In this document: positions 1 to 64,000 of the stretch, in pieces
How the letters are laid out: each line of letters opens with the position of its first letter
How positions within the stretch are numbered: position 1 is the stretch's first letter
NCBI GenBank assembly: GCA_963752285.1
Contig: CAVVXN010000005.1
Span: forward strand, 2,175,284 to 2,239,283
From: an uncultured Planctomycetota bacterium
GTDB lineage: Bacteria; Planctomycetota; PLA2; JAEUHO01
DNA length: 64,000 bases
Direction: 5' to 3'
Notes under the pieces: generated by a model
What the model was told of the DNA's origin: nothing
The model's database searches: none
The model's input: only the letters and a program-made list of their open reading frames with translations
Translations under genes and position numbers: made by a program

Positions 1-845
1 GGGCATCCACCGGGGCTCGGGGACTCCCGATAGCCGCCACGTTCTGACGGCGTGAATCCGCCCCGGCGTCGCAACGGTCTCCTGCCTCCCTGCGCAAGAC
101 CCCGGAGCAGAGGCGCCCCCGGGCGCTGGGTGCCGTTCCCCGTCCTCCGCGGAGGAGGGGACCGTGTGCCAGCAGGCGCGCGTGGGCCGGCATTTCCGGG
201 GGCAGCCCGAGCCCTGGCCGGCGTGGGCGCCTCCTGTCCCTGCGTGTTGATGGGCAGTCCCCTTCCTGCGGCCCAGTCGATGCGGTGATCCTCAAGGCCC
301 AGCGGCATATGCGGGGCACCCTCGGCATCCATCTCAAGGGCGCGTCGGGCGATCTTCTCCTTCTGACTGCGGAGCTTCCGATGTAGCGAGTGCACCATGT
401 CGGTGAACCGACTGCTAAGCGGAGAGAAGGTGAAGTCCCAATTGATGGCCTCTTCCATCGGGTCAGGGAAGTCCCATGAGTACGGATACGGTTTCACCTT
501 CTCGAACGTCCGGGAAGAGTCAAAGTTCAGGACACCACGCCGCACTTGGCCGCGCTTCTGTTTCCGTTGGAGCGCGGCGTAAAGGACGCTGGCATCGCCT
601 GCGACGGCCGTGTCCAGCGTCTTCTTGCCGTTCCACTTGACAACCTCCTCTGGCGAGGTTGCCTCAAGGACTAGTCGGACATTGGGGTGTGTCGTTGGTT
701 TGCGGAACTTTTGGAGGACCGCCTCCTGCATCTTGGTCTTGCCGACGCCGTTTGGCCCACCGATCACCACTGTGTCGGAGAGGTTGTCGACAGCGAAGTG
801 CTTGAGGGGGGGGTAATCTCTGATCTCGATGGAGGTGAGCCGCAT
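1..845 (-). CDS. P-loop NTPase (RecF/SMC/AAA_23-like, abortive-infection type ATPase), 5' end complete, runs off window
   Basis: Minus-strand translation from ATG at 845..843 reads MRLTSIEIRDYPPLKHFAVDNLSDTVVIGGPNGVGKTKMQEAVLQKF. This is a canonical N-terminal Walker A motif. The frame stays open to position 1, so it is absent from the ORF track (no stop in window). The distal part is low-complexity. Confidence 0.5.
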   Translation of the reverse strand, partial: MRLTSIEIRDYPPLKHFAVDNLSDTVVIGGPNGVGKTKMQEAVLQKFRKPTTHPNVRLVLEATSPEEVVKWNGKKTLDTAVAGDASVLYAALQRKQKRGQVRRGVLNFDSSRTFEKVKPYPYSWDFPDPMEEAINWDFTFSPLSSRFTDMVHSLHRKLRSQKEKIARRALEMDAEGAPHMPLGLEDHRIDWAAGRGLPINTQGQEAPTPARARAAPGNAGPRAPAGTRSPPPRRTGNGTQRPGAPLLRGLAQGGRRPLRRRGGFTPSERGGYRESPSPGGC

Positions 846-1026
846 GCGGTGGAGGGTATCAGGCACGCGCCAGACGAGCGATGAGAGTTCCCCACATCCA
901 TTGACTGCCTCGGCGGCCGAGCTACTTGCCTGATAGCGGGCCCATGCTCAGCGATTCGCGAGCCGCGCCTTCGCGGCCTTCGCCCGAAGCGGCGCCGTGA
1001 TCCGCTCTACCGTCGCGTCCAGCGGC

Positions 1027-1413
1027 TCAACCCGGTCCACGAGCCCGAGCCCGTTCGCCTCGCCCGCAAGCCAGACGGACCAGCGCGTCGGCGGTCCACT
1101 CGCCCGAGATGCGGGGCGAGTTGAGAGCGAGGTTGAGGGCCTTCTCCTCGGCCTCCTCGACGTCGATCACGACGACGTCGGTGGTCTCGACCCCCTTCGC
1201 TTCCAGGATCTTCAGCCGCTGGTGACCGCCGACGACGTTGCCGCTGCGGGCGTTGACGATGATCGGCTGCACGAGGCCGTAGCGTCCGATCGACTCGCCC
1301 AGGCCGGCCAGGGCCTCGGTCGAGATCGTGCGGGGGTTGTAGGCCGCGGGCACGAGGTCCGAGACGCGGCGGCTCTCCAGGCGGACGCGGCCGAGATTCA
1401 AAGGGGCGACCAT
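1027..1413 (-). CDS. ParB-like nuclease domain protein, truncated relative to copy 2
   Basis: Internal start MVAPLNLGRV at 1413 sits in an ATGA overlap with the upstream stop. It reads DLVPAAYNPRTISTEALAGLGESIGRYGLVQPIIV...GGHQRLKILEAKG...ISGEWTADAL, a ParB/Srx N-terminal domain. In copy 2 the same domain continues into a methyltransferase; here it ends after 17 divergent residues. Confidence 0.6.
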   Translation of the reverse strand: MVAPLNLGRVRLESRRVSDLVPAAYNPRTISTEALAGLGESIGRYGLVQPIIVNARSGNVVGGHQRLKILEAKGVETTDVVVIDVEEAEEKALNLALNSPRISGEWTADALVRLACGRGERARARGPG

Positions 1414-1667
1414 CAGGGGGCCTCCGGGGGCGGGGTGGCGGCCGGGCTCTCGTCGGCGGGAGGCGAGCCGAGAGCGGCCGAGAGCGGAGAGCCGAGAGCG
1501 GCGGGGGGGAGCGGTTCCAGCAGATCCAGGGGGACGAGAGCGGCGACCGGGCAGCCGTGGCGGGTGAGGACCACCGGCTCGCCGCCCTCCTGGACGGCCC
1601 GGACCACGGCCCGGAGCGTCGCCCGGAGGCGCCGGACCGCCACGGTGCGGGGTGCGGGGGCGGTCAC
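1413..1667 (-). CDS. Phd/YefM-like antitoxin-domain protein, paralog 2
   Basis: VAVRRLRATLRAVVRAVQEGGEPVVLTRHGCPVAALVP resembles the Phd/YefM N-terminus. It is a tandem paralog of the next gene, with a 4-nt ATGA overlap. Confidence 0.45.
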   Translation of the reverse strand: MTAPAPRTVAVRRLRATLRAVVRAVQEGGEPVVLTRHGCPVAALVPLDLLEPLPPAALGSPLSAALGSPPADESPAATPPPEAP

Positions 1668-1915
1668 GGCGCCGCCTCCTCGGGGCCCGGCGCGCGGCCC
1701 AGGCCCGGGGCCTCGGGGTCAGGCTCGCCGAGCCCGGCCGCCACATCGGCCACGTCGGGGAGCAGGCGGCCCAGGAGGTCCAGCGCCTCGAGCGCCCCGT
1801 GCGGGACCAGGGCGGCGACGGGGCGCCCGCGGCGCATCAGGACGATCCGCTCCCCGTCCTCCTCGACGGCGCGGACCAGGGCGTACAGGGAGCCCTTCGC
1901 GGACTTCAGTCCCAC
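1664..1915 (-). CDS. Phd/YefM-like antitoxin-domain protein, paralog 1
   Basis: MGLKSAKGSLYALVRAVEEDGERIVLMRRGRPVAALVPHGALEALDLL matches the Phd/YefM fold. No cognate toxin gene is adjacent. Confidence 0.5.
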   Translation of the reverse strand: MGLKSAKGSLYALVRAVEEDGERIVLMRRGRPVAALVPHGALEALDLLGRLLPDVADVAAGLGEPDPEAPGLGRAPGPEEAAP

Positions 1916-1921
1916 GCGCGA

Positions 1922-2404
1922 TCACGGCCGCCTCCCGGGAAGGGACCCCCGCGGAGGTCCATTTCCAGGGCTCTCCGGGCCGCCGGAGGCGTTTTGGCTA
2001 TCCCGTGAAAATCGACGCATGCCCCGCGCCCCGCTCGGGGCGGCCGAGGCCCGAGAGCTCGGAGGCCCCCCCTCCCCTGCCTTCAGCCGAGCACGCTCGG
2101 CCGCGCTCTTCCGCGCGTGGCAGGCCGTGCAGGTCGGGGCGAGGTTGGCGCGGTCGAACGCGAGCTCGGGGGCCACGGCCAGCGGGACGACGTGGTCCAC
2201 CTGCGTGGCGAGGACGGTCAGCCCGAGCCGCGCGCACTCACGGCAGAGCGGTTCGTCGCGGAGCACCTGCGCGCGCACGGCCCGCCAGCGGGCGGACCCG
2301 TGGATGCGCGCAACGGCCGGGTCGCGGCGGGCGCGGTTGTACTCCTGGTCCGCGTGGCGGCGGCTGCGTAGGATCCCAGCGAGCGTGCGCGGCTTCGAAG
2401 GCAT
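1922..2404 (-). CDS. HNH endonuclease (phage-type)
   Basis: CRECARLG...HVVPLAVAPELAFDRANLAPTCTACHARK carries the HNH Cys/His pattern. It is first in a minus-strand operon with the Phd-like and ParB genes. Confidence 0.7.
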   Translation of the reverse strand: MPSKPRTLAGILRSRRHADQEYNRARRDPAVARIHGSARWRAVRAQVLRDEPLCRECARLGLTVLATQVDHVVPLAVAPELAFDRANLAPTCTACHARKSAAERARLKAGEGGPPSSRASAAPSGARGMRRFSRDSQNASGGPESPGNGPPRGSLPGRRP

Positions 2405-2553
2405 CGGCGCCTCGAGGCGCGCCGGCTGGGATCAGCGCGGTGAGAGGCTACCACGCTCTGGTGACGCACGCCACGTGCCAGGGGGACCGCATCACGACCG
2501 TCCGAAGCGACGGTCGTTGGCCAGGATACCCCGTCGAGCCCGCTTCCCGTCCG

Positions 2554-2889
2554 CTATCGGCCGGACCGCTTCAGAGTAGGCGACCATTCGACCGGTGTGC
2601 CATCCTCGGCGACATCGATGGACGTCGTCACCGGCAAGTACCCGTCCTTCTTCAGACGGATCTCGACAGAACCGGCGTCGAGGTAGAGCAACAAGCCTCC
2701 GAGATCCGGCCGGATAGGACGCTGATACGGTACAGCTGAGAGCCATGTGTCCACGCTGACCTGGGCGGTCTTGCTTGTGAGCGTGTACGAGAATTCACGA
2801 ATCGAAACGCCATCCTCCGTCTGTGGGGTGAGGTTCACAATGCCGCCAGCAAGCGTGACGGACACCTCCTCCTCATCACGACCGGCCAC
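2554..2889 (-). CDS. hypothetical protein
   Basis: 111-aa ORF with normal composition and codon bias. No recognisable motif. Confidence 0.4.
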   Translation of the reverse strand: MAGRDEEEVSVTLAGGIVNLTPQTEDGVSIREFSYTLTSKTAQVSVDTWLSAVPYQRPIRPDLGGLLLYLDAGSVEIRLKKDGYLPVTTSIDVAEDGTPVEWSPTLKRSGR

Positions 2890-3039
2890 TACATGGAATG
2901 GAGCTCGTTCGACTGGCGTGGTCCAGCTCAGGCTCGATCCCTCATGCGCGCGCCCTCACGGCGTAGCGCCCCTCCGCGAGAGGCAAAGAGAGCGGTGCAC
3001 TCAAGCGCGGAAGATCACTGGCATATATGATGTAATATA

Positions 3040-5950
3040 GGTAAGCTTATAGCAGTACGCTGTAGCGATGCGGAGAAGAAGGGAGCAGTAGAACGGAGCA
3101 CGTTTGCACATTGCACCTGAAGCTGACACTGCATAGAGGACCAGCGTCGCAGACGGCTAGAGGGCTATAGGCACTGGATAGCTCGGCTCGGAGGAGAGGC
3201 GCACAGGAACCTAGACGAAGCGGTTCTCGTAGAAAGCGGCTCTTACGATGACACGAACGGTAGGAGCAAGGCTTGTACATCTGCAAGGAGGAAGACGGCT
3301 AGAATAAAGCTCTGCGTAACGAGCTAGGGTTCGTTGCAGGACACCTCAAGCTGCGACCACAGTGATACAGAATCACATGCTGGCTGAAGCTCTTGAAGAG
3401 GATATATAGAGAGTTCATACGAAGCGTACAGATCGCAGTCTTAGTCGCTGTGTCAACAGCGACAGCCTCAAGGACGTATAGAGCTCTCAACTCAAGGATT
3501 GCGTAGTGCGCATATATAGGCGAGACAACGAGGGGCGCGGCTACGGATGCACTGGAAAACAAGGCTTTGCGCGCGCGGACCTTCATTGCATGCTGAGGCA
3601 GCTCAAAAATCTGGAACAGCTAGTCTGCGTCAGACACCGCAGATCAGAATTCTGGTGCTGCGGCGTGGCCAAAGAGCAACTCAGAGCTCGCTCAGAAGTC
3701 TTCTCACAGGCGTACACAGGCTTCAACGGTGGCGCCGGCCACGGGAGCACCACTAAGATCAACGACTCTGCCAATAATGCACTCTCCGCGGTACAGCTCG
3801 ACATGAAACGGCTGGGATGTTGGCTGAACCTGGGTTCCCGATACGTAGGGGAGGAAAAAAAATGAGTAAGATATAAAAAATAGTGAAAGATAAATGGTAG
3901 GGAATGAGAAGAAAAATGAAAAGATATAATATGTAAGGGAGATAGTATATGGTTGTGAAGATAAGAAGAAAGAAGAGGAGGAGATAAATAAAAGAAAAAA
4001 AGATAGAGGTTGATGAGATGAATAAGTAAATATGAAGTGGATTGATAGATAGTAGATGATGATGGAAGATAAATGGGAAGAGGAGGAGGGAGGTTATGTT
4101 ATGGGAAATAAGATGAAAAAGAGAGTAAGTTAGGCTATTAAGTAGTGGATTAAGTGCTCTGTGATGGGTTAGATAGATTATAGAAATGGAAATGATGAAG
4201 TGTAGGTAAGTTCACAGAAATATGGATAGCGAAGATAAGGAAGAGAACTATATATGAAGATAGGGGAAGCTAGATGTATATAAAATATGGATGGAAAAAT
4301 TAGGTAAGAATGGAGAGGAAGAATAGGAAGAGAATAAAAGATGTAAGAGAAGTGTGGAGTGAAGGAGGAAGAGGAAATAGATGATAGAAGAAAGTGAAGA
4401 TAGAAGGGGTTTAAAGGAGAAAATATATTATATAAAGGAGGAGGAGAAGAAGAGATAATAGAAGAATAGATAGCAGTAGAAGCAGATATGGAATAAGGAG
4501 GGATAAGAGGACTAAGACCTACAACCACACCAGCACTCTTGCCCCCAAGAGGGCAGTGACTCGGGTAGGTATCGCATGAGAAGACTGGCTGCGTAGTGGT
4601 CTCACACTGCGATCTTGGCGGCGCTAACGACGAGCGAACAGACGCCTAGAAGCAATGCCGAGTAGTTGCGGCCAGCGCTCATAGTAAACTCCCCCCCTCG
4701 CAGAGTAGCGGGCGCCGTGCGACCAGACCTATCGCACGGCACTAGGATGGTTAGAGCGGAATGCTATGCAGAATATCTCACTACAGAACGCAAGGGCAGG
4801 TCAGTGTCTGAGGGTAGCTGTGGATGGGAGTATAAATAGGTTAGCAACACTGCGGCGAAGGAATATGTTCTGAATCGCAGAAGGAGATGTCAGGGATAGA
4901 TTTGATGTAGTGCAAAGTAGAGACGCAGGGGTTAATAGCGCGAAGTGCGCAGGCGCAATAAGTAGTTTGTGAAGATGATAGTGATGCTGTAGCAGGTGTC
5001 ACTAGACTACGCGTCACAGGTGGTCTGGGGACACCCGTAGTATGAGTACAAGTAGTAGCTTTTGACGGGGTATCAAGTGAGGGTCAAGATATGCTGGCAC
5101 TGAGAGGTAGTGGCAAACGATTGTCTCGCAATGACTCAGAATATCACTACGATCGCTGACAGGATCGACAGAAACTGCAGCTTGTGCATCACTTCTCTCC
5201 TTCTCCGGCCGTCGGGCCTCCCCCACACGGGCAAGCCTAGTCCGGCCGCCACGGTAGACTCGCTCCCCGAGTCACGAGGAAGTGACAGCCATGGCGGGCG
5301 TGAACGATTTCTGAACATCTCATGCGGGGGCCCTTCGGCCGGGCCGAGCTACAGTAACTCTTGTTTATAGGGCTATATGTAGCAGAGGAGGAGGTACAGA
5401 GAGAGGATGGCGGACAGAGACGTTTTTCAGTTCTTACTCGAGACGAACAACAGTGACTCGCGGTAGCGCAGAAACTAGCTCTCGGCGTACACACACCAGA
5501 AGAGGTTCTCGACGATCGTGGTATGACAGGGCTATAGGTAGAAGGGCTCGCTGGATAGCTCGCTCTATACGAACAGGAGCATGTAGTGGAAGAAGATGAT
5601 AGCGCGGAGTGAGAGAGAGACGTAGAAGCGCTGCGACGGGAGCGCGTCGCTGACGGGTCGTAGCGGGGATCTCTGTACGGCAGACCTGCTCGAGCGTGGC
5701 GTAGCAAAAAGAGGAGATAGGGGAAGTGGGATAAGGCAGCGCTCATAAGCGGAGATAAGGGGCTGGAAGTAGTGCTAGAGAGCGGGTGTATGGGGCAGGA
5801 GCGGCTAGACACGAGCGGCGCGCGCGCGGCCGGCGTCATCGAGAACTGGCTCTCCAAGCGAAGCAGGTGCTCGGAGAACTGGAGCGAGAGATGGAGTTGC
5901 GGGTACGGACGGACGCGCAAGACTCGCGCTTAGCGTTCTTGACAGGGTGA
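3040..5950. other. Non-coding compositional island (~50% GC), purine-rich on + strand, rich in TAG and CTAG
   Basis: No convincing ORF on either strand; the listed ORFs here are low-complexity. GC drops from ~70% to ~50%. The + strand is strongly A+G biased. TAG occurs about once per 24 bp in 3041..3300. CTAG, normally avoided in bacteria, is frequent. Confidence 0.6.
3846..4510 (+). repeat. C-depleted polypurine/A-tract segment (~665 bp, ~11 C total)
   Basis: My line-by-line count gives about 1.6% C, ~50% A, ~31% G, ~17% T. Many phased A5-A8 tracts occur, and no tandem periodicity is visible. Confidence 0.8.
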
Positions 5951-6253
5951 GCGTGGATGGACTTAAGAAGGAACGAGATGAGGTTGTATCACACGGGGAA
6001 GAGCTCGCAGTAGCGGGTGAAGGAGCGCGAGTATACGCGGCAGAGGAGCTAAGCGGCGCGGAGCTGCGGGAGGACCTCGTCACACACGGCGGCGGCCTCG
6101 GGGGGGAGCGCGGCGGGACGCGGGGGCGCCTCGGGCTCGGGCCGGGGTTGGCTCGGGCGCGTCGCCGCGCGCCAGCTCCCGCGCAGAGCGAGCTTCTTCG
6201 TCGGCGTCGGGGCGGGGCCGGGCTTAGGCACAGGCCGCCTGAGAAGCAGATTC

Positions 6254-6565
6254 TCAGAAACGCATGGGGATCCCGAGTTCGGTCGCGATCCCGATCTCGG
6301 CGGCCACGCCCCGGCTCCCCTTCCAGCCGTCGAGGGCGAGCACGACGAGCTCGCGGCAGGCCGCCATCATCTCGCGGTTGTGCTCGGCCCAGAACGGCCA
6401 GTCGCCCGGCAGGCCCAGCTCCGCGAGCGCGTGGCTGTGGACGATCGGCGAGTACACGAGCCGGCCGCCACGCATGAGGCGCACGGCGTGCCAGCACGCC
6501 TGCTGGTAGCGGGTCGCCCGGACGGCCGGGTCGGAGTGCGAGTACGGAGAGGCGAGGTACAACAT
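6254..6565 (-). CDS. DUF1937-like (nucleoside 2-deoxyribosyltransferase-like) phage-associated protein
   Basis: MLYLASPYSHSDPAVRATRYQQACWHAVRLMRGGRLVYSPIVHSHALAELGLPGDWPFWAEHNREMMAACRELVVLALDGWKGSRGVAAEIGIATELGIP. The upstream part of the 314-aa ORF is antisense junk. Confidence 0.55.
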   Translation of the reverse strand: MLYLASPYSHSDPAVRATRYQQACWHAVRLMRGGRLVYSPIVHSHALAELGLPGDWPFWAEHNREMMAACRELVVLALDGWKGSRGVAAEIGIATELGIPMRF

Positions 6566-8112
6566 CAGCTCTTCGCCTTCCTCCGCGCCTTTCGCGCGGG
6601 CGGCGTCGTGCTCTCGCGCTTCGCCTTCCGGCCCGTCACCGTCTCCCAGCGCTCGACGATCACGTCGCGTGTAGGCGGGGTCGAGCTCCATGAGGAACGC
6701 GTGCCGGCCGAGTCTGCTCGCAGGCCATGAGCGTCGAGCCCGCTGCCGCCGAAGAGATCGAGCACGTTCTCGCCCGGCCTCGAGGAGTACTGGATCGCGC
6801 GCGCCGCGAGCTCGACGGGCTTCTCGGTCAGGTGGACCATCGTCTGCGGCGTTGACCTTCTTCACGCTCCCAGAGGTCCGGCGTTGTTCGGGGCCCGAAG
6901 AACTCGTGCGCGGCGCCTTCCCTCCACGCCGTAGAAGCACCACTCGTGGGCACCCATGAAGTCCTTGCGCGTGAGCACCGGGTGCTGCTTGTCCCAGATG
7001 ATCGCCTGGGAGAAGTAGAAGCCCGCCTCCTTCAACGCCGGCGGGTAGTTCGCGACGTTCGCGTAGCCGCCCCAGATGTAGAACCGCGCGCCCGGGCAGC
7101 AGCACGCGCGCGGCGTTGCCGAACCAGGCGCGCAGCAGCTGCTCGAACTCCTCGTCGGAGACGAAGTCGTTCTCGAGCGGCCGGTCCTTCGCCCGCATCT
7201 TCCGGTGCGTGGGCTTCGCCTTCTCGGGGTGCCGCGCGAGGTCGAGCCCCTGGTGGTGGCGCTTCTCGTGCGCCGTGAACGACGAGAGCCCGGCGCGCGA
7301 TCGCGTTGTTCGAGCGCGGCTCGACCTTCACGTTGTAGGGCGGGTCGGTGTTCACGCAGATGGATCGGGCGCGCCGGCGAGCAGCCGGTCGAGGTCCTCG
7401 CGCGCTGCCGCGTGTCGCCGCAGAGCAGCCGGTGGTGGCCGAGCACCCAGAGGTCGCCGGGCTTCGTGACCGGGTCGTCGGGCGGCTCGGGGACCGGGTC
7501 CTCGACGATGTCGCCGGCCTCCTGCGGGAAGAGCTTCTCCAGGTCGCCCCGGAGGCCGGAGAGGAGCAGCGCGTCGCCGAGGTCGGGCAGCGCGCCGACG
7601 ACCTCCTCGAGCAGGCCGAGCGCGTCGGCGGTCCACTCGCCCGAGATGCGGGGGGAGTTGAGAGCGAGGTTGAGTGCCTTCTCCTCGGCCTCCTCGACGT
7701 CGATCACGACGACGTCGGTCGCCTCGACGCCCTTCCCCTCCAGCACCTTCAACCGCTGGTGAGGATCACGCGCTCGCCGCCCTCCTGGACGGCCCGAACC
7801 ACGGCCCGGAGCGTCGCGCGGAGACGGCGGACGGCGACGGTGCGGGGGGCGGGCGCGGTCACGGCGCCGCCTCCTCGGGGCCCGGAGCGGGGCCCAACCC
7901 CGGGGCGTCGGAGTCGGGTCGGCGAGCCCGGCTGCCACGTCGGCGACGTCGGGGAGCAGGCGGCCGAGGAGGTAGAGCGCCTCGAGCGCCGTGCGGGACC
8001 AGGGCGGCGACGGGGCGCCGCGCGCGTCAGGACGATCCGCTCCCGTCCTCCTCGACGGCGCGGACCAGGGCGTAGAGCGCACCTTCGCGGACTTCAGTCC
8101 CACGGCGATCAC
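6565..8112 (-). pseudogene. ParB-domain fused N6/N4 DNA methyltransferase, frameshifted and 5'-fused to a Phd remnant
   Basis: Three frames carry consecutive parts of one gene. First comes the ParB domain (HQRLKVLEGKGVEATDVVVIDVEEAEEKALNLALNSPRISGEWTADAL...GDLWVLGHHRLLCGD). Then the DPPY motif (NTDPPYNVKV, 7032..7355). Then motif I (PVELAARAIQYSSRPGENVLDLFGGSG, 6565..6840). The N-terminus is a Phd-like remnant joined by the 1218..1563-equivalent deletion. Confidence 0.6.
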
Positions 8113-8628
8113 GGCCGCCTCCCGGGAGGGGACCCCCGCGGAGGTCCATTTCCAGGGCTCTCCGGGCCGCCGGAGGCGTTTCGGCTAACCCGTGAAAAGC
8201 GACGCACGCCCCGCGCCCCGCTCGTGGCGCCCGCGGCGTGAGAGCTCGGAGCTCCCCCCCTCCCCTGCCTTCAGCCGAGCACGCTCGGCCGCGCTCTTCA
8301 GGCCGTGGCAGGCGGTGCACGTAGGGGCTAGAGGTTCGACAGCACGAACGCGAGTTCGGGGGCCACGGCCAGGGGGACGACGTGGTCCACCTGCGTGGCG
8401 AGGACGGTCAGCCCGAGGCGCGCGCACTCGCGGCAGAGGGGCTCGTCGCGGAGGACCTGGGCCCGGACAGCCTGCCACCGGGCGGAACCGTGGATGCGCG
8501 CAATGACCGGGTCGCGGCGGGCGCGGTTGTACTCGCGGTCCGCGTGGCGGCGGTGTCGCAGGATCCCAGCGAGCGTGCGCGGCTTCGAAGGCATCGGTGC
8601 CTCGGCTCGCGCCGGCTGGGATCAGCGC
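7618..8628. repeat. Direct repeat copy 2 of phage module (degenerate)
   Basis: Matches 1075..2437. Its Phd copy is frameshifted (…ALYALVRAVEEDGSGSS then a frame change). Its HNH copy is split across two frames. Confidence 0.7.
8185..8594 (-). pseudogene. HNH endonuclease, copy 2, frameshifted
   Basis: 8328..8594 encodes the N-terminal 88 aa, near-identical to the 1922..2404 product. 8185..8478 in another frame carries ...APTCTACHGLKSAAERARLKAGEGG. Confidence 0.6.
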
Positions 8629-8753
8629 ACATGAATACTACTGGCGTGCGATCAACGCGCGCCCCGATTTGTAATTCGGCCTGGGACTAACTGCCCGGTA
8701 GACGCGCACGGCGGGCCGCACATATCATCTCAAGTGTTGATTAGGAGGAAGTC

Positions 8754-9089
8754 ATGAGAGTTTCTCTGAGCTTGCTGCTGCTCGCGGTCCTCATCCTGTC
8801 GAGCGCTGGCTACGCCATGGCAAAGGCGAGCGTGACCACAGGCCCCTGCATAACAGGAGGCGGCGTGTTTCTGCAGGTTGATGACACGTATGCCACGACC
8901 ATACGGTGCGCGATCACGATCATCTGCCCTCCAAGTGGGCCGCCCTACAAACGGGGTTGCAAGTCCACCACGGGCACGTGCAAGGCCTTCAATCCTCACA
9001 AGCCTTGCGAAGATCCTATGGGCTATGTGTATCTGAACGGGAGTCTGGTGGGACAAGGTGTTCCGTATAGCACACTAAGCGGCTGCTAG
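8754..9089 (+). CDS. small secreted cysteine-rich protein (8 Cys)
   Basis: Strong SD (aggagg) 7 nt upstream. Signal peptide MRVSLSLLLLAVLILSSAGYAMA. The mature ~88 aa carry 8 Cys. Local GC is ~55%. Confidence 0.6.
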   Translation: MRVSLSLLLLAVLILSSAGYAMAKASVTTGPCITGGGVFLQVDDTYATTIRCAITIICPPSGPPYKRGCKSTTGTCKAFNPHKPCEDPMGYVYLNGSLVGQGVPYSTLSGC

Positions 9090-9121
9090 TCACGGCGACG
9101 AGAACGGAGGAGTTCCGTACC

Positions 9122-9544
9122 ATGAGAAACGCACGGTTGGCACTTATCGTGGTAGGGCTTGCGGTATTGGCGACCGGTTTCGTCATTCTGCGACGTGCTC
9201 CCAGTGCGTCCGCTGACGACGCCAACCATGTGACTGGCCTCGCGCTAGGCACATTCGATTTCGACGGGACGACCGAGAGTTCGGTCAACGCTACTTTTTC
9301 GAGCACCGATTCGCAAGATGAGAGGCTCGTCGCGGAACTGTACCTGACCCCTGTCGGCGGGTCGGAAGCACTCGACTCAAGGGGCGAGACTTCGCGTAAT
9401 GGTGTGACGGGCGCCATTTCTCTTACGACCGCAGTCAATGAGACCCCACTCAGTTCCGGCGATCAGATTAGGGCAGTGTTCACTGCCTACGACAGTGGGG
9501 GCGGCTCGACATTCACATATCAGCGTACCTGGACGAAGCCCTAG
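9122..9544 (+). CDS. signal-anchored / secreted hypothetical protein
   Basis: SD ggagg. N-terminal TM/signal LALIVVGLAVLATGFVIL. The remainder is Ser/Thr/Gly-rich. Co-oriented immediately downstream of the Cys-rich gene. Confidence 0.55.
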   Translation: MRNARLALIVVGLAVLATGFVILRRAPSASADDANHVTGLALGTFDFDGTTESSVNATFSSTDSQDERLVAELYLTPVGGSEALDSRGETSRNGVTGAISLTTAVNETPLSSGDQIRAVFTAYDSGGGSTFTYQRTWTKP

Positions 9545-9740
9545 CCACGCTGCGCGCGTGAGCGAGCCCGGTGCTTCCGGACCCACCGCGCGCAGGCGTC
9601 GTAGCCCATCTCCTCGGCGATCCGCTCGACCGCCGGCCGGTCGAGCATGTTCGTGAGGCCCGATATCCTGACGGCCTCGAGCCCCTCGTGGACGTCGGGG
9701 GGGACGCGCACGGCGTCCCCCCCGGTCTGCCGGCCCGTCA
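9541..9740 (-). CDS. small conserved hypothetical protein, paralog A
   Basis: AVRVPPDVHEGLEAVRISGLTNMLDRPAVERIAEEMGYDACARWVRKHRAR is ~80% identical (DNA and protein) to the 17314..17541 product. The true start is uncertain; GTG is possible. Confidence 0.45.
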
Positions 9741-10031
9741 CCGCGCACCGCCTGCGGGGACGGCCCGCTCGACGTTGGCGTACGCGGGGCCGTTGCCCTC
9801 GGGGTCGGCCTGGAGGTCGATCCACCACTCGGACCCGTCGGGCATCCGGACCAGCACCGCGGGGAGGCCCGCGTCGCCGAGCGTCGCGCCGAGGATCTTC
9901 CCCCCGGCCAGAGCGTTCAGGCGCTCGACGGTGCCGCCCGCCTCGTCGGCGCGACTCACTTCGCACCGTCCTTCTGTGCGGCCGGGGCCTTCGCGCGGGA
10001 CTGCAAGTTCAGCCACAGGAATCCGTTCCAC
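9738..10031 (-). CDS. hypothetical protein
   Basis: 97-aa ORF with plausible composition (GKILGATLGDAGLPAVLVRMPDGSEWWIDLQADPEGNGPAYANV). Confidence 0.35.
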   Translation of the reverse strand: MERIPVAELAVPREGPGRTEGRCEVSRADEAGGTVERLNALAGGKILGATLGDAGLPAVLVRMPDGSEWWIDLQADPEGNGPAYANVERAVPAGGAR

Positions 10032-10342
10032 GCGGTCCCGGTGACCGCCTTCGCGATCGCCGACAGGCTGCGCCAGACCTGCCCGTCGAACTTGAAGCCG
10101 TGATCGAGGACCGTGATCTCGATCACCTGGCCCTGGTGTTCGCGCCGGAGGATCGCGCCGGGCTTCGGGAGCCGCGGGTCGCGAGGACGCGGCGCGGCCT
10201 CCTTCGCGGGGGTGCCGTTCGCGGCAGGCTCCGCGGGCGGCGTCGGCTTCGCCTTCGGGGTGCGCTTCGTCGTCGCCTTCTTCGTGGTGCGCTTCTTCGC
10301 CGCCTTCTTCGGGGCGGCCTTCTTCGTGCTCTTCGTGGCCAT
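9956..10342 (-). CDS. DUF2924-like protein with lysine/alanine/proline-rich histone-H1-like N-terminal tail
   Basis: N-terminus is KKAAPKKAAKKRTTKKATTKRTPKAKP. C-terminus is REHQGQVIEITVLDHGFKFDGQVWRSLSAIAKAVTGTAWNGFLWLNL, which I recall as the DUF2924 pattern usually seen near serine recombinases. Confidence 0.4.
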   Translation of the reverse strand: MATKSTKKAAPKKAAKKRTTKKATTKRTPKAKPTPPAEPAANGTPAKEAAPRPRDPRLPKPGAILRREHQGQVIEITVLDHGFKFDGQVWRSLSAIAKAVTGTAWNGFLWLNLQSRAKAPAAQKDGAK

Positions 10343-10541
10343 CTCAGACTCCAGCGGCGGGGGCGCTCCCCGCCGGTTGCGTCACAACAGGGCTCTTGTT
10401 CTCCGAACACTCAAGGGCATTCCGCCGTCTCGCGCCGCTTGGCTGCCGTGAGGCTCCGGCGTCCGCCGAGCCCCGCCGTGCCACGCGGAGATCCCGGTGG
10501 CGCGCACGCTGTGAGACGAGCACGCATGCCGTCGCGGGGCC

Positions 10542-10784
10542 TCACCGCGAGCCCCGCGCCCCCTCGGCCTCCACGAGCACGTAGCCGTCCAGCGGAACGT
10601 GCTCGACGCAGTGCGCGACCCGGTGACCGAGGAGATCGCGGGCACCCTCCCGCGTCATGCCGGCGCCGTGGACGTGGCGGCCGGCGCAGAGCGGGCACCG
10701 GGGGACGACCCAGGTCCACGGATCTCCGGGGCGGCGCGGCGGGATGAGGACGGCGCGGGCGATGGGCTGTTTCATGCGGGGCAC
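10542..10784 (-). CDS. small zinc-ribbon-like protein
   Basis: CPLCAGRHVHGAG...HRVAHCVEH gives a Cys/His pattern. 80 aa. Confidence 0.35.
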   Translation of the reverse strand: MPRMKQPIARAVLIPPRRPGDPWTWVVPRCPLCAGRHVHGAGMTREGARDLLGHRVAHCVEHVPLDGYVLVEAEGARGSR

Positions 10785-10835
10785 TCCGGGTCGGGGTCGA
10801 AGGAGGGAGGCGACATCGGCTCGGACAGGGAGAGG

Positions 10836-11621
10836 TCAGGGGCTCGTCCCGACCGCCGCTGCCGGCGCACGGGGCGTCACGGCCAGACCCTCGCCAGCGC
10901 ATCGACGACGTGCGGCGCTTCCTCGAGCGTGATCGCCACGCCCTCGACAGGCCACGCGCCCGGATTGCGCCAGAGCCGCGCGACCCCTGGCGCCACGAGC
11001 ACGCGCAGAGGCCCCCACCCCCTCGATCGCGTCGATGCGGGCGCGGAGGCGCTGGTTGTCGTCGAGGAGCGCGGCGACGTCGCGCTCGACCGCGACCAGG
11101 CGCTCGCGCAGCGGCGCGCTGGCGCGCTCGACTTGGGCCGCGACGATCGCGGCGATGTCGAGGGGCGACCCTCGTGGTGATGGGACGTCCTCGGCTGCTG
11201 GAGGATCCTCGGCTGCTGGGGGCTCCTCGCCCCCTGGAGGGTCCTCGGCTGCCGGGGGGGTCGTGCCGCCCGCGTCGCCGGGCGGCCGCGAAGCGCCCCT
11301 GTGCGCGCGGGCGGCCCTGTGCGCGGGGCGGCTCGAGGCCTTGGCACGTCGCTGCTCGTTGCGGGCACTGAGGAGTCCACGGGCGACGTCAGCGACAGCC
11401 GCCTCGGCGCCGTCCTCGTACTCCGCCTCGATGCAGACGCTCTCGTTGAGCCTCTGCCCGACGGCGTGGATGACGTCGCGGAGGAGGTCCTCGGGGTCCG
11501 CACGGGGGGCGTCGCCGAGCTCTCGAACGACTTCGGCGACGACAGGAGCGACTCGGTCGCGGAGGTCCTTGGACCCGGGGGGGGCGTCTCCGGGCACTTC
11601 GGCGTCGGGCACACTCGCCAC
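10836..11621 (-). CDS. hypothetical protein with coiled-coil segment
   Basis: LDIAAIVAAQVERASAPLRERLVAVERDVAALLDDNQRLRARIDAIEG. The start is uncertain and the N-terminal portion is low-complexity. Confidence 0.3.
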   Translation of the reverse strand: MASVPDAEVPGDAPPGSKDLRDRVAPVVAEVVRELGDAPRADPEDLLRDVIHAVGQRLNESVCIEAEYEDGAEAAVADVARGLLSARNEQRRAKASSRPAHRAARAHRGASRPPGDAGGTTPPAAEDPPGGEEPPAAEDPPAAEDVPSPRGSPLDIAAIVAAQVERASAPLRERLVAVERDVAALLDDNQRLRARIDAIEGVGASARARGARGRAALAQSGRVACRGRGDHARGSAARRRCAGEGLAVTPRAPAAAVGTSP

Positions 11622-12154
11622 CGTTCGACTCCTGGCCCCGCTCGCGTCCTGGCCGGAACCGCGGCGGGGCCTCTTCGTTCGAGGAGACCCCGCGGGGGCG
11701 CGTCGTCAGTGTACCGGCTCCCCCGGTCGAGGCGCGCCGCGTCCGCGCCTCGGTTCAGGGGGCGCGGGACGAGAGACAGGGGAGGCGCCGCCGCCACCGT
11801 CGCCGCGGGAGCGGGCGTCGAGCCGGCGTCGATCGGGGAGGGCGCCCGTACGGAGTCCGGCGCCGATCGTGGGCGGATCGGCGACGCGGAGACGCGCCCG
11901 CGCTCTGCCCCGTACCAGCACCCGCACCCGCACGGGGACGGAATCCGGCGGTGATCGGCGAACCGTCAGCGAACCCGCCAGAAGCCGCTCCTGCGGCCTG
12001 ATTCGCCTGCCGAGGGCCATTTCATCGGGTTGCCGCGCAGCTCAGCCGAGCCAACGAAGTGCGGTTGCGCCGCAGGTCCGGACCGGCTATCTTCGATTTC
12101 TCGCGCCTTCCTGGACGCGAGCGGGTCCAGGGGGCCCCGGCCAGGAGGACCAAC

Positions 12155-12484
12155 ATGATCGTCGGCACGACGGTTCACAAGCTCGATGGTAGGCCCTATT
12201 ACAGCCCCGTGATCGCGCGCGGCGGTGGGGCGGCGCGGTTCCCCATCGACGTCACGAACATCTGGAGCGCGAACGTGACGTTCACGGTGCAGCACAAGAA
12301 CACCGAGGACACCGCGTGGGGCAACGCGGGCGCGTTCCCCGTCATCAACGCAGTCAACCCGCACTCCCTCGACGTCGTCGGGCTCAAGGAGGAGATTCGC
12401 GTCGAGTTGACGTTCGACCAGAACGATCCGCCCGACGCCGCAGTCCACTTCCTCATCCAGGCCCCGAGTTGGAGGCCGTACTAG
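12155..12484 (+). CDS. hypothetical protein
   Basis: Internal start MIVGTTVHKLDGRPYY preceded by SD aggagga. 109 aa, normal composition. Confidence 0.55.
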   Translation: MIVGTTVHKLDGRPYYSPVIARGGGAARFPIDVTNIWSANVTFTVQHKNTEDTAWGNAGAFPVINAVNPHSLDVVGLKEEIRVELTFDQNDPPDAAVHFLIQAPSWRPY

Positions 12485-12487
12485 AGC

Positions 12488-13750
12488 GTGCCAGGTAGCG
12501 GACTTCGTACCCGAGGTCAACAAGTGGCGTGCGGGGCGGATCATGCGCGGTGCTCCAACGTGTCCAAGGCATCTCCGTGCCGCGGATGCCGAAGAGCAAC
12601 CCAGAACGAGGAGCACGCCGACCGGGCACTGCAATTCGCTGTGCAAATGGAGCACGCCGGGTCGAACTACGCCGCACCGTTCTGGCGCGTGGCCGCTGTC
12701 GCGGAGCGCTATCGCCGATCCGATCGCGGACTAGAGCATGCAAGAACGGACGCCTACGTACACCGCGTTCTGGATGCCGCATCGGAGTTTGCAGATGTGC
12801 TCGGACGGGGCCCTTATGGAGGCGGCCGGTATCCCCAGCATGCGTGGAGCCTGCTTCTCGGCGATGGCGAGGAACCGACAGGGGACGGTGAGCCTAGGTC
12901 AGGCGGAGGCGATGGAGACACGACAGATGAGGAGGCGAGGGCGGCGCGAGAAGGGCCCGACTGGAAGCCTCTGTTGGACTTTCTTACGGATGACGGCGAG
13001 ACGTACTCACCCGGGCAGGGCGGTGGGGGCGACACAAGCGGCAGCCCCGCATGCAAGGTCACGCGCTGGGCATACCCGTACTATTGGTCGCCACAGCCAC
13101 CAAGCGGCGCAAAGACGACCAACCGGCGTGGTGTTGGACTCTACTTCGAAGCAGAGGTCGAGTTCGAGAACGATCCACCCCGGTACCTTTGTAGTTGCTG
13201 CGTGTTCCGGCAATTCATCCGGGCTACAGCAGGCTCATCGTCTGCGCCCGCTGCTGGGTGGCGACGAGACAAGGAAGGGGGGGGCAAGGAGTATGGCGGA
13301 GCTCGTGTTGACGGGAGTACAGGTTCTTCGCCCGATGAGGCGGGGCGCGAGAAGGGCGAGTATTCAGCCGACGGGTGCATCCTCTCCTTTGACGACATGC
13401 CTCGAAAGCGCGGACAGCTCGTCCTTGGCGTCCTTGAACTGACTTGGGACTTTGTCGGAGTGGTGTATGACCGCTGTAACAACTGGGTCTTCGTGGACGC
13501 TAGACGGTTCCTCTTTTGGCGCAAAGTCACGCTCACCGCGGACGAGGAGGGCGACACTCTCGTGACGGATGCAGAGGGCTCGCCGGCGCTGCACAAAGAT
13601 GTCAGTCCCGAGGCCGGGGCGTCGGCTTGGACTCACAACAGTGCCGGCGGACCGGGTCGGATGCCGGGAACGAATTTCCCTCAGCCTCCCAAGAGCGAGG
13701 CGAAGCGAATGCTCAAGCGTGAGCGCCGCCGACGCACCGGGGGGCGATGA
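12488..13750 (+). CDS. large hypothetical protein (Gly/Asp-rich linker, C-terminal Cys-containing domain)
   Basis: 420-aa ORF. The true start may be internal (MEHAGSNYAAPFWRV). Segments RGVGLYFEAEVEFENDPPRYLCSCCVFRQFIRA and LVLGVLELTWDFVGVVYDRCNNWVFVDARRFLFW match no known family. It overlaps the next gene by ATGA. Confidence 0.5.
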   Translation: MPGSGLRTRGQQVACGADHARCSNVSKASPCRGCRRATQNEEHADRALQFAVQMEHAGSNYAAPFWRVAAVAERYRRSDRGLEHARTDAYVHRVLDAASEFADVLGRGPYGGGRYPQHAWSLLLGDGEEPTGDGEPRSGGGDGDTTDEEARAAREGPDWKPLLDFLTDDGETYSPGQGGGGDTSGSPACKVTRWAYPYYWSPQPPSGAKTTNRRGVGLYFEAEVEFENDPPRYLCSCCVFRQFIRATAGSSSAPAAGWRRDKEGGGKEYGGARVDGSTGSSPDEAGREKGEYSADGCILSFDDMPRKRGQLVLGVLELTWDFVGVVYDRCNNWVFVDARRFLFWRKVTLTADEEGDTLVTDAEGSPALHKDVSPEAGASAWTHNSAGGPGRMPGTNFPQPPKSEAKRMLKRERRRRTGGR

Positions 13751-14253
13751 GCTGCTCGCGAGCCGTTCTTCTCGTCGTCCTCGGAGGCCTGACACTGGCA
13801 GCGGGGACTCTCCTCTGGCTGCCGTCGTGTGCGAGTCGGACGTCGGGGCGCATTAGAGGGCCTGCGCCCTGCACAGCCGGGCTCACCATAGGCATTGCGC
13901 CGACACCCGACGGGGTCAATCCGCGCCTCATGGAGTACTACTTGGAACTCTCTGCGGATGGCAGAGCTTGGTGCGGGGAACCGCATGGTGTTGAGACGTG
14001 GGGAATCCTCGATGACGCGCGTGGTGGGCGTGTTCGGATTCGCTACGCGGCATCGTACAGCAGTGAGCCATGGGAAGCACAGGTTACGGAGCGGAGCCAA
14101 CGCCGCGTCGAGGCGTTGCCGCCGGATGCCACGGACACGTTCGAGTTCAAGGGTGACGGAGGCCTGGTCCTGGTGGAATCGACAGTTGGCCATCCACTGG
14201 GAGCGTGGCGTCTTGTGTCGGTTGAGAACGGACGGCTCCACGGTGAAAGGTAG
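13747..14253 (+). CDS. putative lipoprotein
   Basis: Signal MSCSRAVLLVVLGGLTLAAGTLLWLPSC with a lipobox-like Cys. 168 aa. Translationally coupled to the upstream gene. Confidence 0.5.
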   Translation: MSCSRAVLLVVLGGLTLAAGTLLWLPSCASRTSGRIRGPAPCTAGLTIGIAPTPDGVNPRLMEYYLELSADGRAWCGEPHGVETWGILDDARGGRVRIRYAASYSSEPWEAQVTERSQRRVEALPPDATDTFEFKGDGGLVLVESTVGHPLGAWRLVSVENGRLHGER

Positions 14254-14540
14254 GGGATCTCCGGGGGCACCAGACCCGCCCTGGGCCAGTGTCGTCCCGG
14301 CGAGCGACGCCGAGTTCGTAGGCGCGCAGGTTCAGGTGTGTCAAGCGTCGCTCAGCGGCGCCCTCCAACAGCAGGGATATGCCGATGTCGGGATCCCGTA
14401 CTCGCCCGGCTGCTCTCTCCCGTACCAGCACCCGTACCAGCACGGGCGCGTGATTCGGCGTGGATCGGGGAGTTATCGGGGAATCCCGTGCTGGCACGCG
14501 TGGCGCCGGAATCGGCCGCCAGGGCGCATTTCATCGGGGT

Positions 14541-14609
14541 CAGTGGCGCAGGTGCCACCCCGGTTTCCTAAACCGGGGGTCGCAGGTTCGAGTCCTGCCG
14601 GGGATACCA
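14541..14609 (+). tRNA. tRNA-Arg(CCT) 3' portion (D-arm to CCA); 5' acceptor strand absent, so attL/attR-type remnant
   Basis: T-arm gcagg-ttcgagt-cctgc. Acceptor 3' strand cggggat, discriminator A, then CCA at 14607..14609. Anticodon stem ccggt/accgg with loop ttCCTaa. D-stem gtgg/ccac. The 7 nt at 14534..14540 (tcggggt) cannot pair with the 3' acceptor strand. Confidence 0.55.
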
Positions 14610-14776
14610 CCTCGCCCCCCGCAAACGGCCACAAATGGCCCCTTGGGGGCTGCATGCGTGGACATGCGTCCGCAGGCGGCTGCAAAAAGGTACGTATCGT
14701 CCCAGCACATGTGCTGGGACGGGCCAGAACGCGCTCTGCGAACGGCCCATGCGACGCCGCCCACGCGTGATTCCGC

Positions 14777-15928
14777 GTGACCACCGGGCGCGGACACCGG
14801 TGGTCGTTTCAGAGCGCGAGGCCCATGAATCGGGCCCTCCTGGAGGTGTCGCCCCGCGGAGGTACATCAGCGCTCCCACGGAACCCGTACGGAGCTCTCG
14901 GAATGCCCTGGCTGAGGTCGCGCGTCGAACGGTCCACCGGTCTCCAGACCTGGTCCATCGAGTGGCGCGAGGGCGGCCGGACGGGAAAGGTCCGCCACCG
15001 CGTGCTGGGCCCCGTCACCGAGCAGGATGCGCAGTACGAGCTCGCCGCCATGAACGCCGGCCGCCGCACGCGCCGCGAGAAGCGCGTCGTCGCCCCCGCC
15101 CGCGCCGTCGAGGACTACCTGCGGCATCTCAAAGCCTCCGGCCGCCGAGAAGGCACGGTCGCCCACGACCGCGACAAGCTGAAGCCGCTACTCGACGCGT
15201 GGGGCCACCGGCCGCTCTCCGAGTGGGCCCGCTCCCACCTCGAGGCCCTCCTGGCCGACCGCGGCTGGGCCACGACGCGCGTGCGGAACGCCGTTGGCGT
15301 CTACCGCCGCTTCGTTTCCTGGTGTGACCAGGTCGGCATCTCGTGCGGTGACTTCGTGGCGGGATACAAGCCCCCCCGCCTCCGCCCCCCGGACGAACCC
15401 GAGGCGCTCGCGGCCGAGCAGGCACGCCAGCTCCTCGACGCCGCCCACGACCACGCCCTGGAGGTCCCCGTGGCCCTCGCCCTCCTCGCCGGCCTCTCCC
15501 GCGGGGATCTCCGCGCCCTCACGTGGAAGGAGGTCGACCTGGACGCCGGCCTCATTACGCGCCCCCGGCACAAGACCGGCAGGAGGCTTCGCCTCCCTAT
15601 CTCGCCGCCGCTGCGTGACGTCCTGGAGCGCCACCGCCGGCGCGCCGGCCCCGTCTGCCCCCGCCTCCCGAAGTCCGATTCTTCGCTCTCGAAGTCCCTC
15701 CACCGCCTCTGTGACCGGGCCGGCATCCCCCGCGGCGGCTGGCATCGGCTGCGCCACACGGCCGCCACCCTCCTGGCGGCCGCGGGGACGGACGTGGCCA
15801 CGATCGGGCGGATCCTCGGGCATCGGCCCGGGAGCGTCGTCACCCTGCGGTACCTTCACACGGACGATGAACGGCTGAGGCAGGCTGCAGACGCCGTCGC
15901 CGACGCGGTTCAGCGGGCCCAGGTATAG
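14777..15928 (+). CDS. tyrosine recombinase / phage integrase
   Basis: C-terminus HRLRHTAATLLAAAGTDVATIGRILGHRPGSVVTLRYLH shows the R..HxxR..Y catalytic signature. It lies 170 bp downstream of the tRNA fragment. The true start may be internal (MNRALL or MPWLRS). Confidence 0.8.
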   Translation: MTTGRGHRWSFQSARPMNRALLEVSPRGGTSALPRNPYGALGMPWLRSRVERSTGLQTWSIEWREGGRTGKVRHRVLGPVTEQDAQYELAAMNAGRRTRREKRVVAPARAVEDYLRHLKASGRREGTVAHDRDKLKPLLDAWGHRPLSEWARSHLEALLADRGWATTRVRNAVGVYRRFVSWCDQVGISCGDFVAGYKPPRLRPPDEPEALAAEQARQLLDAAHDHALEVPVALALLAGLSRGDLRALTWKEVDLDAGLITRPRHKTGRRLRLPISPPLRDVLERHRRRAGPVCPRLPKSDSSLSKSLHRLCDRAGIPRGGWHRLRHTAATLLAAAGTDVATIGRILGHRPGSVVTLRYLHTDDERLRQAADAVADAVQRAQV

Positions 15929-16134
15929 GCAATGCGTCACCTTCACGAGGAGATCAGCGCGCGGGTACGGCGGTGGCGCGAGGAGGGGTATCCATCCGGC
16001 TACCCGGTGCTCACCGAGATCCTGGAGTTTGCGGAGGAGGAAGGCGGCGCGTCGGCGATTGCGGTAACATCACGCAGCAACGTCACGTGTCATCCACCGC
16101 TCCGCGCTGGTGTGTCGGATGACGGGAGAACATC

Positions 16135-16998
16135 ATGCAGCGTCAGATAGAAGCGGGGACGATCCGAACCGACCTCGTACTGGCCGTCGGTCTGACGGCA
16201 GCGGTCTTGGGACTTGGTGTGTTCCTCGGGGCAAAGCTCCTGGGAGAGCATCCACCCGCGTCGTCGCGGCCCGTTGAGAGGGCGCAGACGCCACCTGGGC
16301 GTGAAGCTCCCGCGCCGATGCTGCGGGGTACTGCGCTCCCGGATGATATCGGGAAGCGCCTGGCAGCTGTCGAGACGGCAGTGGCAGAGTTGCGCGCCTC
16401 GCAGGCGGCAAGCCAGGAGCAGATCCAACCTTTCGTCGAGGCGTACAGCGAGCTGAAGCGTGGGGGTGCCTTGATCCCAATGGAGAGTTCCACGCCCGCG
16501 ATCCCCACTGTCTCCGAGCGTGCGACGACGGGCGATAACACGGGTAAGATCGCTCGTGAGTTAGGCCTCGACGCGGCCCGCCGGGAGGCGATGGCAACCG
16601 AGTTCGCGCAGACGCTAGCTGACCTCGAAGCGTTGGAGAAGGCCCATGCTGAGGTTACGCGCGATGGGGCCGTCACGACTATCAAGATCGACAAGTACGG
16701 CGACGAGGCCAGCGGGGCCGTTCAGCGGTGGCGGGACTGGATTGACCGCAATCTCACACCCGACGAGAAGGAAGCCTACGAGCGGGAGCACGCCGAGTCG
16801 CAGTTGATCGGGCTGCACGCGGGCCAGTTCGACCGCACCGTTCGGATCGACGAAACGGGTGGCGCCATCCGAGTCAAAGAAACCATCGCAACGAAGGACG
16901 GCCCGATGGATGTACTCCAGGGGACCGCACCTGCGGAGGCACGCGATCTCGTGCTCGCCCCCTACAGCCACCTCCTCCCCAAGCCTCCCGGTCGGTGA
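16135..16998 (+). CDS. membrane-anchored hypothetical protein
   Basis: SD gggaga. N-terminal TM LVLAVGLTAAVLGLGVFLGAKLL, followed by a coiled-coil/acidic domain. Confidence 0.5.
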   Translation: MQRQIEAGTIRTDLVLAVGLTAAVLGLGVFLGAKLLGEHPPASSRPVERAQTPPGREAPAPMLRGTALPDDIGKRLAAVETAVAELRASQAASQEQIQPFVEAYSELKRGGALIPMESSTPAIPTVSERATTGDNTGKIARELGLDAARREAMATEFAQTLADLEALEKAHAEVTRDGAVTTIKIDKYGDEASGAVQRWRDWIDRNLTPDEKEAYEREHAESQLIGLHAGQFDRTVRIDETGGAIRVKETIATKDGPMDVLQGTAPAEARDLVLAPYSHLLPKPPGR

Positions 16999-17002
16999 GG
17001 AG

Positions 17003-17318
17003 CTATCGCACTTCGCCTTCGAACAGCACCCGCCCGTCCCGGTCGTGGAGCGTCACCCGCACGACCTCCCCCTCGGGGAGCCGCCTGTCGATCCGGATCT
17101 GCCTCGCGACCTTCCAGACGACGAGCCGGTTCCGCGCCTCCTCGTGCGCCTCCTCTTGGGAGGTGAAGAACACGGGCCGCTGGTCCATCGTGAGGCCGCC
17201 AGCGAACTGCAGACGGAGCCCGTCGATGGTCGTCTCGAAGCAGACGTCCGGCAGCGTCGAGTGGGGTCCTAGGGGGTCCATCACGACCCACAGCGGGGTA
17301 GCTGCGTCGATCCTCATC
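17003..17318 (-). CDS. small protein encoded by repeat family X (complete copy A)
   Basis: MRIDAATPLWVVMDPLGPHSTLPDVCFETTIDGLRLQFAGGLTMDQRPVFFTSQEEAHEEARNRLVVWKVARQIRIDRRLPEGEVVRVTLHDRDGRVLFEGEVR. High GC3 codon usage. The same sequence recurs at 20511, 22295 and 23355. Confidence 0.5.
17003..17318. repeat. Repeat family X copy A (full, ~315 bp)
   Basis: Shared left end ...cgaacagcacccgcccgtcccggtcgtggagcgtcacccgcacgacctccccctcggggag...gatccggatct. Confidence 0.65.
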
Positions 17319-17541
17319 GCGCCCCCTCCCGGCCGTCGTCGGCCTCGAAGCCGTGGAAGACGCCGCGGGCGTACAACGCCCGGTGATCCCGGGCCCAGCG
17401 CGCGCAGGCCTCGTAGCCCATGGCGGCGGCGATCCGGGCCACCGCCGGGCGGTCGAGCATGTTCGTGAGGCCCGAGAGCCGGACGGCCTCGAGCCCCTCG
17501 CGGACGTCGGGGGGCACGCGAACGGCGTCGCGCTCGGTCAT
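17314..17541 (-). CDS. small conserved hypothetical protein, paralog B
   Basis: MTERDAVRVPPDVREGLEAVRLSGLTNMLDRPAVARIAAAMGYEACARWARDHRALYARG, paralogous to 9541..9740. Confidence 0.5.
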   Translation of the reverse strand: MTERDAVRVPPDVREGLEAVRLSGLTNMLDRPAVARIAAAMGYEACARWARDHRALYARGVFHGFEADDGREGAR

Positions 17542-17544
17542 CGT

Positions 17545-18000
17545 GCCCCCCCTCGCAGGCGAGCATGGATCCCAGCGAGGAGAACCGGCTGGTGAAGGGC
17601 TGGCGAAGCACGCGGCCGACGAGTTGGGTCATCGCACGGGCGGATCCGGTGTTGCTGAGGCTCACAAGGATGTAGGCATAGGGGCAGTCCCAGCCCTCCT
17701 GCAGAGCGCTCTTCGTGATGATCCAGGTGATGGGGCAGCCCTCGTCGAGCAGGTCGATGCCCTCGATGTCGTCCTGTTTGGATGACTTGATTGCGATCTC
17801 GGCCTCAGCCACGCCCAAGCGGGCCATGAGGTGCTTCTTCACGTCCTCCGCGTGGACGAAGCCTCTGCCCTGCTGGTCCTTCCCGGTCCGCTCGACCTGT
17901 ACGAGGACGATGGGCCGCAGCGGGGGCTTGGCTTCCGCGCCCTCGGAGTGATCGTCGACCGCGCAGTAGACCACGTCATAGAGCGAGAGCCCACAGTCAG
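17545..18000 (-). pseudogene. SF2 helicase C-terminal (RecA2) domain fragment, Type III-res/T3RE-like
   Basis: High-GC3 minus-strand reading GIDLLDEGCPITWIITKSALQEGWDCPYAYILVSLSNTGSARAMTQLVGRVLRQP matches motif VI QxxGRxxR. No helicase motifs I-III lie upstream, and the fragment is truncated at 17545 by the paralog B module. Confidence 0.5.
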
Positions 18001-18049
18001 GGGTCGCGTGGGGCTTGCGAAGTACGCCCTGCGCGAGAGGCTTATCGGA

Positions 18050-18646
18050 TTCATCAATGCCCAACAGGACGTCCAGACCGAGCATGTATTCCGGGATCTC
18101 GTGGTCAGGAAGCGCATCGCCTTCTACCTTGAGTGCATCGAGTGCCGCTTCGAGCTTCCGCCTGAGATCGAGCTCCGCAGCACACACCGCCTCACGGACG
18201 ACGACAACCGCGAGGTCGCGAAGACGCTCTTCGAGTGGGCGGCTGCCGAGGAGTTCAACGAGTACGAGCGCGAGGTTGCGCTGTGCATCGACAAACACCC
18301 CGAGGTGCTCTGGTGGTATCGCAACGCGGTCGGACGGGACTGCTTCTCGATCCAGGGCTACCGGCGTGATCGCGTGTACCCCGACTTTGTGGTTCAGAAG
18401 GGCACCGAAGGCAGGCCCGCCCCCGCCGTGGTCGTCGTGGAGGCGAAGGGCGAGCACCTCTCCGGCAACGTCGACACGGAGTACAAGCGTGACCTCGCGC
18501 AGTTCTTTGAGAAGGTCGGACGCCACGTCACATGGCAGGAACTTGGCGAGGGATTCGCTGACGCTACGTTTCGTATCCAAGTGCTAGATCAGGATGATGC
18601 AGGCGCTTGGAAGGACGGACTGGACGCGGTATTGCGGAGTGGATGA
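18050..18646 (+). pseudogene. PD-(D/E)xK nuclease domain fragment (C-terminal domain of res-like helicase-nuclease), on the strand opposite the helicase fragment
   Basis: ...WWYRNAVGRDCFSIQGYRRDRVYPDFVVQKGTEGRPAPAVVVVEAKGEHL carries the PD..(D/E)xK motif. The N-terminal part of the listed 271-aa ORF is antisense of the helicase fragment. Confidence 0.5.
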
Positions 18647-18651
18647 CGGCC

Positions 18652-19155
18652 ATGGAGAAGAAGCTCAAGCACCTGGAGTTCATCCAGCAGGCGATCAACA
18701 GAATGGCCTCCAACCTCTTCCTTCTCAAGGGCTGGACGGTGACTCTCATTGCCGCGATGTTCGCACTGGCTGCGAAGGAATCGAAGGACCTGTACTTCTT
18801 TCTCGCATACTTCCCGACGATTATGTTCTGGCTCTTGGATGGTTACTTTCTTTCCCAGGAGCGTCGCTTCCGATCCCTCTACGCGCACGTCTCTAGGATT
18901 GAAGAGGATGCCATCGACTTCTCGATGGACACTCAGCCTTTCAAAAACACGCCAACGAGGAACAAGTGGTCACGCGCACTGTTCTCGCCGACTCTGCTCA
19001 CCCTCCTCGCCGCCGCCGGCGTCGATGTCGCCACGATCGGCCGCGTCCTCGGGCACCGGCCGGGCTCGCCGATCACGCTGCGGTACCTCCACTCGGACGA
19101 TGAGCGACTGCGGGAGGCAGCGGAGGCCGTGGCTGCGGCTGTCCGGTCGGCGTAG
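18652..19155 (+). CDS. chimeric ORF: low-GC 2TM protein (SLATT-like?) fused in-frame to integrase C-terminal remnant
   Basis: MEKKLKHLEFIQQAINRMASNLFLLKGWTVTLIAAMFALAAKESKDLYFFLAYFPTIMFWLLDGYFLSQERRFRSLYAHV has two predicted TM helices at ~52% GC. It is followed by LLAAAGVDVATIGRVLGHRPGSPITLRYLHSDDERLREAAEAVAAAV, which is ~85% identical to the C-terminus of the 14777 integrase. Confidence 0.5.
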   Translation: MEKKLKHLEFIQQAINRMASNLFLLKGWTVTLIAAMFALAAKESKDLYFFLAYFPTIMFWLLDGYFLSQERRFRSLYAHVSRIEEDAIDFSMDTQPFKNTPTRNKWSRALFSPTLLTLLAAAGVDVATIGRVLGHRPGSPITLRYLHSDDERLREAAEAVAAAVRSA

Positions 19156-19549
19156 GCCACGAGCGGGACTACCGTCTCGGAGGGCCGGACTGTTAGTTCA
19201 CCGTATGGCTTGTGCCGCACGCGCGGCACCCTACCTTCCCCTTGGAGGCCGACGCCGATGGCTGCACGCCCCAAGCGATCGAAGAAACGTGGACGGAAGA
19301 AGAAGGCGGAGAGCGCCAGAGCAGCCGGGGATTGACGGGCTCACGCGCGCGGTGCGAGCATGGCAAGCGTGGAGTCGTTGGGTACGGCGGCGCGCGCGTG
19401 CCGATAAGCCTGGATCGCGTTGCTCTACATCACCGGCGGATGCCCCGCCACGCCGTTCGCGGGTGCGCGTCGGATGTCGACAGCGAGCGGCTGATCCTCG
19501 GGGCCTGCGGGGGCCCATCAGAGCGCCCCCGCAAGCCGGCCACCCTCTA

Positions 19550-20328
19550 TCAACTCTGGTTGAAGATCGCGAGAAGCGCTCCGCGGGTCGATGCGCCGCC
19601 AGTCAGGATGATGAAGACCTGGATCGTCTCGCCGGGGGCAACGGAGTCACCGGTTAGGGTGAAAGCGTGGTCACCATCCATCGTAACGGTGAAGATCTTG
19701 TCTGGGATAGTCACGGTATCGATGGCGGGAACGTCCCCGACGAGTTCGAATCGGCCGAAGTTGAGGGGGTTCCCGCTGGTATTGTGGATGGGGAGAAGCA
19801 GGCCCGTATCGGCCTGAAGAACGGGCCTCGCGACGATGGCCGCCGTCCCCGCATCGAAAGTCCCCAAGTCCGTGCAACTCTGCGACACGTTCGGGGGCTT
19901 CGTGGAGAATGACATGGAGAACTTCACGGCTGAGGCCCCGAGATTGGTGGTCGCATCCACCTTCACCTTGAAAGCTGTGTTGGCGGGAATCTGATTCGTG
20001 AGGTCGATCTTGCCGTGGCTGGGGCCATCGCCGCTGAAGTCCACATGCTCGTCGATGGTCCCATGAAGGACGTGGACGGAGTGAATGCCGCCGCTCAACT
20101 CCTTGCCGTTCTCGTCCTCGATGCGGAACGTGACGTCGCACACCAGGAAACTAGCGTCGAATGTAAACTCGTAGGTGTTTCGGACTATCCCCCCGCCCGT
20201 GATGATCTTGTCGCTCTGGAAGTTCGGATCGGCGGAGGTCAGGGACTTTCCGCCGCCGACGATGGTCGCTGCCGCCGCGACTGTCGCGAACGCAACGATG
20301 GCAATGAACAGGGTCAACGAACGCTTCA
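19550..20328 (-). CDS. secreted hypothetical protein (low GC)
   Basis: GTG start with SD ggagg. Signal VKRSLTLFIAIVAFATVAAAA. 259 aa, Thr/Gly/Asp-rich. AT-richer than the host. Confidence 0.55.
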
Positions 20329-20510
20329 CGGTGGAACCTCCATCTCCTTCGGCCTGTTGGGCCTGCCCACACCGAAAGGCCTCGCGCGTCCGACGGAAGC
20401 ACGGTACCGCAGCATGCGCTCCGATCAACCCACCTCCGAATTCCAGCAAGCATCATGCCCGGGACTTACGGCTTCCGCGCCTGGGAACCCAGGGGGCTGC
20501 TACCCTCCGT

Positions 20511-20598
20511 GCCCCTCGAACAGCACCCGCCCGTCCCGGTCGTGGAGCGTCACCCGCACGACCTCCCCCTCGGGGAGTCGCCGGTCGATCCGGATCTG
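20511..20598. repeat. Repeat family X copy B (left-end fragment, ~88 bp)
   Basis: cgaacagcacccgcccgtcccggtcgtggagcgtcacccgcacgacctccccctcggggagtcgccggtcgatccggatctg, then divergence. Confidence 0.6.
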
Positions 20599-20754
20599 GG
20601 AGGCCATCGACCTCGTGGCCGCTATCGAGAAGACCTACGACCGGTTCCCGGAGGAGATCCAAGCGGAGTTCCCGCTCCGGCGCGTGTGGGCGCTCGTACC
20701 GGACGACACAGAAGAGTAGGCGCCCATACATACGGCGACGTGGAGACATCACCA

Positions 20755-21311
20755 TGCTGGTCTGGGCGAAAGAGTTCTCAACGCACGGAGGCAACACCGC
20801 GGCAGACGTGCTTGAGGTGGCAAAGCGCTGGTTGATCGGAAGCCCACACGGTGCATGGACAGAGAAGTGCTTCGCAGACAGCCAGCCAGGAGAGTTTTCG
20901 ACGCACACTTGCGGCGACCAAGTTGCCACCACTGCCATCGCCAAGATTGATAGTGGCGTAGTGGCAGGGCTTCGCCATTACTGGGAGCAGAAGCACTGCG
21001 AGTGGGTCACCGAGGTCGTCGGGTATGAGCGTCCCGAGAGCCTCCAACTCGCCGTACGAGTCGAGTGCAATGCCCTCCAAGCAGGTCAGCGCGTGCCCAA
21101 GGTACGCAAGCCGTACGTGGTGCGACTCCTGCTCGAGCACTTCGGAGACGGGGACGATGCCGGTCTACCTATCGGCGGCGACCCCATTCTCATCAGAGAG
21201 GCTGACGTACGCATGGCTGCGGCCCTCCTCTCTGGCAATCACGACAACCGCTTTCCCGTCGTGTACGTAAGCGCTGGCGCACGCGATGGGGGTGTAACGT
21301 TCTTTCTGTAA
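20755..21311 (+). CDS. hypothetical protein
   Basis: MLVWAKEFSTHGGNTAADVLEVAKRWLIGSPHGAW... 185 aa. No family assigned. Confidence 0.45.
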
Positions 21312-21317
21312 AAGACT

Positions 21318-21372
21318 CCCCGACCGGAGGAGCCGGGGCCCTCTCGCTTCCGCGAGCGTAGCGAGCGGAAGC
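21318..21372. repeat. 55-bp perfect palindrome (hairpin)
   Basis: ccggggccctctcgcttccgc gagcgtagcga gcggaagcgagagggccccgg. The arms are exact reverse complements. It sits 7 nt after the stop of 20755..21311 and 20 nt before the IS256 fragment. Confidence 0.8.
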
Positions 21373-21392
21373 GAGAGGGCCCCGGCGCGGCC

Positions 21393-21770
21393 GTGCCGGG
21401 GGGAAAGTGGTGGCGGATCAGCGCCGATCCAACTGCAGGTGCCAACCAAGCAGGAGGAACCGACGTGACCCACCACCCGCAGACTACGTCCATCGATCGG
21501 ATCCTGGAAGTGGTCGCTGAAGAGAGCTTCGGCGGCATGAGCGAGGCGATCCGGGTGCTGCTCAACGAGGTCATGAAGATCGAGCGCTCCGCCTTCCTGG
21601 GGGCCGCTCCCTACGAGCGGGCCGAGTCTCGGCGCGGCCACGCCAACGGCTTCAAGCCCAAGACCGTGGCCACGCGGGTGGGGAAGATCACCCTGGACGT
21701 CCCCCAGGTCCGCGGCGCCCCGGATGGCGAGACCTTCTACCCGCCGTGCCTCGAGCGCGGCCATGGGCCT
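21393..21770 (+). mobile_element. IS256-family (mutator) transposase N-terminal fragment
   Basis: SIDRILEVVAEESFGGMSEAIRVLLNEVMKIERSAFLGAAPYERAESRRGHANGFKPKTVATRVGKITLDVPQVRG...FYPPCLERG matches the IS256 Tnp N-terminus, then diverges. Confidence 0.7.
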
Positions 21771-22066
21771 GTCGCCCTTGCGGGTAGTCCTTCGGCGAAG
21801 ACGATCGTAACCCCGGATGCTGAGGTGAAGGTGCAGCTGCTGTAGCGCATGTTACGCATGTTCTGGATGAACGCCCGCAGGGCGTCCCCCATGTCGCCCG
21901 TGGCACTCAGGCTGGGCGGCGTCCCCTGACTTGCGGTGAGCCCCGCCTGCTGCATGGCAGCCTGACCATCGCTGTTCACGTCGGCCCTGGCGACCATCAG
22001 TCCCACGACGCCGAGGACGACGCAGGCAGCCAGGGCGACAGCGACTCTGCGCGTGTGCTTGCCCAT
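21737..22066 (-). CDS. small secreted hypothetical protein
   Basis: MGKHTRRVAVALAACVVLGVVGLMVARA is a signal peptide. ~109 aa. Confidence 0.4.
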   Translation of the reverse strand: MGKHTRRVAVALAACVVLGVVGLMVARADVNSDGQAAMQQAGLTASQGTPPSLSATGDMGDALRAFIQNMRNMRYSSCTFTSASGVTIVFAEGLPARATGPWPRSRHGG

Positions 22067-22294
22067 TGAAATCCCGTCCTTTCTGACGTGCTCACGCGGC
22101 CCATCCCGCCTCGAACACGCTGTCTCGACCGTACTCCGATCAACGCTGGGGTCAACCCGAGGAACCGCGACCACGGCCAGATGGCCGGTCCAGGCGACAA
22201 GATAGGGCTTGGGGCCCCCGTGGGCTCCCTGCGGACCACGGACTCCGCAGTCGATTCAGGCGGAATCCCGCAGGTTAGGACACGTCCCCCTCGA

Positions 22295-22355
22295 ACAGCA
22301 CCCGCCCGTCCCGATCGTGGAGCGTCACTCGCACGACTTCAGCCTCGGCGGGCGG
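22295..22355. repeat. Repeat family X copy C (left-end fragment, ~60 bp)
   Basis: cgaacagcacccgcccgtcccgatcgtggagcgtcactcgcacgac. Confidence 0.55.
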
Positions 22356-22513
22356 ACCGGCGCTCCAGCCACCAGTAGAGGCAGCCGTAGAAGAAGCCAC
22401 CGAGCACCCCTACGAGTCCGTACACCAACGCGCAGCGCGGCCAGGGCGGCGAACCTCGACCTCCACGCGGGCACCCTCGCCCTGCGCGGCGACCTCCCTG
22501 CGCACAGGAAGAG

Positions 22514-23327
22514 GATGAACGAGATCCGCCGACGACTGGAGCGGTGGGTGGAGTTTGTCAATCCATACGTCCGAATCCGCCGCGCCATCACTGAACTCCA
22601 CAATGAGTTGAAGAGTCTCGACTTGGATCCAGAGGGGCGGAAGCTAGGGTCCATCTGGCAAGACAATTCTCCCGATGAAGCCGGCAAGCTTTGGACTGAC
22701 GCTGCCAACCGATACAGCAAGGGAGTCGGCCTCTGTTTCGGCATTCGGTCCATGATACCCGTCCTTGCAGAGTCCTTCGTAAACCTGGTTCTGAGCATAC
22801 TGATGAGACCAGACCTCAAGACCGACAACAGACTCCGTGAGAACATCCTCCGGCAGCCAATTGATGTGCGAGTCAAATCGCTGCACGTGAATTGTGTCGG
22901 CTTCTCATCCGCGATTGACTACAGCACCGAGCCGTGTGCGAACTACCACCGCTTAGTCAACAAGCGCAATGACCTCCTCCATGGCAACGTGGACGTCGAG
23001 AAGCTGAAGTTCAACGAAGTCTACTTCGACCGCAAAGTCCCAATCTTCACTGAGTACCGTTCGCTGTGGAGGCGAACGATCAGCGTGTGGTTGGGTGCCG
23101 TCGGACTGGACCAACTGGATTCTGAGCTTGAAACAGTGGATGCCTTCGTGGAGTACGTCCTCTCGTGCATGACTGACTCGACAGCGGATGTCGTCCGCCA
23201 GTTCCTTGCGAGCTACGAGCTCGGCAGAGAGGCTCGAACAGAGAGAAATGGCATTCTGTTCCCCAACCTCCTCATCGACTTTGTCGGGGAGGGCATGCCG
23301 CGGTTCGGGGCTCCTGCACTCGAGTAG
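22514..23327 (+). CDS. hypothetical protein (low-GC cargo, possibly abortive-infection-like)
   Basis: SD aggaagagg. MNEIRRRLERWVEFVNPYVRIRRAITELHNELKSLDL... 271 aa at ~52% GC. No family assigned. Confidence 0.5.
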
Positions 23328-23354
23328 GTGCCCAAGTCAGCAGACATCTCCGCT

Positions 23355-23640
23355 GAACAGCACCCGCCCGTCCCGGTCGTGGAGCGTCACTCGGACGACC
23401 TCCCCCTAAGGGAGCCGCCGGTCGATCCGGATCTTCCGGGCGATGCGCCACACGACCAAGCGGTCCTTGGCATCCTCGTGGGCCTCCTCCTGGGTGGTCC
23501 AGATCACCGGCCTCTGGTCCATGGAGAGCCCGCCAGCGAACTGCAGGCGGAGGCCGTCCAAGGTCGTCTCGAAGCACACGTCGGGGATCCCCGTCGTGCG
23601 AGGGCGCATCCCGTAGTGGGAGACCAGCCGCACGTACTCC
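23355..23640. repeat. Repeat family X copy D (near full), fused to IS21 fragment
   Basis: Matches copy A from the left end through ...gaagcacacgtcgggga. It carries a point mutation creating TAG after ...IRIDRRLP. Confidence 0.6.
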
Positions 23641-24300
23641 GCGTTGAAGCCCCGCTTGCCGGTCCTCAGGTCGTGCGTCGCGGCCGTCGAGTTGTCCGTC
23701 TGGCTGCACTCCGGCGCCCCCCCCAGACGCCACAGCCCCTCCTGCATCCCCTCGAACAGAGCCGCCATCGACTCCGAGCGGCACGGCGTCGCCCAGCCCC
23801 AGTTCGAGTACGGGAGCATGAAGTGGCAGAGCTGGTGCGGGTAGGGCTCGCCCCGGATCGTGATCCCCAGCTCGTTGGCGTAGGTGAAGTCGGTCTGCGA
23901 CGCCTCGCCCGGCCGGTGCTCCTGGGCGAAAAATACCTCCCGCTCCGGTCCCCGGCTCGCCCGCCACGCCTTCACCCGCCGCTGCAGCGTCCGTAGGTGC
24001 CCGTCCGCGTACGCAGCCGGACGCCGAGCCCGAAGGTCCTCGAAGAGGGTCTTGGCCTCCAGCCCGGGTGCCGCCGCCAAGCGTGCCTCCAGGTCTGCCC
24101 AGTCCGCCGCGAACGGATCCGGCCGCGTCCGGTACGTCCGCCCCTCCAGACGCTCGCTGGGCACTTGCCCACGCTCCAGGTGCCGACGCGCCGTGTTCCG
24201 GTGCAGGCCCGCCCTCATCGCCGCCTCGCCGACACCGGCGCCCTCGTCGATCGCCATGAACAGCCTCCAGACCTGCCTGTCGCTCGCACTCACAGCGCCG
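23606..24300 (-). mobile_element. IS21-family IstA transposase fragment (HTH + partial DDE), pseudogene
   Basis: AMRAGLHRNTARRHLER is the HTH. ...HLRTLQRRVKAWRA...GEASQTDFTYANELGITIRGEPYPHQLCHFMLPYSNWGWATPCRSESMAALFEGMQEGLWRLGGAPECSQTDNSTAATHDL...NAEYVRLVSHYG matches the IstA core. The C-terminus is replaced by repeat X. Confidence 0.6.
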
Positions 24301-24436
24301 CCCTCCGGGACCGCAAGATGCGCAGTCTCGGGGGCCCCGGGAGGCGAGCCCGCCCGGGGGGCGACCATGCACCGATCTAGTTGTCGCTGAGCAGCAGACG
24401 ACACGGATCGAACGCGGGAGCGTCGACATGGCGTCG

Positions 24437-25179
<743 letters not shown>

Positions 25180-25685
25180 CCCTCCACGAAACCGGGGCCA
25201 CCCCACTCACGCCCCGCGGCTGGCGGGCAGCGCGCGCTGCCCTCGAGGCCAACCCGGCCCTCGCGACCCCCGCCTGATCCGCGCGCGCCGCCCGCCAAGT
25301 CCCCTCGCGCCCGCCGACGCCCGGAAGATCCCTGCGGATCTCGGCGCCCTGTAGTTCACCGGTCTTTTACGGCGCGACGAAGGCGAACGTGCGGAGGACA
25401 GGCGCTTTTCGACCCCCTACGTGACCACGTGCCTTGGGCCCGGGGGGCCGATGCGGAACCAGTCCGCCCGGCCGTCTCAGCGCGTCCTGACGCCGGGGAT
25501 CTCGGGCAGTGGGTCGCGTCTGTCGGCCCGGCTGCGCGCCGGATGGGTCAGGCGCTTGTTGCCGTGGCCCGTGACGATGTCACGCAGCGGTGCGAAAAGC
25601 GCCTGACCCCGTTCGCCCCCGATGGTCGAGGCCGATCCGCGACGGAGGGCACCGGGAAACCGGATCCGGTGCCCTCCCCGGGCTC

Positions 25686-27083
25686 CTACTCGGCATCGAT
25701 CCGCGCGAGGTACCAGACCCAGTCGGTGGTCGTCTCGTCCTTCGTCGCGAGCCGGGCATCACCGCCCACCACGATGTCGCCCGCCTCGTCGACGAGGAGG
25801 CCCCAGGCATCGTCGTATGCCATGACATTGAGCGGTCCAGCGACGCCGTAGCTGCCAAAGGTCGTATCGAGCGCCCCGTCTTCGTCCAGTCTCAGCACGT
25901 ACACGTCCCGGGCGCTCGCGCTCGTGCTGGCGTTCCACGCCATGCACGCCAGCAAGACCTCACCGCCTGACCCTAGCCCGATGGGTGCTATTGAAGTGAG
26001 GCTGTCGTAGCCAGACAGGGCAAGGGTCACATTGCCGTCGGTACCGAAGTCCTCGTCGGCGAGCAGCTCGCTGTCCGACGAGACCCCGAAGCGCCGCACG
26101 AGCACCTCAATGCTGCTCGCCGTCCCCATCGGGTCCACCACCACAATCCGGTCGTCGGCGTCCACGGCGACGGACGTAGGGAGCGAACCCGTTCGCAGGA
26201 CCTCGTCGAGCAGCGAGCCGCCCGAGGAGAGGAGGATCAGACGTGAGACCACGTTGTCGACCGTAATCCCGCTTTGGGCAGCAATTACGATGCTCCCGTC
26301 GCTCAGGACCGCCATGGCGTTGCGTCCGACCTTGTCCTCGTTGGCGGTCCCACCCTTCTTCGAATTGTTGGGGTCGTAGACCCAGTAGCCGTCCGTGCCG
26401 AAGGTCGTGTCGAGGTCACCGTCCGCCGCGAGCCGCGCCACGAAGATCTCTCTCCGGCTGGGGTAGTTCTTCGCCGGCGGCGGAGCACCCGCCTCCCCGG
26501 CGACGAGGAGCTCCCCACTCGTCAGGACGACCATCGAGTAGACCCTGGTGAACGTGGACTGGGGCACGTCGAGACGGACGATGCCATCCGTGCCGAAGTC
26601 CGTGTCGAGGTCGCCGTCCTCTGTGAAGCGCGCGACGGCGCCCAAGACCTTCGAGACGGTCTTGGCCTTCCTACCCGAGCCCGTCGTCGTCGTTACGAGC
26701 GAGAAGCCCCCAGCTACGGCCTCGTCGTCGGCCGTCAACGCCAGCGCCTGGAGCGACGCGTTCTCCGGATCGGAGAAGAGGCTGGCGACGCCGCCATCGC
26801 CGAAGCTCGTATCCAGGGTCCCGTCGCTGTCGAAGCGCCGGAGCTGCCAGATGCCGATACTCGACCAACCCGCCTCCACGTAGCCACCGTCCGATGTGGC
26901 GGCCAGACCCGTACAAGGGGTCACCCAGTCCAGGTCCCCGGTCGTGGCGATCCCGTCCGTCCCAAAGCCATCGTCCAGGTCCCCGGCCCCCGCCCAGCCG
27001 AGCGTGGCTCCCAGTGTCACAAGCCCCAGAACGCCCAGGGTCCACACGCTTGCCCTCATCACTCGACGCTTCGTCCAGTCCAT
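25686..27083 (-). CDS. secreted delta-60 repeat (FGTDG) beta-propeller protein
   Basis: Signal MDWTKRRVMRASVWTLGVLGLVTLGA. Repeated LDxxFGTDGxV motifs (8 or more). Confidence 0.7.
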   Translation of the reverse strand: MDWTKRRVMRASVWTLGVLGLVTLGATLGWAGAGDLDDGFGTDGIATTGDLDWVTPCTGLAATSDGGYVEAGWSSIGIWQLRRFDSDGTLDTSFGDGGVASLFSDPENASLQALALTADDEAVAGGFSLVTTTTGSGRKAKTVSKVLGAVARFTEDGDLDTDFGTDGIVRLDVPQSTFTRVYSMVVLTSGELLVAGEAGAPPPAKNYPSRREIFVARLAADGDLDTTFGTDGYWVYDPNNSKKGGTANEDKVGRNAMAVLSDGSIVIAAQSGITVDNVVSRLILLSSGGSLLDEVLRTGSLPTSVAVDADDRIVVVDPMGTASSIEVLVRRFGVSSDSELLADEDFGTDGNVTLALSGYDSLTSIAPIGLGSGGEVLLACMAWNASTSASARDVYVLRLDEDGALDTTFGSYGVAGPLNVMAYDDAWGLLVDEAGDIVVGGDARLATKDETTTDWVWYLARIDAE

Positions 27084-27274
27084 CGTCACTTCTCCGTGGG
27101 CAACGACTGCCCTGTCTCCAGATGGCGGATCGCGGCGAGAAGCGGACACCAGCAGGGAAACCGGCCTCCGGCCCGGGACCTTCGTTCGGATCGCACCCCC
27201 GCCGGCCATGGGGGGATACGGGTGGCGGGCGGCGAGCCGCGGGCGTAGCATCCGCCGCTCTCGGGAGGCCCGGA

Positions 27275-27850
27275 ATGGGCGAAGGAGCAAGGTCCGACGA
27301 CGATGCCGAACTGGTCCGCCGCGCCCAGGCCGGAGACCAGATCGCACTGCGAGGCCTCTTCGAGCGCCACACTGAGTTCCTCCGTGCATTCGTGCGCGCC
27401 CGGCTTCCCGCGCTCGTCCGGGGCAAGGTCGCGCAGTCGGACGTGATTCAGGAGGCGTACCTGACAGCCTGGGGGAGATTCCCCGACCTCGCGGCGACGG
27501 ACGCGGACGGATTCCGACGCTGGATCACCCGGATCGTGGACCTCAAGATCCGCGAGCAGACACGGCGACACCTCGGGACGCAGCGGCGTGCAGCAGCCCG
27601 TGAGGTCCCCATCGCCCCCGCGCAGGGCGGACCCACCGATGTGGCCGACCCACGGTCCTCCCCGTCCATGCGCGCGGCAGGTGCCGAGCGGCAGGCAAGG
27701 CTCTCTCGGGCCCTCGAGGGGGCCGACTCGGCAGACCGCGCGCTTCTGGACATGGTGCACCGGCAGGGCCTCACGTATCCCGAGATCAGCACTCTGCTCG
27801 GCATCCAGCCCGACGCCGCGCGCACCCGCGAGACGACCCCCAGGGGATCC
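27275..27850 (+). CDS. ECF (sigma-24) RNA polymerase sigma factor; 3' end uncertain
   Basis: Region 2 reads DAELVRRAQAGDQIALRGLFERH...VIQEAYLTAWGRF. Region 4 reads LLDMVHRQGLTYPEISTLLGI. The ORF runs on to 28027 over the opposite-strand EVE-like gene, so there may be a frameshift or an earlier real stop. Confidence 0.55.
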
Positions 27851-28268
27851 AGCCCTCCTGCGACCAGAACCGGACCTCCCGAAGCACCGTGCAGCCGAGG
27901 TCCCAGGAGGTCCCGTCCGGCGCGTCGAGCTCCGCGCCGCGGTAGCCACGGATCCGGGATAGAAAACGAGCCTCGTCCGGGTCGCCGTTCTTCCAGCCGA
28001 AGGTGGCCCAGGCCTCCGCGAGGCTGAGGGTGCCGAAGTGGGCGAAGAACCCGTACCCCGCGATCGCGTGGTGCGGGGCCTTCAGCCGAAGGAACACGGG
28101 CTCCCCCGGGGTCATTCGCTTCATCGGCCGCGTGGAACGGGGCGACCAGAAGTTCACCTCGTCGACCCTGCCCGCATCCGCTCGCGAGGACAGGTAGTCG
28201 AACCACGCCTGGTCGGTCAGGGCGATGAACGGGGCTACGGTCCCCATGGCCAGGCATGATAGGGCCAT
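27786..28268 (-). CDS. EVE/PUA-like domain protein (tentative)
   Basis: High GC3. MALSCLAMGTVAPFIALTDQAWFDYLSS...VNFWSPRSTRPMKRMTPGEPVFLRLKAPHHAIAGYGFFAHFGTLSLAEAWATFGW resembles the EVE pattern (W...R..mk.GD.vffY...IvG). The start is ambiguous (28349, 28268 or 28247). Confidence 0.4.
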   Translation of the reverse strand: MALSCLAMGTVAPFIALTDQAWFDYLSSRADAGRVDEVNFWSPRSTRPMKRMTPGEPVFLRLKAPHHAIAGYGFFAHFGTLSLAEAWATFGWKNGDPDEARFLSRIRGYRGAELDAPDGTSWDLGCTVLREVRFWSQEGWIPWGSSRGCARRRAGCRAEC

Positions 28269-28623
28269 GGCGGACTCCCTGTCAGGTCTCCAGGCCGCGG
28301 CCGTCGCGTTCCGGGACGAGCGCGACTGGAAGCAGTTCCATCGTCCCAAGGACCTGGTCCTTGGGCTCCTTGCCGAGGCGGGCGAGCTTGCCGAGGTCGT
28401 CCTCTGGAAGTCCGAGGACGAGCTGGCCGGCGCGCTCCTCGAGGGCCCTCTCCAGGAGCGGCTCGCGGAGGAGATGTCCGACGTCCTGTTGTTCCTGCTC
28501 TACCTCGCGGAGCATTCGGGTGTGGACCTCGCGCAGGCCTGCGTGGCGAAGCTCGAGGCGAACGCCCGGAAGTACCCCGTCGAGAAGGCGAAGGGCTCCG
28601 CGCGGAAGTACACGGAGCTCTGA
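28267..28623 (+). CDS. MazG-like nucleoside triphosphate pyrophosphohydrolase
   Basis: LQAAAVAFRDERDWKQFHRPKDLVLGLLAEAGELAEVVLWK...LAEEMSDVLLFLLYLAEHSGVDLAQACVAKLEANARKYP is the MazG/NTP-PPase core (EEXXE and DVL motifs). Confidence 0.7.
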   Translation: MADSLSGLQAAAVAFRDERDWKQFHRPKDLVLGLLAEAGELAEVVLWKSEDELAGALLEGPLQERLAEEMSDVLLFLLYLAEHSGVDLAQACVAKLEANARKYPVEKAKGSARKYTEL

Positions 28624-28643
28624 AGAACGGGCGCGGAGGGGAG

Positions 28644-30563
28644 ATGACGGCCGGAGACTTCGACAGCTGCGGCTGGCTCTCGGACCTGCCCACGTTCTCG
28701 GGGACGGAGCCGCGCATCGTTCGTCTCCGGCTCGAGTCCTTCGTGCGGGACGCGAGCGCCGAACAAGTCCGCGCCTGGGACGACTCCATCCCCTTCCTGC
28801 AGCGGGAGTGCGACGAGCTCGTCGTCTGCGACCCCGGCGCCCGCACCTTCACCGCGATCCTCGAGTACCAGCTCCCGCTCGAGTCCCGGCGTCCGGACGT
28901 GATCGTGCTCGAGAACGGCGTGGTCGTCGTCCTTGAGGTGAAGGGGAAGGACGCCGCGAACTCGGCCGACCTCGACCAGACGCATGCGTACGCCCGAGAC
29001 CTTCGATGTTACCACGCCGAGTGCGAGACGCGCGACGTGATCCCCGTCCTCGTGCCGACCCGTATGCGAGGCGTGGAGCGCGTGCAAGACGGCGTCGTGG
29101 TGGCCTCGCCCGACCGGGTGCACCACGTGCTGCTCAGGTTTGCGCGAACGTCCCGGGGCTCTCATCTCACTCCCGAGGCCTTCCTTCGCGGCGACGCGTA
29201 CGCGCCTCTGCCCACGCTCGTCCGCGCGGCGCGCGACCTCTTCGAGCACGGCGAGCTCCCTCGGATCAAGCGTGCCCGAGCGGCCACGGACCCCGCCGTA
29301 GAGAGGATCTCCAGCATCGCGCGCGAAGCGCAGGACACCGGCACCCGCCGACTCGTCCTGGTGACAGGCGTTCCCGGCGCCGGCAAGACCCTCGTGGGCC
29401 TGCGCGCCGTCCACGCGCGCGAGCTCGACGGCCTGGCGGTCGCTCGCGCGGGGGAAAGACCGCGGGCCCCCGCCGTCTTCCTGTCGGGAAACGGTCCGCT
29501 GGTCCAGGTCCTCCAGGACGCCCTGAAGGACGCCGGCGGCGGCGGGAAGACCTTCGTGCGGGGCGTGAAGGACTACGTGCAGTGGTACACGAAGCGCCCG
29601 AAGGCGGTGCCGCCGGAGCATCTCGTCGTGTTCGACGAGGCCCAACGCGCGTGGGACGCGGCACAGGTCGAGCGCAAGCACAGCCAGGGCGAGGCCCATG
29701 GCCGGTCGGAGCCCGAGCACTTCATCGAGTTCTGCGAGCGCATCCCGCAGTGGTGCGTCGTGGTCGGGCTGATCGGTAGCGGCCAGGAGATCCACGCCGG
29801 AGAGTGGGGTGGCCTCGTCCAGTGGCGGCACGCGATCGAAGGCGCTCGATCCCCATCGGACTGGACGGTGCACGCGCCGGTCGACGTCGAAAGGCGGCTT
29901 TGCGGATCGAACGTGCGCACGAGGTGGGAGCCGGCGCTGCACCTCGACACCGAGATCCGGTTCCACCTCGCCAGGCGCATCCACGAGTTCGTCGAGGCCC
30001 TCCTGGACGAGGGCGACGCGGCGAAGGCGGCCGCTCTCGCCTCGATGCTCCGGAACGAGGGGCACGGGCTGCGGCTGACTCGCGACCTCGATCTGGCGAA
30101 GGCCTACGCGAGATCCCGGTATGCCGACCATCCCGAGGCGCGCTACGGGCTGCTCGCCTCCTCGAAGGACAAGATCCTGCCGCGCTACGGCGTGGACAAC
30201 ACGTTTCAGGAGACGAAGCGCTTGAAGGTCGGCCCCTGGTACAACGCCGGCGACGAGAGCCCCTATTCGTGCCGCCGGCTCGACGCGGTGGCCACCGAGT
30301 TCGCCAGCCAAGGACTCGAGCTCGATCTCTCGATCCTCTGCTGGGGCAGCGACTACGCGCGGAAGAACGGTGGGTGGACGGTGGAGCGGGCCGGCCGGAC
30401 GCGGTACATCGACGATACGCTGAGCCTGCGCCGGAACGTCTATCGGGTGCTCCTGACGCGTGGCCGCGACGGGACGATCGTCTTCGTGCCACCTGACCCC
30501 TGGCTCGACGAGACGGCCCGGTTCCTCCGGGCAGCCGGCCTTCCCGACCTTGACGCTTCGTGA
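28644..30563 (+). CDS. DUF2075 / Schlafen-like nuclease-ATPase (N-terminal PD-(D/E)xK + P-loop NTPase + UvrD-like C-terminus)
   Basis: PDVIVLENGVVVVLEVKG is the nuclease motif. LVLVTGVPGAGKT is Walker A. HLVVFDEAQRAWD is Walker B. C-terminal YRVLLTRGRDGTIVFVP. 639 aa at host-like GC. Confidence 0.7.
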   Translation: MTAGDFDSCGWLSDLPTFSGTEPRIVRLRLESFVRDASAEQVRAWDDSIPFLQRECDELVVCDPGARTFTAILEYQLPLESRRPDVIVLENGVVVVLEVKGKDAANSADLDQTHAYARDLRCYHAECETRDVIPVLVPTRMRGVERVQDGVVVASPDRVHHVLLRFARTSRGSHLTPEAFLRGDAYAPLPTLVRAARDLFEHGELPRIKRARAATDPAVERISSIAREAQDTGTRRLVLVTGVPGAGKTLVGLRAVHARELDGLAVARAGERPRAPAVFLSGNGPLVQVLQDALKDAGGGGKTFVRGVKDYVQWYTKRPKAVPPEHLVVFDEAQRAWDAAQVERKHSQGEAHGRSEPEHFIEFCERIPQWCVVVGLIGSGQEIHAGEWGGLVQWRHAIEGARSPSDWTVHAPVDVERRLCGSNVRTRWEPALHLDTEIRFHLARRIHEFVEALLDEGDAAKAAALASMLRNEGHGLRLTRDLDLAKAYARSRYADHPEARYGLLASSKDKILPRYGVDNTFQETKRLKVGPWYNAGDESPYSCRRLDAVATEFASQGLELDLSILCWGSDYARKNGGWTVERAGRTRYIDDTLSLRRNVYRVLLTRGRDGTIVFVPPDPWLDETARFLRAAGLPDLDAS

Positions 30564-30683
30564 GCGACGTAGTTTGTGGTGACCCCAGGGGCACCAGGGG
30601 GACACGGTCCGGGCGGGGTACGGCCCGGGACATGCGTCGCTCCCGCCCGTTCACGTCTCCCGGCTCGGGGCTCTCGAGCTGCG

Positions 30684-31145
30684 CTACGCCTCGGCATACG
30701 CGCGTTCGAGGCCGGCCACATCGAGCTTCGACATCGTCATCATGGAGGCCACGACCGCCTGCACCTTCTTCGGGTCCCCGTCGCGGACCAGCTCCACGAA
30801 CCGCCGCGGGACGATCTGCCACGAGAGGCCGAACGGATCGGTGATCCAGCCGCACCGCGAGGGCTCGGCGCCCGCCTGGACGAAGGCGTCCCAGTATCGA
30901 TCGACCTCGGCCTGGTCCTCGCAGTCCACGAAGAGCGAGAATCCCTCCGAGAAGTGGAAGTAGGGCCCGCCGTTGAAGCCGAGGAACCGCTGCCCCCCCA
31001 CGACGAACTCGGCCGACTGGAGAGGGCCGTTCTCCCCCGCTTGGGCCCGGTCTCGGACCTCGCAGTCGGGAAACGTCTTCGTGTAGAACTCGATGGCGGC
31101 CTCGAGCTGGTCGTCGAACATCAGGAACGGCGTGACCTTGTTCAT
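30684..31145 (-). CDS. PhnB-like VOC (glyoxalase) family protein
   Basis: MNKVTPFLMFDDQLEAAIEFYTKTFPDCEV...GWITDPFGLSWQIVP. It lies inside the antisense 2348-aa artefact ORF. Confidence 0.75.
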   Translation of the reverse strand: MNKVTPFLMFDDQLEAAIEFYTKTFPDCEVRDRAQAGENGPLQSAEFVVGGQRFLGFNGGPYFHFSEGFSLFVDCEDQAEVDRYWDAFVQAGAEPSRCGWITDPFGLSWQIVPRRFVELVRDGDPKKVQAVVASMMTMSKLDVAGLERAYAEA

Positions 31146-31301
31146 GGCGCATTCCTCCCGTCGCGGGGGCCTCGATCTGCGGCACGACCGCCCGCACCCC
31201 CACTCGGCACACCGAGGGCGCGGCCCGGCGGTGTCGGTACGTGGCGCGTATCGTAGGGGACGGCTGCCGGCTCGGCAGCCACGGGAGCATGGAGACCCGG
31301 G

Positions 31302-31796
31302 ATGTACACTTCCGCCGGCCTGCTCGACCTCCACCGAAGGACGCACGCGAGCCTCGAGAGGCTCCTGGGACACTGCGCGGGGTTCTCGGTGGAGGAGCTG
31401 TCCCGCGAGATCGAGGGGTTCGGCCATCCGACCCTCCTCCGCCAGCTCCACCACGTGATCGGCGCCGAGCAGTACTGGTTCGGCGTCCTCCAGGGCCGGA
31501 TGCTCGTGGACGAGGAAGACGCGGACCGCGCGTCGGTCGCGGCGGTGCGGGCGTTTTGCGACCGCGTGGCCGAGGGGACGCGCGCGTACCTCGAGGCCGC
31601 CTCGGACGAGGACCTCGCGACGCCGCGCGAGGTCACGACCTGGGGCGGGAGGAAGATCCGCGTCACCCCCGCGCACGTCCTCCTGCGCACGCAGACGCAC
31701 GTCTACCAGCATCAGGGGCAGGTCGCCGCCATGTGCCGGCTCCTCGGCCGCCCCGTCCCGCGGGGTCTGGACTTCCCGCTGGGCGAGGTCCCCTGA
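31302..31796 (+). CDS. DinB-family (DinB_2) protein
   Basis: LLDLHRRTHASLERLLGHC...HHVIGAEQYW...HVYQHQGQ. Confidence 0.6.
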   Translation: MYTSAGLLDLHRRTHASLERLLGHCAGFSVEELSREIEGFGHPTLLRQLHHVIGAEQYWFGVLQGRMLVDEEDADRASVAAVRAFCDRVAEGTRAYLEAASDEDLATPREVTTWGGRKIRVTPAHVLLRTQTHVYQHQGQVAAMCRLLGRPVPRGLDFPLGEVP

Positions 31797-32242
31797 GGCC
31801 TCGCGCACCCGCACGTCGGGCGCACCGCGGGGAGAGCGCCGCCACCGGGCGTGTCCCCACCGACGGGAATCGTGGGGCCGGCGCCACGCTGGCGCCGGCG
31901 CCAGAGCCCGCGACGCGGCGCCGGGCCGTGGCGACGGGGTGTGTCGCGTTCGAGCCGGGCTCCCCTCGGGCGGGCCCCTTCCGAGAGCGCCCGCGGCCGA
32001 GACGGCCGCGGGCGCGAGGTGAAACGACCCGGTCGGGTCGGTCAGCGCTCGTAGCGGGCGAGGAAGATTCCCGAGGGAGCGTTCGGCTGGGCGCCGCCTG
32101 GCACGGACGGATCGCGCCCGGTCCGGATCAGGGTGACCGCGCCGAAGCCATGGCCTGCGGAGCCGTGGATCGGGCGACCTGCATCCCCCCGGGCGGCGGC
32201 CTGATTCGGACGAATTGCTCTGGCTCCGTACGATCACTCGAT

Positions 32243-33727
32243 CTAATCGATCTCGATTTGGAGCCCGCCCATCGCCTGCATGACCGGGAGGATCAGCTCC
32301 GTCAGCGGCGAGATCGACGACAGGTCGCTCCGGCCCATCGCCAGGTGCGTCGCGTCCATCGCGCCGATCGCCGCGTCCACCGGAAGCCACGTGTCGTTCG
32401 CGACCAGGACCTCGTCCCACATGTGGTAGCCGAAGAACTTCTTCGGCACCCCCGCCGGCGCATTCGGCGCGTTCAGGTACACGAGGCCCATCACCACGCG
32501 CGCGGGAAGGCCCGCGGCGCGCGCGAGCGCCGCCACGAGCACGGCGTGCTCCGTGCAGTCGCCCTCCAGCGAGTGCGCGGTGTCCGCGGCCGAGCCGAAC
32601 CCCGTGCTGAAGTCCTTCTTCGTGATCTTCTTCGCGACGTACGCCTCGATCGCGTGCGCGGCCTCCACGGCGTTCGTCGCTCCCGCGACGGCCTCCTTCG
32701 ACATCGACTGGATCAGCGGGTCGTCCACCTCGAGCCAGGCGTTCGCCTGGAGCTCCGCCCCGTGCCCCTCGATCTCGTAGGGCGGATCGAACACGCCCTC
32801 GACCTGGGCCGGGTCGGGCGGGGCGACCTCGAGGACGATGGCGCCGTCCTCCCGCGCCACCACCTTCTGGCCCACGGCGTCGGGAAACGCGCGGTCCAGG
32901 CCCCGGCCGACGATCCGGTAGCGCGCGTGGCGAAGCGCCCGGGGCGCGTCGATCCGACCCTTCGGCTCGATCAGGCTCTTCACGAAGAGCTCCTTCGGCT
33001 CGACGTCGGCCTTCGCCACCGCCTCCTCGGTGCGGACCATGCGGAGCGTCCCGAACATCGGTGCGGGGATCTCCATCACCCAGGGCGTTCCCGCCTCGTC
33101 TACCCAGGAGACCTGCGGGCCGGGGAGCAGCTGGCTCTTCACCTCGGTTCGGTAGAGGGACTTCTCGCGCCCGAGGACGTCGACGGTCTCCACCGGCCCC
33201 ACCGTCACCTCGGCATGATCGACGAACCCCTTCGCCTCGGCTTCGAACGCATCGACGGGATAGGTGGTGCCCGCCTTGAACCCCTTCGCGATGGACAGCC
33301 GTTCGACGGCGGCCGGACCGAGCGCGCCCTCGGGGTAGGCGACCTCGTCCGTCCTGGTCCCGTTCGTCACCCGGAGCTTCCCGTCGGCGAGCCGTCCCTG
33401 CATCACGTTGGCCTGGGCGCCGATCTCGGTCTTCTGCGAGAACGACACGACCTGCCCCGCCTCGTCCTCCTCCGTGTGCGACGTCTGCACGATTCGGAGC
33501 GGGGTGCCCCCTCGCGCGATCGTCATGTCCATCTCGAGGTCGGAGATCCAGCGCAGGCCCTCCGCGTCCTCCGCGCGCGTCCGGGACGTGTGCACCCAAC
33601 CGAGCTTCGTGCCTCCGGACTCGAGTGCGTACCACTGGTCTTCGTCGGGCGCGGAGCGCGCGGACGCCGTGAGGAACCCGAGCGGGAGCACGAAGGCGAG
33701 GAGCGAGACGAGGATGCGCGGCTTCAA
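32243..33727 (-). CDS. secreted transglutaminase-like cysteine protease family protein
   Basis: Signal peptide. C-terminal GDCTEHAVLVAALARAAGLPARVVMG...GYHMWDEV carries the Cys-His-Asp core. Confidence 0.65.
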   Translation of the reverse strand: MKPRILVSLLAFVLPLGFLTASARSAPDEDQWYALESGGTKLGWVHTSRTRAEDAEGLRWISDLEMDMTIARGGTPLRIVQTSHTEEDEAGQVVSFSQKTEIGAQANVMQGRLADGKLRVTNGTRTDEVAYPEGALGPAAVERLSIAKGFKAGTTYPVDAFEAEAKGFVDHAEVTVGPVETVDVLGREKSLYRTEVKSQLLPGPQVSWVDEAGTPWVMEIPAPMFGTLRMVRTEEAVAKADVEPKELFVKSLIEPKGRIDAPRALRHARYRIVGRGLDRAFPDAVGQKVVAREDGAIVLEVAPPDPAQVEGVFDPPYEIEGHGAELQANAWLEVDDPLIQSMSKEAVAGATNAVEAAHAIEAYVAKKITKKDFSTGFGSAADTAHSLEGDCTEHAVLVAALARAAGLPARVVMGLVYLNAPNAPAGVPKKFFGYHMWDEVLVANDTWLPVDAAIGAMDATHLAMGRSDLSSISPLTELILPVMQAMGGLQIEID

Positions 33728-33868
33728 GACGGGTCCTCCCGAGGCGCAGGGTCGGACCGTGAGGGTATCGCGCGGGGCAGCGCGCGTCCCTCGGAGCCCG
33801 TCCGCCTTCGCCGGCCGGTGTCGGCACGCGCCGCGCGCGGCACCGCGCGGTCCCCGGTCCTGGGCCGG

Positions 33869-36001
33869 TCACTTGCGGCGCATCTCGTGGACGCCGCGCC
33901 AGGCCGGGTCCGGCGGGGTCGTGCGGTGGGCCTCCGCGCGCTCGAGGAGGATCTCGCTCGGACGGTCGCCGGGATGCGACGCGAGGATCTCCCGGTACAG
34001 GACCACCGCGTGTTCGAAGTCGCGGGCGTGGTACCGCGCGATCGCGATCTCGGCGCGCGACGCGAGGTCCACGGCCGCCGGGTCCGCGCCCTCCCGGAGC
34101 CCCAGGAGCTCGTACACGAGGACGCTCCGGCTCTTCCCCTTCACGGCCACGCGCTCGATCGGCCGCGCCACGACGACGTCGCCCACGGCCTCTCGCGTCG
34201 CCTCGGCCACGAGGATCGTCGTGGCGTAGCGCTTGTTGAGGCTCTCGAGACGGCTCGCCAGGTTGACGGGATCGCCGATCACCGTGTAGCTGAGGCGCGT
34301 GCGGCTGCCGATGTTCCCGACGATCAGCTCGCCGGTGGCGACGCCCACGCGGACGGTCAGCGGCGGCAGCCCCTCCCCCTCGAGCACGGCCGAGAGCGCG
34401 GCGATGCGGCGGCGGATCCCGAGCGCCGTCACACAGGCGTCCGTGGCGTGCGTCGGCTTGGGGATGGGCGCGCCCCAGAACGCCATCACGGAGTCGCCCA
34501 TGTACTTGTCTACGGTTCCGCCGGTCGCCTCGATCTCCTCGCCCACGGCCTCGAAGTAGCGGCCGAGGACCTCGACCATCTTCTCGGGGGCCAGGCGCTC
34601 GGCCATCGGCGTGAATCCGACGATGTCGGTGAAGAGGACGGTCAACGTCTTCCTCTCGCCGCCGAGCGCGATCTCGTGCCCGGTCGAGAGCACGGCCCGC
34701 ACGAGCTCGGCCGGCACGAACTTCTGGAACGAGCGGAGGCCCGCCTTCATCTCCTCCATCGCGCCGTTCAGTCGCGAGAGCTCGGCGAGACGTGTCGGCG
34801 CGTGGGGCTTGGGGTCGAGGCGGAAGTGCCCGATCGCCTCCGTCTCGGCGGCCAGCCGCCGGAGCGGCTGCGAGATGCGCCGCGCGAGGGCCACCGCCAG
34901 CATCGTCGAGAGCAACAGGCTCACGAGGCCGATCACGAGCGTCTCCAGGTTGCTTCGCTCCACCGGCGACATGAGGTCGTCCCGCGGCACCGTGATCCCG
35001 ATCAGCCAGTGGACGTCGTGGCGGCTGACGAGCGGCTCCCATGCGCCGACGTACTCGTTGCCCTCCGCGGGGAACTCCGCCTTCGAGAGACCCGCGTGCG
35101 GGTCGATCGACCCGCGCGGCACCGTCGCCATCAACGCGCGGACCGGGACGCTTCGGATCTGCCCGAGCGGGAGGATGTCGTCCTTCTCCTCGCCATCGGC
35201 CTCGACCGGCCCCACGATGACGTGCGGGTCCGGGTGCGCGATCACGCGGCGCGTGCCGTCCTCCCCCACCTCCACGACGAACGCCTCGCCGTGCTCGAAG
35301 ATCCCCAGGCTCTTCAGGTACCTGCCGAGGGCGATCAGGTCGAAGTCGGCCGTCAGCACACCTTGGAACGACCCGTCCTCGCGGTAGATCGGCGTCGCGC
35401 AGGTGAGGCCCGGGTAGTCCTCGTTCGGCTGGTTCTTGAAGAGGTAGACGCGGGGCCAGGTCTGGTGTCCGAGACGCTTCGCGCGGACGTAGTACGGCCG
35501 AACGCGCGGGTCGTAGTCGTCGAAGTCGGTGCTCACCTCGTGGAGCTGGTCGCCGTCCACGACGTAGTTCGACTGGAGCGTCCGACCGTCCGCCTGGATC
35601 TCCCGCATCCGGAGCTCGATCGAGCCGTCGGGCGCCCGGTACGCGTGGCAGTACGCGCCGGTCTCCAGCCCGAGCGAGATGTACGTGAGGTCCGTGGAGA
35701 GGAGGATCGAGTCGTAGAACTGGCGGACGATCTTCGGGAAGTCCTTCGCCGTGACCGAACGGCCCGCGAGGTACTTCTTCTGGACGTCGCTGATCAGCGC
35801 CGCGCGGTCCAGGAGGCTTCGGATGCGGTCGTGGATCCGCTCGGCCGTCTGGTCGAGCACGTGGCCCGAGAGGTCGCCCACGATGAACCGCGCGTTCAGG
35901 TACGAGAACACCCCGACCACGCCGACCGTCGCGAGGAGGATCGCCAGGACCGTGACGACGAGCGCCGATCGAAACGAGATCCGCCTGGGCGCGCGCGCCA
36001 T
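33869..36001 (-). CDS. class III adenylate/guanylate cyclase with N-terminal TM/periplasmic sensor and HAMP
   Basis: TVLFTDIVGFTPMAE...KYMGDSVMAFWGAP...GVATGELIVGNIG is the cyclase catalytic core. Two TM segments flank a sensor domain. Confidence 0.85.
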   Translation of the reverse strand: MARAPRRISFRSALVVTVLAILLATVGVVGVFSYLNARFIVGDLSGHVLDQTAERIHDRIRSLLDRAALISDVQKKYLAGRSVTAKDFPKIVRQFYDSILLSTDLTYISLGLETGAYCHAYRAPDGSIELRMREIQADGRTLQSNYVVDGDQLHEVSTDFDDYDPRVRPYYVRAKRLGHQTWPRVYLFKNQPNEDYPGLTCATPIYREDGSFQGVLTADFDLIALGRYLKSLGIFEHGEAFVVEVGEDGTRRVIAHPDPHVIVGPVEADGEEKDDILPLGQIRSVPVRALMATVPRGSIDPHAGLSKAEFPAEGNEYVGAWEPLVSRHDVHWLIGITVPRDDLMSPVERSNLETLVIGLVSLLLSTMLAVALARRISQPLRRLAAETEAIGHFRLDPKPHAPTRLAELSRLNGAMEEMKAGLRSFQKFVPAELVRAVLSTGHEIALGGERKTLTVLFTDIVGFTPMAERLAPEKMVEVLGRYFEAVGEEIEATGGTVDKYMGDSVMAFWGAPIPKPTHATDACVTALGIRRRIAALSAVLEGEGLPPLTVRVGVATGELIVGNIGSRTRLSYTVIGDPVNLASRLESLNKRYATTILVAEATREAVGDVVVARPIERVAVKGKSRSVLVYELLGLREGADPAAVDLASRAEIAIARYHARDFEHAVVLYREILASHPGDRPSEILLERAEAHRTTPPDPAWRGVHEMRRK

Positions 36002-36190
36002 GTTCGTCCGCCGGGGTCGATTCCGGCACGAGTCTACCGGCGGCCGCCGGAGCGCCCCACGCGCGGTCCCGCGCCCCGAACACGCGACGCGCGGTCCACG
36101 GCCCGGTCGCGCGCGGCGTCGGCCCGGCGAGGTACCGGGCGGGGGGGCGCACCGGGTCGTCGAGGTGTCGCCTCGGCGCGCGCGATCGGG

Positions 36191-37807
36191 TCAGTCGGCC
36201 CCGGGATCGGGGACCCCGCCGTGGTCGAGCGATGCGGCCTCGCGGACGAGGTCGAGGAAGTCCCGGCGGTAACCGTCCGGGTCCTGCCCGAGCGCGCCGC
36301 TCGCCTCGGCGAGGACCGACCGCCACGTGGCGTGGCCCAGGTTCGGCGAGTGTCGGAGCAACATCCCGAACGCGGCGACCGACGCGGCGAAGCGCAGGTC
36401 GTCGGACGCCGCCTCGAAAGAGGCGCCGCGGTCCACGAGTGGGAACGTCAGGATCCGGCTCGCGTCGCCGTCGGGCTGCTTGTAGCGGACCTTTACGAAG
36501 AGCGTCTCGTCGGACGCGGACGTTCGCTCCATGACCGTGGGCTCCGCCCGCTGGTACCGAAGCGGGTCCACGCCGGGGAGCGACGTCGGTAGGCCGGCGG
36601 GAACGATCTCGTAGAGCGCGGTCACGGTGTGCCCCGCGCCCATCTCGCCGGCGTCCTTCTCGTCGTCGTTGAAGGCCTCGCGGGCGAGGAGTCGGTCCTC
36701 GTAGCCGAGAAGACGCCACGCCGCGACGTGCTCGGGGTTCATCTCGATCTGCACCTTCACGTCCTTCGCCACGCTGAAGAGCGTGCCGCAGGCCTGCTCG
36801 ACGAGCATCTTCCTCGCCTCGGCCGGAGTGTCCACGTAGCCGTAGGTGCCGTTCCCCTCGTCGGCGAGCCGCTCGAGCGTGGCGTCCTTGTAGTTCCCCA
36901 TCCCGAAGCCGAGCACGGTCAAAAAGACGCCACGCCGGGCCTCGTTCCGGATCAGGTCGGTCAGGCGCGCCGAATCGGTGATCCCGACGTTGAAGTCGCC
37001 GTCCGTCGCGAGGAAGACGCGGTTGGAGCCCCCGGGGAGGAGATTCCTGACCGCCAGGTCGTACGCCGTCCCGATGCCCGCGCCGGCGTTCGTCGAGCCA
37101 CTCGCCTGGAGCCGGTCGATCGCGCGGAGGATGCGGCGATGGTCCGCGCCCGAGGTCGGAGGGAGCACGACGCCCGCGTCGCCCGCGTACGCGACGATCG
37201 CCACCTCGTCCTTCGCCCCGAGCCGACGCACCAGCATGCGCATAGCGCGCTTCACGAGCGGGAGCTTGTTCCCGTCGGCCATCGAGCCGGACACGTCGAG
37301 CAGGAAGACGAGGTTCGCGGGCGGCCGGTCTGCACCGTCGAGGTCGCGCGCCTTGAGGCCGATCCGTACCAGGCGGTGCGAGGGCTCCCAGGGACACGTC
37401 GCGGCCTCGATGCGCACCGCGAGCGGCGCGCCGTCGGTCGGGGCGGGATCTGCGTACGGGAAGTAGTTGACGAGCTCCTCCAGGCGCACCGCGTCGGGGG
37501 GCGGGAGCGTTTTCGCGTCGAGGAACCGGCGGACGTTCGCGTACGACGCCGTGTCCACGTCGATGGAGAAGGTGGACACGGGTTCCACCTTCGTCTCGCG
37601 AAAGCCGTTCTCCGCGATGCGGTCGTAGCTCTCGGTGTCGAACGGCCGCGCGACGCCCGGGGCGCCCGCCGGGCACGGAGCGCAGGCCGTCGCGGCGCAC
37701 GGACCCGACCCCGCCGAGCCGGCTTGACACGCGGCGAGGGAGAGGCCCGCCAGCGACAGGGCCGCGATCCCTACCCCACGACGAACGAAGCCTCGTAGAT
37801 CTCCCAT
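36191..37807 (-). CDS. VWA domain lipoprotein (YfbK-like)
   Basis: Lipobox LSLAAC. LVFLLDVSGSMADGNKL...GSTNAGAG is the MIDAS motif. Confidence 0.8.
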   Translation of the reverse strand: MGDLRGFVRRGVGIAALSLAGLSLAACQAGSAGSGPCAATACAPCPAGAPGVARPFDTESYDRIAENGFRETKVEPVSTFSIDVDTASYANVRRFLDAKTLPPPDAVRLEELVNYFPYADPAPTDGAPLAVRIEAATCPWEPSHRLVRIGLKARDLDGADRPPANLVFLLDVSGSMADGNKLPLVKRAMRMLVRRLGAKDEVAIVAYAGDAGVVLPPTSGADHRRILRAIDRLQASGSTNAGAGIGTAYDLAVRNLLPGGSNRVFLATDGDFNVGITDSARLTDLIRNEARRGVFLTVLGFGMGNYKDATLERLADEGNGTYGYVDTPAEARKMLVEQACGTLFSVAKDVKVQIEMNPEHVAAWRLLGYEDRLLAREAFNDDEKDAGEMGAGHTVTALYEIVPAGLPTSLPGVDPLRYQRAEPTVMERTSASDETLFVKVRYKQPDGDASRILTFPLVDRGASFEAASDDLRFAASVAAFGMLLRHSPNLGHATWRSVLAEASGALGQDPDGYRRDFLDLVREAASLDHGGVPDPGAD

Positions 37808-37917
37808 GGTCTCCCTCCCCGGCGGGACGCCATCCAGGTCCCGACCTGGGTACGCGGCGTGCGCGTGCGCGTTGGTCCTTTTGCGGTCCTGGACAGGGCG
37901 CGGGCGGGTTCGGAGGC

Positions 37918-38472
37918 GTGCCGCGCCGCTCGTTTGGTCATCGCCCGGTCTCGGAGCGTCGAAGCGCGCATCCGCGCTCGCCCGTTCGGAGCGTCACGTT
38001 TCGCGACCTCACCCTCCACACGAACGACAACTCCCTCTTCGACGCCCGCACGGACGGCCTGACGATCGTGCTCGACCGGTGCCGGGTCACGGGCTGGGAC
38101 TGCGGCGCTGGCGGCTCGGTCCTCCTGGACGGCCGCGGCGCGGCGGTGTGGGCACGCGACACACGGTTCGAAGGGGGATACGGCCGCCATCCCGACGGCG
38201 GCAACCTCTTCCGATGCTCGGCGCACCTCGGGCGCTTCAAAGGCTGCACGATCGAGGGCCCCTTCCGCAGCGTCACGAACAGCGGGGGGCGGAACGCGTC
38301 CCTCTACTTCGACCACTGCGAGCTCGTGGACCTCGCCGACCGGCAGGTGGAGGAGCTCCAGGATCCCCCCCGTTCCGGCGCGACGCTGGTGGGCTCAACG
38401 GCCACCACCCGCCCCGGCGGCGTCCCGGAGCCCCCGACGCGGCGCGACCTCGCGGACACCAACCCCGCCTGA
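37918..38472 (+). CDS. hypothetical protein
   Basis: 184-aa ORF. The start is uncertain. Confidence 0.3.
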   Translation: MPRRSFGHRPVSERRSAHPRSPVRSVTFRDLTLHTNDNSLFDARTDGLTIVLDRCRVTGWDCGAGGSVLLDGRGAAVWARDTRFEGGYGRHPDGGNLFRCSAHLGRFKGCTIEGPFRSVTNSGGRNASLYFDHCELVDLADRQVEELQDPPRSGATLVGSTATTRPGGVPEPPTRRDLADTNPA

Positions 38473-38587
38473 AGCGGAGGCGCGACGCGCTGACGCCACC
38501 GCCGTACCCGCCCCCGGCCGGAGGCGCCCCGCGGGGAACCGGCGGCGGCCATACTCGTCCAACGTCTCGGTTCCCGAGGGAGAGACC

Positions 38588-39079
38588 ATGCGCGTCCGCC
38601 TGCTGCCCGCCCTCCTGCTCTTCGTGTCCGTCGCCTCCCCCCGTCCGACCGCGCGCGCCGACGACACGGCCGCGCCGCCCCCGCCGCTCGATACCGCGGC
38701 CGCGCTGGCCGTTCGCGAGGCCATGGTCGTGCGCCGCGCGAGGAGCGTGGTCCTCGCGCGCGTGAAGCAGGTCCACGAGAGCCCCGGGATCTGGTGCGGT
38801 GGCGTCGTCACGTGGCAGGACGTCGACTGGACGATCGACCGCGTGATCGACGGCGAGGACCCGGGCCCGGAGGTCGTCCTCGGCCACCTCCTCGTCGCGA
38901 AGAGCCCGCTCGTCGACACGGAGGCGCGCCTCGACCCGAAGAAGATCTTCGTCGGCCAGCGCGCGCTCCTCTTCCTCGAGGCGGGCGAGGAGCCCGGCCA
39001 CGTCGGCACGGGCGGCCACCCGTGGGCAGTCCACGACGAGGCGTACAGCGTGCGCCTCGTCCCGAAAGGCGATCGCTAG
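38588..39079 (+). CDS. secreted hypothetical protein
   Basis: SD gagggagag. Signal MRVRLLPALLLFVSVASP. Confidence 0.5.
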   Translation: MRVRLLPALLLFVSVASPRPTARADDTAAPPPPLDTAAALAVREAMVVRRARSVVLARVKQVHESPGIWCGGVVTWQDVDWTIDRVIDGEDPGPEVVLGHLLVAKSPLVDTEARLDPKKIFVGQRALLFLEAGEEPGHVGTGGHPWAVHDEAYSVRLVPKGDR

Positions 39080-39244
39080 CGAGAGGAGCGGAGAGCGCGT
39101 CGCGGCCGGATGTGGCCCGCGCGGGGGCCCGCGCGGTCCACTGACCCGTTCCACCGCGAGGCGTCGGCTCGGACGGTGCGGGAACGAAAGGGGGGGCGGC
39201 CTCGCGGCCGTCCCCCCGCGCACATCGCGCATCGTGTAGTGGGT

Positions 39245-41222
39245 CTAGTCGTTCCCGTGGTGACCGTGGTGACCGTGGTGACCGTGGTGACCGTGGTGGC
39301 CGTGGCCATCGCAGTCGCAGTCGCACAGCGTCCGGAGGTAGCCGACGGAAGCGCTGTGCTTGTCGTTGTAGTAGAGCCTCTCGAGCGGATCGAGCGTGGA
39401 CTCCACGACGTCGTGCAGCGGGCTCTCCCAGTCACCGGGATGCTGGAAGTTGCTCAGGACGTAGACGAAGCCGTTCAGGTCGTCGATCGGCTGGAGGCCC
39501 GTGGATTCCGCGCCCGCCGGGCAGGAGAGGATCCGGCTCAGCTTCTTCGTGTCCACGTTGTAGGCCCAGAGGAAGTTGTTGACGTGGTTGCCGCTGTCCT
39601 CGCCGACGAACAGCGTGCGCATCCCTTCGCTGAACTTGACGTTGTCGGGGTTCGCGATCTTGTCCGCGTTCGCGCTGTTGCCGAGGGCGTCGCGTACGGC
39701 GAGATCCTCGCCGATCAGCGCGTCGGGCGCCCACATCGACGTCGGGACCCACTGGCTGTGGATGGAGTGCCCGTCGGAGTCGGGCTGGTGCCCCTCGAGC
39801 TGGATCTCATAGACCGCGCCGGCGACCGGCCCCCCGACGTGGATGTCGGTGGTGCCGTCCGTCATCGACTTGTAGATGTACGACATCGCGACGTACGCAC
39901 GCTTGTCGGCGCCGTTCACCGTCATGCCTTCCATCTTCGAGAACCCCAGGGAGGCGCCGACGAGCGCCGCGTACCGGTGCGTCTCGAGGAACGCGGCCGC
40001 CTTCTCCATGCCCGGCTTCAACCGGACCCAGTTGTTCGCGCCGCTGTAGCGGATCTTCGTGTAGCTCGAGTCGCTCGGATCGACCTTCGAGACGTCCATG
40101 ATGTCGGCGGCCGTGATCCCGCCGTCCACGAGAGCCTGGATCTCGTCGCTCGTCGTGTGGCCGAGCCAGATCCAGGAGAGGTCGGCGGAGCCGGGGCCGA
40201 CGCCGGAGGTCTGCGTCCACTTGGCCGCGTAGAGCGTGCCCGCGGACAGGTCGCGCTTGTGGTCCGCCACGAACAGGAACAGCCCGCCGTTCGTGGCGTC
40301 GTCGCCCATAAGGACGGTCCGCTCGTCGGGCAGCACCTGGACCACCTCGTGCGAGATGCGGCCGAGACAGTAGTGCTTCACGATGCTGGCCGTGCCGTCG
40401 GCGTGGACGGTCACCTCGGGGATGTGCCCGTAGTCGTAGGGGTTGGCGGCGCTGGGGTCGCCGAACAGGTTCGTGCTGAAGGCCTCGAGCTGCGCGTTGC
40501 TGGCGAGGGTCGCGTCCGGCTCGTACTCCTCGCTGGACAGGTGCGTGCCCCAGGGCGACGTGCTCGCGGCGCAGGTGATCCAGAGGCCCCGCGCGTCGGA
40601 CGTGTCCACGTTGTGGTAGCTGACGAGGCTGAGCTCGCCCGTGCACGAGTCCTGGTCGAGGGTCAGCACCGCGATCGGCGACGGGAGCTTCCCGTACATC
40701 GAGTCGCCGTCGTCGTTGTAGGAGACGTACTCGAACTGCACGACGGCGAAGATGCGCTTGCACCCGTTGCGGTGGGAGTGCGCGCCATCGAGCTGGATCA
40801 GGGACATCCCGTCGGGGCAGTCGGAGAAGAACTGGTGCGAGTCGGCGGACGTCGGATCGACGATCGGCACGCCGTCGATGTCGTAGCAGCCCCCGGCCAC
40901 GATGGTGCCGCCGCCGGTCTTCGGCACCACGTCGCCGGTCAGGAAGAGGCTTTCGTACGCGAGGTCGCACGTCTCGGCGTCGTGCGGTCCCCGGATCGTC
41001 GTCAGCGAGGACGCGACGTAGGTCGACGCCATCTGCGTCGGGTCGGAGAGCGACGGCGCGTCCATCGAGTCGAACACGTAATGGGCATGTGCGCCGCCGG
41101 GCGTCGCCTGCGCGACGTCGGGCGCGCTGCCGAGCCAGGCGGCGACGAGAAGCAGGGAAACGACGGTCAGCAGGGTGCTGCCGAGCGAATGTCGGCGGAA
41201 CGGACCAACGGGGTGCGGCATG
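39245..41222 (-). CDS. PhoX-like (DUF839) secreted phosphatase with C-terminal (HHG)n His-rich tail
   Basis: Signal MPHPVGPFRRHSLGSTLLTVVSLLLVAAWLGSA. CAASTSPWGTHLSSEEYEP resembles the PhoX motif. The tail GHGHHGHHGHHGHHGHHG is encoded by a 9-bp tandem repeat at 39249..39300. Confidence 0.6.
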
Positions 41223-42268
41223 AACGATCTCCAGGATTCGCGGGAGCGATCCGTGCCCCCGGGCGAACGAGGTGACGTAGGTAGGGCGCGGTGGTGGCGC
41301 CGTGGTGAATGCGAGGTGAGAGTTCGGTGAATGCGTCCCTCGCGTCGGCGACGGCGCGTCGGAGGGTCCGCCACGGTGACTCCTGCGGACGCGCGGCGGG
41401 GTCCGCCGAGTCGCCGACGCGACGCACGCGGCATCGGGCATCGCGCGCGCAACGCGGACCGCGCGCCGAGACCGCGCGCCGCACGCGCACGACATCGCGC
41501 GCGCGTGCGCTCGGGGCGACGCGTACCCGCCGACGTCGGCTCGGGCCACGGAACGGCGCGCCGTTGCGGAACCACGAGGCCGCGTTCCGAAGACGGGGCA
41601 GGGTGCCGGCGCGTCCCTCGCCGAGACGGGCCGGCCCCCTGGACTCGTCCGAGCCGAGGTCCTCCTCCAGGGAGCCCATCCGAACCGACCGTCGTAAAGA
41701 AGCGAAGCGGAGGCGGTGAATTGCCCCGGGCGATGACCTTCGACCCGCGCCGGTCACGAGGGTCGCGGGAGGCCGACCGAGGTCAGCGAACCGCGCACCG
41801 CCGGAGCAGACGCACCCCCGCCGCGAACCCGACGCGCCGCGAGGCCGCGCCGACCGGACCACGGCACGGGACGGAGGCCGGAACCCGTCCCGCACGAACC
41901 GCAGGCGGCTCGATACGATGCGCGAGGACTCGGTCGGGAGGTCGCGGATGCGTCACTGGTGGAAGGCCCTGGCCCTCGCTCTTCTCCTCGGCTCGGCGGC
42001 GCTCACCTCCGCCTGCGCGAGCTGCGGTCCCACCGGCTGACGCCCGGTCGCGCCGCCGGGTGCGGCGCCTCCCCTCATCCGCTAGGGTCGGCCGTCAGTC
42101 CGACCGCGGGCGGCGCCCGTGCGCCGCGTCGGCCTCCTTCGCGATGCGCTCGAGCCTCGCGAGGTGCTGGAGGAACGCGCGGCGTCCCGCGGCGGTGAGC
42201 CGGTACGTGGTCCGGGGCTTCCGGTGGACGAACCGCTTGTCGACGGCGACGTCCCGGGCCCGGGCCCC

Positions 42269-43162
42269 TCAAACGCTGCGGGCGAGGAGGGTCAGGCGCT
42301 CCACGCAGCCGCGGGCGATCGCCGCGGCGTCGAGCCACGGGGGCGGATCCTGGAGGTCGCAGAGCTCGCAGATCGTCGAGCAGAGATCGACGCGCGCGAG
42401 GTCCATCGACCGACCGGTCGTCCTCTCGTAGCGCCTCGCCGCGCGGCGGACCAGGTCGTTCGAGACCATGTGGAGCGGCGCGAGCTCGCCGTGCACGTCG
42501 CCGATCGCGGCGTCGCCGAAGTCGAAGAGCCCGACGAGCCGCCGCGCCTCCCGGTCGAAGGCCATGTTCCAGCCGTGCGCGTCGAAGTAGCCGAAGACCG
42601 GGTCCCCCGCCGGCACGGCGAGCGAGGGGGAGCGCTCGATCGCCTCGCGGGCGAAGGGGACGAGATCCCGGGGCAGCCGCGGCAGCACGTCCCGCAGACG
42701 ATCGGGGCCGGGGAGCGGGGGAAGGGGCCCGGCGCCGAGCGCCCGCGCCTCGGCGAGGGGGATCTCGTGGAGCGTCGCGAAGAGGGCGACCACCCCCTCG
42801 GCGACCCCGTCGCGCTCCGCGGGCGCGAGTCGCTCGTAGTCCGGGGCGAGGAGGTGGTCGCCCGGGATCTTCCGGTGGAACGAGAAGGGCCACGGGCCGT
42901 CCCGGAGCCGGGGGCGGGGCGTCTCGACCGGCAGGGCCGGGACCCGCGCGCAGATCCGCACCTCGCGTCCGAGCGTCCGGAGCGCCCGGGCGTCTCGCGG
43001 GAAGCGGACGATCCACCGGCCGTCGTCCACGGCGACCGAGTCCCAGCCCGTGTCGTTCGCGCGAGCCCGCCCCGCGTCGAACCCGGGAAGGCGCGGCGTG
43101 ACCACCCGCGCGAGGAACGCGGGCGTCACGTCGCTCGGTCGGCGGACGAAGCTCGGTGCCAT
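42269..43162 (-). CDS. aminoglycoside/choline-kinase family phosphotransferase (APH-like)
   Basis: FGYFDAHGWNMAFD and LFDFGDAAIGDVHGELAPL. Confidence 0.65.
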   Translation of the reverse strand: MAPSFVRRPSDVTPAFLARVVTPRLPGFDAGRARANDTGWDSVAVDDGRWIVRFPRDARALRTLGREVRICARVPALPVETPRPRLRDGPWPFSFHRKIPGDHLLAPDYERLAPAERDGVAEGVVALFATLHEIPLAEARALGAGPLPPLPGPDRLRDVLPRLPRDLVPFAREAIERSPSLAVPAGDPVFGYFDAHGWNMAFDREARRLVGLFDFGDAAIGDVHGELAPLHMVSNDLVRRAARRYERTTGRSMDLARVDLCSTICELCDLQDPPPWLDAAAIARGCVERLTLLARSV

Positions 43163-43219
43163 GGGGCGGGCGGTCTCCCTCTCCCGTGCGGGGGGCGCAA
43201 GACGAGCGTATCCTCCCGG

Positions 43220-43688
43220 CGTGAGCGACCCGCCGTGCTGGCTGCTCTCGAAGCGCCTCCGCGACCTCGCCCGGGAGGTGGCCGCGGCTCCCGACCCGGC
43301 GTCGGCCGAGGCGGTCTGGCGCCAGATGGACCTCGCGATCGCCGAGGCGGGCGCCGAGGACGACGAGGACCTGGTGCTGCCGGTCCTCGTGCGGAGCCTC
43401 CCGGACCTCGAGGCGCGCTTCGCGGCCTGGGACCGAGGCGACGCGCCCCTCCCCGCGCCCGACAAGGCGCTCCTGAAGCGCGCGATGAACGCCTTCCGCC
43501 GGCGACTCAAGCTGACTCGACTCGACGACGAGGTCACGGCGTCGAGGAACCCGCTCAGCCGGGGCGGGACGTCGTCGATCTGCGGCGTACGCCCGCCGGA
43601 GCAGTACCCCCCGGAGGTGTGGGAGATCCTCGTCCGCCAGGGACGGCTCCGCGACGGCGGGCACGGGCTCCTCGAGCCCGCCGAGTAG
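43220..43688 (+). CDS. hypothetical protein
   Basis: Divergent from the APH gene. Possible GTG start. Acidic. Confidence 0.3.
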
Positions 43689-43785
43689 CGATCCGCGCCG
43701 TGTGCTCCTCGCGCGCCGCGATCGTGGGACCCTCTCGCACCGACCTGTCGTGTCACGGCGGCGGTCGAGACGCGCCCGACCCCGA

Positions 43786-44428
43786 GGTGTTCACGTACAC
43801 GCCGCGCATCTTGCGGTTCTACGACGTCGCGGTCCACGGGTTGATGTTCCCGATGGTGTGGCGCTGTCCCGGGCGCCGGCTGCTCCGCCCGTACCGGGAG
43901 CTCCTCGCGGCCCGCCACCTCGAGATCGGCGTGGGCACCGGCTACCTGCTCCGCCACGGTCGGTGGCCGACGAGGACGCCCCAGGTGGTGCTCCTCGACC
44001 GCAGCGCCTTCCCCCTCGAGGCCACGCGGCGCCGCATCGCGAACCTCCGGCCGACGACGGTCCTCGCCGACGCGATCGAGCCCTTCCCCGACCTCGGGGC
44101 GCCCTTCGGCTCCGTCGGGATGAGCCTCCTCCTCCACTGCCTCCCGGGGCCCCTCGCGAACAAGGCGCGGGTCTTCGACCACGTGCGCCCCTGGATGGCG
44201 CCCGGCGCGGTGGTCTTCGGAGCCACGGTGCTCGGTAAGACCCGACGGACGACGAGGCGACGGCGCCTCGCCCTCGCCTACATGAACCGGAGGGGGATCT
44301 TCTCGAACCGAGAGGACGACCTCGACGGCCTCCGGCAGGAGCTCGACCGACGCTTCCCGAGCGTCCGGGTCGAACGGATCGGGCAGGTCGCCTGCTTCGA
44401 GGCGCGAAGTTGGTCCGATACCGCATAG
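43786..44428 (+). CDS. class I SAM-dependent methyltransferase
   Basis: LEIGVGTGYLL is motif I. The start is uncertain; GTG is possible. Confidence 0.55.
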
Positions 44429-44438
44429 GCTCTCGGAC

Positions 44439-45428
44439 GTGCCGTCTCGCTCCCGCGCCCCGTCCACCCCCCTGCTCGTCCTCTGGACGCTCGTCCTGTT
44501 CGGGGTGTGGAGCCACTCCTTCATCGCGATCGGCTACCTCCTCGGCAGCGAGAAGGTCCCGGCTCGCTTCGACTGGCTCTCCCTCACCGTGGCGAGGTTC
44601 GTCCCCGTGCTCTTCGCGCTCCTGCCGGTCGTGCTGGGTCCCTGGCGGCGGGAGACGGTGCGCGTCGTCCGTCGGCGGTGGCGGCGACTCCTGGTGTGCG
44701 GGCTGCTCGCCGTGCCGGGCTACGCCTTCGCGCTCTACTTCGGACAACAGCACGGCGTGCCGCCCCCCATCGCCTCGCTCGAGACGGCGCTCGCTCCCCT
44801 GTTCCTGATGATGCTCGGCGCGGGGTTCCTCGGCGAACGGCTGTCGACGAAGAAGCTCCTCGGGTTCGCCGTCGCGCTCGCGGGTCTCGCGTTGATCGCG
44901 ACCGCGAAGGAGGGGGGCGAGAAGGCGACGTACGCGGTGGTCGTCGGCATCACGGCCCTCGCGCCGCTCCAGTGGGCCGTCCACTCCGTGCTCACGAAGG
45001 CCGTGAGCCACGAGTGCGCCCCGGCGCTCTGGGCCTACCTCGTCCTCGTCTTCGGCTCCTTCCCTCTGCTCTTCGTGCTCCCGTTCCACGGCGCGCGGGA
45101 GATGGCGCACCTCGACGCGAGCGGCTGGGCCGCGCTCCTCTTCCTCTCGCTCTTCTGCACCGTGTTCGGGAACGCCGCCTGGACCTGGCTCGTCAAGCAC
45201 CTCCCGGCCTCGACCGTCGGCTTCACGATCTTCCTGAACCCGCCGCTCACGACCACGAGCAAGGCCGTGCTCGCCGCGGCGCTGCCCGCGACGTTCGCCT
45301 TCCAGATCGTCCCGCTCGAGTGGGTGGGCAGCGCGATCGTGCTGGTGGGCATGGCCGTGGCGCTCGTGCGCCGCCGCGGCCGCTCGACGGCCCCGTTCCC
45401 CGATCCCGCGGTCCCGGTGGGCGAGTAG
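44439..45428 (+). CDS. DMT (EamA) family transporter
   Basis: 10 predicted TM helices in a duplicated EamA pattern. Confidence 0.7.
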   Translation: MPSRSRAPSTPLLVLWTLVLFGVWSHSFIAIGYLLGSEKVPARFDWLSLTVARFVPVLFALLPVVLGPWRRETVRVVRRRWRRLLVCGLLAVPGYAFALYFGQQHGVPPPIASLETALAPLFLMMLGAGFLGERLSTKKLLGFAVALAGLALIATAKEGGEKATYAVVVGITALAPLQWAVHSVLTKAVSHECAPALWAYLVLVFGSFPLLFVLPFHGAREMAHLDASGWAALLFLSLFCTVFGNAAWTWLVKHLPASTVGFTIFLNPPLTTTSKAVLAAALPATFAFQIVPLEWVGSAIVLVGMAVALVRRRGRSTAPFPDPAVPVGE

Positions 45429-45435
45429 GCCGGCT

Positions 45436-46160
45436 ACGCGTGGCGGTTCTTGACCCGGAGCTCCTGGAGCCGGCCGGCCGGGTCCACGGCCTTCACCGCC
45501 GCCGCGACCCGGTTCTCCGGGTGGAGGGCCTCCCAGTACGCGTCGAGCACCCCGATCGGCCGGCCCTCGAGGGGCAGCAGGAGCGGGTCGCCCGCGAACG
45601 AGGGGAGCGGCGTGCCGTCCCCCCGGTACGTCGTGAGCCCGTAGCCGAAGCCGGGCGACGGCGTGGCGGGCCGGTAGACGTACCGGTCCGTCCGGCCCGA
45701 GTCGATCGGGTTCGCCTTGAGGATCCCGAGCTCGATCCGTCCCTCGCCCCGGCGGAAGTCGAGGAGCCCGGCGATCCGCGGCGTGTAGTTGGGCGCATCG
45801 GGCTCTCGCTCGCGGGTGCCGAGCGCGGCCGCGAAGCTCCCCCCGCGCCGATCGAGTCCACGATCGTCTTCGTCTGGTCGCCGTTCGAGACCACCTGCAC
45901 CCTCTCGAGGGCGAGCATCGCGTCGTAGAGGATCAGGCTCGGGTCCTTAACGAGGCTCGGGTCCACGGCCTCGGTGTAGAGCCGGTCGCCCTCGGTCCGC
46001 AGGCGCCGGTTCCGCGAGCTCTCGCTCCGTCCCATCAGGAAGTAGACGAGGAGCCAGCCCGGCGCGTCGGAGCGCCGCCCGACGACGAGCCCGCGCCCGG
46101 GGTAGGGGTTCTCGACCAGGTGGCGATCGAACGCCTCCCGTGCGACGGACCTCGCGTCCA
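45436..46160 (-). pseudogene. purO: IMP cyclohydrolase PurO-type, frameshifted in a C-run
   Basis: MDARSVAREAFDRHLVENPYPGRGLVVGRRSDAPGWLLVYFLMGRSESSRNRRL...VVSNGDQTKTIVDSI. A -1/+1 shift at the cccccc run (45837..45843) then leads to SFAAALGTREREPDAPNYTPRIAGLLDF... Confidence 0.55.
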
Positions 46161-46341
46161 TGGCGCGCTCCTCGTGCCGGTCTCCCGGCGCCGTGCCTCC
46201 CGCCGAGAGTCTACCGGCGTTGTCCCGCGGCACGCCGGGGGATCGGAACGTCCCGAGCCGGCGTGGGCGGCCCCCGCCCGGGGTAGGGGGTCCGCCCGCC
46301 GTCCTGCAAGATGTCGGCTTCGCCTCGACGGAGGTCCCACC

Positions 46342-47274
46342 GTGTCGATCTTCGACCGCCTGGTCGCCGCCACGATCCCGATCACGCCCAAGTTCGTCGT
46401 GGGGCGCGTCGCGCGCCGCTACATCGCCGGCGAGACGATCGAGGACGCGATCGAGACGATCCGCGGGCTCAACGCCTCGGGTGCGCTCGCGACCGTGGAC
46501 GTCCTCGGCGAGTTCATCCACGAGTTTTGCGAGGCCGAGGCGACGGCGCGCGGCTACGAGGCGGCGCTCGACGCCATCCACCGCGAGAAGCTCGAGAGCA
46601 ACGTGTCCGTGAAGCTCACGGCGCTCGGTCTCCTGCTCGACGAGGAGCGGTGCACCGACCTCGTCCGAGGCATCGCGAGCCGAGCCGCGGACCAGGGAAG
46701 CTTCGTGCGCGTGGACATGGAGGACTCGCCCGTCACCGAACGAACCCTCCGCCTCGTCCGCCGCCTCTTCTCGGAGGGCCTTCCCGTCGGCGCCGTGCTG
46801 CAGGCATACCTGCACCGCACCGTGGACGACGCGCGCGCGCTGGGGCAAGAGGGCATCTCCGTCCGGCTCTGCAAGGGCATCTACCGGGAACCACCCGAGA
46901 TCGCCTTCCAGGACCGGGAGGCGATCCGCGACTCCTACCGCCGCGCGCTGGCTGCGCTCCTCGAGGGGCGGGGGGGCGTCGGGATCGCGACGCACGACGA
47001 GGTGCTGGTCGAAGACGCGCGCCGCGCCGTCGGGGCGCGGAGGACGCCGCCCGCGCGCTACGAGTTCCAGATGCTCCTCGGTGTCCGCGAGTGGCTCCGG
47101 GAGGAGCTGATCCACAGCGGCGAGAGCGTCCGGGTCTACGTGCCGTTCGGAACCCACTGGTACGGGTACTCGACCCGGCGGCTCCGGGAGAACCCCAGCG
47201 TCGCGGGACACGTCATGAAGGCGCTCCTCGGCCTGGACCGCGCGAAGGGAAGGCGCTCCCCCCACGCCCCGTAG
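46342..47274 (+). CDS. proline dehydrogenase family protein
   Basis: GTG start after SD ggagg. ...VRVDMEDS...LQAYLHRT...VRLCKGIY matches the PRODH TIM-barrel. Confidence 0.7.
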   Translation: MSIFDRLVAATIPITPKFVVGRVARRYIAGETIEDAIETIRGLNASGALATVDVLGEFIHEFCEAEATARGYEAALDAIHREKLESNVSVKLTALGLLLDEERCTDLVRGIASRAADQGSFVRVDMEDSPVTERTLRLVRRLFSEGLPVGAVLQAYLHRTVDDARALGQEGISVRLCKGIYREPPEIAFQDREAIRDSYRRALAALLEGRGGVGIATHDEVLVEDARRAVGARRTPPARYEFQMLLGVREWLREELIHSGESVRVYVPFGTHWYGYSTRRLRENPSVAGHVMKALLGLDRAKGRRSPHAP

Positions 47275-47318
47275 CCCTGCGGCTTGGTCGGCGGGGGGGG
47301 ACGCGGTACGCTTCCGGC

Positions 47319-47723
47319 ATGGGGGGGAGGCGCTCCGATCCGCTTCGGTGGGCCGCGCTGATCGCGCTGGTCGCGCTCGTGGTCTTGGGCGTGCTGCACT
47401 TCGCGAGGCCGGCGGGCGAGGGCGGGCAGACGCCGGGACCGAGACGGCGGGCGCCCGCGGACGCGTACGTCGGGCCGCGGTCCTTCGACGACGAGGCGGC
47501 GAGCGACGTGCTCGCGACCGTCGCGGCCAGCCTCGGCCGCGCGCTCGCCCCCACCGACGCGGCGAGGGCGGCGCTCCAGGACGTTCGCGTCACCCTGGAG
47601 CTCGAGGAGACGACGGGGGCGGCGCTCCTGGACCGCCTGCTCCATCCGCGCGGCCTCGTGTGGATGGCCGACGACCCCACGACGCTGTGGATCGGAACCA
47701 AGGACGAGCGCCCGGGCCGTTGA
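47319..47723 (+). CDS. membrane-anchored hypothetical protein
   Basis: MGGRRSDPLRWAALIALVALVVLGVLHF has a TM segment. Confidence 0.4.
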   Translation: MGGRRSDPLRWAALIALVALVVLGVLHFARPAGEGGQTPGPRRRAPADAYVGPRSFDDEAASDVLATVAASLGRALAPTDAARAALQDVRVTLELEETTGAALLDRLLHPRGLVWMADDPTTLWIGTKDERPGR

Positions 47724-47897
47724 CCGGGACCGGGCCGCGCCCGTCCCGGCGCGCCAAGGCCACCGTGGACCGCGCGCCGCGCGTTCGAACGCACGCGCCC
47801 GCCGGGCGCCGCGGACGAAGGGCCCGCGGCCCGGCCCCTCGCCGCCCCGGGGGCGCGGCGGGCGTACGCTCGTCGTCCGCACGCGAGAGGGACCGAC

Positions 47898-49262
47898 GTG
47901 ATCACCACCACCAACCCCGCGACCGGCGAGGTCCTCGGCACGTACGACACGCTCGACGACGACGCGCTCGACCGCGCGATCGAGGCCACCGCGGCCGCCT
48001 GGCCCCGGTGGAGCGAGACGTCGTTCGAGGCCCGTGCGGAGGTCCTCTGCCGCGCGGCGAAAGCGCTCCGCGACGACGCCTCCGCGCACGCACGACGCAT
48101 GGCGGACGAGATGGGGAAGCCCGTGCGCGAGGGCCGCGCCGAGGCGGAGAAGTGCGCGTGGGTGCTCGAGGCGTACGCGGAGAACGGCGAGGCGTTCCTG
48201 GCGTCCGAGCAGGTCGAAACCGACGCAACGAGGAGCTTCGTCGCGTTCCGGCCGCTCGGCGTCGTCTTGGCGGTGATGCCGTGGAACTTCCCGTACTGGC
48301 AGGTGTTCCGGTTCGCCGCCCCGGCACTGATGGCGGGGAACGCGGGGCTCCTCAAGCACGCGTCGAACGTCCCGGGCTGCGCGCAGGCCATCGAGGACGT
48401 CTTCCGCGACGCGGGCCTGCCCGAGCACGTGTTCCGGTCGATCCGCATCCCCGGCGAGCGCGTCGGGCGCGCGATCGAACACCCCCGCGTGGCGGCGGTG
48501 ACGCTCACCGGGAGCACGCCCGCGGGACGGTCGGTCGCGGGGGCGGCCGGCCGCGCGCTCAAGAAGACCGTGCTGGAGCTGGGCGGGAGCGACCCGTACG
48601 TGATCCTCGCCGACGCCGACGTCGAGCACGCGGCCGCCGTGGCCGCGAAGAGCCGCTGCATCAACTCGGGACAGTCGTGCATCGCCGCGAAGCGCTTCGT
48701 CGTCGAGGCGCCGCTCGTGGCGCGCTTCGAGAGGCTGCTCGTCGAACGCATGGGCGCCCTCCGCATGGGCGACCCGCGCGACGAGGCGACGGACGTCGGG
48801 CCGCTCGCGCGGGCGGACCTCCGCGACGACCTCCACCGCCAGGTCTCGGAGAGCGTCGAGAGAGGCGCACGGTGCCTGCTGGGCGGCGAGGTCCCCGCGG
48901 GCCCCGGCGCGTACTACCCCCCCACCGTTCTCGCCGGCGTGGGCCCCGGGATGCCGGCGTACGACGAGGAGACGTTCGGCCCGGTGGCCGCGGTGATCCC
49001 CGCCGAGGACGAGGCCGACGCGATCCGCATCGCGAACGACACGGTGTTCGGGCTCGGCGCCGCGGTGTTCACGAGCGACGCCGCGCGCGGCGAACGCATC
49101 GCCACCCACGCGCTCGACGCCGGCTGCTGCTTCGTGAACGACCTCGTGCGATCCGATCCCCGCCTCCCCTTCGGCGGCATCAAGGAGAGCGGCTACGGCC
49201 GCGAGCTCTCCCGCTACGGGATCCGCGAGTTCGTGAACGTGAAGACGGTCTGGATCCGCTGA
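47898..49262 (+). CDS. NAD(P)-dependent aldehyde / succinate-semialdehyde dehydrogenase
   Basis: VLELGGSDP, SGQSCIAAKR (catalytic Cys) and ...GGIKESGYGRE. Confidence 0.85.
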   Translation: MITTTNPATGEVLGTYDTLDDDALDRAIEATAAAWPRWSETSFEARAEVLCRAAKALRDDASAHARRMADEMGKPVREGRAEAEKCAWVLEAYAENGEAFLASEQVETDATRSFVAFRPLGVVLAVMPWNFPYWQVFRFAAPALMAGNAGLLKHASNVPGCAQAIEDVFRDAGLPEHVFRSIRIPGERVGRAIEHPRVAAVTLTGSTPAGRSVAGAAGRALKKTVLELGGSDPYVILADADVEHAAAVAAKSRCINSGQSCIAAKRFVVEAPLVARFERLLVERMGALRMGDPRDEATDVGPLARADLRDDLHRQVSESVERGARCLLGGEVPAGPGAYYPPTVLAGVGPGMPAYDEETFGPVAAVIPAEDEADAIRIANDTVFGLGAAVFTSDAARGERIATHALDAGCCFVNDLVRSDPRLPFGGIKESGYGRELSRYGIREFVNVKTVWIR

Positions 49263-49363
49263 CCCGCGGTCCCGGCGCGCCCTCGCGCACATCCGGCCGG
49301 GGTCCGCCTCGTCGTCTTCCGACCCGCCGCCCCGCATACGCTGGCGGCGACGAACGGAGACGC

Positions 49364-50524
49364 ATGCGCGAAGCGACACGGACGCCGGAGGGGCTCGTCG
49401 TGGTGCCGCTCCCCCACCCGCAGGGCTGCCGCACCTACCTCGTCGGCGACCCCGCGTCGAAGGAAGCGCTCGTCGTGGACCCGCACCTCGACGGCGTCTC
49501 GGATCTCGTGCGCGAGGGCGCGGGTCGCGGCTGGCGTCTCCGGTGGATCGTGGACACGCACACCCACGCCGACCATCCGTCGGGCGCCGCGGCGCTCGCG
49601 AGCGGGAACGCCGCGACGCGCGTGGCGCACGCACGCGCGGGCCACGCGGGGGTCACGCACTTCCCCGACGACGACGAGCCCCTCGCCCTCGGCGACCGCG
49701 CGCTGGTCGTCCGTCACGCGCCGGGGCACACGTCCGACCACCTGGTGCTCGTCGCGCCGGGCGCGTTGTTCTCGGGCGACTCGCTCCTGCTGGGCGCGGT
49801 CGCGCGCGCGGACTTCCTCGGTGGCGACGCCGGCGCGCTCTTCGACAGTCTGGAGCGCGTCGTCGGTCCACTCGCCGACGACACGACGGTGTTCCCGGGC
49901 CACGACTACGCCGGGCGCGTGTCCGGCCGTCTCGGTGAGGAGCGGCGCACGAACCCCTGGCTCGCGCTCCCCGACCGCGACGCGTTCGTGCGCGCCCTCG
50001 AGGCGAACCGTCCGCCCCGACCCGCGAACATGGCGGCCCTCCTCCGCTGGAACCGGGAGGGCCGCGCGCTCCCGGTGTCGGTGGACGCCGCGGAGGTCGT
50101 GGCGATCGTTCGGTCCGGCGGCGCGGGCTCGATCATCGACGTCCGGACGGACCCGGAGGTGGAGGGCGCGCACGTCCCGGGCTCGCGCCACGTCGTGCTG
50201 GACGAGCTCCCCGACCGGGTCCGGGAGATCCTCGAGACGCCCGCCCCCCGGCTCCTCCTCTGTCACGTCGGGCAGCGCGCGGAGCTGGCGCGTCGGTGGC
50301 TCTCCGCCCAGGGCGTGTCCGGGCTCCAGACCGTCGAGGGCGGGATCGCGGCGTACGCCGCCGCGGGGGGTCCCCTCGCCGGCGGGCGGCCCCGGATCTC
50401 GGCCTCGGGCGGTTGCGGCGCCGCCGCGCCCCCGACGGGGGGTGGATGCGCCGCGGCGCCGCCGTCGTTCTCGGACGATGACCACGAAAATCGACTCAAG
50501 CCAAAGGGCCCCGCCGCTCGATAG
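49364..50524 (+). CDS. MBL-fold metallo-hydrolase fused to rhodanese domain (persulfide dioxygenase-like)
   Basis: HTHADH is the MBL motif. The C-terminal rhodanese loop is CHVGQRAE. Confidence 0.75.
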   Translation: MREATRTPEGLVVVPLPHPQGCRTYLVGDPASKEALVVDPHLDGVSDLVREGAGRGWRLRWIVDTHTHADHPSGAAALASGNAATRVAHARAGHAGVTHFPDDDEPLALGDRALVVRHAPGHTSDHLVLVAPGALFSGDSLLLGAVARADFLGGDAGALFDSLERVVGPLADDTTVFPGHDYAGRVSGRLGEERRTNPWLALPDRDAFVRALEANRPPRPANMAALLRWNREGRALPVSVDAAEVVAIVRSGGAGSIIDVRTDPEVEGAHVPGSRHVVLDELPDRVREILETPAPRLLLCHVGQRAELARRWLSAQGVSGLQTVEGGIAAYAAAGGPLAGGRPRISASGGCGAAAPPTGGGCAAAPPSFSDDDHENRLKPKGPAAR

Positions 50525-50596
50525 TGACGGACGCGTGAGACTCGGCCGCTCGGCGGCGGCCGGGGGTGTGGCCCCGGAGGGCCCTGGGAGCCGCCC

Positions 50597-51568
50597 ATGC
50601 GTCACTGGATCCTCGGCGCCGCCGCGTGCGCCTTCGTCGTCCTCGCGGTGGCCCCCGCCGGCGCGGACACGGCCTACGTGAGCACGTACTACAGCACGCT
50701 CACGACCATCGACACGAGCGCGGGTTCCACCAGCTCGTTCTCGTATGCGGGCACCGCCGACACCCGTGGCGCCGCCTTCGACCTCGACGGCACCCTCTAC
50801 ACGACGACGAACGGCGGGGCGTCGCTCGGCGCCTACGACACGACGACCGGCGCGGTGACGGTGATCGGGAGCCTCCTCGGCGCGGGCTCATTCGACCAGC
50901 TCTACGCGATCGACATCGACTCGAACGGCACGCTCTACGGCGTCACGTGGACGTACGGGTACCTGTACCAGATCGACAAGTCCACGGGCACGCCGACCCA
51001 GATCGGCTCGACGGGCGCGTTCGGCTTCACCGACCTCGCGTTCGACGCGAACGACGTCCTCTGGGGCGTCGCCTCGAACCAGCTCTACACGATCGACGTC
51101 TCGACCGGCCAGGCCACCCTGCAAGGCTCGATCAGCGGCGTGGCGGCCTACACGTACGTCGAAGGCATCATGTTCGACGCGGCGGGGAACCTGCTCGCGA
51201 CCACGAGCACGGCGAACGCTCCGCTCCTCTACATCGACCTCTCGACGTTCGCCGCGACACAGGTCGCTCTGACCGGCGCCTTCATGCCCTACGCCGGCGA
51301 CATCTTCGTCCCCGTCGCCTCGGCGTCGGACGACCCGACCACGGGGGACGAGGGCGACGACGCGGACGGCGAGGACGACGGCTGTGACGGCCACCACCGC
51401 CAGGACGGCGCTCACGGGCACCACGGGCACCACGGGCACCACGGGCACCATGGACGCTTCGGCCCGCACTCGCACGAGAGCCACGGCCACCCGTCCGCGG
51501 CGCAACACGGCCACGCCGCCGCGGCGAGCCACGCCTGCGCCGGGCACGACGCGCACGGCCACCGCTAA
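50597..51568 (+). CDS. secreted repeat protein with C-terminal His-rich (HHG)n tail
   Basis: Signal peptide. Repeated TxYxxDxxTG motifs. The tail HHGHHGHHGHHG is encoded by a 9-bp repeat at 51412..51450. Confidence 0.6.
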   Translation: MRHWILGAAACAFVVLAVAPAGADTAYVSTYYSTLTTIDTSAGSTSSFSYAGTADTRGAAFDLDGTLYTTTNGGASLGAYDTTTGAVTVIGSLLGAGSFDQLYAIDIDSNGTLYGVTWTYGYLYQIDKSTGTPTQIGSTGAFGFTDLAFDANDVLWGVASNQLYTIDVSTGQATLQGSISGVAAYTYVEGIMFDAAGNLLATTSTANAPLLYIDLSTFAATQVALTGAFMPYAGDIFVPVASASDDPTTGDEGDDADGEDDGCDGHHRQDGAHGHHGHHGHHGHHGRFGPHSHESHGHPSAAQHGHAAAASHACAGHDAHGHR

Positions 51569-51751
51569 CGACGGTCGGGCGCGACCCCGTCGCGCCGCCT
51601 TCGTCTCCTCGCCCGACCCGGCGCGCTGGACCTGCCGGCCCCGACCGGTGGGCCCCGAAGGGACGACCGCGCCCGTCGCGGGTTCCATGTCCCGGTCCGG
51701 GCCCTGGCGCGCCACCGCGCGCGGCCCCGGTCACGGGAGGCGCGGTCCCCG

Positions 51752-52387
51752 ATGACGTTTCACCCCGGGACGCTCGCGGCGAAGGTGCTCCGACGGCTCG
51801 CGCGGCTCGTGTGGCTCCGCATGGACGACGTCGTCGCGGTCGTGCGCCTCGACGGCGCGCCGCCGGGTCCCGCGCGCCCGGTGGAGGGCGCCGTCGTCCG
51901 CGTCGCGACGGAAGCGGACGTGGACCGCACGGACCGCGGCGCCGTCCGGTCCCCGGCGTTCCGGGAGCGGCTCCGGTCGGCGACGGGCGTCGTGGCGGAG
52001 GCGAACGGGGCGCTCCTCGGCCACGCCTGGATCACGTGGGGCCCCCGCGGCCGGGAGGGCGACCCGCCGTTCCTCTACGCGGTCACGCCCCCGGCCGGCA
52101 CCGCGTACGTCTTCGACGTGGAGGTCGCCCCCGCCGCCCGGGGCCGCGGGATCGGCCTGTGCGTCGTCGCCGCGGCGCTCGACGAGGCCCGCCGGCGCGG
52201 CGCCCGGCGCGTCGTCCTGACGCACGACCGTCGGAACGCGCCGATGACGAGGCTGGTCGCCCGGCTGGGCTTCACCTCCGCGGGCGTCCTCCGGTACCGC
52301 CGGCTGTTCGGGCTCGCGTGGCGCGACGTCCGCGCGCTCGACGAGGTGTTGAAAAGCCCTTCGCCGGAGGGCGGCGCGGCGCCCTGA
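51752..52387 (+). CDS. GNAT family N-acetyltransferase
   Basis: VAPAARGRGIGLCVVAAALDEARRRGARRVVL is the acetyl-CoA binding motif. Confidence 0.65.
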   Translation: MTFHPGTLAAKVLRRLARLVWLRMDDVVAVVRLDGAPPGPARPVEGAVVRVATEADVDRTDRGAVRSPAFRERLRSATGVVAEANGALLGHAWITWGPRGREGDPPFLYAVTPPAGTAYVFDVEVAPAARGRGIGLCVVAAALDEARRRGARRVVLTHDRRNAPMTRLVARLGFTSAGVLRYRRLFGLAWRDVRALDEVLKSPSPEGGAAP

Positions 52388-52445
52388 CCGGACCGCCACG
52401 GGTACCATGCTCCGCCTCGAGAACGCCTGGGAAGGGAGCCCCGCC

Positions 52446-53993
52446 ATGCCCCATTGCCGCCGGCCCGTCGTCCGCCACCCGGTCCTCCTCGCCGCCGCCC
52501 TCCTCGTGCTGGCGGGCCTCGCGGACGCCTCGCCCCAGGACGTCCAGCCGGGCCAGACGCTCGCGACGTACCGCACGGAGGGGACCACGCTCCACGCGGA
52601 GCCCAAGACGCTCTCGAAGGCGCTCGCGAGCCTCGCCACCGGCGAGCGCGTCCGCGTGCTCGAAGTGAAGTACCCGTGGGCGCGCGTCGAGCTCCTCCGG
52701 GCCGGCGCCACCACCGGCTGGCTCCGCGCGCTCGAGCTCGTGGACCCGGCGACGCTGGTCCCGAACCCGCGCCCCGCGTCCGCGCTCGCGGGCGCAATGG
52801 ACCCGCGCGTCAGCCAGGAGGACCAGAGCACGGCGGGACGGCAGTTCACGGAGGACACGGAGCGCGCGTACCGCCAGGCGCACATGGACCTCCAGAGCGC
52901 CTACCTCCTCGTAGACCAGATGGAGCGGGCCACGAGCCAGATGATCCCCGCGGAGTGCGTGGCCTTCATCCGGGACGGCTCGCTCGGCCAGAAGGGGCAG
53001 GACGACAAGCTGCCCGGACGGCTCCCGCCGGACCCCGTGCCGCGCAGCCCGAGCGCGGGCCCGGGCGGCGGCGGCGGGCCCCTCGGCGGGCTCGGCGGCC
53101 TCCGGGGCTTCCTGCCGCCCGGCGTGAAGGACAAGCTCGGCGGCGACAAGCCCCTCGGCCGGATCGCCGAGGCCGTCGTGACCGGCGCGCCCGAGTTCAT
53201 GCAGCAGATGAACCGACAGTTCACGCCGCAGCAGGAGTACTACCTCGGCCGCGCGGTCGCCGCGAACGCGATCGCGAAGTACGGCCTCGACCGGGACGAG
53301 CGCCGCCGCGCGTACGTCCGCCACGTCGGCGACGCGATCGTCCGACTCGCGCGTCCGAACTACATCCCGCCGACGTTCGGCGGCTACCACTTCGACGTCC
53401 TCGCGAGCGACGAGGTGAACGCCGTGAGCGGGCCGGGCGGTTTCGTGCTCGTGACGCGCGGCGCCGTCGAGGCCTGCCGGACGGAGGACGAGCTCGCCGC
53501 GATCCTCTCCCACGAGCTCGCTCATGTCTTCCGGAGGCACGCGGAGGCGGCGCTGCGCCAGAGCAGTCAGTGGCAGGGCATCGCGCAGGGCGTGACCCGG
53601 CTCGTCGGCGCGGGAACGGGTCTCGACCGCAACGGCTGGTCCGCCCAGCTTCTCAGGCTGTTCGAGACGGCCGTGGGCCAGATGGCGAAGAACTCGGTCG
53701 AGCACAACTACGGGAGCGCCGCGGAGTTCGACGCCGACCTGCAGGGCACGTACCTCCTGATGGAGGTCGTGTACGACCACCGCGCGCTCTACGACGTCCT
53801 GCGGGAGCTCGCGAAGCGGCCCCACGCGTACGGAGCGGGGGCGACCCACGCGAGCCCCGAGGTCCGCGCGGCGCAGCTCCAGCCGATCGTCGCGAAGTGG
53901 CCGACCTTCCCGTACGGCGACGAGGTCCTGGCCGACCGGCGCGCGCGGTTCGAGGCGGCGCTCGGACGGGCCCGGGCCGCGCCGCCGCGCTGA
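52446..53993 (+). CDS. M48-family zinc metallopeptidase
   Basis: HELAHVFRRH is HExxH. The N-terminus has a signal peptide and an SH3-like region. Confidence 0.65.
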   Translation: MPHCRRPVVRHPVLLAAALLVLAGLADASPQDVQPGQTLATYRTEGTTLHAEPKTLSKALASLATGERVRVLEVKYPWARVELLRAGATTGWLRALELVDPATLVPNPRPASALAGAMDPRVSQEDQSTAGRQFTEDTERAYRQAHMDLQSAYLLVDQMERATSQMIPAECVAFIRDGSLGQKGQDDKLPGRLPPDPVPRSPSAGPGGGGGPLGGLGGLRGFLPPGVKDKLGGDKPLGRIAEAVVTGAPEFMQQMNRQFTPQQEYYLGRAVAANAIAKYGLDRDERRRAYVRHVGDAIVRLARPNYIPPTFGGYHFDVLASDEVNAVSGPGGFVLVTRGAVEACRTEDELAAILSHELAHVFRRHAEAALRQSSQWQGIAQGVTRLVGAGTGLDRNGWSAQLLRLFETAVGQMAKNSVEHNYGSAAEFDADLQGTYLLMEVVYDHRALYDVLRELAKRPHAYGAGATHASPEVRAAQLQPIVAKWPTFPYGDEVLADRRARFEAALGRARAAPPR

Positions 53994-54500
53994 TCACGCC
54001 GCCGGGTCGGCGTCGCCGCGGTCCACGAGCGCCCAGCCCAGAAGCAGCCAGTGGACGCCCAGGTAGAACGCGAGCGCCCACGCGCCCGCGAGCGGGCGGT
54101 CGCGGACGAGGCACACGCCGAAGAACACGGCGAGGAGGCCGTCCACGAGGACGGCCAGGCCCCACCGCCGACGCCGTCGCGGGAACGCCGCCGCGAGGAG
54201 GAAGAGGCCCCGGACCAGGAGGTACCCCGCGAGGGCGTACCGCGCGGGCGCGAGTCCGGCGACCTCGTGGAAGAGCAGGGCGAGCCCGCCGCCCAGGGCG
54301 AAGATCCCGCCGAACACGTCGGGGACGTCCGGCGTGCGCGTCCCGGCGTGGCGCGCGGCGACGACCTCGAGGACGCCGAGCAGGACGAGGAGCCCGCCCG
54401 CCACGAACGGGGCGCCCCGGTACGTCACGAGCGGGGCGATCGCCACGACGACGGCCGCGGCGATCAGGACGAAGCCGAACCTGGTGATGCCGTGTCGCAC
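53994..54500 (-). CDS. HdeD/DUF308-family membrane protein
   Basis: Four to six hydrophobic helices. The start is uncertain. Confidence 0.4.
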   Translation of the reverse strand: MRHGITRFGFVLIAAAVVVAIAPLVTYRGAPFVAGGLLVLLGVLEVVAARHAGTRTPDVPDVFGGIFALGGGLALLFHEVAGLAPARYALAGYLLVRGLFLLAAAFPRRRRRWGLAVLVDGLLAVFFGVCLVRDRPLAGAWALAFYLGVHWLLLGWALVDRGDADPAA

Positions 54501-54531
54501 GGGGCTCCCGGGGAAGGGGACCGAGCCTACC

Positions 54532-55863
54532 TCAGGACCGCGTCGGGGACACCGGGAGCCCGACGCGCGCCGCCTCGCGCCCTGCGGCCTCGTCCACGCC
54601 GAGGAGGAGCAGCCCACCCACCACGAAGAAGGCGATCACCACCGCGAACCCCGCGCGTTGCGAGTCGAAGGCCTCCGTGAGCGTCCCGAGCAGCAGGGGG
54701 CCGAGGAACGCGGTGGCCTTGCCCGAGAACGCGAAGAAGCCGTAGAACTCGCTCTCCATGTCCTTCGGGACGAATCGGCCCATGAGCGCACGGCTCGCGG
54801 ACTGGTTCGGGCCGACGAACACCCCGAGGAGCGCCGCCGCGACCCAGAACACCGTCTCGTCCGCCGTCAGGACGGCCGCGAGCGTCGCGAGGGACAGCGC
54901 CCCGAGCGTGACGAGGATCGTCCGCTTGCCGCCGAGGCGGTCGTCCCACCGCGCGAACACGACCGCGCCCAGCGCGGCGGTGACGTTCAAGAGGATCCCG
55001 AAGCCCACCAGCTTCGACACGGTGAACCCGAACGTGCCCGTCGCGTAGATCGCGCCGAAACCGAACACGGTGACGAGGCCGTCGTTGTAGACGAGGCGGG
55101 CGAGGAGGAACCGCACGACCTGGCGGTAGCGCCGCACCTCGTGGAGGGTCCGAAGGAGCTGTCCGAAGGCCGCACGGACGAGGGGCGTCCCGGGCGGGCT
55201 CGCGCGCGAACGGTCCTCGCGCACGCGGACGAAGATCGGGATCGAGAAGACCGCGAACCAGGCCGCCGCGACCCACATCGCCACGCGAACGTGCTGGCCG
55301 CTCTCCTTGTCGAGGCCGAAGGGCGGCACCGAGCCCGCGACGAGCGGCAGCACCAGGAGCAGCGCGAGGATCCCGCCGACGTAGCCGAGGGCCCAGCCGT
55401 AGCCGCTGACGCGTCCGAGCGCGTCCGGCGGTGCGAGGTCGGGGAGGAACGCGTTGTAGAGCGCGCATCCCATCTCGTACGCGACGTTCGCCACAGTGAA
55501 GATCGCGAGCGCGGCCCACGCGAGCCCGAGTCCGGGCGGCACGACCTCGAGCGCGGCGGTCGCGGCGACGCACACCACGGTCGTCGCGAGGAGAAGCGCC
55601 TTCCTCCGTCCGCCGCGGTCCGCGACCGCGCCCATGACCGGCGAGAGCAGGGCCACGATCAGCGCGCTGACCGTGACCGCGCGCGACCAGAGCGCCGTGC
55701 CCGCGTTCTCGTCGGCAGCGAACCGTTTCGTGAAGAACGCCGAGTAGACGAACGTCACGACGACGGTCGTGAACGCGGAGTTCCCGAAGTCGTAGAGGCA
55801 CCACGCGAGGATCGCGCCGCGATCGCCTCGCTGCCCTCGCCCGGCCCGATCCTCGCCCATCGA
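54532..55863 (-). CDS. MFS transporter (UMF1/Atg22-like)
   Basis: ILAWCLYDFGNSAFTTVVVTFVY with 12 TM helices. Confidence 0.7.
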   Translation of the reverse strand, partial: SMGEDRAGRGQRGDRGAILAWCLYDFGNSAFTTVVVTFVYSAFFTKRFAADENAGTALWSRAVTVSALIVALLSPVMGAVADRGGRRKALLLATTVVCVAATAALEVVPPGLGLAWAALAIFTVANVAYEMGCALYNAFLPDLAPPDALGRVSGYGWALGYVGGILALLLVLPLVAGSVPPFGLDKESGQHVRVAMWVAAAWFAVFSIPIFVRVREDRSRASPPGTPLVRAAFGQLLRTLHEVRRYRQVVRFLLARLVYNDGLVTVFGFGAIYATGTFGFTVSKLVGFGILLNVTAALGAVVFARWDDRLGGKRTILVTLGALSLATLAAVLTADETVFWVAAALLGVFVGPNQSASRALMGRFVPKDMESEFYGFFAFSGKATAFLGPLLLGTLTEAFDSQRAGFAVVIAFFVVGGLLLLGVDEAAGREAARVGLPVSPTRS

Positions 55864-55889
55864 CCCTCCCGCCCGTCCGGCGGCCGAGG

Positions 55890-56770
55890 CTAATCGATCC
55901 AGGCAGGCGGGGCGATCCGCGCGACGATCCACACGGCCACGCCGGAGAGGACGAGCGCGCCCGCGGTCCCGAGGAGCCCGCCGGCCCGACCCGTCCGGAC
56001 GAGGAGGACGCCGCCCACCGCGGCGAGGGCGAGGAGCACCGCGGCCGCGAGCGGGAAGGACGTTTCGCCGGGGTGGTTCAGGTACGCGTGGCCCGACACC
56101 AGCAGGCCCGTGAAGACGAGCGAGACGGGCGCCGCCGCGGCCGGGAGGACCTCGCGCGCGAGGGGACCGCGCGCGCCGGCGAGCGTGGCACCGAGCGTGG
56201 CGCCCGCAAGCGCCCCCGCCACCCCGCCGAGCACGAAGGAGCCGGCGAACCGCGCGTACGCCGCCGCGGTCGCGCCGATCGCGAGCGCGAGGGGCACCGC
56301 CGCCGCGAGGCCCGGGCGGCGCCCCGTGACCGGACGAAGGGCCGTCCACAGCGCGCTCGCGAGGAGGGCTCCCGCCGCCACGTGGACCGCCTCGAGGCCG
56401 GGCGAGAGCCCCCGGTGGGGCGCCACGACGAGCCACGCCGCCGCACCCCCCGCGAGGGCGCGAAGCAGTCCCCGGAGCGCGAACGGCAGGCGGCGGGCCT
56501 CGACGACGCCGGCCAGCCACCCGAGCGGCGCGAACCAGAGCGTCCACCGCCAGGCGTCTTCGCCGGGCGCGAGGGGGAGAGACGGCCACGGCACGAGCCG
56601 CAGCGCGCCCACCCCGAACGCGAAGACGAGGACGAGCGCTGCGGCGGGTCCGAGAAGCGCCCTCGCGCCGACACGCCGGGCGAGGAGCGAGAGCACGAGG
56701 ACCCCCGCCGCCGACACGGCGCCGGGGAGCAAGACGGCCCCGAGCGCCTCGCTCTCGTACGTCACGGCAG
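55890..56770 (-). CDS. hypothetical integral membrane protein
   Basis: Multiple hydrophobic segments. The start is uncertain. Confidence 0.35.
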
Positions 56771-56824
56771 CGAGGGGAGCGAGTCGCCCCACGCGCGTCG
56801 CCGCCGCGCAACTCGCCCGCTCCG

Positions 56825-57423
56825 CTACTGCCTCTGGCCCTCGACCGCGATCGTGATCCACACCGTGTCGCTGACGCCGGGGATCCCCCCCGTCATGCCG
56901 AACCGGCTCCGCTCGATCGTCGTCGAGCCCTCGAAGCCCGTGCGGTGGCCCACGCGCGGGTCATCGATCTCGCCGGTCTTCACGACCTTCATCTGGACCG
57001 GCTTCGTCACGCCGTGGAGCGTCAGGTCGCCGGTCACGTTCCACGCGTCGGTCCCCGCCTTCTCGACCTTCGTGCTCTTGAAGGTCATCTCCGGGTACTG
57101 CTCGACGTCGAAGAAGTCCGCCGAGCGCAGGTGCTGATCGCGCTTCTCGTTGTTGGTGTCCACGCTCGCGGTCTGGATCGTGAGCTCGACGCTCGACGCG
57201 TCCGGCGCGTCGGCGTCGAGCAGGTACCGGCCCGAGAAGTCGTCGAAGCGCCCGTACACGTGGCTCACGTCCATGTGCTTCACCTTGAACATCGCCGTCG
57301 AGTGCGCGGGGTCGATCTCGTACGTCGAGGGCGCCGCGACGGCGGGCCCGACCCGCACGAAGGCGACGAGGAGGGCGGCCCCGAGGGCCAGGGCGACCGC
57401 GAGCACGCGGGGGGAGGTCGTCA
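56825..57423 (-). CDS. YceI-family periplasmic protein, paralog 1
   Basis: Signal peptide. YEIDPAHSTAMFKVKHMDVSHVYGRF...GDLTLHGVTKPV. Confidence 0.8.
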
Positions 57424-57602
57424 TGGGCGATGCTCCTTCGGCTTCGGCCCGCGCACGGGCGGGCCGGGGGGGGCCCGAGGGTGGCAACGGTTCCGGGGCC
57501 CCGGCCCCGGCCCGCAGGGACCCGTGACCAAGGCCCCGCCGGGCGGCGGGACGCCAGGGGGCTGGGCCAGGCCGATCCGGCGCAGAGAGGACGCCGAGCC
57601 GC

Positions 57603-58208
57603 CTACTTGCGGACACCCTCCACCGCGACCGTGACGTGAACCTCGTCCCCGATCGCCGGGAGCGCGTACGTCATCCCGAACTCGCTCCGCTTGATCGTCA
57701 TCGTGCCCTCGAACCCGGTGCGGTGCTCGTGGTGCATGCCCTCGCCCTCGCCGGTCTTCACGAGGTCCATGGTCATCGGTTTCGTGACGCCGTGGAGCGT
57801 GAGGTTCCCGTCCACGCGCCACCGGTCCGGACCCGGCATCGCGACCTTCGTGCTCTTGAAGGTCATCGTCGGGAACTGCTCGACGTTCAGGTAGTCGGCC
57901 CCCATCAGGTCCTGGTTGCGCTTCGCGTTGTTCGTGTCGATGCTGTTCGTCTCGACGGTGATGTCCACCTCCGAGGAGGCGGGCGCGGCCGCGTCGAGCA
58001 CGTAGCGGCCCGAGAACACGTCGAAGCGCCCGTAGACGTAGCCGACGTCCAGGTGCTTCACCTTGAAGAGGAAGGTCGAGTGCACGGGGTCGATCTCGTA
58101 CGTCTCCGGCGCGGCGAGGGCGGGTCCGCCCGCGAAGAACGAGGCGACGCTCACGGCGGCGAGCCCGAGGACGAGCGGAAGGGCGAGGGAGCGGGCGGAT
58201 CGCGACAT
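57603..58208 (-). CDS. YceI-family periplasmic protein, paralog 2
   Basis: YEIDPVHSTFLFKVKHLDVGYVYGRF...GNLTLHGVTKPM. Tandem with paralog 1. Confidence 0.8.
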   Translation of the reverse strand: MSRSARSLALPLVLGLAAVSVASFFAGGPALAAPETYEIDPVHSTFLFKVKHLDVGYVYGRFDVFSGRYVLDAAAPASSEVDITVETNSIDTNNAKRNQDLMGADYLNVEQFPTMTFKSTKVAMPGPDRWRVDGNLTLHGVTKPMTMDLVKTGEGEGMHHEHRTGFEGTMTIKRSEFGMTYALPAIGDEVHVTVAVEGVRK

Positions 58209-58415
58209 GGGGTTCCTCCGGGGCCGGGGACCGGGCGGGCCTCCCGCCCCGTCCTGCGCGCCCAAGGGTGGCAACGGCCGCGGGGGGAGCGACCGGACCG
58301 GCCGCGCGAGTCGTGACCTAGGGCCCGGCCGTGGACCGCGCGTCGCGGACCCGGAGGCGCTGGGAGGCGTCGCTCGACGCCCGCGGGGGGGGCCCGAAGG
58401 GTCCGCGCTCCGGCG

Positions 58416-59360
58416 TCACACGTCGGCGGTGTCGAGGACGCCGAGCGTCTCGCGCTCCCACGCCTCCAGCGGGCGGCGGAACGCGAACGAGACGATGAGT
58501 CGTCCCGGCACCTCGGGGATGTCGCCGACCGTCAGCACCCGGACCGGCCCGTACCACACCGAGTCCCCCCGCTCGTCGTCCACCAGGACGTCTACGATCG
58601 CCCCGTACGCCTTCGAGAACGCGACGACACGGTCGGTGAGCGACGCCTCGGGGCGGAAGAGCGGCTCGCCGGAGCGGTCCTCCAGGCAGAGCACGCCGCC
58701 CTCCGAGCTGAACTCGAGCGGCCGGCCCTGGAGGGCGCCCGCCGGAGCGCGGGTCCTGGAGAGGATCGTCGCCGTGAGGCGCATGGGGGCCCGGCTCCCG
58801 TGGCCGGGGCTGGGGACGCGCGAGGCGGCCCGCCAGGCCGCATCGTCGGAGGCGACCGGGGACGCGGGTCGCGCGCCGGCGTTCGGCCGTCGGACCCGAG
58901 GGGCCTCCGCGGCCATCCGGCGGCGCGCCACGTCGGGCGGCTCGCCGGGACGCGGAAGCGGGAGGCCGAGGGCCTCGGCGTCGTCCTCGGTCAGCGCGGG
59001 CACGAGCTCGCAGCCCAGCTCGAGCAGCCCTTCGTCGGAGCGCTGGGGACTCACCCGGACGATCTTGAGGCTCCGCCGGACGAGCGACCCCAGGTGCTCG
59101 GGGTCGAGCTCGACCACGACCTTCACGGCCCGGGGCTGGTCGAGCACGCGGGCGAGGGAGGCCAGGGAGTCCCCGCCCCCCGCGCCGACGTCCACGGCGA
59201 GCCGGATCCCCGTGCGGGAGATGTCGAGGACCCGGGCCCGCGGCCAGGTGGCCGGGGAGACCACCCGCACGGACACGTCACACCGTACGCGACCGCTGGT
59301 GCGGTGCTCGGGGCGAGGCGGGTAGGGGGGGCGGCCTTCGGGGCTCATCGTGCGCCCCAT
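58416..59360 (-). CDS. PilZ domain protein
   Basis: RVRCDVSVRVVSP...ARVLDISRTGIRLAVD matches the RxxxR...DxSxxG motif. Confidence 0.55.
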   Translation of the reverse strand: MGRTMSPEGRPPYPPRPEHRTSGRVRCDVSVRVVSPATWPRARVLDISRTGIRLAVDVGAGGGDSLASLARVLDQPRAVKVVVELDPEHLGSLVRRSLKIVRVSPQRSDEGLLELGCELVPALTEDDAEALGLPLPRPGEPPDVARRRMAAEAPRVRRPNAGARPASPVASDDAAWRAASRVPSPGHGSRAPMRLTATILSRTRAPAGALQGRPLEFSSEGGVLCLEDRSGEPLFRPEASLTDRVVAFSKAYGAIVDVLVDDERGDSVWYGPVRVLTVGDIPEVPGRLIVSFAFRRPLEAWERETLGVLDTADV

Positions 59361-59678
59361 CCATCGACCATTTCCCGGCCTCGGATCAAGCCCTCCGTCC
59401 CGGTCCCCGGGCCGGACCCGGCCCTCCGGCCCGGGACGTGCGGCCCCCGCCCCACGGCGCCCGCAGGGCGCCGCCGCGCGGTCGCGGGCGCCGTCGGCCC
59501 GGGGCCTGCCCTTCGCGCGCCCGAGGACGAGCGCACGCGCTCGCGTCGCGAAGCGGGAGCCCCGGGAGCAGGCCGCCCGAGACCCCGCGCGCGCCCACGC
59601 CCGGCACGCGAGATCGTGCTCGCCCGTGCGCTCGTGACCTCGACCCTCGACCGCCCCCCGGACCTCCCCCTCGTGCGC

Positions 59679-60046
59679 TCAGATCACCCGCCCCCACCCC
59701 TGTTCCCTCAGCCTTCGCCAGCGGGCCACGTAGACCATCTCGAAAAGGTCGAGGCGGTCGGGCAGCACCTCGCGGACGTGGTCGCGGAGGGCCTCGATCG
59801 CGATCTCCACGTCGATCTCGGCGACGTCCGTGTAGAGGATCGTCCAGGTGATCGCGTCCGCGCGGCGCTTCAGGTCCTCGGCGGCGCGCCGACCGGCCCG
59901 GCGCCGCCCACCCACCGGGAGCGGCGTCCGTCGCTCCTGGGGCGCGTCGCGCTCGACGAGCGCGCCGCACGTGCACGGGACCCGACGGCCGAAGGCGAAG
60001 AGCGTCGCGTCGTACTCGGCGCCGCAGCGTGGGCACAGGATCGACA
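59679..60046 (-). CDS. zinc-ribbon hypothetical protein
   Basis: CPRCGAEYD...VPCTCG. GTG start is possible. Confidence 0.35.
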
Positions 60047-60303
60047 CGAGCCCATCGTACGCGTCGCGAAGCCCACGGGGCGCGGACCCGGCCGGTTGCG
60101 ACCTCCGCGCAGAGCCCACGGGGCGCGCGACGTGTTCGACGCAAGGCGCGATCGCACGCCGGCTCGGGACGCGGGGCGCCCGCCCGTCCCCCGTGGGCGA
60201 CGGGGGTCGCCCACGACGCGCACCCGATGAATCGGGGACCGGCGCGCGCAGCGCCGCGCGACGCACGACCGCGCGACGCGCGGCCGCGCTCGGGTCCTTC
60301 AGG

Positions 60304-60652
60304 CTACCCCTCGCGGAGCAGCCGGCGGAGCCGGCTCACCATCCGGTCCACGCCCCCGCCGGGGAACTGCTTCCGGCTCTCCCCGCCCACGAAGATCACG
60401 TTGAAGGGGAGGTCGTGGACCTCGGCGACCCACGGGTTCGCCTTCTTGAAGCCGATCCAGCCCGGCCGGTCGAGGAGCAGCTTCCCGAACCGGACGTCGG
60501 GCCACTCCGCGTCGGTCTCGAGGAAGGCCTCGAGCTCGGTCGTCCACTGGTTGCACGCGGGGCAGTCGCTCTTGCCGAGCATGAGCACGCTCGCCGGCGC
60601 GCCGACGAAGGCCTCCCAGGTCGAGGGCTCCAGCATCTCGAGACGGCTCATC
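60304..60652 (-). CDS. thioredoxin-like protein
   Basis: SDCPACNQW is the CxxC motif. Confidence 0.6.
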
Positions 60653-60763
60653 GTGTCCCCTGCGTCGTGCGGGGCGGGACGACCCGCGTCGTCCCGCGCC
60701 CGCGAGAGCGCCCGCACGCCGCGTGCGCCGGCGCGGGTCGTGCGGGGGATGCCGATCGCTTCG

Positions 60764-61288
60764 TCACGCGACGAAACGATCTCCCTTGTGCCAGTCGGCG
60801 CCGCAGAGACCGCCGGCCTGGAGCGCCTGCGCGGTGCGCAGGACCTCGGAGGGGCTCCGCCCCACGCTCAGGTCGTTGACCGACATCGCGCGGACGACGC
60901 CCTGCGCGTCCACGATCACGGTGGCCCGGTACGCGACGCCGGCCTCCTCCTTCAGGACGCCGAAGAGACGGCTCAGGTTGTGGTTCGTGTCGGCGACCAC
61001 CGGGTGGGTGATCTCCTGCGGAAACGTCTTGCGGTCCGCGAACCACGCCTTGTGGCTGTAGTAGGAGTCCGTGCTCGCTCCGATGACCGCGATGCCGTCG
61101 TCCTGGAAGTCCTCGAGCTTCTCCTGGAAGCCCTTGATCTCGGTGGGGCAGACGAAGGTGAAGTCCAGCGGATACCAGTACAGGATGTACCACTTGCCGG
61201 CGAAGTCGGAGCTCTTGACCTCCTTCTCCTCACCGTCCACGTATGCGGTGGCGCTCCACTGGGGCGCCTTCTGACCGACCATGCTCAT
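60764..61288 (-). CDS. peroxiredoxin (AhpC/TSA family)
   Basis: YPLDFTFVCPTEI carries the peroxidatic Cys. Confidence 0.85.
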   Translation of the reverse strand: MSMVGQKAPQWSATAYVDGEEKEVKSSDFAGKWYILYWYPLDFTFVCPTEIKGFQEKLEDFQDDGIAVIGASTDSYYSHKAWFADRKTFPQEITHPVVADTNHNLSRLFGVLKEEAGVAYRATVIVDAQGVVRAMSVNDLSVGRSPSEVLRTAQALQAGGLCGADWHKGDRFVA

Positions 61289-61427
61289 CGCGAGATGCCT
61301 CCGGGGTTCGGGGGGATCCTCGGGGGATCCGGCTTCGACCCGCGCACCCCCGAGAGAGTCCCCGAGTGTACGCGATCCCCGAGCGGTGGCGGACCGCAGA
61401 CGGACCGCTCCGGCGCGCCGCGCGATG

Positions 61428-62765
61428 TCACGCGAACGCGACGGGTCGTCCGTCCGCGGACCCGCGGGGCTCGTGGTCCCGGTACACGACGCGCCCGCGG
61501 AGCACCGTCACGACCGGCCATCCCGCGAGCCACCATCCCACGTAGGGGCTGTGGCCCGCACGCGAGCACAGCCACGCGAGCGGAAGGGGCTCCTGGACGT
61601 CCGGATCGACGATCGCGAGGTCCCCGTCGTACCCGGGCGCGACGCGGCCCTTGCGGGCGAGCCCGTACACCTCGGCCGGCGCCTCGCTGGTGACGCGGGC
61701 CACGTCCTCGAGCGAGAGCCATCCCTCGCGCACCGCGACGAGCAGCAGCGGGAGGATGGTCTGCACGCCGGGGATCCCCGACGGGCTCTTCGGATACGGC
61801 CGCCGCTTCTCGGCGAGCGTGTGCGGCGCGTGGTCGCTTCCGATGCAGGCGATCGTGCCGTCCGCGAGGGCCGCACGGAGCGCATCCCGATGGCGCGCGT
61901 CCCGGACGGGCGGGTTCATCTGGACGAGGCTCCCCCACCGCGCGTAGCAGCCGGGCGCGGCGAGGAGGAGGTGGTTGGGCGTGACCTCCGCGGTCACGAG
62001 GTCGCCGAGGCGACGCTCGCGGAGGAGGTCCACCTCCTCGGCCGTGGACAGGTGGAGCACGTGGATCTTCCGGCCCGTACGCTCCGCGAGGTCGAGGAGG
62101 CGTCGCGTGGCCGTGAGCGCGGTCTCGACGTCGCGGACGTCGGGGTGGACGCCAACCGGTGCGCCCTCGGCAACCGAGGCGAGACGGATCCGGAGCCGCG
62201 GCTCGTCCTCCGCGTGGAACGCGACGCGCCGACGGCCCGACCGGAGGACGCGTTCGATCGTCGGGTCGTCCGGCACGAGCAGCGTCCCCGTGGACGAGCC
62301 CATGAAGACCTTCACGCCGGAGCAGCCCTCGAGCGCCTCCCACTCACCGAGCCGGTCGGCGTTCTCGGCCGTGGCGCCGAGGAAGAAGGCGTGGTCGGCC
62401 CACGCGCGGCCCCGGGCGCGGTCCAGCTTGTCCCGGAGGCGCTCCGGATCGGTCGTGGCGGGGTTCGTGTTGGGCATCTCGAAGAACGTCGTGACGCCGC
62501 CCGCCACCGCGGAGAGCGAGCCGCTGGCGAGGTCCTCCTTGTGCTCCGCGCCGGGCTCGCGGAAGTGGACCTGCGGGTCCACGAGCCCGGGGAACACGAG
62601 CTTCCCGCGCGCGTCGAGGACGGTCTCGCCCTCCCGGGCCACGAGGCCCGGCGACACCGACTCGATCCGGCCGCCGACGATCCGGACGTCCGCGCGGACG
62701 ACGCCCGCCGACGAGACCACGCGCCCGCCCTCGACGAGGACGTCCCTCTCGTCCGCGTTCACCGT
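61428..62765 (-). CDS. dihydroorotase-like amidohydrolase
   Basis: GLVDPQVHFREPG, ...GSDHAPH... and the metal-binding His/Asp pattern. Confidence 0.75.
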   Translation of the reverse strand, partial: TVNADERDVLVEGGRVVSSAGVVRADVRIVGGRIESVSPGLVAREGETVLDARGKLVFPGLVDPQVHFREPGAEHKEDLASGSLSAVAGGVTTFFEMPNTNPATTDPERLRDKLDRARGRAWADHAFFLGATAENADRLGEWEALEGCSGVKVFMGSSTGTLLVPDDPTIERVLRSGRRRVAFHAEDEPRLRIRLASVAEGAPVGVHPDVRDVETALTATRRLLDLAERTGRKIHVLHLSTAEEVDLLRERRLGDLVTAEVTPNHLLLAAPGCYARWGSLVQMNPPVRDARHRDALRAALADGTIACIGSDHAPHTLAEKRRPYPKSPSGIPGVQTILPLLLVAVREGWLSLEDVARVTSEAPAEVYGLARKGRVAPGYDGDLAIVDPDVQEPLPLAWLCSRAGHSPYVGWWLAGWPVVTVLRGRVVYRDHEPRGSADGRPVAFA

Positions 62766-63002
62766 CGCCTCCCGCCCGCGAGGGCCATGGCCCTCGGCCT
62801 CGCCTCCCTCCACGCGCGAGGGTGCCGGCCCGTGGCCGCCCACGCTACCCGCGCCCCGGCCGCGCGCCACCCGTTCGCGAGAGGAGACGACGCGAACGCG
62901 ACCCCGGCCTCGCCCGTTACGCGACGTGGGCGGTCGATGGGGTCATGATGGCCCGCCGACCTCGCGCAGCCGTCCGCGACCCCGCACGGACGAGGAGCCT
63001 CC

Positions 63003-63890
63003 ATGGCGTTTCGCATCTTCGAGCCCCACATCCACATGTTCTCTCGCGTGACCGACGACTACGAGCGGATGGCCCTCTGCGGGATCCGCGCGGTGCTCGA
63101 GCCGGCCTTCTGGCTCGGACAGAACCGCACGTCGGTGGGTTCCTTCGTGGACTACTTCGACACGATCCTCGGTTGGGAGCGCTTCCGCGCGGCGCAGTGG
63201 GGCATTCACCACTTCTGCACGATGTCCCTGAACCCGCGCGAGGCCAACGACGCGCGCGTGAACGACGCGGTGCTCGAGATCCTGCCCCGCTACCTCGAGA
63301 AGGACAGCGTCGTCGGCGTGGGTGAGATCGGCTTCGACGACCAGACCGACGTCGAGGAGCGCTGCTTTCGCGCGCAGATCGAGATGGCCGACCGCGCCGG
63401 GCTCCCGATCCTCGTGCACACGCCCCACCGCAACAAGGTACGGGGCTTCGAGCGCAGCATCGCGGTGATCCGGGACATGGGCTTCCCGATGGACCGCGTG
63501 CTGCTCGACCACGGCAACGAGGAGACGATCAAGATCACGAAGGAGCTCGGCTGCTGGTCGGGGTTCTCGGTCTACCCGAACACGAAGATGGACCCGCACC
63601 GCATGGTCAAGATCGTCCAGGAGTACGGCGTCGATCGGACGATCGTGAACAGCGCCGCGGACTGGGGCGTCAGCGACCCCCTCATGGTCCCGCGCACGGC
63701 GATGCGGCTCCAGCAGGCGCGGATCCCCGACGCGTCGATCGAAACGCTCGTCTGGCAGAATCCGGTGGACTTCTTCTCGCAGAGCGGCCGGATGGACGCG
63801 GCGTCGCTCGCCTGGCCCGCCGAGGCGAACCTCAGAGAGACGTGGGACGGCAACTCGCCGCTCCGCGGCCAGGACCCGGACCAGGTCTAG
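63003..63890 (+). CDS. TatD-related TIM-barrel metal-dependent hydrolase
   Basis: FEPHIHMF...GEIGFD...LVHTPH. Confidence 0.6.
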   Translation: MAFRIFEPHIHMFSRVTDDYERMALCGIRAVLEPAFWLGQNRTSVGSFVDYFDTILGWERFRAAQWGIHHFCTMSLNPREANDARVNDAVLEILPRYLEKDSVVGVGEIGFDDQTDVEERCFRAQIEMADRAGLPILVHTPHRNKVRGFERSIAVIRDMGFPMDRVLLDHGNEETIKITKELGCWSGFSVYPNTKMDPHRMVKIVQEYGVDRTIVNSAADWGVSDPLMVPRTAMRLQQARIPDASIETLVWQNPVDFFSQSGRMDAASLAWPAEANLRETWDGNSPLRGQDPDQV

Positions 63891-64000
63891 CCCGGATCAC
63901 CCGTGAACGTTCGTGCATCCCGCGGCCCTGCGCACCGTAGAACCCCGAAGGCGGCGTCGTTCGGAGTCGGCGACCTCCAATCACAGGCAGGGACGGGGGG

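Follow-up and report, generated by a model that had tools for sequence, protein, structure and literature searches.

Repeated gene tails in a Planctomycetota genome as probable recombination scars at an accessory-gene hotspot of phage-like elements

Between positions 17,003 and 23,640 of a 64,000-nucleotide stretch of DNA from an uncultured Planctomycetota bacterium (the whole stretch is called the window here), short repeats lie in one orientation, all with the same left end and each with its own right end, raising the question of whether they are copies of a mobile element or have another origin. A sequence-only reading had proposed four co-oriented copies with a common left end, and these are real: a 36-nt core, GAACAGCACCCGCCCGTCCCGGTCGTGGAGCGTCAC, occurs four times on the + strand (starts at 17021, 20518, 22293, the last of these with one mismatch, and 23355), which 0 of 100 shuffles matched and for which the chance expectation is 0. 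The similarity and the common end on which that proposal depended were checked, and the repeat search returned a four-copy family with 78-97% identity to copy A across 86 nt, and 82% identity between A and D over 242 nt. All copies end alike, at the 3' terminus of a gene (X), and each retains a stop codon in register. The core is identical at 35-36 of 36 positions across the four copies and the adjoining 18 nt at just 6-11 of 18; such a sharp edge could fit a site-specific core as well.

All four copies are encoded on the minus strand. X_A (17003-17317; 104 codons plus stop) is the sole complete copy in the window, and the other three are pseudogenes lacking the 5' part of X: X_B (20500-20598) retains codons ~73-104, X_C (22275-22349) codons ~82-104 and X_D (23337-~23590) codons ~22-104, interrupted by an in-frame TAG (23406-23408), each with the stop codon. 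The end of copy A had thus been placed one base too far, at 17318, and the coordinates of B, C and D are revised as well. The last five codons of the four copies read EGEVR, EGHGG, EGDVS and SGDVC, each before the stop. X_D shares 92% identity with a fragment from a different metagenome-assembled genome (MAG; L016) and 84% with A, which places it in a different X lineage, and A to D are therefore not copies of one master. The proposed position of the copies, 15-30 bp past the end of an upstream + strand gene, is correct for A (gene at 16135-16998) and D (22515-23327) but not for B and C, whose left neighbours are minus-strand genes (19550-20332 and 21737-22072). At its other end, X_B abuts the 3' end of an unrelated + strand ORF (junction 20598/20599), and X_D runs in frame, as had been read, into an IS21-family transposase (NCBIfam NF033546, E 2.5e-47). 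This IstA fragment (23591-24260, minus strand; also matching Pfam rve) comprises the N-terminal two thirds of the protein, scores 161.8 bits against an equivalog cut-off of 160 over profile positions 6-218 of 294, and is joined in frame to X_D by deletion. The suggested check for flanking direct or inverted repeats was run, and neither target-site duplications nor flanking inverted repeats of the copies were found in the window.

X_A encodes an intact 104-aa protein that is 100% identical to P0001 and has a coding-type composition (GC1/2/3 = 0.72/0.42/0.90). Its 128 homologues come nearly all from Planctomycetota MAGs or metagenomes. The best Pfam match, DUF6894 (E 0.088), is not significant, no PHROG family is significant (best E 0.013), NCBIfam and PADLOC profiles gave no match, and Foldseek with the AlphaFold model (pLDDT 90.5) returned nothing from PDB or BFVD at E <= 0.001; the earlier description of a conserved protein of ~105 aa without an assignable family agrees with these results. 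X is preceded by Y, a DUF5049 gene of 75 aa (17314-17541, minus strand; Pfam PF16468, E 3.9e-10), which passes the gathering threshold of 28.7 with 39.9 bits and whose stop overlaps the X start (ATGA). The Y-X pair is conserved in L001, L002, L006 and other loci. Next to Y lies a 45-nt remnant (17542-17586, minus strand; blastn 88-91% to an internal part in L001, L004 and L019) of h111, the 111-aa gene preceding Y in intact elements, and this remnant marks the 5' breakpoint of unit A.

Comparison with the homologous loci places X in an undescribed multi-copy family of capsid- and terminase-encoding elements of Planctomycetota. Their backbone runs integrase ... replication genes, DUF2924, DUF5049 (Y), X, a variable slot, HNH, Phd, ParB, MTase, DUF1937, TerS, TerL, portal and capsid, so ordered that X is the final gene of the early/replication module. 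Upstream of X homologues there are always Y, DUF2924 or replication genes, and downstream there are 0.9-3.9 kb of unrelated DNA followed by HNH to TerL, a layout found in L001, L004, L006-L008, L010-L014, L016, L019, L026, L034, L037, L047, L053 and L054. Elements are homologous to one another as far as the X stop codon and then again from 35-45 nt before the HNH start, and this accounts for the identical left end of the repeats: what had been taken for the fixed terminus of a mobile or targeted element is the natural 3' end of X, where the backbone meets a hypervariable slot. The repeats are part of mobile DNA, as had been suspected. Terminase_4, TerL, Phage_portal and Phage_capsid occur on the same elements as X, indicating a phage or satellite carrier. 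Some X elements adjoin tRNA genes, and no tail genes were seen in the element stretches examined. Capsid-forming satellites of the PICI type carry HNH, TerS, TerL, portal and capsid genes together with an integrase and replication genes, and the partial element stretches read here resemble them in all of these features. The slot genes tested for defence enrichment had no PADLOC or Pfam match.

The slot contents are exchanged between elements. L007 and L008 are >=98% identical up to X codon ~79, and then the last 26 codons are 82% identical, the slots are unrelated, and homology returns ~40 nt before HNH. Conversely, L001 and L004 differ in their replication modules and share a block of ~100% identity that starts at X codon ~95, spans the gene for a 409-aa cargo protein and ends ~50 nt short of HNH. 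Close relatives thus hold unrelated cargo and otherwise different elements hold identical cargo: in both pairs the left crossover of the cargo exchange falls within the final 10-26 codons of X, so that the transferred cargo brings an X tail with it. Across elements, X codons 73-100 have a mosaic history. The lineage-switch points lie at codon ~79 (L007/L008), ~95 (L001/L004) and ~100 (the window).

In the window, different genes follow each X fragment, and in this respect the layout is cassette-like, as had been stated. The cargo downstream of X_A is a 287-aa ORF convergent with X (16135-16998, + strand; no family match), a homologue of which is absent from all other loci compared. X_B is followed by a predicted secreted protein of ~260 aa (19550-20332, minus strand; no family match) and X_D by a 270-aa ORF convergent with X (22515-23327, + strand; no family match). 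The cargo of X_C is a mosaic of fragments (20599-22072) consisting of a 40-codon 3' fragment (20599-20719, +), a 185-aa ORF (20754-21311, +), a 36-nt inverted repeat (21318-21400), an N-terminal fragment of an IS256/Mutator transposase (21393-21845, +; PF00872, E 3.8e-12) and a small secreted protein (21737-22072, -). Units A and B are separated by remnants (17543-19155): two opposed pieces of a type III restriction enzyme (17543-18100, -, and ~18190-18646, +; PADLOC PDLC03653, E 2e-40 and 6e-21) and a PDC-M50A candidate defence gene (18652-18984, +; E 3.4e-44) that forms a fusion with the last ~57 codons of a second integrase (18958-19155, +; tblastn to Int aa 319-367, 71%). The restriction pieces and the PDC-M50A gene lie between units and not clearly within an X/HNH slot. 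With opposed restriction pieces and fragments of IS21, IS256 and IS3 also in the window, the history of the array is too scrambled to reconstruct.

To the left of unit A, a tyrosine integrase (14777-15928, +; Pfam PF00589, E 3e-17) represents the integrase type that X-bearing elements have at their left end, and its homologues (66-92%) adjoin X elements or fragments in L024, L026, L047, L048 and L053. A borderline tRNA-Arg(CCT) (14530-14609, +; ARAGORN, Rfam 29.1 bits against a threshold of 29) was called 168 nt upstream of it. A decayed element of the same family lies next door (5361-10342, minus strand), in which the tblastn map shows DUF2924, a truncated Y' (9568-9726), cargo, HNH (8124-8594), Phd, ParB, MTase, DUF1937, TerS and a TerL fragment, and no X. 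TerL is interrupted at ~3000-5400 by a 2.4-kb purine-rich, low-GC, non-coding stretch, so that this long-read MAG includes at least one piece that is probably junk.

Taken with the element comparison, this arrangement suggests that the repeats are probably hotspot scars, left by ordinary recombination in a decayed tandem array of phage-like elements. In this reading X is the final conserved gene ahead of an accessory-gene hotspot, whose contents are traded between related elements by homologous recombination. Crossing over takes place on the left within the final ~10-30 X codons and on the right ~40-50 nt ahead of HNH, so that a short X tail is carried along with each cargo module. The window would then be a decayed co-oriented array of at least three elements or modules, in which unit A retains the h111 remnant, Y and the whole of X, and B, C and D the X tail and their own cargo. 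The shared left end is the X stop codon, at the hotspot border, and the ragged right ends would be illegitimate junctions. The extra tail and cargo modules may have been stacked when relatives resident in one host recombined unequally or on one side, or else by integrating in tandem, and the upstream early genes would have been lost by deletion. Tandem elements are supported by the integrase C-terminal fragment between A and B and by L019 and L001, whose contig coordinates suggest a head-to-tail pair; the order and exact mechanism of these stacking and deletion events we infer. No HNH-side border sequences were found in the window array, so one common slot for B, C and D cannot be demonstrated, and selection may act on the X fragments.

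Similar arrays recur elsewhere. A full X is followed in L029 by codons 30-103 lying 2.5 kb downstream and then by TerS-TerL, and in L042 by a diverged X tail; in L056/57, X codons 65-104 precede a diverged tail, an array seen in three samples (L056-L058). A longer X upstream and a 5'-truncated X downstream on the same strand is therefore a recurring topology (L029, L042, L056). An HNH fragment (codons 1-66) directly abuts an X copy in L040, and L004 has a fusion of HNH (1-34) and Y (32-67) fragments ahead of X. Among the X fragments, ~18 distinct internal ones are 5'-truncated and ~4 are 3'-truncated (binomial p = 0.004), and the ragged ends fall at many codons (~22, 28, 30, 31, 34, 47, 54, 61, 65, 67, 73, 74, 82), which does not support a single insertion or crossover site.

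Another account is pure decay, in which whole elements integrated in tandem and random deletions left X fragments, with no stacking specific to the hotspot and with the retention of 3' ends being meaningless. The integrase fragment between A and B and the further decayed element next door are consistent with it, as are two elements apparently head-to-tail on one contig in a relative (L019 and L001, from contig coordinates) and L024 and L026, in which the 5'-truncated X arose by simple internal deletion between integrase and X. We nevertheless consider it rather unlikely, because of the 18:4 excess of 3'-retaining fragments, because arrays occur within otherwise compact elements such as L029, and because it needs three ~20-kb deletions, each ending in a 312-bp gene and starting just past 1-3 kb of cargo.

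Alternatively, the X tail could be a homology-based docking site for mobile cargo. Direct tail repeats would let tail and cargo units loop out as circles, and one homologous crossover could then return a circle to the X gene of any element in the same host. If true, this would be a RecA-driven analogue of integron cassette traffic and would account for the way the 36-nt core has been homogenised, for the stacking into arrays and for the bias towards 5' truncation, but we regard it as quite unlikely.

It is very doubtful that the 36-nt core serves a tyrosine recombinase as its attachment site, with each cassette supplying a replacement 3' end in the manner of elements that insert themselves at gene 3' ends. 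The near-identity of the core and the abrupt fall in identity just downstream would be expected of such a system, in which each copy would still encode an X-like ending and in-register stop, as observed; integrase genes are nearby, and X is a target of a three-recombinase element, inserted at one site (codon 66/67) in two X copies. However, the switch points differ from pair to pair, the 5' ends are ragged, single-slot elements lack a second core copy at the distal end of the cargo, and the cassettes carry no recombinase. The integrase type nearby is found 7-8 kb upstream of X in intact elements, at the far end, and neither a family-wide excess of synonymous conservation nor a conserved hairpin or structure was found in the X tail.

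An assembly artefact of the long-read MAG, for example chimeric joins of reads from several element copies, is highly improbable: the source and the odd stretch in TerL are compatible with one, but the array is also present, with small differences, in a second deposited assembly (L003), the copies have diverged from one another, and independent metagenome contigs hold arrays of this kind, one of which was seen in three samples. The retrotransposition-like origin earlier suggested, in which reverse transcription of the X_A transcript from a fixed 3' priming point would have stopped early and yielded B, C and D, fits the geometry of a fixed 3' end with variable 5' truncation and is scarcely credible, given that D is nearer to copies in other genomes than to A, that the five final codons of B and C are not those of A, that homology stops at the stop codon and not at a transcript end, that the copies lack target-site duplications and flanking inverted repeats, and that neither group II intron or retron RNA in 12-27 kb of the window nor a reverse transcriptase among the annotated neighbours (gene and Pfam annotation, six loci at seven contig places) was found.

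The proposed hotspot scars have partial counterparts in known systems. Orphan toxin/immunity arrays of CDI/Rhs loci are co-oriented, their displaced modules keep a 5'-truncated conserved upstream piece, and they arise by recombination anchored in that piece. The X modules are likewise co-oriented, each with a 5'-truncated conserved piece; whereas in CDI/Rhs the conserved and variable parts form one polymorphic-toxin ORF, X is conserved to its own stop and the cargo consists of separate genes. Tandem accretion at the 3' ends of tRNA or protein genes goes through a single exact crossover core, with an integrase carried or used by every unit. Here, too, there are direct repeats of a gene 3' end, a complete gene at one array end and an integrase nearby, but lineages switch at varying points, fragments are as long as 83 codons and no unit has a recombinase. 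Integron cassettes are similar in being small co-oriented units of different genes with a related short bounding sequence, and differ in that the repeat here is a coding fragment. An integron cassette array was rejected, as there is no integron integrase (the best model gives the window integrase 22.9 bits against a cut-off of 265), and no attC-like hairpins or flanking inverted repeats bounding the units were found.

The closest parallel is with the P2/P4 hotspots, where small pseudogene remnants of core genes were read as traces of intense recombination; of the P4 pseudogenes, 24% are similar to a core gene, in most cases Ash (PMC13586616). Those hotspots (PMC9122126, PMC13586616) and ours alike have a slot at a constant place among conserved core genes, cargo that is unrelated even between close relatives and is rapidly swapped by recombination, and pseudogene remnants of flanking core genes inside the hotspot. 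The host phylum and element family differ, X and HNH are unrelated to the P2/P4 genes, and the cargo here is mostly unknown or secreted proteins and not recognised defence systems. The strong 5'-truncation bias and the multi-unit arrays documented here were not found described for P2/P4 hotspots in the passages considered.

In summary, the repeats are best read as ordinary recombination debris and not as a new kind of mobile element. For annotation, the IstA::X fusion should be treated as a pseudogene, as should the small ORFs that overlie B, C and D. The scars are unusually direct sequence evidence of cargo swapping by crossovers in a 30-codon gene tail, the same process as inferred for P2/P4 hotspots. 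The analysis identifies the X/HNH slot as the place of exchangeable cargo in these Planctomycetota elements, and the X tail and the HNH-upstream border can serve as markers for harvesting accessory genes from metagenomes, in a phylum with few known phages.

The four copies of X, a small conserved minus-strand gene (copies A to D), share a 36-nt core, GAACAGCACCCGCCCGTCCCGGTCGTGGAGCGTCAC, which lies at 17021, 20518, 22293 (one mismatch) and 23355 and has an expectation of zero by chance, so the four co-oriented copies claimed by the sequence-only reading are confirmed. A repeat finder placed the copies at 78–97% identity to copy A over 86 nt, and the A/D pair at 82% across 242 nt. X_A (17003–17317, minus strand) is intact, with 104 codons, and its start overlaps the stop codon (ATGA) of Y, a 75-aa DUF5049 gene at 17314–17541 (minus strand). 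The other three copies, all on the minus strand, are 5’-truncated: X_B (20500–20598) keeps codons ~73–104, X_C (22275–22349) codons ~82–104, and X_D (23337–~23590) codons ~22–104 with an in-frame TAG. As had been read from the sequence, X_D runs in frame into an IS21 fragment, which covers the N-terminal two thirds of an IS21-family transposase. The stop codon is in register in all four copies, and the core is identical at 35–36 of 36 positions among them, after which identity falls sharply to 6–11 of 18. The upstream plus-strand gene proposed to lie beside each copy is there for A and D and not for B and C. X_D shares 92% identity with a fragment from a different MAG (L016) vs 84% with X_A, and therefore A–D are independent acquisitions, not copies of A.

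Homologues of X number 128 (103–104 aa, 57–88% identity) and come nearly all from metagenomes and Planctomycetota MAGs. No family was matched in Pfam, NCBIfam, PHROG or PADLOC, and the predicted structure, which is confident (pLDDT 90.5), had no significant match in the PDB or BFVD, in agreement with the earlier description of a conserved small protein without an assignable family. The exact 36-mer core had no match in JGI metagenome contigs, and a literature search on DUF5049 returned no papers. A cis-acting nucleic-acid element in the tail of X (its last ~30 codons) was considered and rejected, because synonymous-codon identity was 0.53–0.66 in codons 81–105 vs 0.54–0.81 elsewhere (15 full-length genes), and RNAalifold on the tail gave −2.6 kcal/mol with covariation absent.

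In every reasonably intact context among the loci carrying X homologues, X closes an early/replication module as its final gene; the module consists of HTH_17, MT-A70, a primase-polymerase or D5_N primase or helicase plus DnaB, and then DUF2924, h111 (a 111-aa gene), Y and X. The 0.9–3.9 kb of DNA 3’ of X (the slot) varies between elements and is followed by a conserved late module of HNH, two PhdYeFM, ParB_N, an N6_N4 methylase, DUF1937, TerS, TerL, portal and capsid. Homology between elements stops at the X stop codon and restarts 35–45 nt before the HNH start, and X is therefore the left border of an accessory-gene hotspot. The “identical left end” is indeed shared by all copies, but for this trivial reason: it is merely the X stop codon at the hotspot border.

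The elements of L047, L048 and L053 carry an integrase 66–69% identical to that of the window (14777–15928), at their far left end and 7–8 kb upstream of X, and tRNA genes adjoin some elements (tRNA-Asp in L006, tRNA-Leu in L021). A non-coding motif of ~65 nt at 11902–11976 and 14412–14486, the latter just upstream of a tRNA-Arg, recurs beside the tRNA-Asp of L006 (2859–2920) and in the left arm of the L019 element (1998–2064), and may be an attachment-site arm of the family. The tRNA-Arg, at 29.1 bits, barely clears the Rfam threshold of 29; its 3’ end was tried as a repeated att site and dropped, since a second copy is absent from the window. The family resembles capsid-forming phage satellites in that its members (L019, L001, L010, L013, L014) encode HNH, TerS, TerL, portal and capsid, with no tail genes seen in L001, where only two small genes lie between capsid and the next replication module. 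L019 and L001 (contig_22242, ~238–283 kb) are two elements apparently arranged head-to-tail, without an integrase between them.

Cargo moves between these elements through the tail of X. L007 and L008, from one MAG, match at 98% identity or more as far as X codon ~79 and at 82% over the last 26 codons; their slot contents are unrelated, and homology is back ~40 nt before HNH. L001 and L004 have different replication modules, yet share a block at ~100% identity that runs from X codon ~95 across a 409-aa cargo gene to a point ~50 nt short of HNH. In several pairs, X codons 73–100 have a history unlike that of the rest of the gene. Taken together, these cases indicate that homologous recombination exchanges the cargo and that, with its left crossover falling within the X tail, a short piece of tail is carried along each time. 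Crossing over took place at codon ~79, ~95 or ~100 depending on the case, a spread that speaks against one site-specific crossover.

A longer X followed downstream by a same-strand, 5’-truncated X was found in several loci besides the window. L029 has a full X, codons 30–103 2.5 kb further on, and then TerS-TerL; L042 has a full X and then a diverged tail; L056–L058, the same contig in three samples, have codons 65–104 and then a diverged tail; and L021 has codons 1–15, a 461-aa gene and codons 74–104. The L021 gene (13214–14599), in place of codons 16–73, encodes a predicted secreted protein and stops 7 nt from the kept X tail. HNH-fragment junctions with Y or X occur in L004 and L040, and the X fragments of L024 and L026 come from simple internal deletion between integrase and X. 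The 5’ breakpoints fall at many different places (codons ~22, 28, 30, 31, 34, 47, 54, 61, 65, 67, 73, 74 and 82), implying illegitimate junctions rather than a site. Counting distinct fragments over all loci and partial proteins, ~18 internal X fragments retain the 3’ end and ~4 the 5’ end (binomial p = 0.004), the peptide patterns used for locus retrieval favouring the two classes almost equally.

We consider that the X copies are probably scars left at the recombination hotspot as cargo modules were stacked and elements decayed. The individual junctions could stem from recombination between co-resident relatives (unequal or one-sided), or from tandem integration and then deletion, alone or with recombination. 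That random decay by itself left the copies is unlikely: it would account for the integrase fragment between units A and B (a unit being an X copy with its own cargo), but not for the 18:4 bias or for arrays within compact elements. A more novel reading, in which cargo modules circularise and dock by homology at the X tail, is unlikely.

Site-specific cassette insertion has in its favour the sharp edge of the core and a precedent for targeting. A three-tyrosine-recombinase element (recombinase-in-trio type) with terminal inverted repeats (ctatgcagagatcgggactatgcggag) is inserted between X codons 66 and 67, at the identical site in two X genes of one MAG (L001 and L019, each 10201–13330), and is also present in L022, with a remnant in L027 (9946–10035) and a related trio in L025 (2146–4908); X appears to be its specific target. 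However, the switch points vary, single-slot elements lack a second core, synonymous constraint and conserved structure are both absent from the tail, and there is no recombinase per unit, making cassette insertion a poor candidate. A trio remnant suspected at the B junction was discarded, as inspection showed no similarity to the trio-element ends. Misassembly is very improbable, given that the features recur in a second assembly and in independent metagenomes. The retrotransposition-like origin suggested from the sequence is scarcely credible with D closer to L016 than to A and with no group II intron or retron RNA detected over 12–27 kb.

The first 25 kb of the window is a graveyard of the X-bearing element family. 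An HNH-Phd-Phd-ParB block occurs twice (1081–2438 and 7182–8628, 6.19 kb apart, 88–92% identical), which indicates two decayed late modules in tandem, and a decayed element at ~5.4–10.3 kb (minus strand) carries DUF2924, a truncated Y, no X, cargo, and HNH through a TerL fragment. Its TerL is interrupted by a 2.4-kb low-GC stretch (3000–5400, GC 0.44–0.57) that is strongly skewed to purines, has no Rfam match and contains no plausible ORF; noise in the long reads or a chimeric join seems a likelier source than biology. Right of the integrase, unit A comprises a cargo gene (16135–16998), X_A, Y and a 45-nt h111 remnant; a restriction-enzyme N-terminal fragment guessed from the sequence at 15932–16147 was dropped for want of a PADLOC match. 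Two Type III restriction-enzyme pieces lie side by side in opposite orientations (17543–18100, minus; 18190–18646, plus) and derive from one gene (profile positions ~362–472 and ~736–851), implying an inversion plus deletions. At 18652–19155, a PDC-M50A candidate defence gene (PADLOC, E 3e-44), truncated at profile position 109 of 134, continues in frame into the C-terminal ~57 codons of a second integrase copy. Beyond this integrase fragment lie units B, C and D with separate cargo for each, and remnants of IS21 and IS3 close the array. No HNH-side border sequence was found in 14.6–25 kb. GC is 0.59–0.69 over 16–24 kb vs 0.70–0.77 further right. Directly upstream of an IS256/Mutator transposase fragment is an imperfect inverted repeat of 36 nt with 11 nt between its arms (21318–21400), possibly a terminator or one end of an IS. 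Outside the island, four 55-nt direct repeats (25845–26844, 60–82% identical) lie within a 567-aa ORF (25686–27389, minus) for a repeat-domain secreted protein with a faint DUF5122 match in the locus annotation.

The X array does not behave as a set of integron cassettes or of retro-copies when examined for membership in either class. The slot between X and HNH shows three of the four defining features of a P2/P4-type hotspot, namely a fixed position, cargo that is unrelated among relatives and can be common to different elements, and carriage by a phage-like element. As to the fourth, enrichment for defence genes, the slot genes examined gave no PADLOC or Pfam match, and the Type III restriction-enzyme pieces and PDC-M50A of the window lie between units, where an X–HNH slot is not clearly recognisable. 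A 2026 study (PMC13586616) describes P2/P4 hotspots as holding many small pseudogene remnants of core genes, attributed to intense recombination. In a phylum and an element family for which the literature searched gives no description, the slot bordered by X is a further hotspot of the P2/P4 kind.

Follow-up and report, generated by a model that had tools for sequence, protein, structure and literature searches.

An intact MazG-DUF2075 gene pair beside a truncated PUA-HNH gene at an island edge in an uncultured planctomycete

RESULTS

Genes and features at the locus

The window, by which we mean the whole 64,000-nucleotide stretch of contig CAVVXN010000005.1 (uncultured Planctomycetota bacterium, assembly GCA_963752285.1) that was analyzed, carries three open reading frames (ORFs) between positions 27786 and 30563. 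Their coordinates were confirmed as placed by the first-pass annotation, in which they had been read as a three-part defense system comprising an EVE/PUA-like reader of modified bases, a MazG-like pyrophosphatase and a DUF2075 nuclease-ATPase.

The largest of these genes (28644..30563, plus strand) is intact and encodes a predicted nuclease-helicase of 639 amino acids (aa), which matched the DUF2075 model of Pfam (PF09848) at 2.8e-58, in agreement with its earlier description. The N-terminal PD-(D/E)xK domain occupies residues ~40 to 160 (28761-29123), with putative active-site residues D85, E98, and K100 (28896-28943), and the DUF2075/SF1B helicase region extends from residue 236 to residue 616 (29349-30491), with Walker A at G242-T249 (29367-29390) and Walker B at F330-R335 (29631-29651). 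All three motifs had been named from the letters alone; they were unchanged across an alignment of 25 homologs, and the AF2 model (pLDDT 84) agrees, giving the N-terminal domain an alpha-beta-beta-beta-alpha-beta core at residues 39 to 138. The top Foldseek matches of this model were RecD, SLFN11, SLFN14, Upf1, RecD2, Dna2, and Dda; in the PDB sequence search, the family profile matched no solved structure for the DUF2075 family. A PADLOC scan of the protein at a threshold of E <= 0.01 returned no validated system and a single candidate model, PDC-S41, which was matched over nearly its full length (E 1.3e-130; 434.8 bits; protein residues 35 to 625 against model positions 31 to 633 of 657). 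PDC-S41 is a single-gene defense candidate that, to our knowledge, has never been tested experimentally, and its name appeared in no paper of the literature searched. The protein has more than 7,800 homologs, the closest with 65 to 67% identity over 96 to 99% coverage, and the family is spread patchily over many phyla; relatives on metagenome contigs were found by an alignment-based scan, and a scan with the single protein sequence yielded none.

The gene upstream (28267..28623, plus strand) encodes a 118-aa all-alpha NTP pyrophosphatase of the DCTPP1/RS21-C6 type. The MazG-like assignment holds on three counts: PF12643 was matched at 3e-14 (53.5 bits, against a gathering cutoff of 27), mouse DCTPP1 (6sqw/2a3q) matched residues 9 to 118 in a PDB sequence search (E 1.9e-26), and the metal-binding motifs ExxE (E37, E40) and EExxD (E68, E69, D72) are legible in the sequence. 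The three closest homologs examined (66 to 71% identity) lie in unrelated contexts, among metabolic, redox, and signaling genes and with no DUF2075 or HNH gene beside them.

The spacer between the two co-oriented genes is 20 bp long, as had been noted, and contains the Shine-Dalgarno-like sequence GGAGGGGAG (28635..28643, plus strand), which ends just before the ATG of the DUF2075 gene. No terminator-like sites were found in 27600-30900, and the two genes are plausibly co-transcribed as one operon. The head-to-head start region (28244..28269), read from the sequence, proved to be less compact than the single shared CCATGG palindrome first described: the divergent ATGs are 19 nucleotides apart and lie in two separate CCATGG sites, 28244-28249 and 28264-28269, with a spacing of 20 bp. 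A sigma-70-like site is present on the minus strand at 28285-28256.

The divergent reader is a truncated gene

The divergent gene (27831..28247, minus strand) is the N-terminal remnant of a PUA-HNH gene, the full-length product of which is a putative type IV (modification-dependent) restriction endonuclease of ~308 aa. The remnant comprises the N-terminal 128 to 139 residues; homology ends at residue 128 of 308, and the ORF then reads on, antisense to a neighboring sigma factor gene, until its stop codon at 27786. The HNH segment, which corresponds to PF13391 in full-length homologs, is absent from the whole window. Pfam, NCBIfam, and PADLOC found nothing in this ORF, and sequence searches of the PDB returned noise only, whether run with the single sequence or with a 35-sequence profile. 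The predicted fold is a beta-barrel of the PUA superfamily (pLDDT 89) with ASCH as its closest relative; EVE (PF01878) was neither a model match nor the closest fold. Of the EVE/PUA-like reader first proposed, the PUA-superfamily fold is retained as a prediction, and both the EVE assignment and the integrity of the gene are lost. This leaves the "reader" as a pseudogene fragment, and on its sequence the window copy is predicted to be no longer able to cut DNA.

The neighboring gene (27290..27829, plus strand; start approximate), which lies outside the module, encodes an ECF sigma-70 factor and is truncated at its 3' end. TIGR02984 of NCBIfam matched residues 144 to 312 of the ORF at 7.7e-29 (model positions 1 to 176 of 189), and the match stops at nucleotide 27829, beyond which the ORF runs antisense to the PUA gene. 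The two truncations meet at a deletion junction near 27830, ~440 bp before the MazG gene begins. An assembly error was ruled out as their cause by an independent short-read contig (L090) that spans the junction without gaps. Database homologs of 146 to 161 aa had raised the possibility of a natural stand-alone reader family; this was rejected because frameshifts occur in the long-read assemblies of the same project (in L089, for example, the DUF2075 gene is split into ORFs of 477 and 149 aa), and metagenome homologs with enough flanking sequence are essentially all full-length fusions of ~308 aa.

Island context and composition

The module adjoins a tRNA-Arg/integrase island that contains insertion sequence (IS) copies and shattered type III restriction (Res) fragments; PADLOC matches to PDC-S02 and PDC-M50A fall at 14.5 to 25.7 kb of the window. 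A search of the window for an attR copy of the tRNA-Arg 3' end found none, which leaves the right border of the island undefined. GC3 is 0.89 to 0.91 in the three genes (0.91 in the reader remnant) versus 0.93 to 0.96 in the core genes that follow on the right. Host-like GC had been taken to indicate a resident system; since the genes occupy the margin of an integrase/IS island, residence rather than import is not deducible from GC.

Gene neighborhoods of homologs

Across 160 loci and nine further look-ups, no conserved set of reader, MazG, and DUF2075 genes was found, and in none of the loci examined did an ordered triad include a reader domain standing alone. One locus, L013, has all three genes within 5 kb, in a different order, and elsewhere they occur in pairs only. 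L013 reproduces the tight divergent layout of the window (PUA-HNH start at 8721, MazG start at 8744), a 4-bp overlap couples its MazG gene to a RecQ gene, and its DUF2075 gene lies 2.6 kb away, preceded by a WYL regulator gene. Complete absence of MazG or EVE genes from the surroundings of DUF2075 homologs had been named beforehand as a refutation of the system, and the outcome is mixed: MazG and PUA-HNH neighbors of DUF2075 genes do exist, in a few percent of loci, but never as a conserved ordered triad.

The pairs themselves recur. MazG seldom lies directly beside DUF2075 (2 of 80 homolog loci), and by itself this pairing is weak; none of three close DUF2075 homologs examined has a MazG neighbor. 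The neighborhood statistics are rough Poisson estimates that assume gene densities and are uncorrected for phylogeny. An independent tight pair with reversed gene order is found in L043, where a MazG-like gene follows a second DUF2075 gene by ~10 nucleotides. MazG-like genes adjoin PUA-HNH genes in 6 of 80 loci, in three different arrangements, as well as in L013, and PUA-HNH genes adjoin DUF2075 genes in at least six loci besides the window (L013, L037, L135, L158, L170, and L173). Across 80 homolog loci, DUF2075 genes most often have genes for MutT/NudG-like NUDIX hydrolases or RecQ helicases as neighbors; the former are near DUF2075 in nine of these loci, about eight of them with direct adjacency, and the nine include an archaeal locus (L038) in which DUF2075 and NUDIX are fused in one ORF.

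DUF2075 homologs lie in variable regions together with genes for McrBC, Mrr, SIR2, HEPN, toxin-antitoxin, and HNH endonuclease proteins. Full-length homologs occur on an Exiguobacterium plasmid, in company with McrBC, HNH, and methyltransferase genes, and on a Bacillus megaplasmid, with SIR2 and HEPN genes; PUA-HNH and Mrr genes are near the homolog in L173, and genes for Fic, an AAA_15/AAA_21 ATPase, PLD, and ParE are near that in L174. A DinB-family gene lies ~700 bp downstream of the module in the window. With RecQ, MutT-like NUDIX, WYL regulator, and DinB genes among the neighbors, a role in genome maintenance would fit equally well.

DISCUSSION

We read 27786-30563 as the worn right-hand edge of a defense or variable island, in which an intact MazG-DUF2075 pair survives beside the clipped remnant of a PUA-HNH gene, and we give this reading a probability of about 0.5. 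As part of the same explanation, and at similarly even odds, a single deletion left the PUA-HNH remnant and clipped the neighboring ECF sigma gene. The worn defense-island corner replaces the novel three-part system that had been proposed, which fails in the window where the reader is a PUA-HNH stump, ASCH-like rather than EVE, with no nuclease domain. A role in defense is still reasonable for the DUF2075 gene, given its PDC-S41 match, Nhi-like architecture, and the context of its homologs.

By its architecture, the 639-aa protein is of a kind already known, the Nhi-like nuclease-helicases, and by its sequence it falls in PADLOC candidate family PDC-S41. Nhi (S. epidermidis SERP2475) and Nhi-like proteins, which are validated single-gene anti-phage proteins (bioRxiv 776245; Millman 2022, bioRxiv 10.1101/2022.05.11.491447), likewise join an N-terminal PD-(D/E)xK-type nuclease to a C-terminal DUF2075/SF1B helicase in one polypeptide, and both parts of this architecture are predicted for the window protein, the nuclease domain from invariant residues and the model and the helicase with its ATPase motifs apparently intact. 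Apart from the Pfam domain that both have, the PADLOC scan at E <= 0.01 gave no sequence match of the window protein to Nhi; the window protein is also preceded by a co-oriented MazG gene, an arrangement undescribed for Nhi. PDC-S41, too, is defined as a single gene with no pyrophosphatase partner. Eukaryotic group III Schlafens (SLFN11 and SLFN14) share the helicase Pfam family, but their N terminus is a tRNA-nuclease core, whereas the window protein has a predicted PD-(D/E)xK fold; the prokaryotic Schlafens of papers from 2025-2026 are defined by the Schlafen RNase core, which the window protein lacks. The MazG protein shares full-length homology and metal-binding motifs with mammalian dCTP pyrophosphatase 1; it differs in being bacterial, with no eukaryotic extensions at 118 aa, and in adjoining restriction-type genes, a placement that is no known feature of DCTPP1. 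For the remnant, the nearest known counterparts are the modification-dependent PUA/EVE/SRA-HNH endonucleases VcaM4I/TspA15I, ScoA3IV, and ScoA3V (Lutz et al. 2019), from which it differs in having a reader nearer to ASCH than to either EVE or SRA and in wholly lacking the HNH domain; modification-dependent endonucleases beside DUF2075 NTPases were noted in the same study (PMC6765204).

The juxtaposition of the two intact genes may be fortuitous: an ordinary MazG gene with a house-cleaning role and a DUF2075 gene that is unrelated to it, and possibly defensive, could have been joined by rearrangements in this IS-rich region without being linked in function, and the PUA stump would be debris. 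The deletion junction and IS copies nearby, the scarcity of MazG-DUF2075 adjacency among homologs, the unconserved MazG neighborhoods of close relatives, and the partnership of MazG with RecQ in L013, at a distance from DUF2075, all favor such an origin, but it does not readily account for a 20-bp spacer with a strong Shine-Dalgarno-like sequence and no terminator, for the independent reversed pair in L043, for the recurrence of all three gene families in pairs, or for a nonhomologous pyrophosphatase, NUDIX, that takes the place of MazG in nine loci and is fused to DUF2075 in one of them. We consider chance unlikely, while according it real weight.

A role in genome maintenance is likewise an improbable explanation, one that draws on analogy with SLFN11 at stressed replication forks: MazG would clean damaged or modified dCTP from the nucleotide pool, and the DUF2075 nuclease-helicase would process stalled forks or damaged DNA. 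The prominence of NUDIX and RecQ neighbors, the MazG-RecQ overlap and WYL regulator of L013, the DinB-family gene of the window, and the metabolic, redox, and signaling surroundings of the closest MazG homologs are compatible with housekeeping; the company that DUF2075 homologs keep in variable regions, the patchy distribution of the family, the match to a model built from defence-island candidates, and the position of the window copy beside a decayed defense island argue against it.

A working three-part system, in which the 139-residue PUA/EVE-like reader senses modified bases alone and cooperates with MazG and the nuclease-helicase, is very improbable: the remnant still has a PUA domain of confidently predicted fold, host-like GC3, and a promoter-like site, PUA-HNH and DUF2075 genes recur together, and Lutz et al. 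report partial attenuation of T4gt by an SRA reader domain on its own (data not shown; PMC6765204), but the window has no HNH domain, the tail of the reader ORF is antisense to another gene, homologs with enough flank are nearly all full-length fusions, and the ordered triad with a stand-alone reader was seen in no locus examined.

If the MazG-DUF2075 pair at this worn island edge acts against phages, as we infer, its parts might cooperate as follows. By analogy with Nhi, for which this has been shown, the helicase may load onto DNA that is foreign or aberrant (replication intermediates, for example), which the N-terminal nuclease would nick or degrade. DCTPP1 prefers dCTP and 5-modified dCTP. 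MazG could turn noncanonical, probably C-modified, dCTP into dCMP, and this conversion would either deprive phages of what they need to build modified DNA or exclude modified bases from the host chromosome, so that DNA-targeting neighbors spare self DNA. MazG may originally have partnered the PUA-HNH enzyme, a pair that L013 still has.

A broader arrangement is conceivable, and we offer it tentatively, as doubtful rather than probable. DUF2075 proteins of the PDC-S41 kind, paired with an interchangeable dNTP pyrophosphohydrolase (MutT/NudG-like NUDIX or DCTPP1-like MazG, fused in one archaeon), would form two-component systems and, with PUA-HNH type IV enzymes, a loose guild against phages with modified cytosine; the pyrophosphatase would remove modified dCTP, the HNH enzyme would cut modified DNA, and the helicase-nuclease would degrade the products or replication intermediates. 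Were the MazG or NUDIX partner functional, nucleotide-pool editing would be coupled to an immune effector of the nuclease-helicase kind, giving bacteria a counterpart of the SAMHD1 and Schlafen themes in the antiviral defense of animals, and an experimental handle would be gained on PDC-S41, a large candidate family across many phyla.

The ASCH-like reader domain belongs to a widespread HNH endonuclease family, has no Pfam model, and deserves one. Public annotation seems to have put its gene call over the sigma gene on the wrong strand, and this call, together with a "reader" that is a pseudogene fragment, is the lesson that the window holds for annotation.

Nuclease-helicase and MazG genes

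The three ORFs of the module (27786-30563) lie where the first-pass annotation had placed them, in a window of about 70% G+C. The largest, on the plus strand at 28644-30563, encodes a 639-amino-acid protein that matches PF09848 (2.8e-58), formerly DUF2075 and currently named SLFN-g3_helicase; of more than 7,800 scored homologs, the nearest have 65 to 67% identity and 96 to 99% coverage. Walker A (G242-T249), Walker B (F330-R335), and residues D85, E98, and K100 are invariant in an alignment of 25 homologs. The AlphaFold model (pLDDT 84) places the last three residues on an N-terminal alpha-beta-beta-beta-alpha-beta core and overall resembles the SF1B helicases RecD, SLFN11/14, Upf1, RecD2, Dna2, and Dda. 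The sole PADLOC match of the ORF, over nearly its whole length, is to the candidate family PDC-S41 (E value, 1.3e-130). These matches, the invariant motifs, and the modeled fold establish that the gene is intact and that the DUF2075 domain and the Walker A, Walker B, and PD-(D/E)xK motifs had been called correctly; it is a new member of PDC-S41, a candidate defense family already catalogued. The protein shares its architecture with the phage defense nuclease-helicase Nhi and with the "Nhi-like" protein (bioRxiv 776245; bioRxiv 10.1101/2022.05.11.491447), the second of which was validated by Millman et al. in the latter work. Nhi both nicks DNA and unwinds it, and it requires phage SSB for activity (PMC12904381).

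Upstream on the same strand, 28267-28623 encodes a 118-amino-acid protein whose identification as MazG is backed by Pfam MazG-like PF12643 (3e-14) and by a full-length alignment with mouse dCTP pyrophosphatase 1 (DCTPP1/RS21-C6; PDB 6sqw and 2a3q; E value, 1.9e-26); the metal-binding motifs ExxE and EExxD are both found, and the protein is an ordinary DCTPP1 homolog. The 20-bp spacer reported between its stop codon and the DUF2075 start was confirmed; it contains GGAGGGGAG, no terminator-like site was found between the two genes, and their layout makes an operon likely.

Truncation of the PUA-HNH gene

The divergent ORF, described initially as an EVE-like reader, drew no match from Pfam, NCBIfam, or PADLOC. 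It corresponds to the N-terminal portion of a family of roughly 308-amino-acid proteins, putative modification-dependent (type IV) endonucleases termed PUA-HNH here, whose C terminus is an HNH_2 domain (PF13391; loci L013 and L037). In tblastn searches with two full-length homologs, similarity was confined to their residues 1 to 128 (28238-27825), and no HNH segment was found across the 64 kb. Full-length residue 306 to 308 is reached in about 68 of 80 metagenomic loci with the reader domain, and contig ends cut all of the remainder except L126. On the opposite strand, the NCBIfam match of an ECF sigma gene extends to model position 176 of 189 and stops at nucleotide 27829; the PUA and sigma homologies thus converge within about 5 to 10 nucleotides near 27830, past which each ORF runs on antisense to the other. 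A junction of this kind is the hallmark of a deletion that joined two convergently oriented genes. Assembly error as its source is ruled out by L090, a contig assembled from short reads of another run, which spans 25071-28623 without gaps at 99.8% identity, and the junction is therefore real. The PUA-like assignment stands at the superfamily level, the surviving domain having a predicted PUA-superfamily barrel fold (pLDDT 89); EVE is unsupported, and the window gene is, on sequence grounds, a pseudogene fragment that has lost its nuclease half. The ASCH-like reader domain of this widespread HNH family, so far unannotated, merits follow-up.

For 27086-27760, the public annotation (as in L089 and L090) places a 224-amino-acid ORF with no domain match on the minus strand, opposite a clear ECF sigma factor on the plus strand (27290-27829; TIGR02984, 7.7e-29). 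The gene call has probably picked the wrong strand, as often happens at high G+C.

Gene neighborhoods

As a triad, the reader gene, MazG, and DUF2075 are not conserved. The neighborhoods of DUF2075 homologs were compared at 80 genomic loci spanning many phyla: MazG-like genes come within 6 kb at just two of them, L013 and L043, and the PUA-HNH family is likewise represented at just two, L013 and L037. Neither DUF2075 nor HNH genes were found near the three closest MazG homologs examined (66 to 71% identity), whose neighbors are unrelated (including asparagine synthase, cupin, kinase, and cytochrome genes), and no MazG neighbor was found at three close DUF2075 homologs. All three genes occur together only in L013, a Planctomycetales MAG, in the order WYL regulator, DUF2075, hipBA-like genes, PUA-HNH; there, MazG and PUA-HNH are transcribed divergently from start codons separated by 22 bp, a layout like that of the window, and MazG overlaps a RecQ gene, not DUF2075, by 4 bp. 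In the same locus (2966-10932), the WYL/WCX regulator is directly 5' of DUF2075, RecQ is a full gene (DEAD, Helicase_C, RQC, and HRDC), and the HipA toxin between DUF2075 and PUA-HNH is split.

Certain pairs recur. A Pfam-confirmed MazG-like gene immediately adjoins PUA-HNH in 6 of 80 PUA-HNH loci, divergently in L106, downstream in L110/L112, L124, and L129, and upstream in L139; because the proteins span 60 to 82% identity, we count about five lineages, plus L013 and the window. PUA-HNH is paired with DUF2075 in L013, L037, L135, L158, L170, L173, and the window, and HNH_2 proteins of another kind, differing in their N-terminal domains, occur in L034 and L054 and as a second gene in L037. 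These HNH_2 endonucleases beside DUF2075 (L034, 2559-3518; L037, 5060-5968; L054, 4169-5551) carry an APHKPxLLLA motif in the N-terminal domain, and L037 has a tandem pair of HNH_2 genes 5' of DUF2075. Modification-dependent endonucleases have been described adjoining DUF2075 NTPases and RecQ-like helicases (Lutz et al. 2019; PMC6765204). A MutT/NudG-like NUDIX gene shares the locus with DUF2075 in 9 of 80 cases, about 8 of them directly adjacent; a single 763-amino-acid ORF of a Bathyarchaeia MAG (L038, 2868-5156) joins a DUF2075 helicase (residues 242 to 604) to a MutT-like NUDIX domain (residues 640 to 757), and in L043 a MazG-like gene lies no more than about 10 nt downstream of a second DUF2075 paralog.

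Under assumed gene densities of 1 to 3 copies per 4 Mb, a rough and phylogeny-uncorrected calculation, the MazG/PUA-HNH and DUF2075/pyrophosphohydrolase links are far above expectation (P of about 1e-6 or less), and the MazG-DUF2075 pair alone is not. The scarcity of that pair would fit juxtaposition of MazG and DUF2075 by chance; the close spacing in the window and the recurrence of DUF2075 with pyrophosphatases speak for a genuine association, and we consider chance unlikely. The recurrent pairing of DUF2075 with a pyrophosphatase merits follow-up.

Genomic setting

Full-length homologs of the DUF2075 protein encoded on plasmids (34% identity) have McrBC, an HNH gene, and a methyltransferase as neighbors in Exiguobacterium and SIR2, HEPN, and a second DUF2075 gene on a megaplasmid of Bacillus; further neighbors are Mrr and NYN (L173) and Fic, an AAA_15/AAA_21 ATPase, PLD, and ParE (L174). 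In the window, tRNA-Arg(CCT) (14530-14609) is followed after about 170 bp by a phage-type integrase (14777-15928; PF00589, 3e-17), a pair that resembles the left boundary of a genomic island; a search of the window for a downstream repeat of the tRNA 3' end, which would mark the right boundary, found none. The following 10 kb or so has reduced G+C and holds four copies of an 86-nt repeat (17016, 20513, 22288, and 23350; 242 nt long between 17010 and 23344), probably the ends of one IS family, together with an IS3 transposase piece (24649-25179), Mutator-family transposase pieces, and matches to the PADLOC candidates PDC-S02 and PDC-M50A. Adjoining the repeats, a type III restriction Res gene is present as two pieces on opposite strands (17006-18643; PADLOC REase_III model positions 362-472 and 736-851) and appears shattered and partly inverted. 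From these features, we place the module at the decayed edge of a putative defense island. GC3 is 0.89 to 0.91 in its three genes and 0.93 to 0.96 in the core genes to the right; with values slightly below the core and an island-edge position, the claim from host-like GC that the system is resident rather than imported is not secure.

Proposed function

The DUF2075 protein would act as a stand-alone nuclease-helicase effector similar to Nhi. DCTPP1 prefers dCTP and 5-modified dCTP, and by extension the DCTPP1-type MazG would act on non-canonical dCTP. The analogous placement of MutT/NudG-like NUDIX genes, and the fusion in L038, suggest that a pyrophosphatase partner has a role: it could plausibly deplete phage-specific modified dNTPs or keep modified or damaged bases from host DNA so that DNA-targeting enzymes spare self. 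At this locus, MazG was probably partnered at first with the PUA-HNH type IV enzyme, now inactive. To this overall picture, an Nhi-like effector with a DCTPP1-type MazG and a lost PUA-HNH partner, we assign a probability of roughly 0.5. A genome maintenance role instead would suit the NUDIX and RecQ genes found near DUF2075 homologs; set against the restriction genes that also neighbor such homologs, it seems unlikely. A functioning system of three parts, with the reader acting on its own, for which the preserved barrel would speak, is highly improbable given the missing nuclease half.

Other features of the window

ARAGORN reports an irregular tRNA-like gene at 56147-56239 (minus strand), anticodon undetermined, at which Rfam is silent at the gathering threshold. 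A segment of about 3 kb (2950-5900) has a G+C content of 47 to 50%, against 70 to 75% for the genome, and a strongly purine-rich plus strand (GC skew, +0.31; AT skew, +0.27), with no plus-strand ORF of at least 150 amino acids and no Rfam match. Its flanks are phage-like: an HNH gene lies at 1922-2404, and ParB-like/DNA-methyltransferase-like fragments occur in duplicate, at 1027-1746 and 6862-8112. A foreign insert, a noncoding element, or an assembly chimera could each account for the segment. At 39239-39310, within a coding-dense region, a 9-bp sequence (GTGGTGACC and variants) recurs in about eight tandem units.
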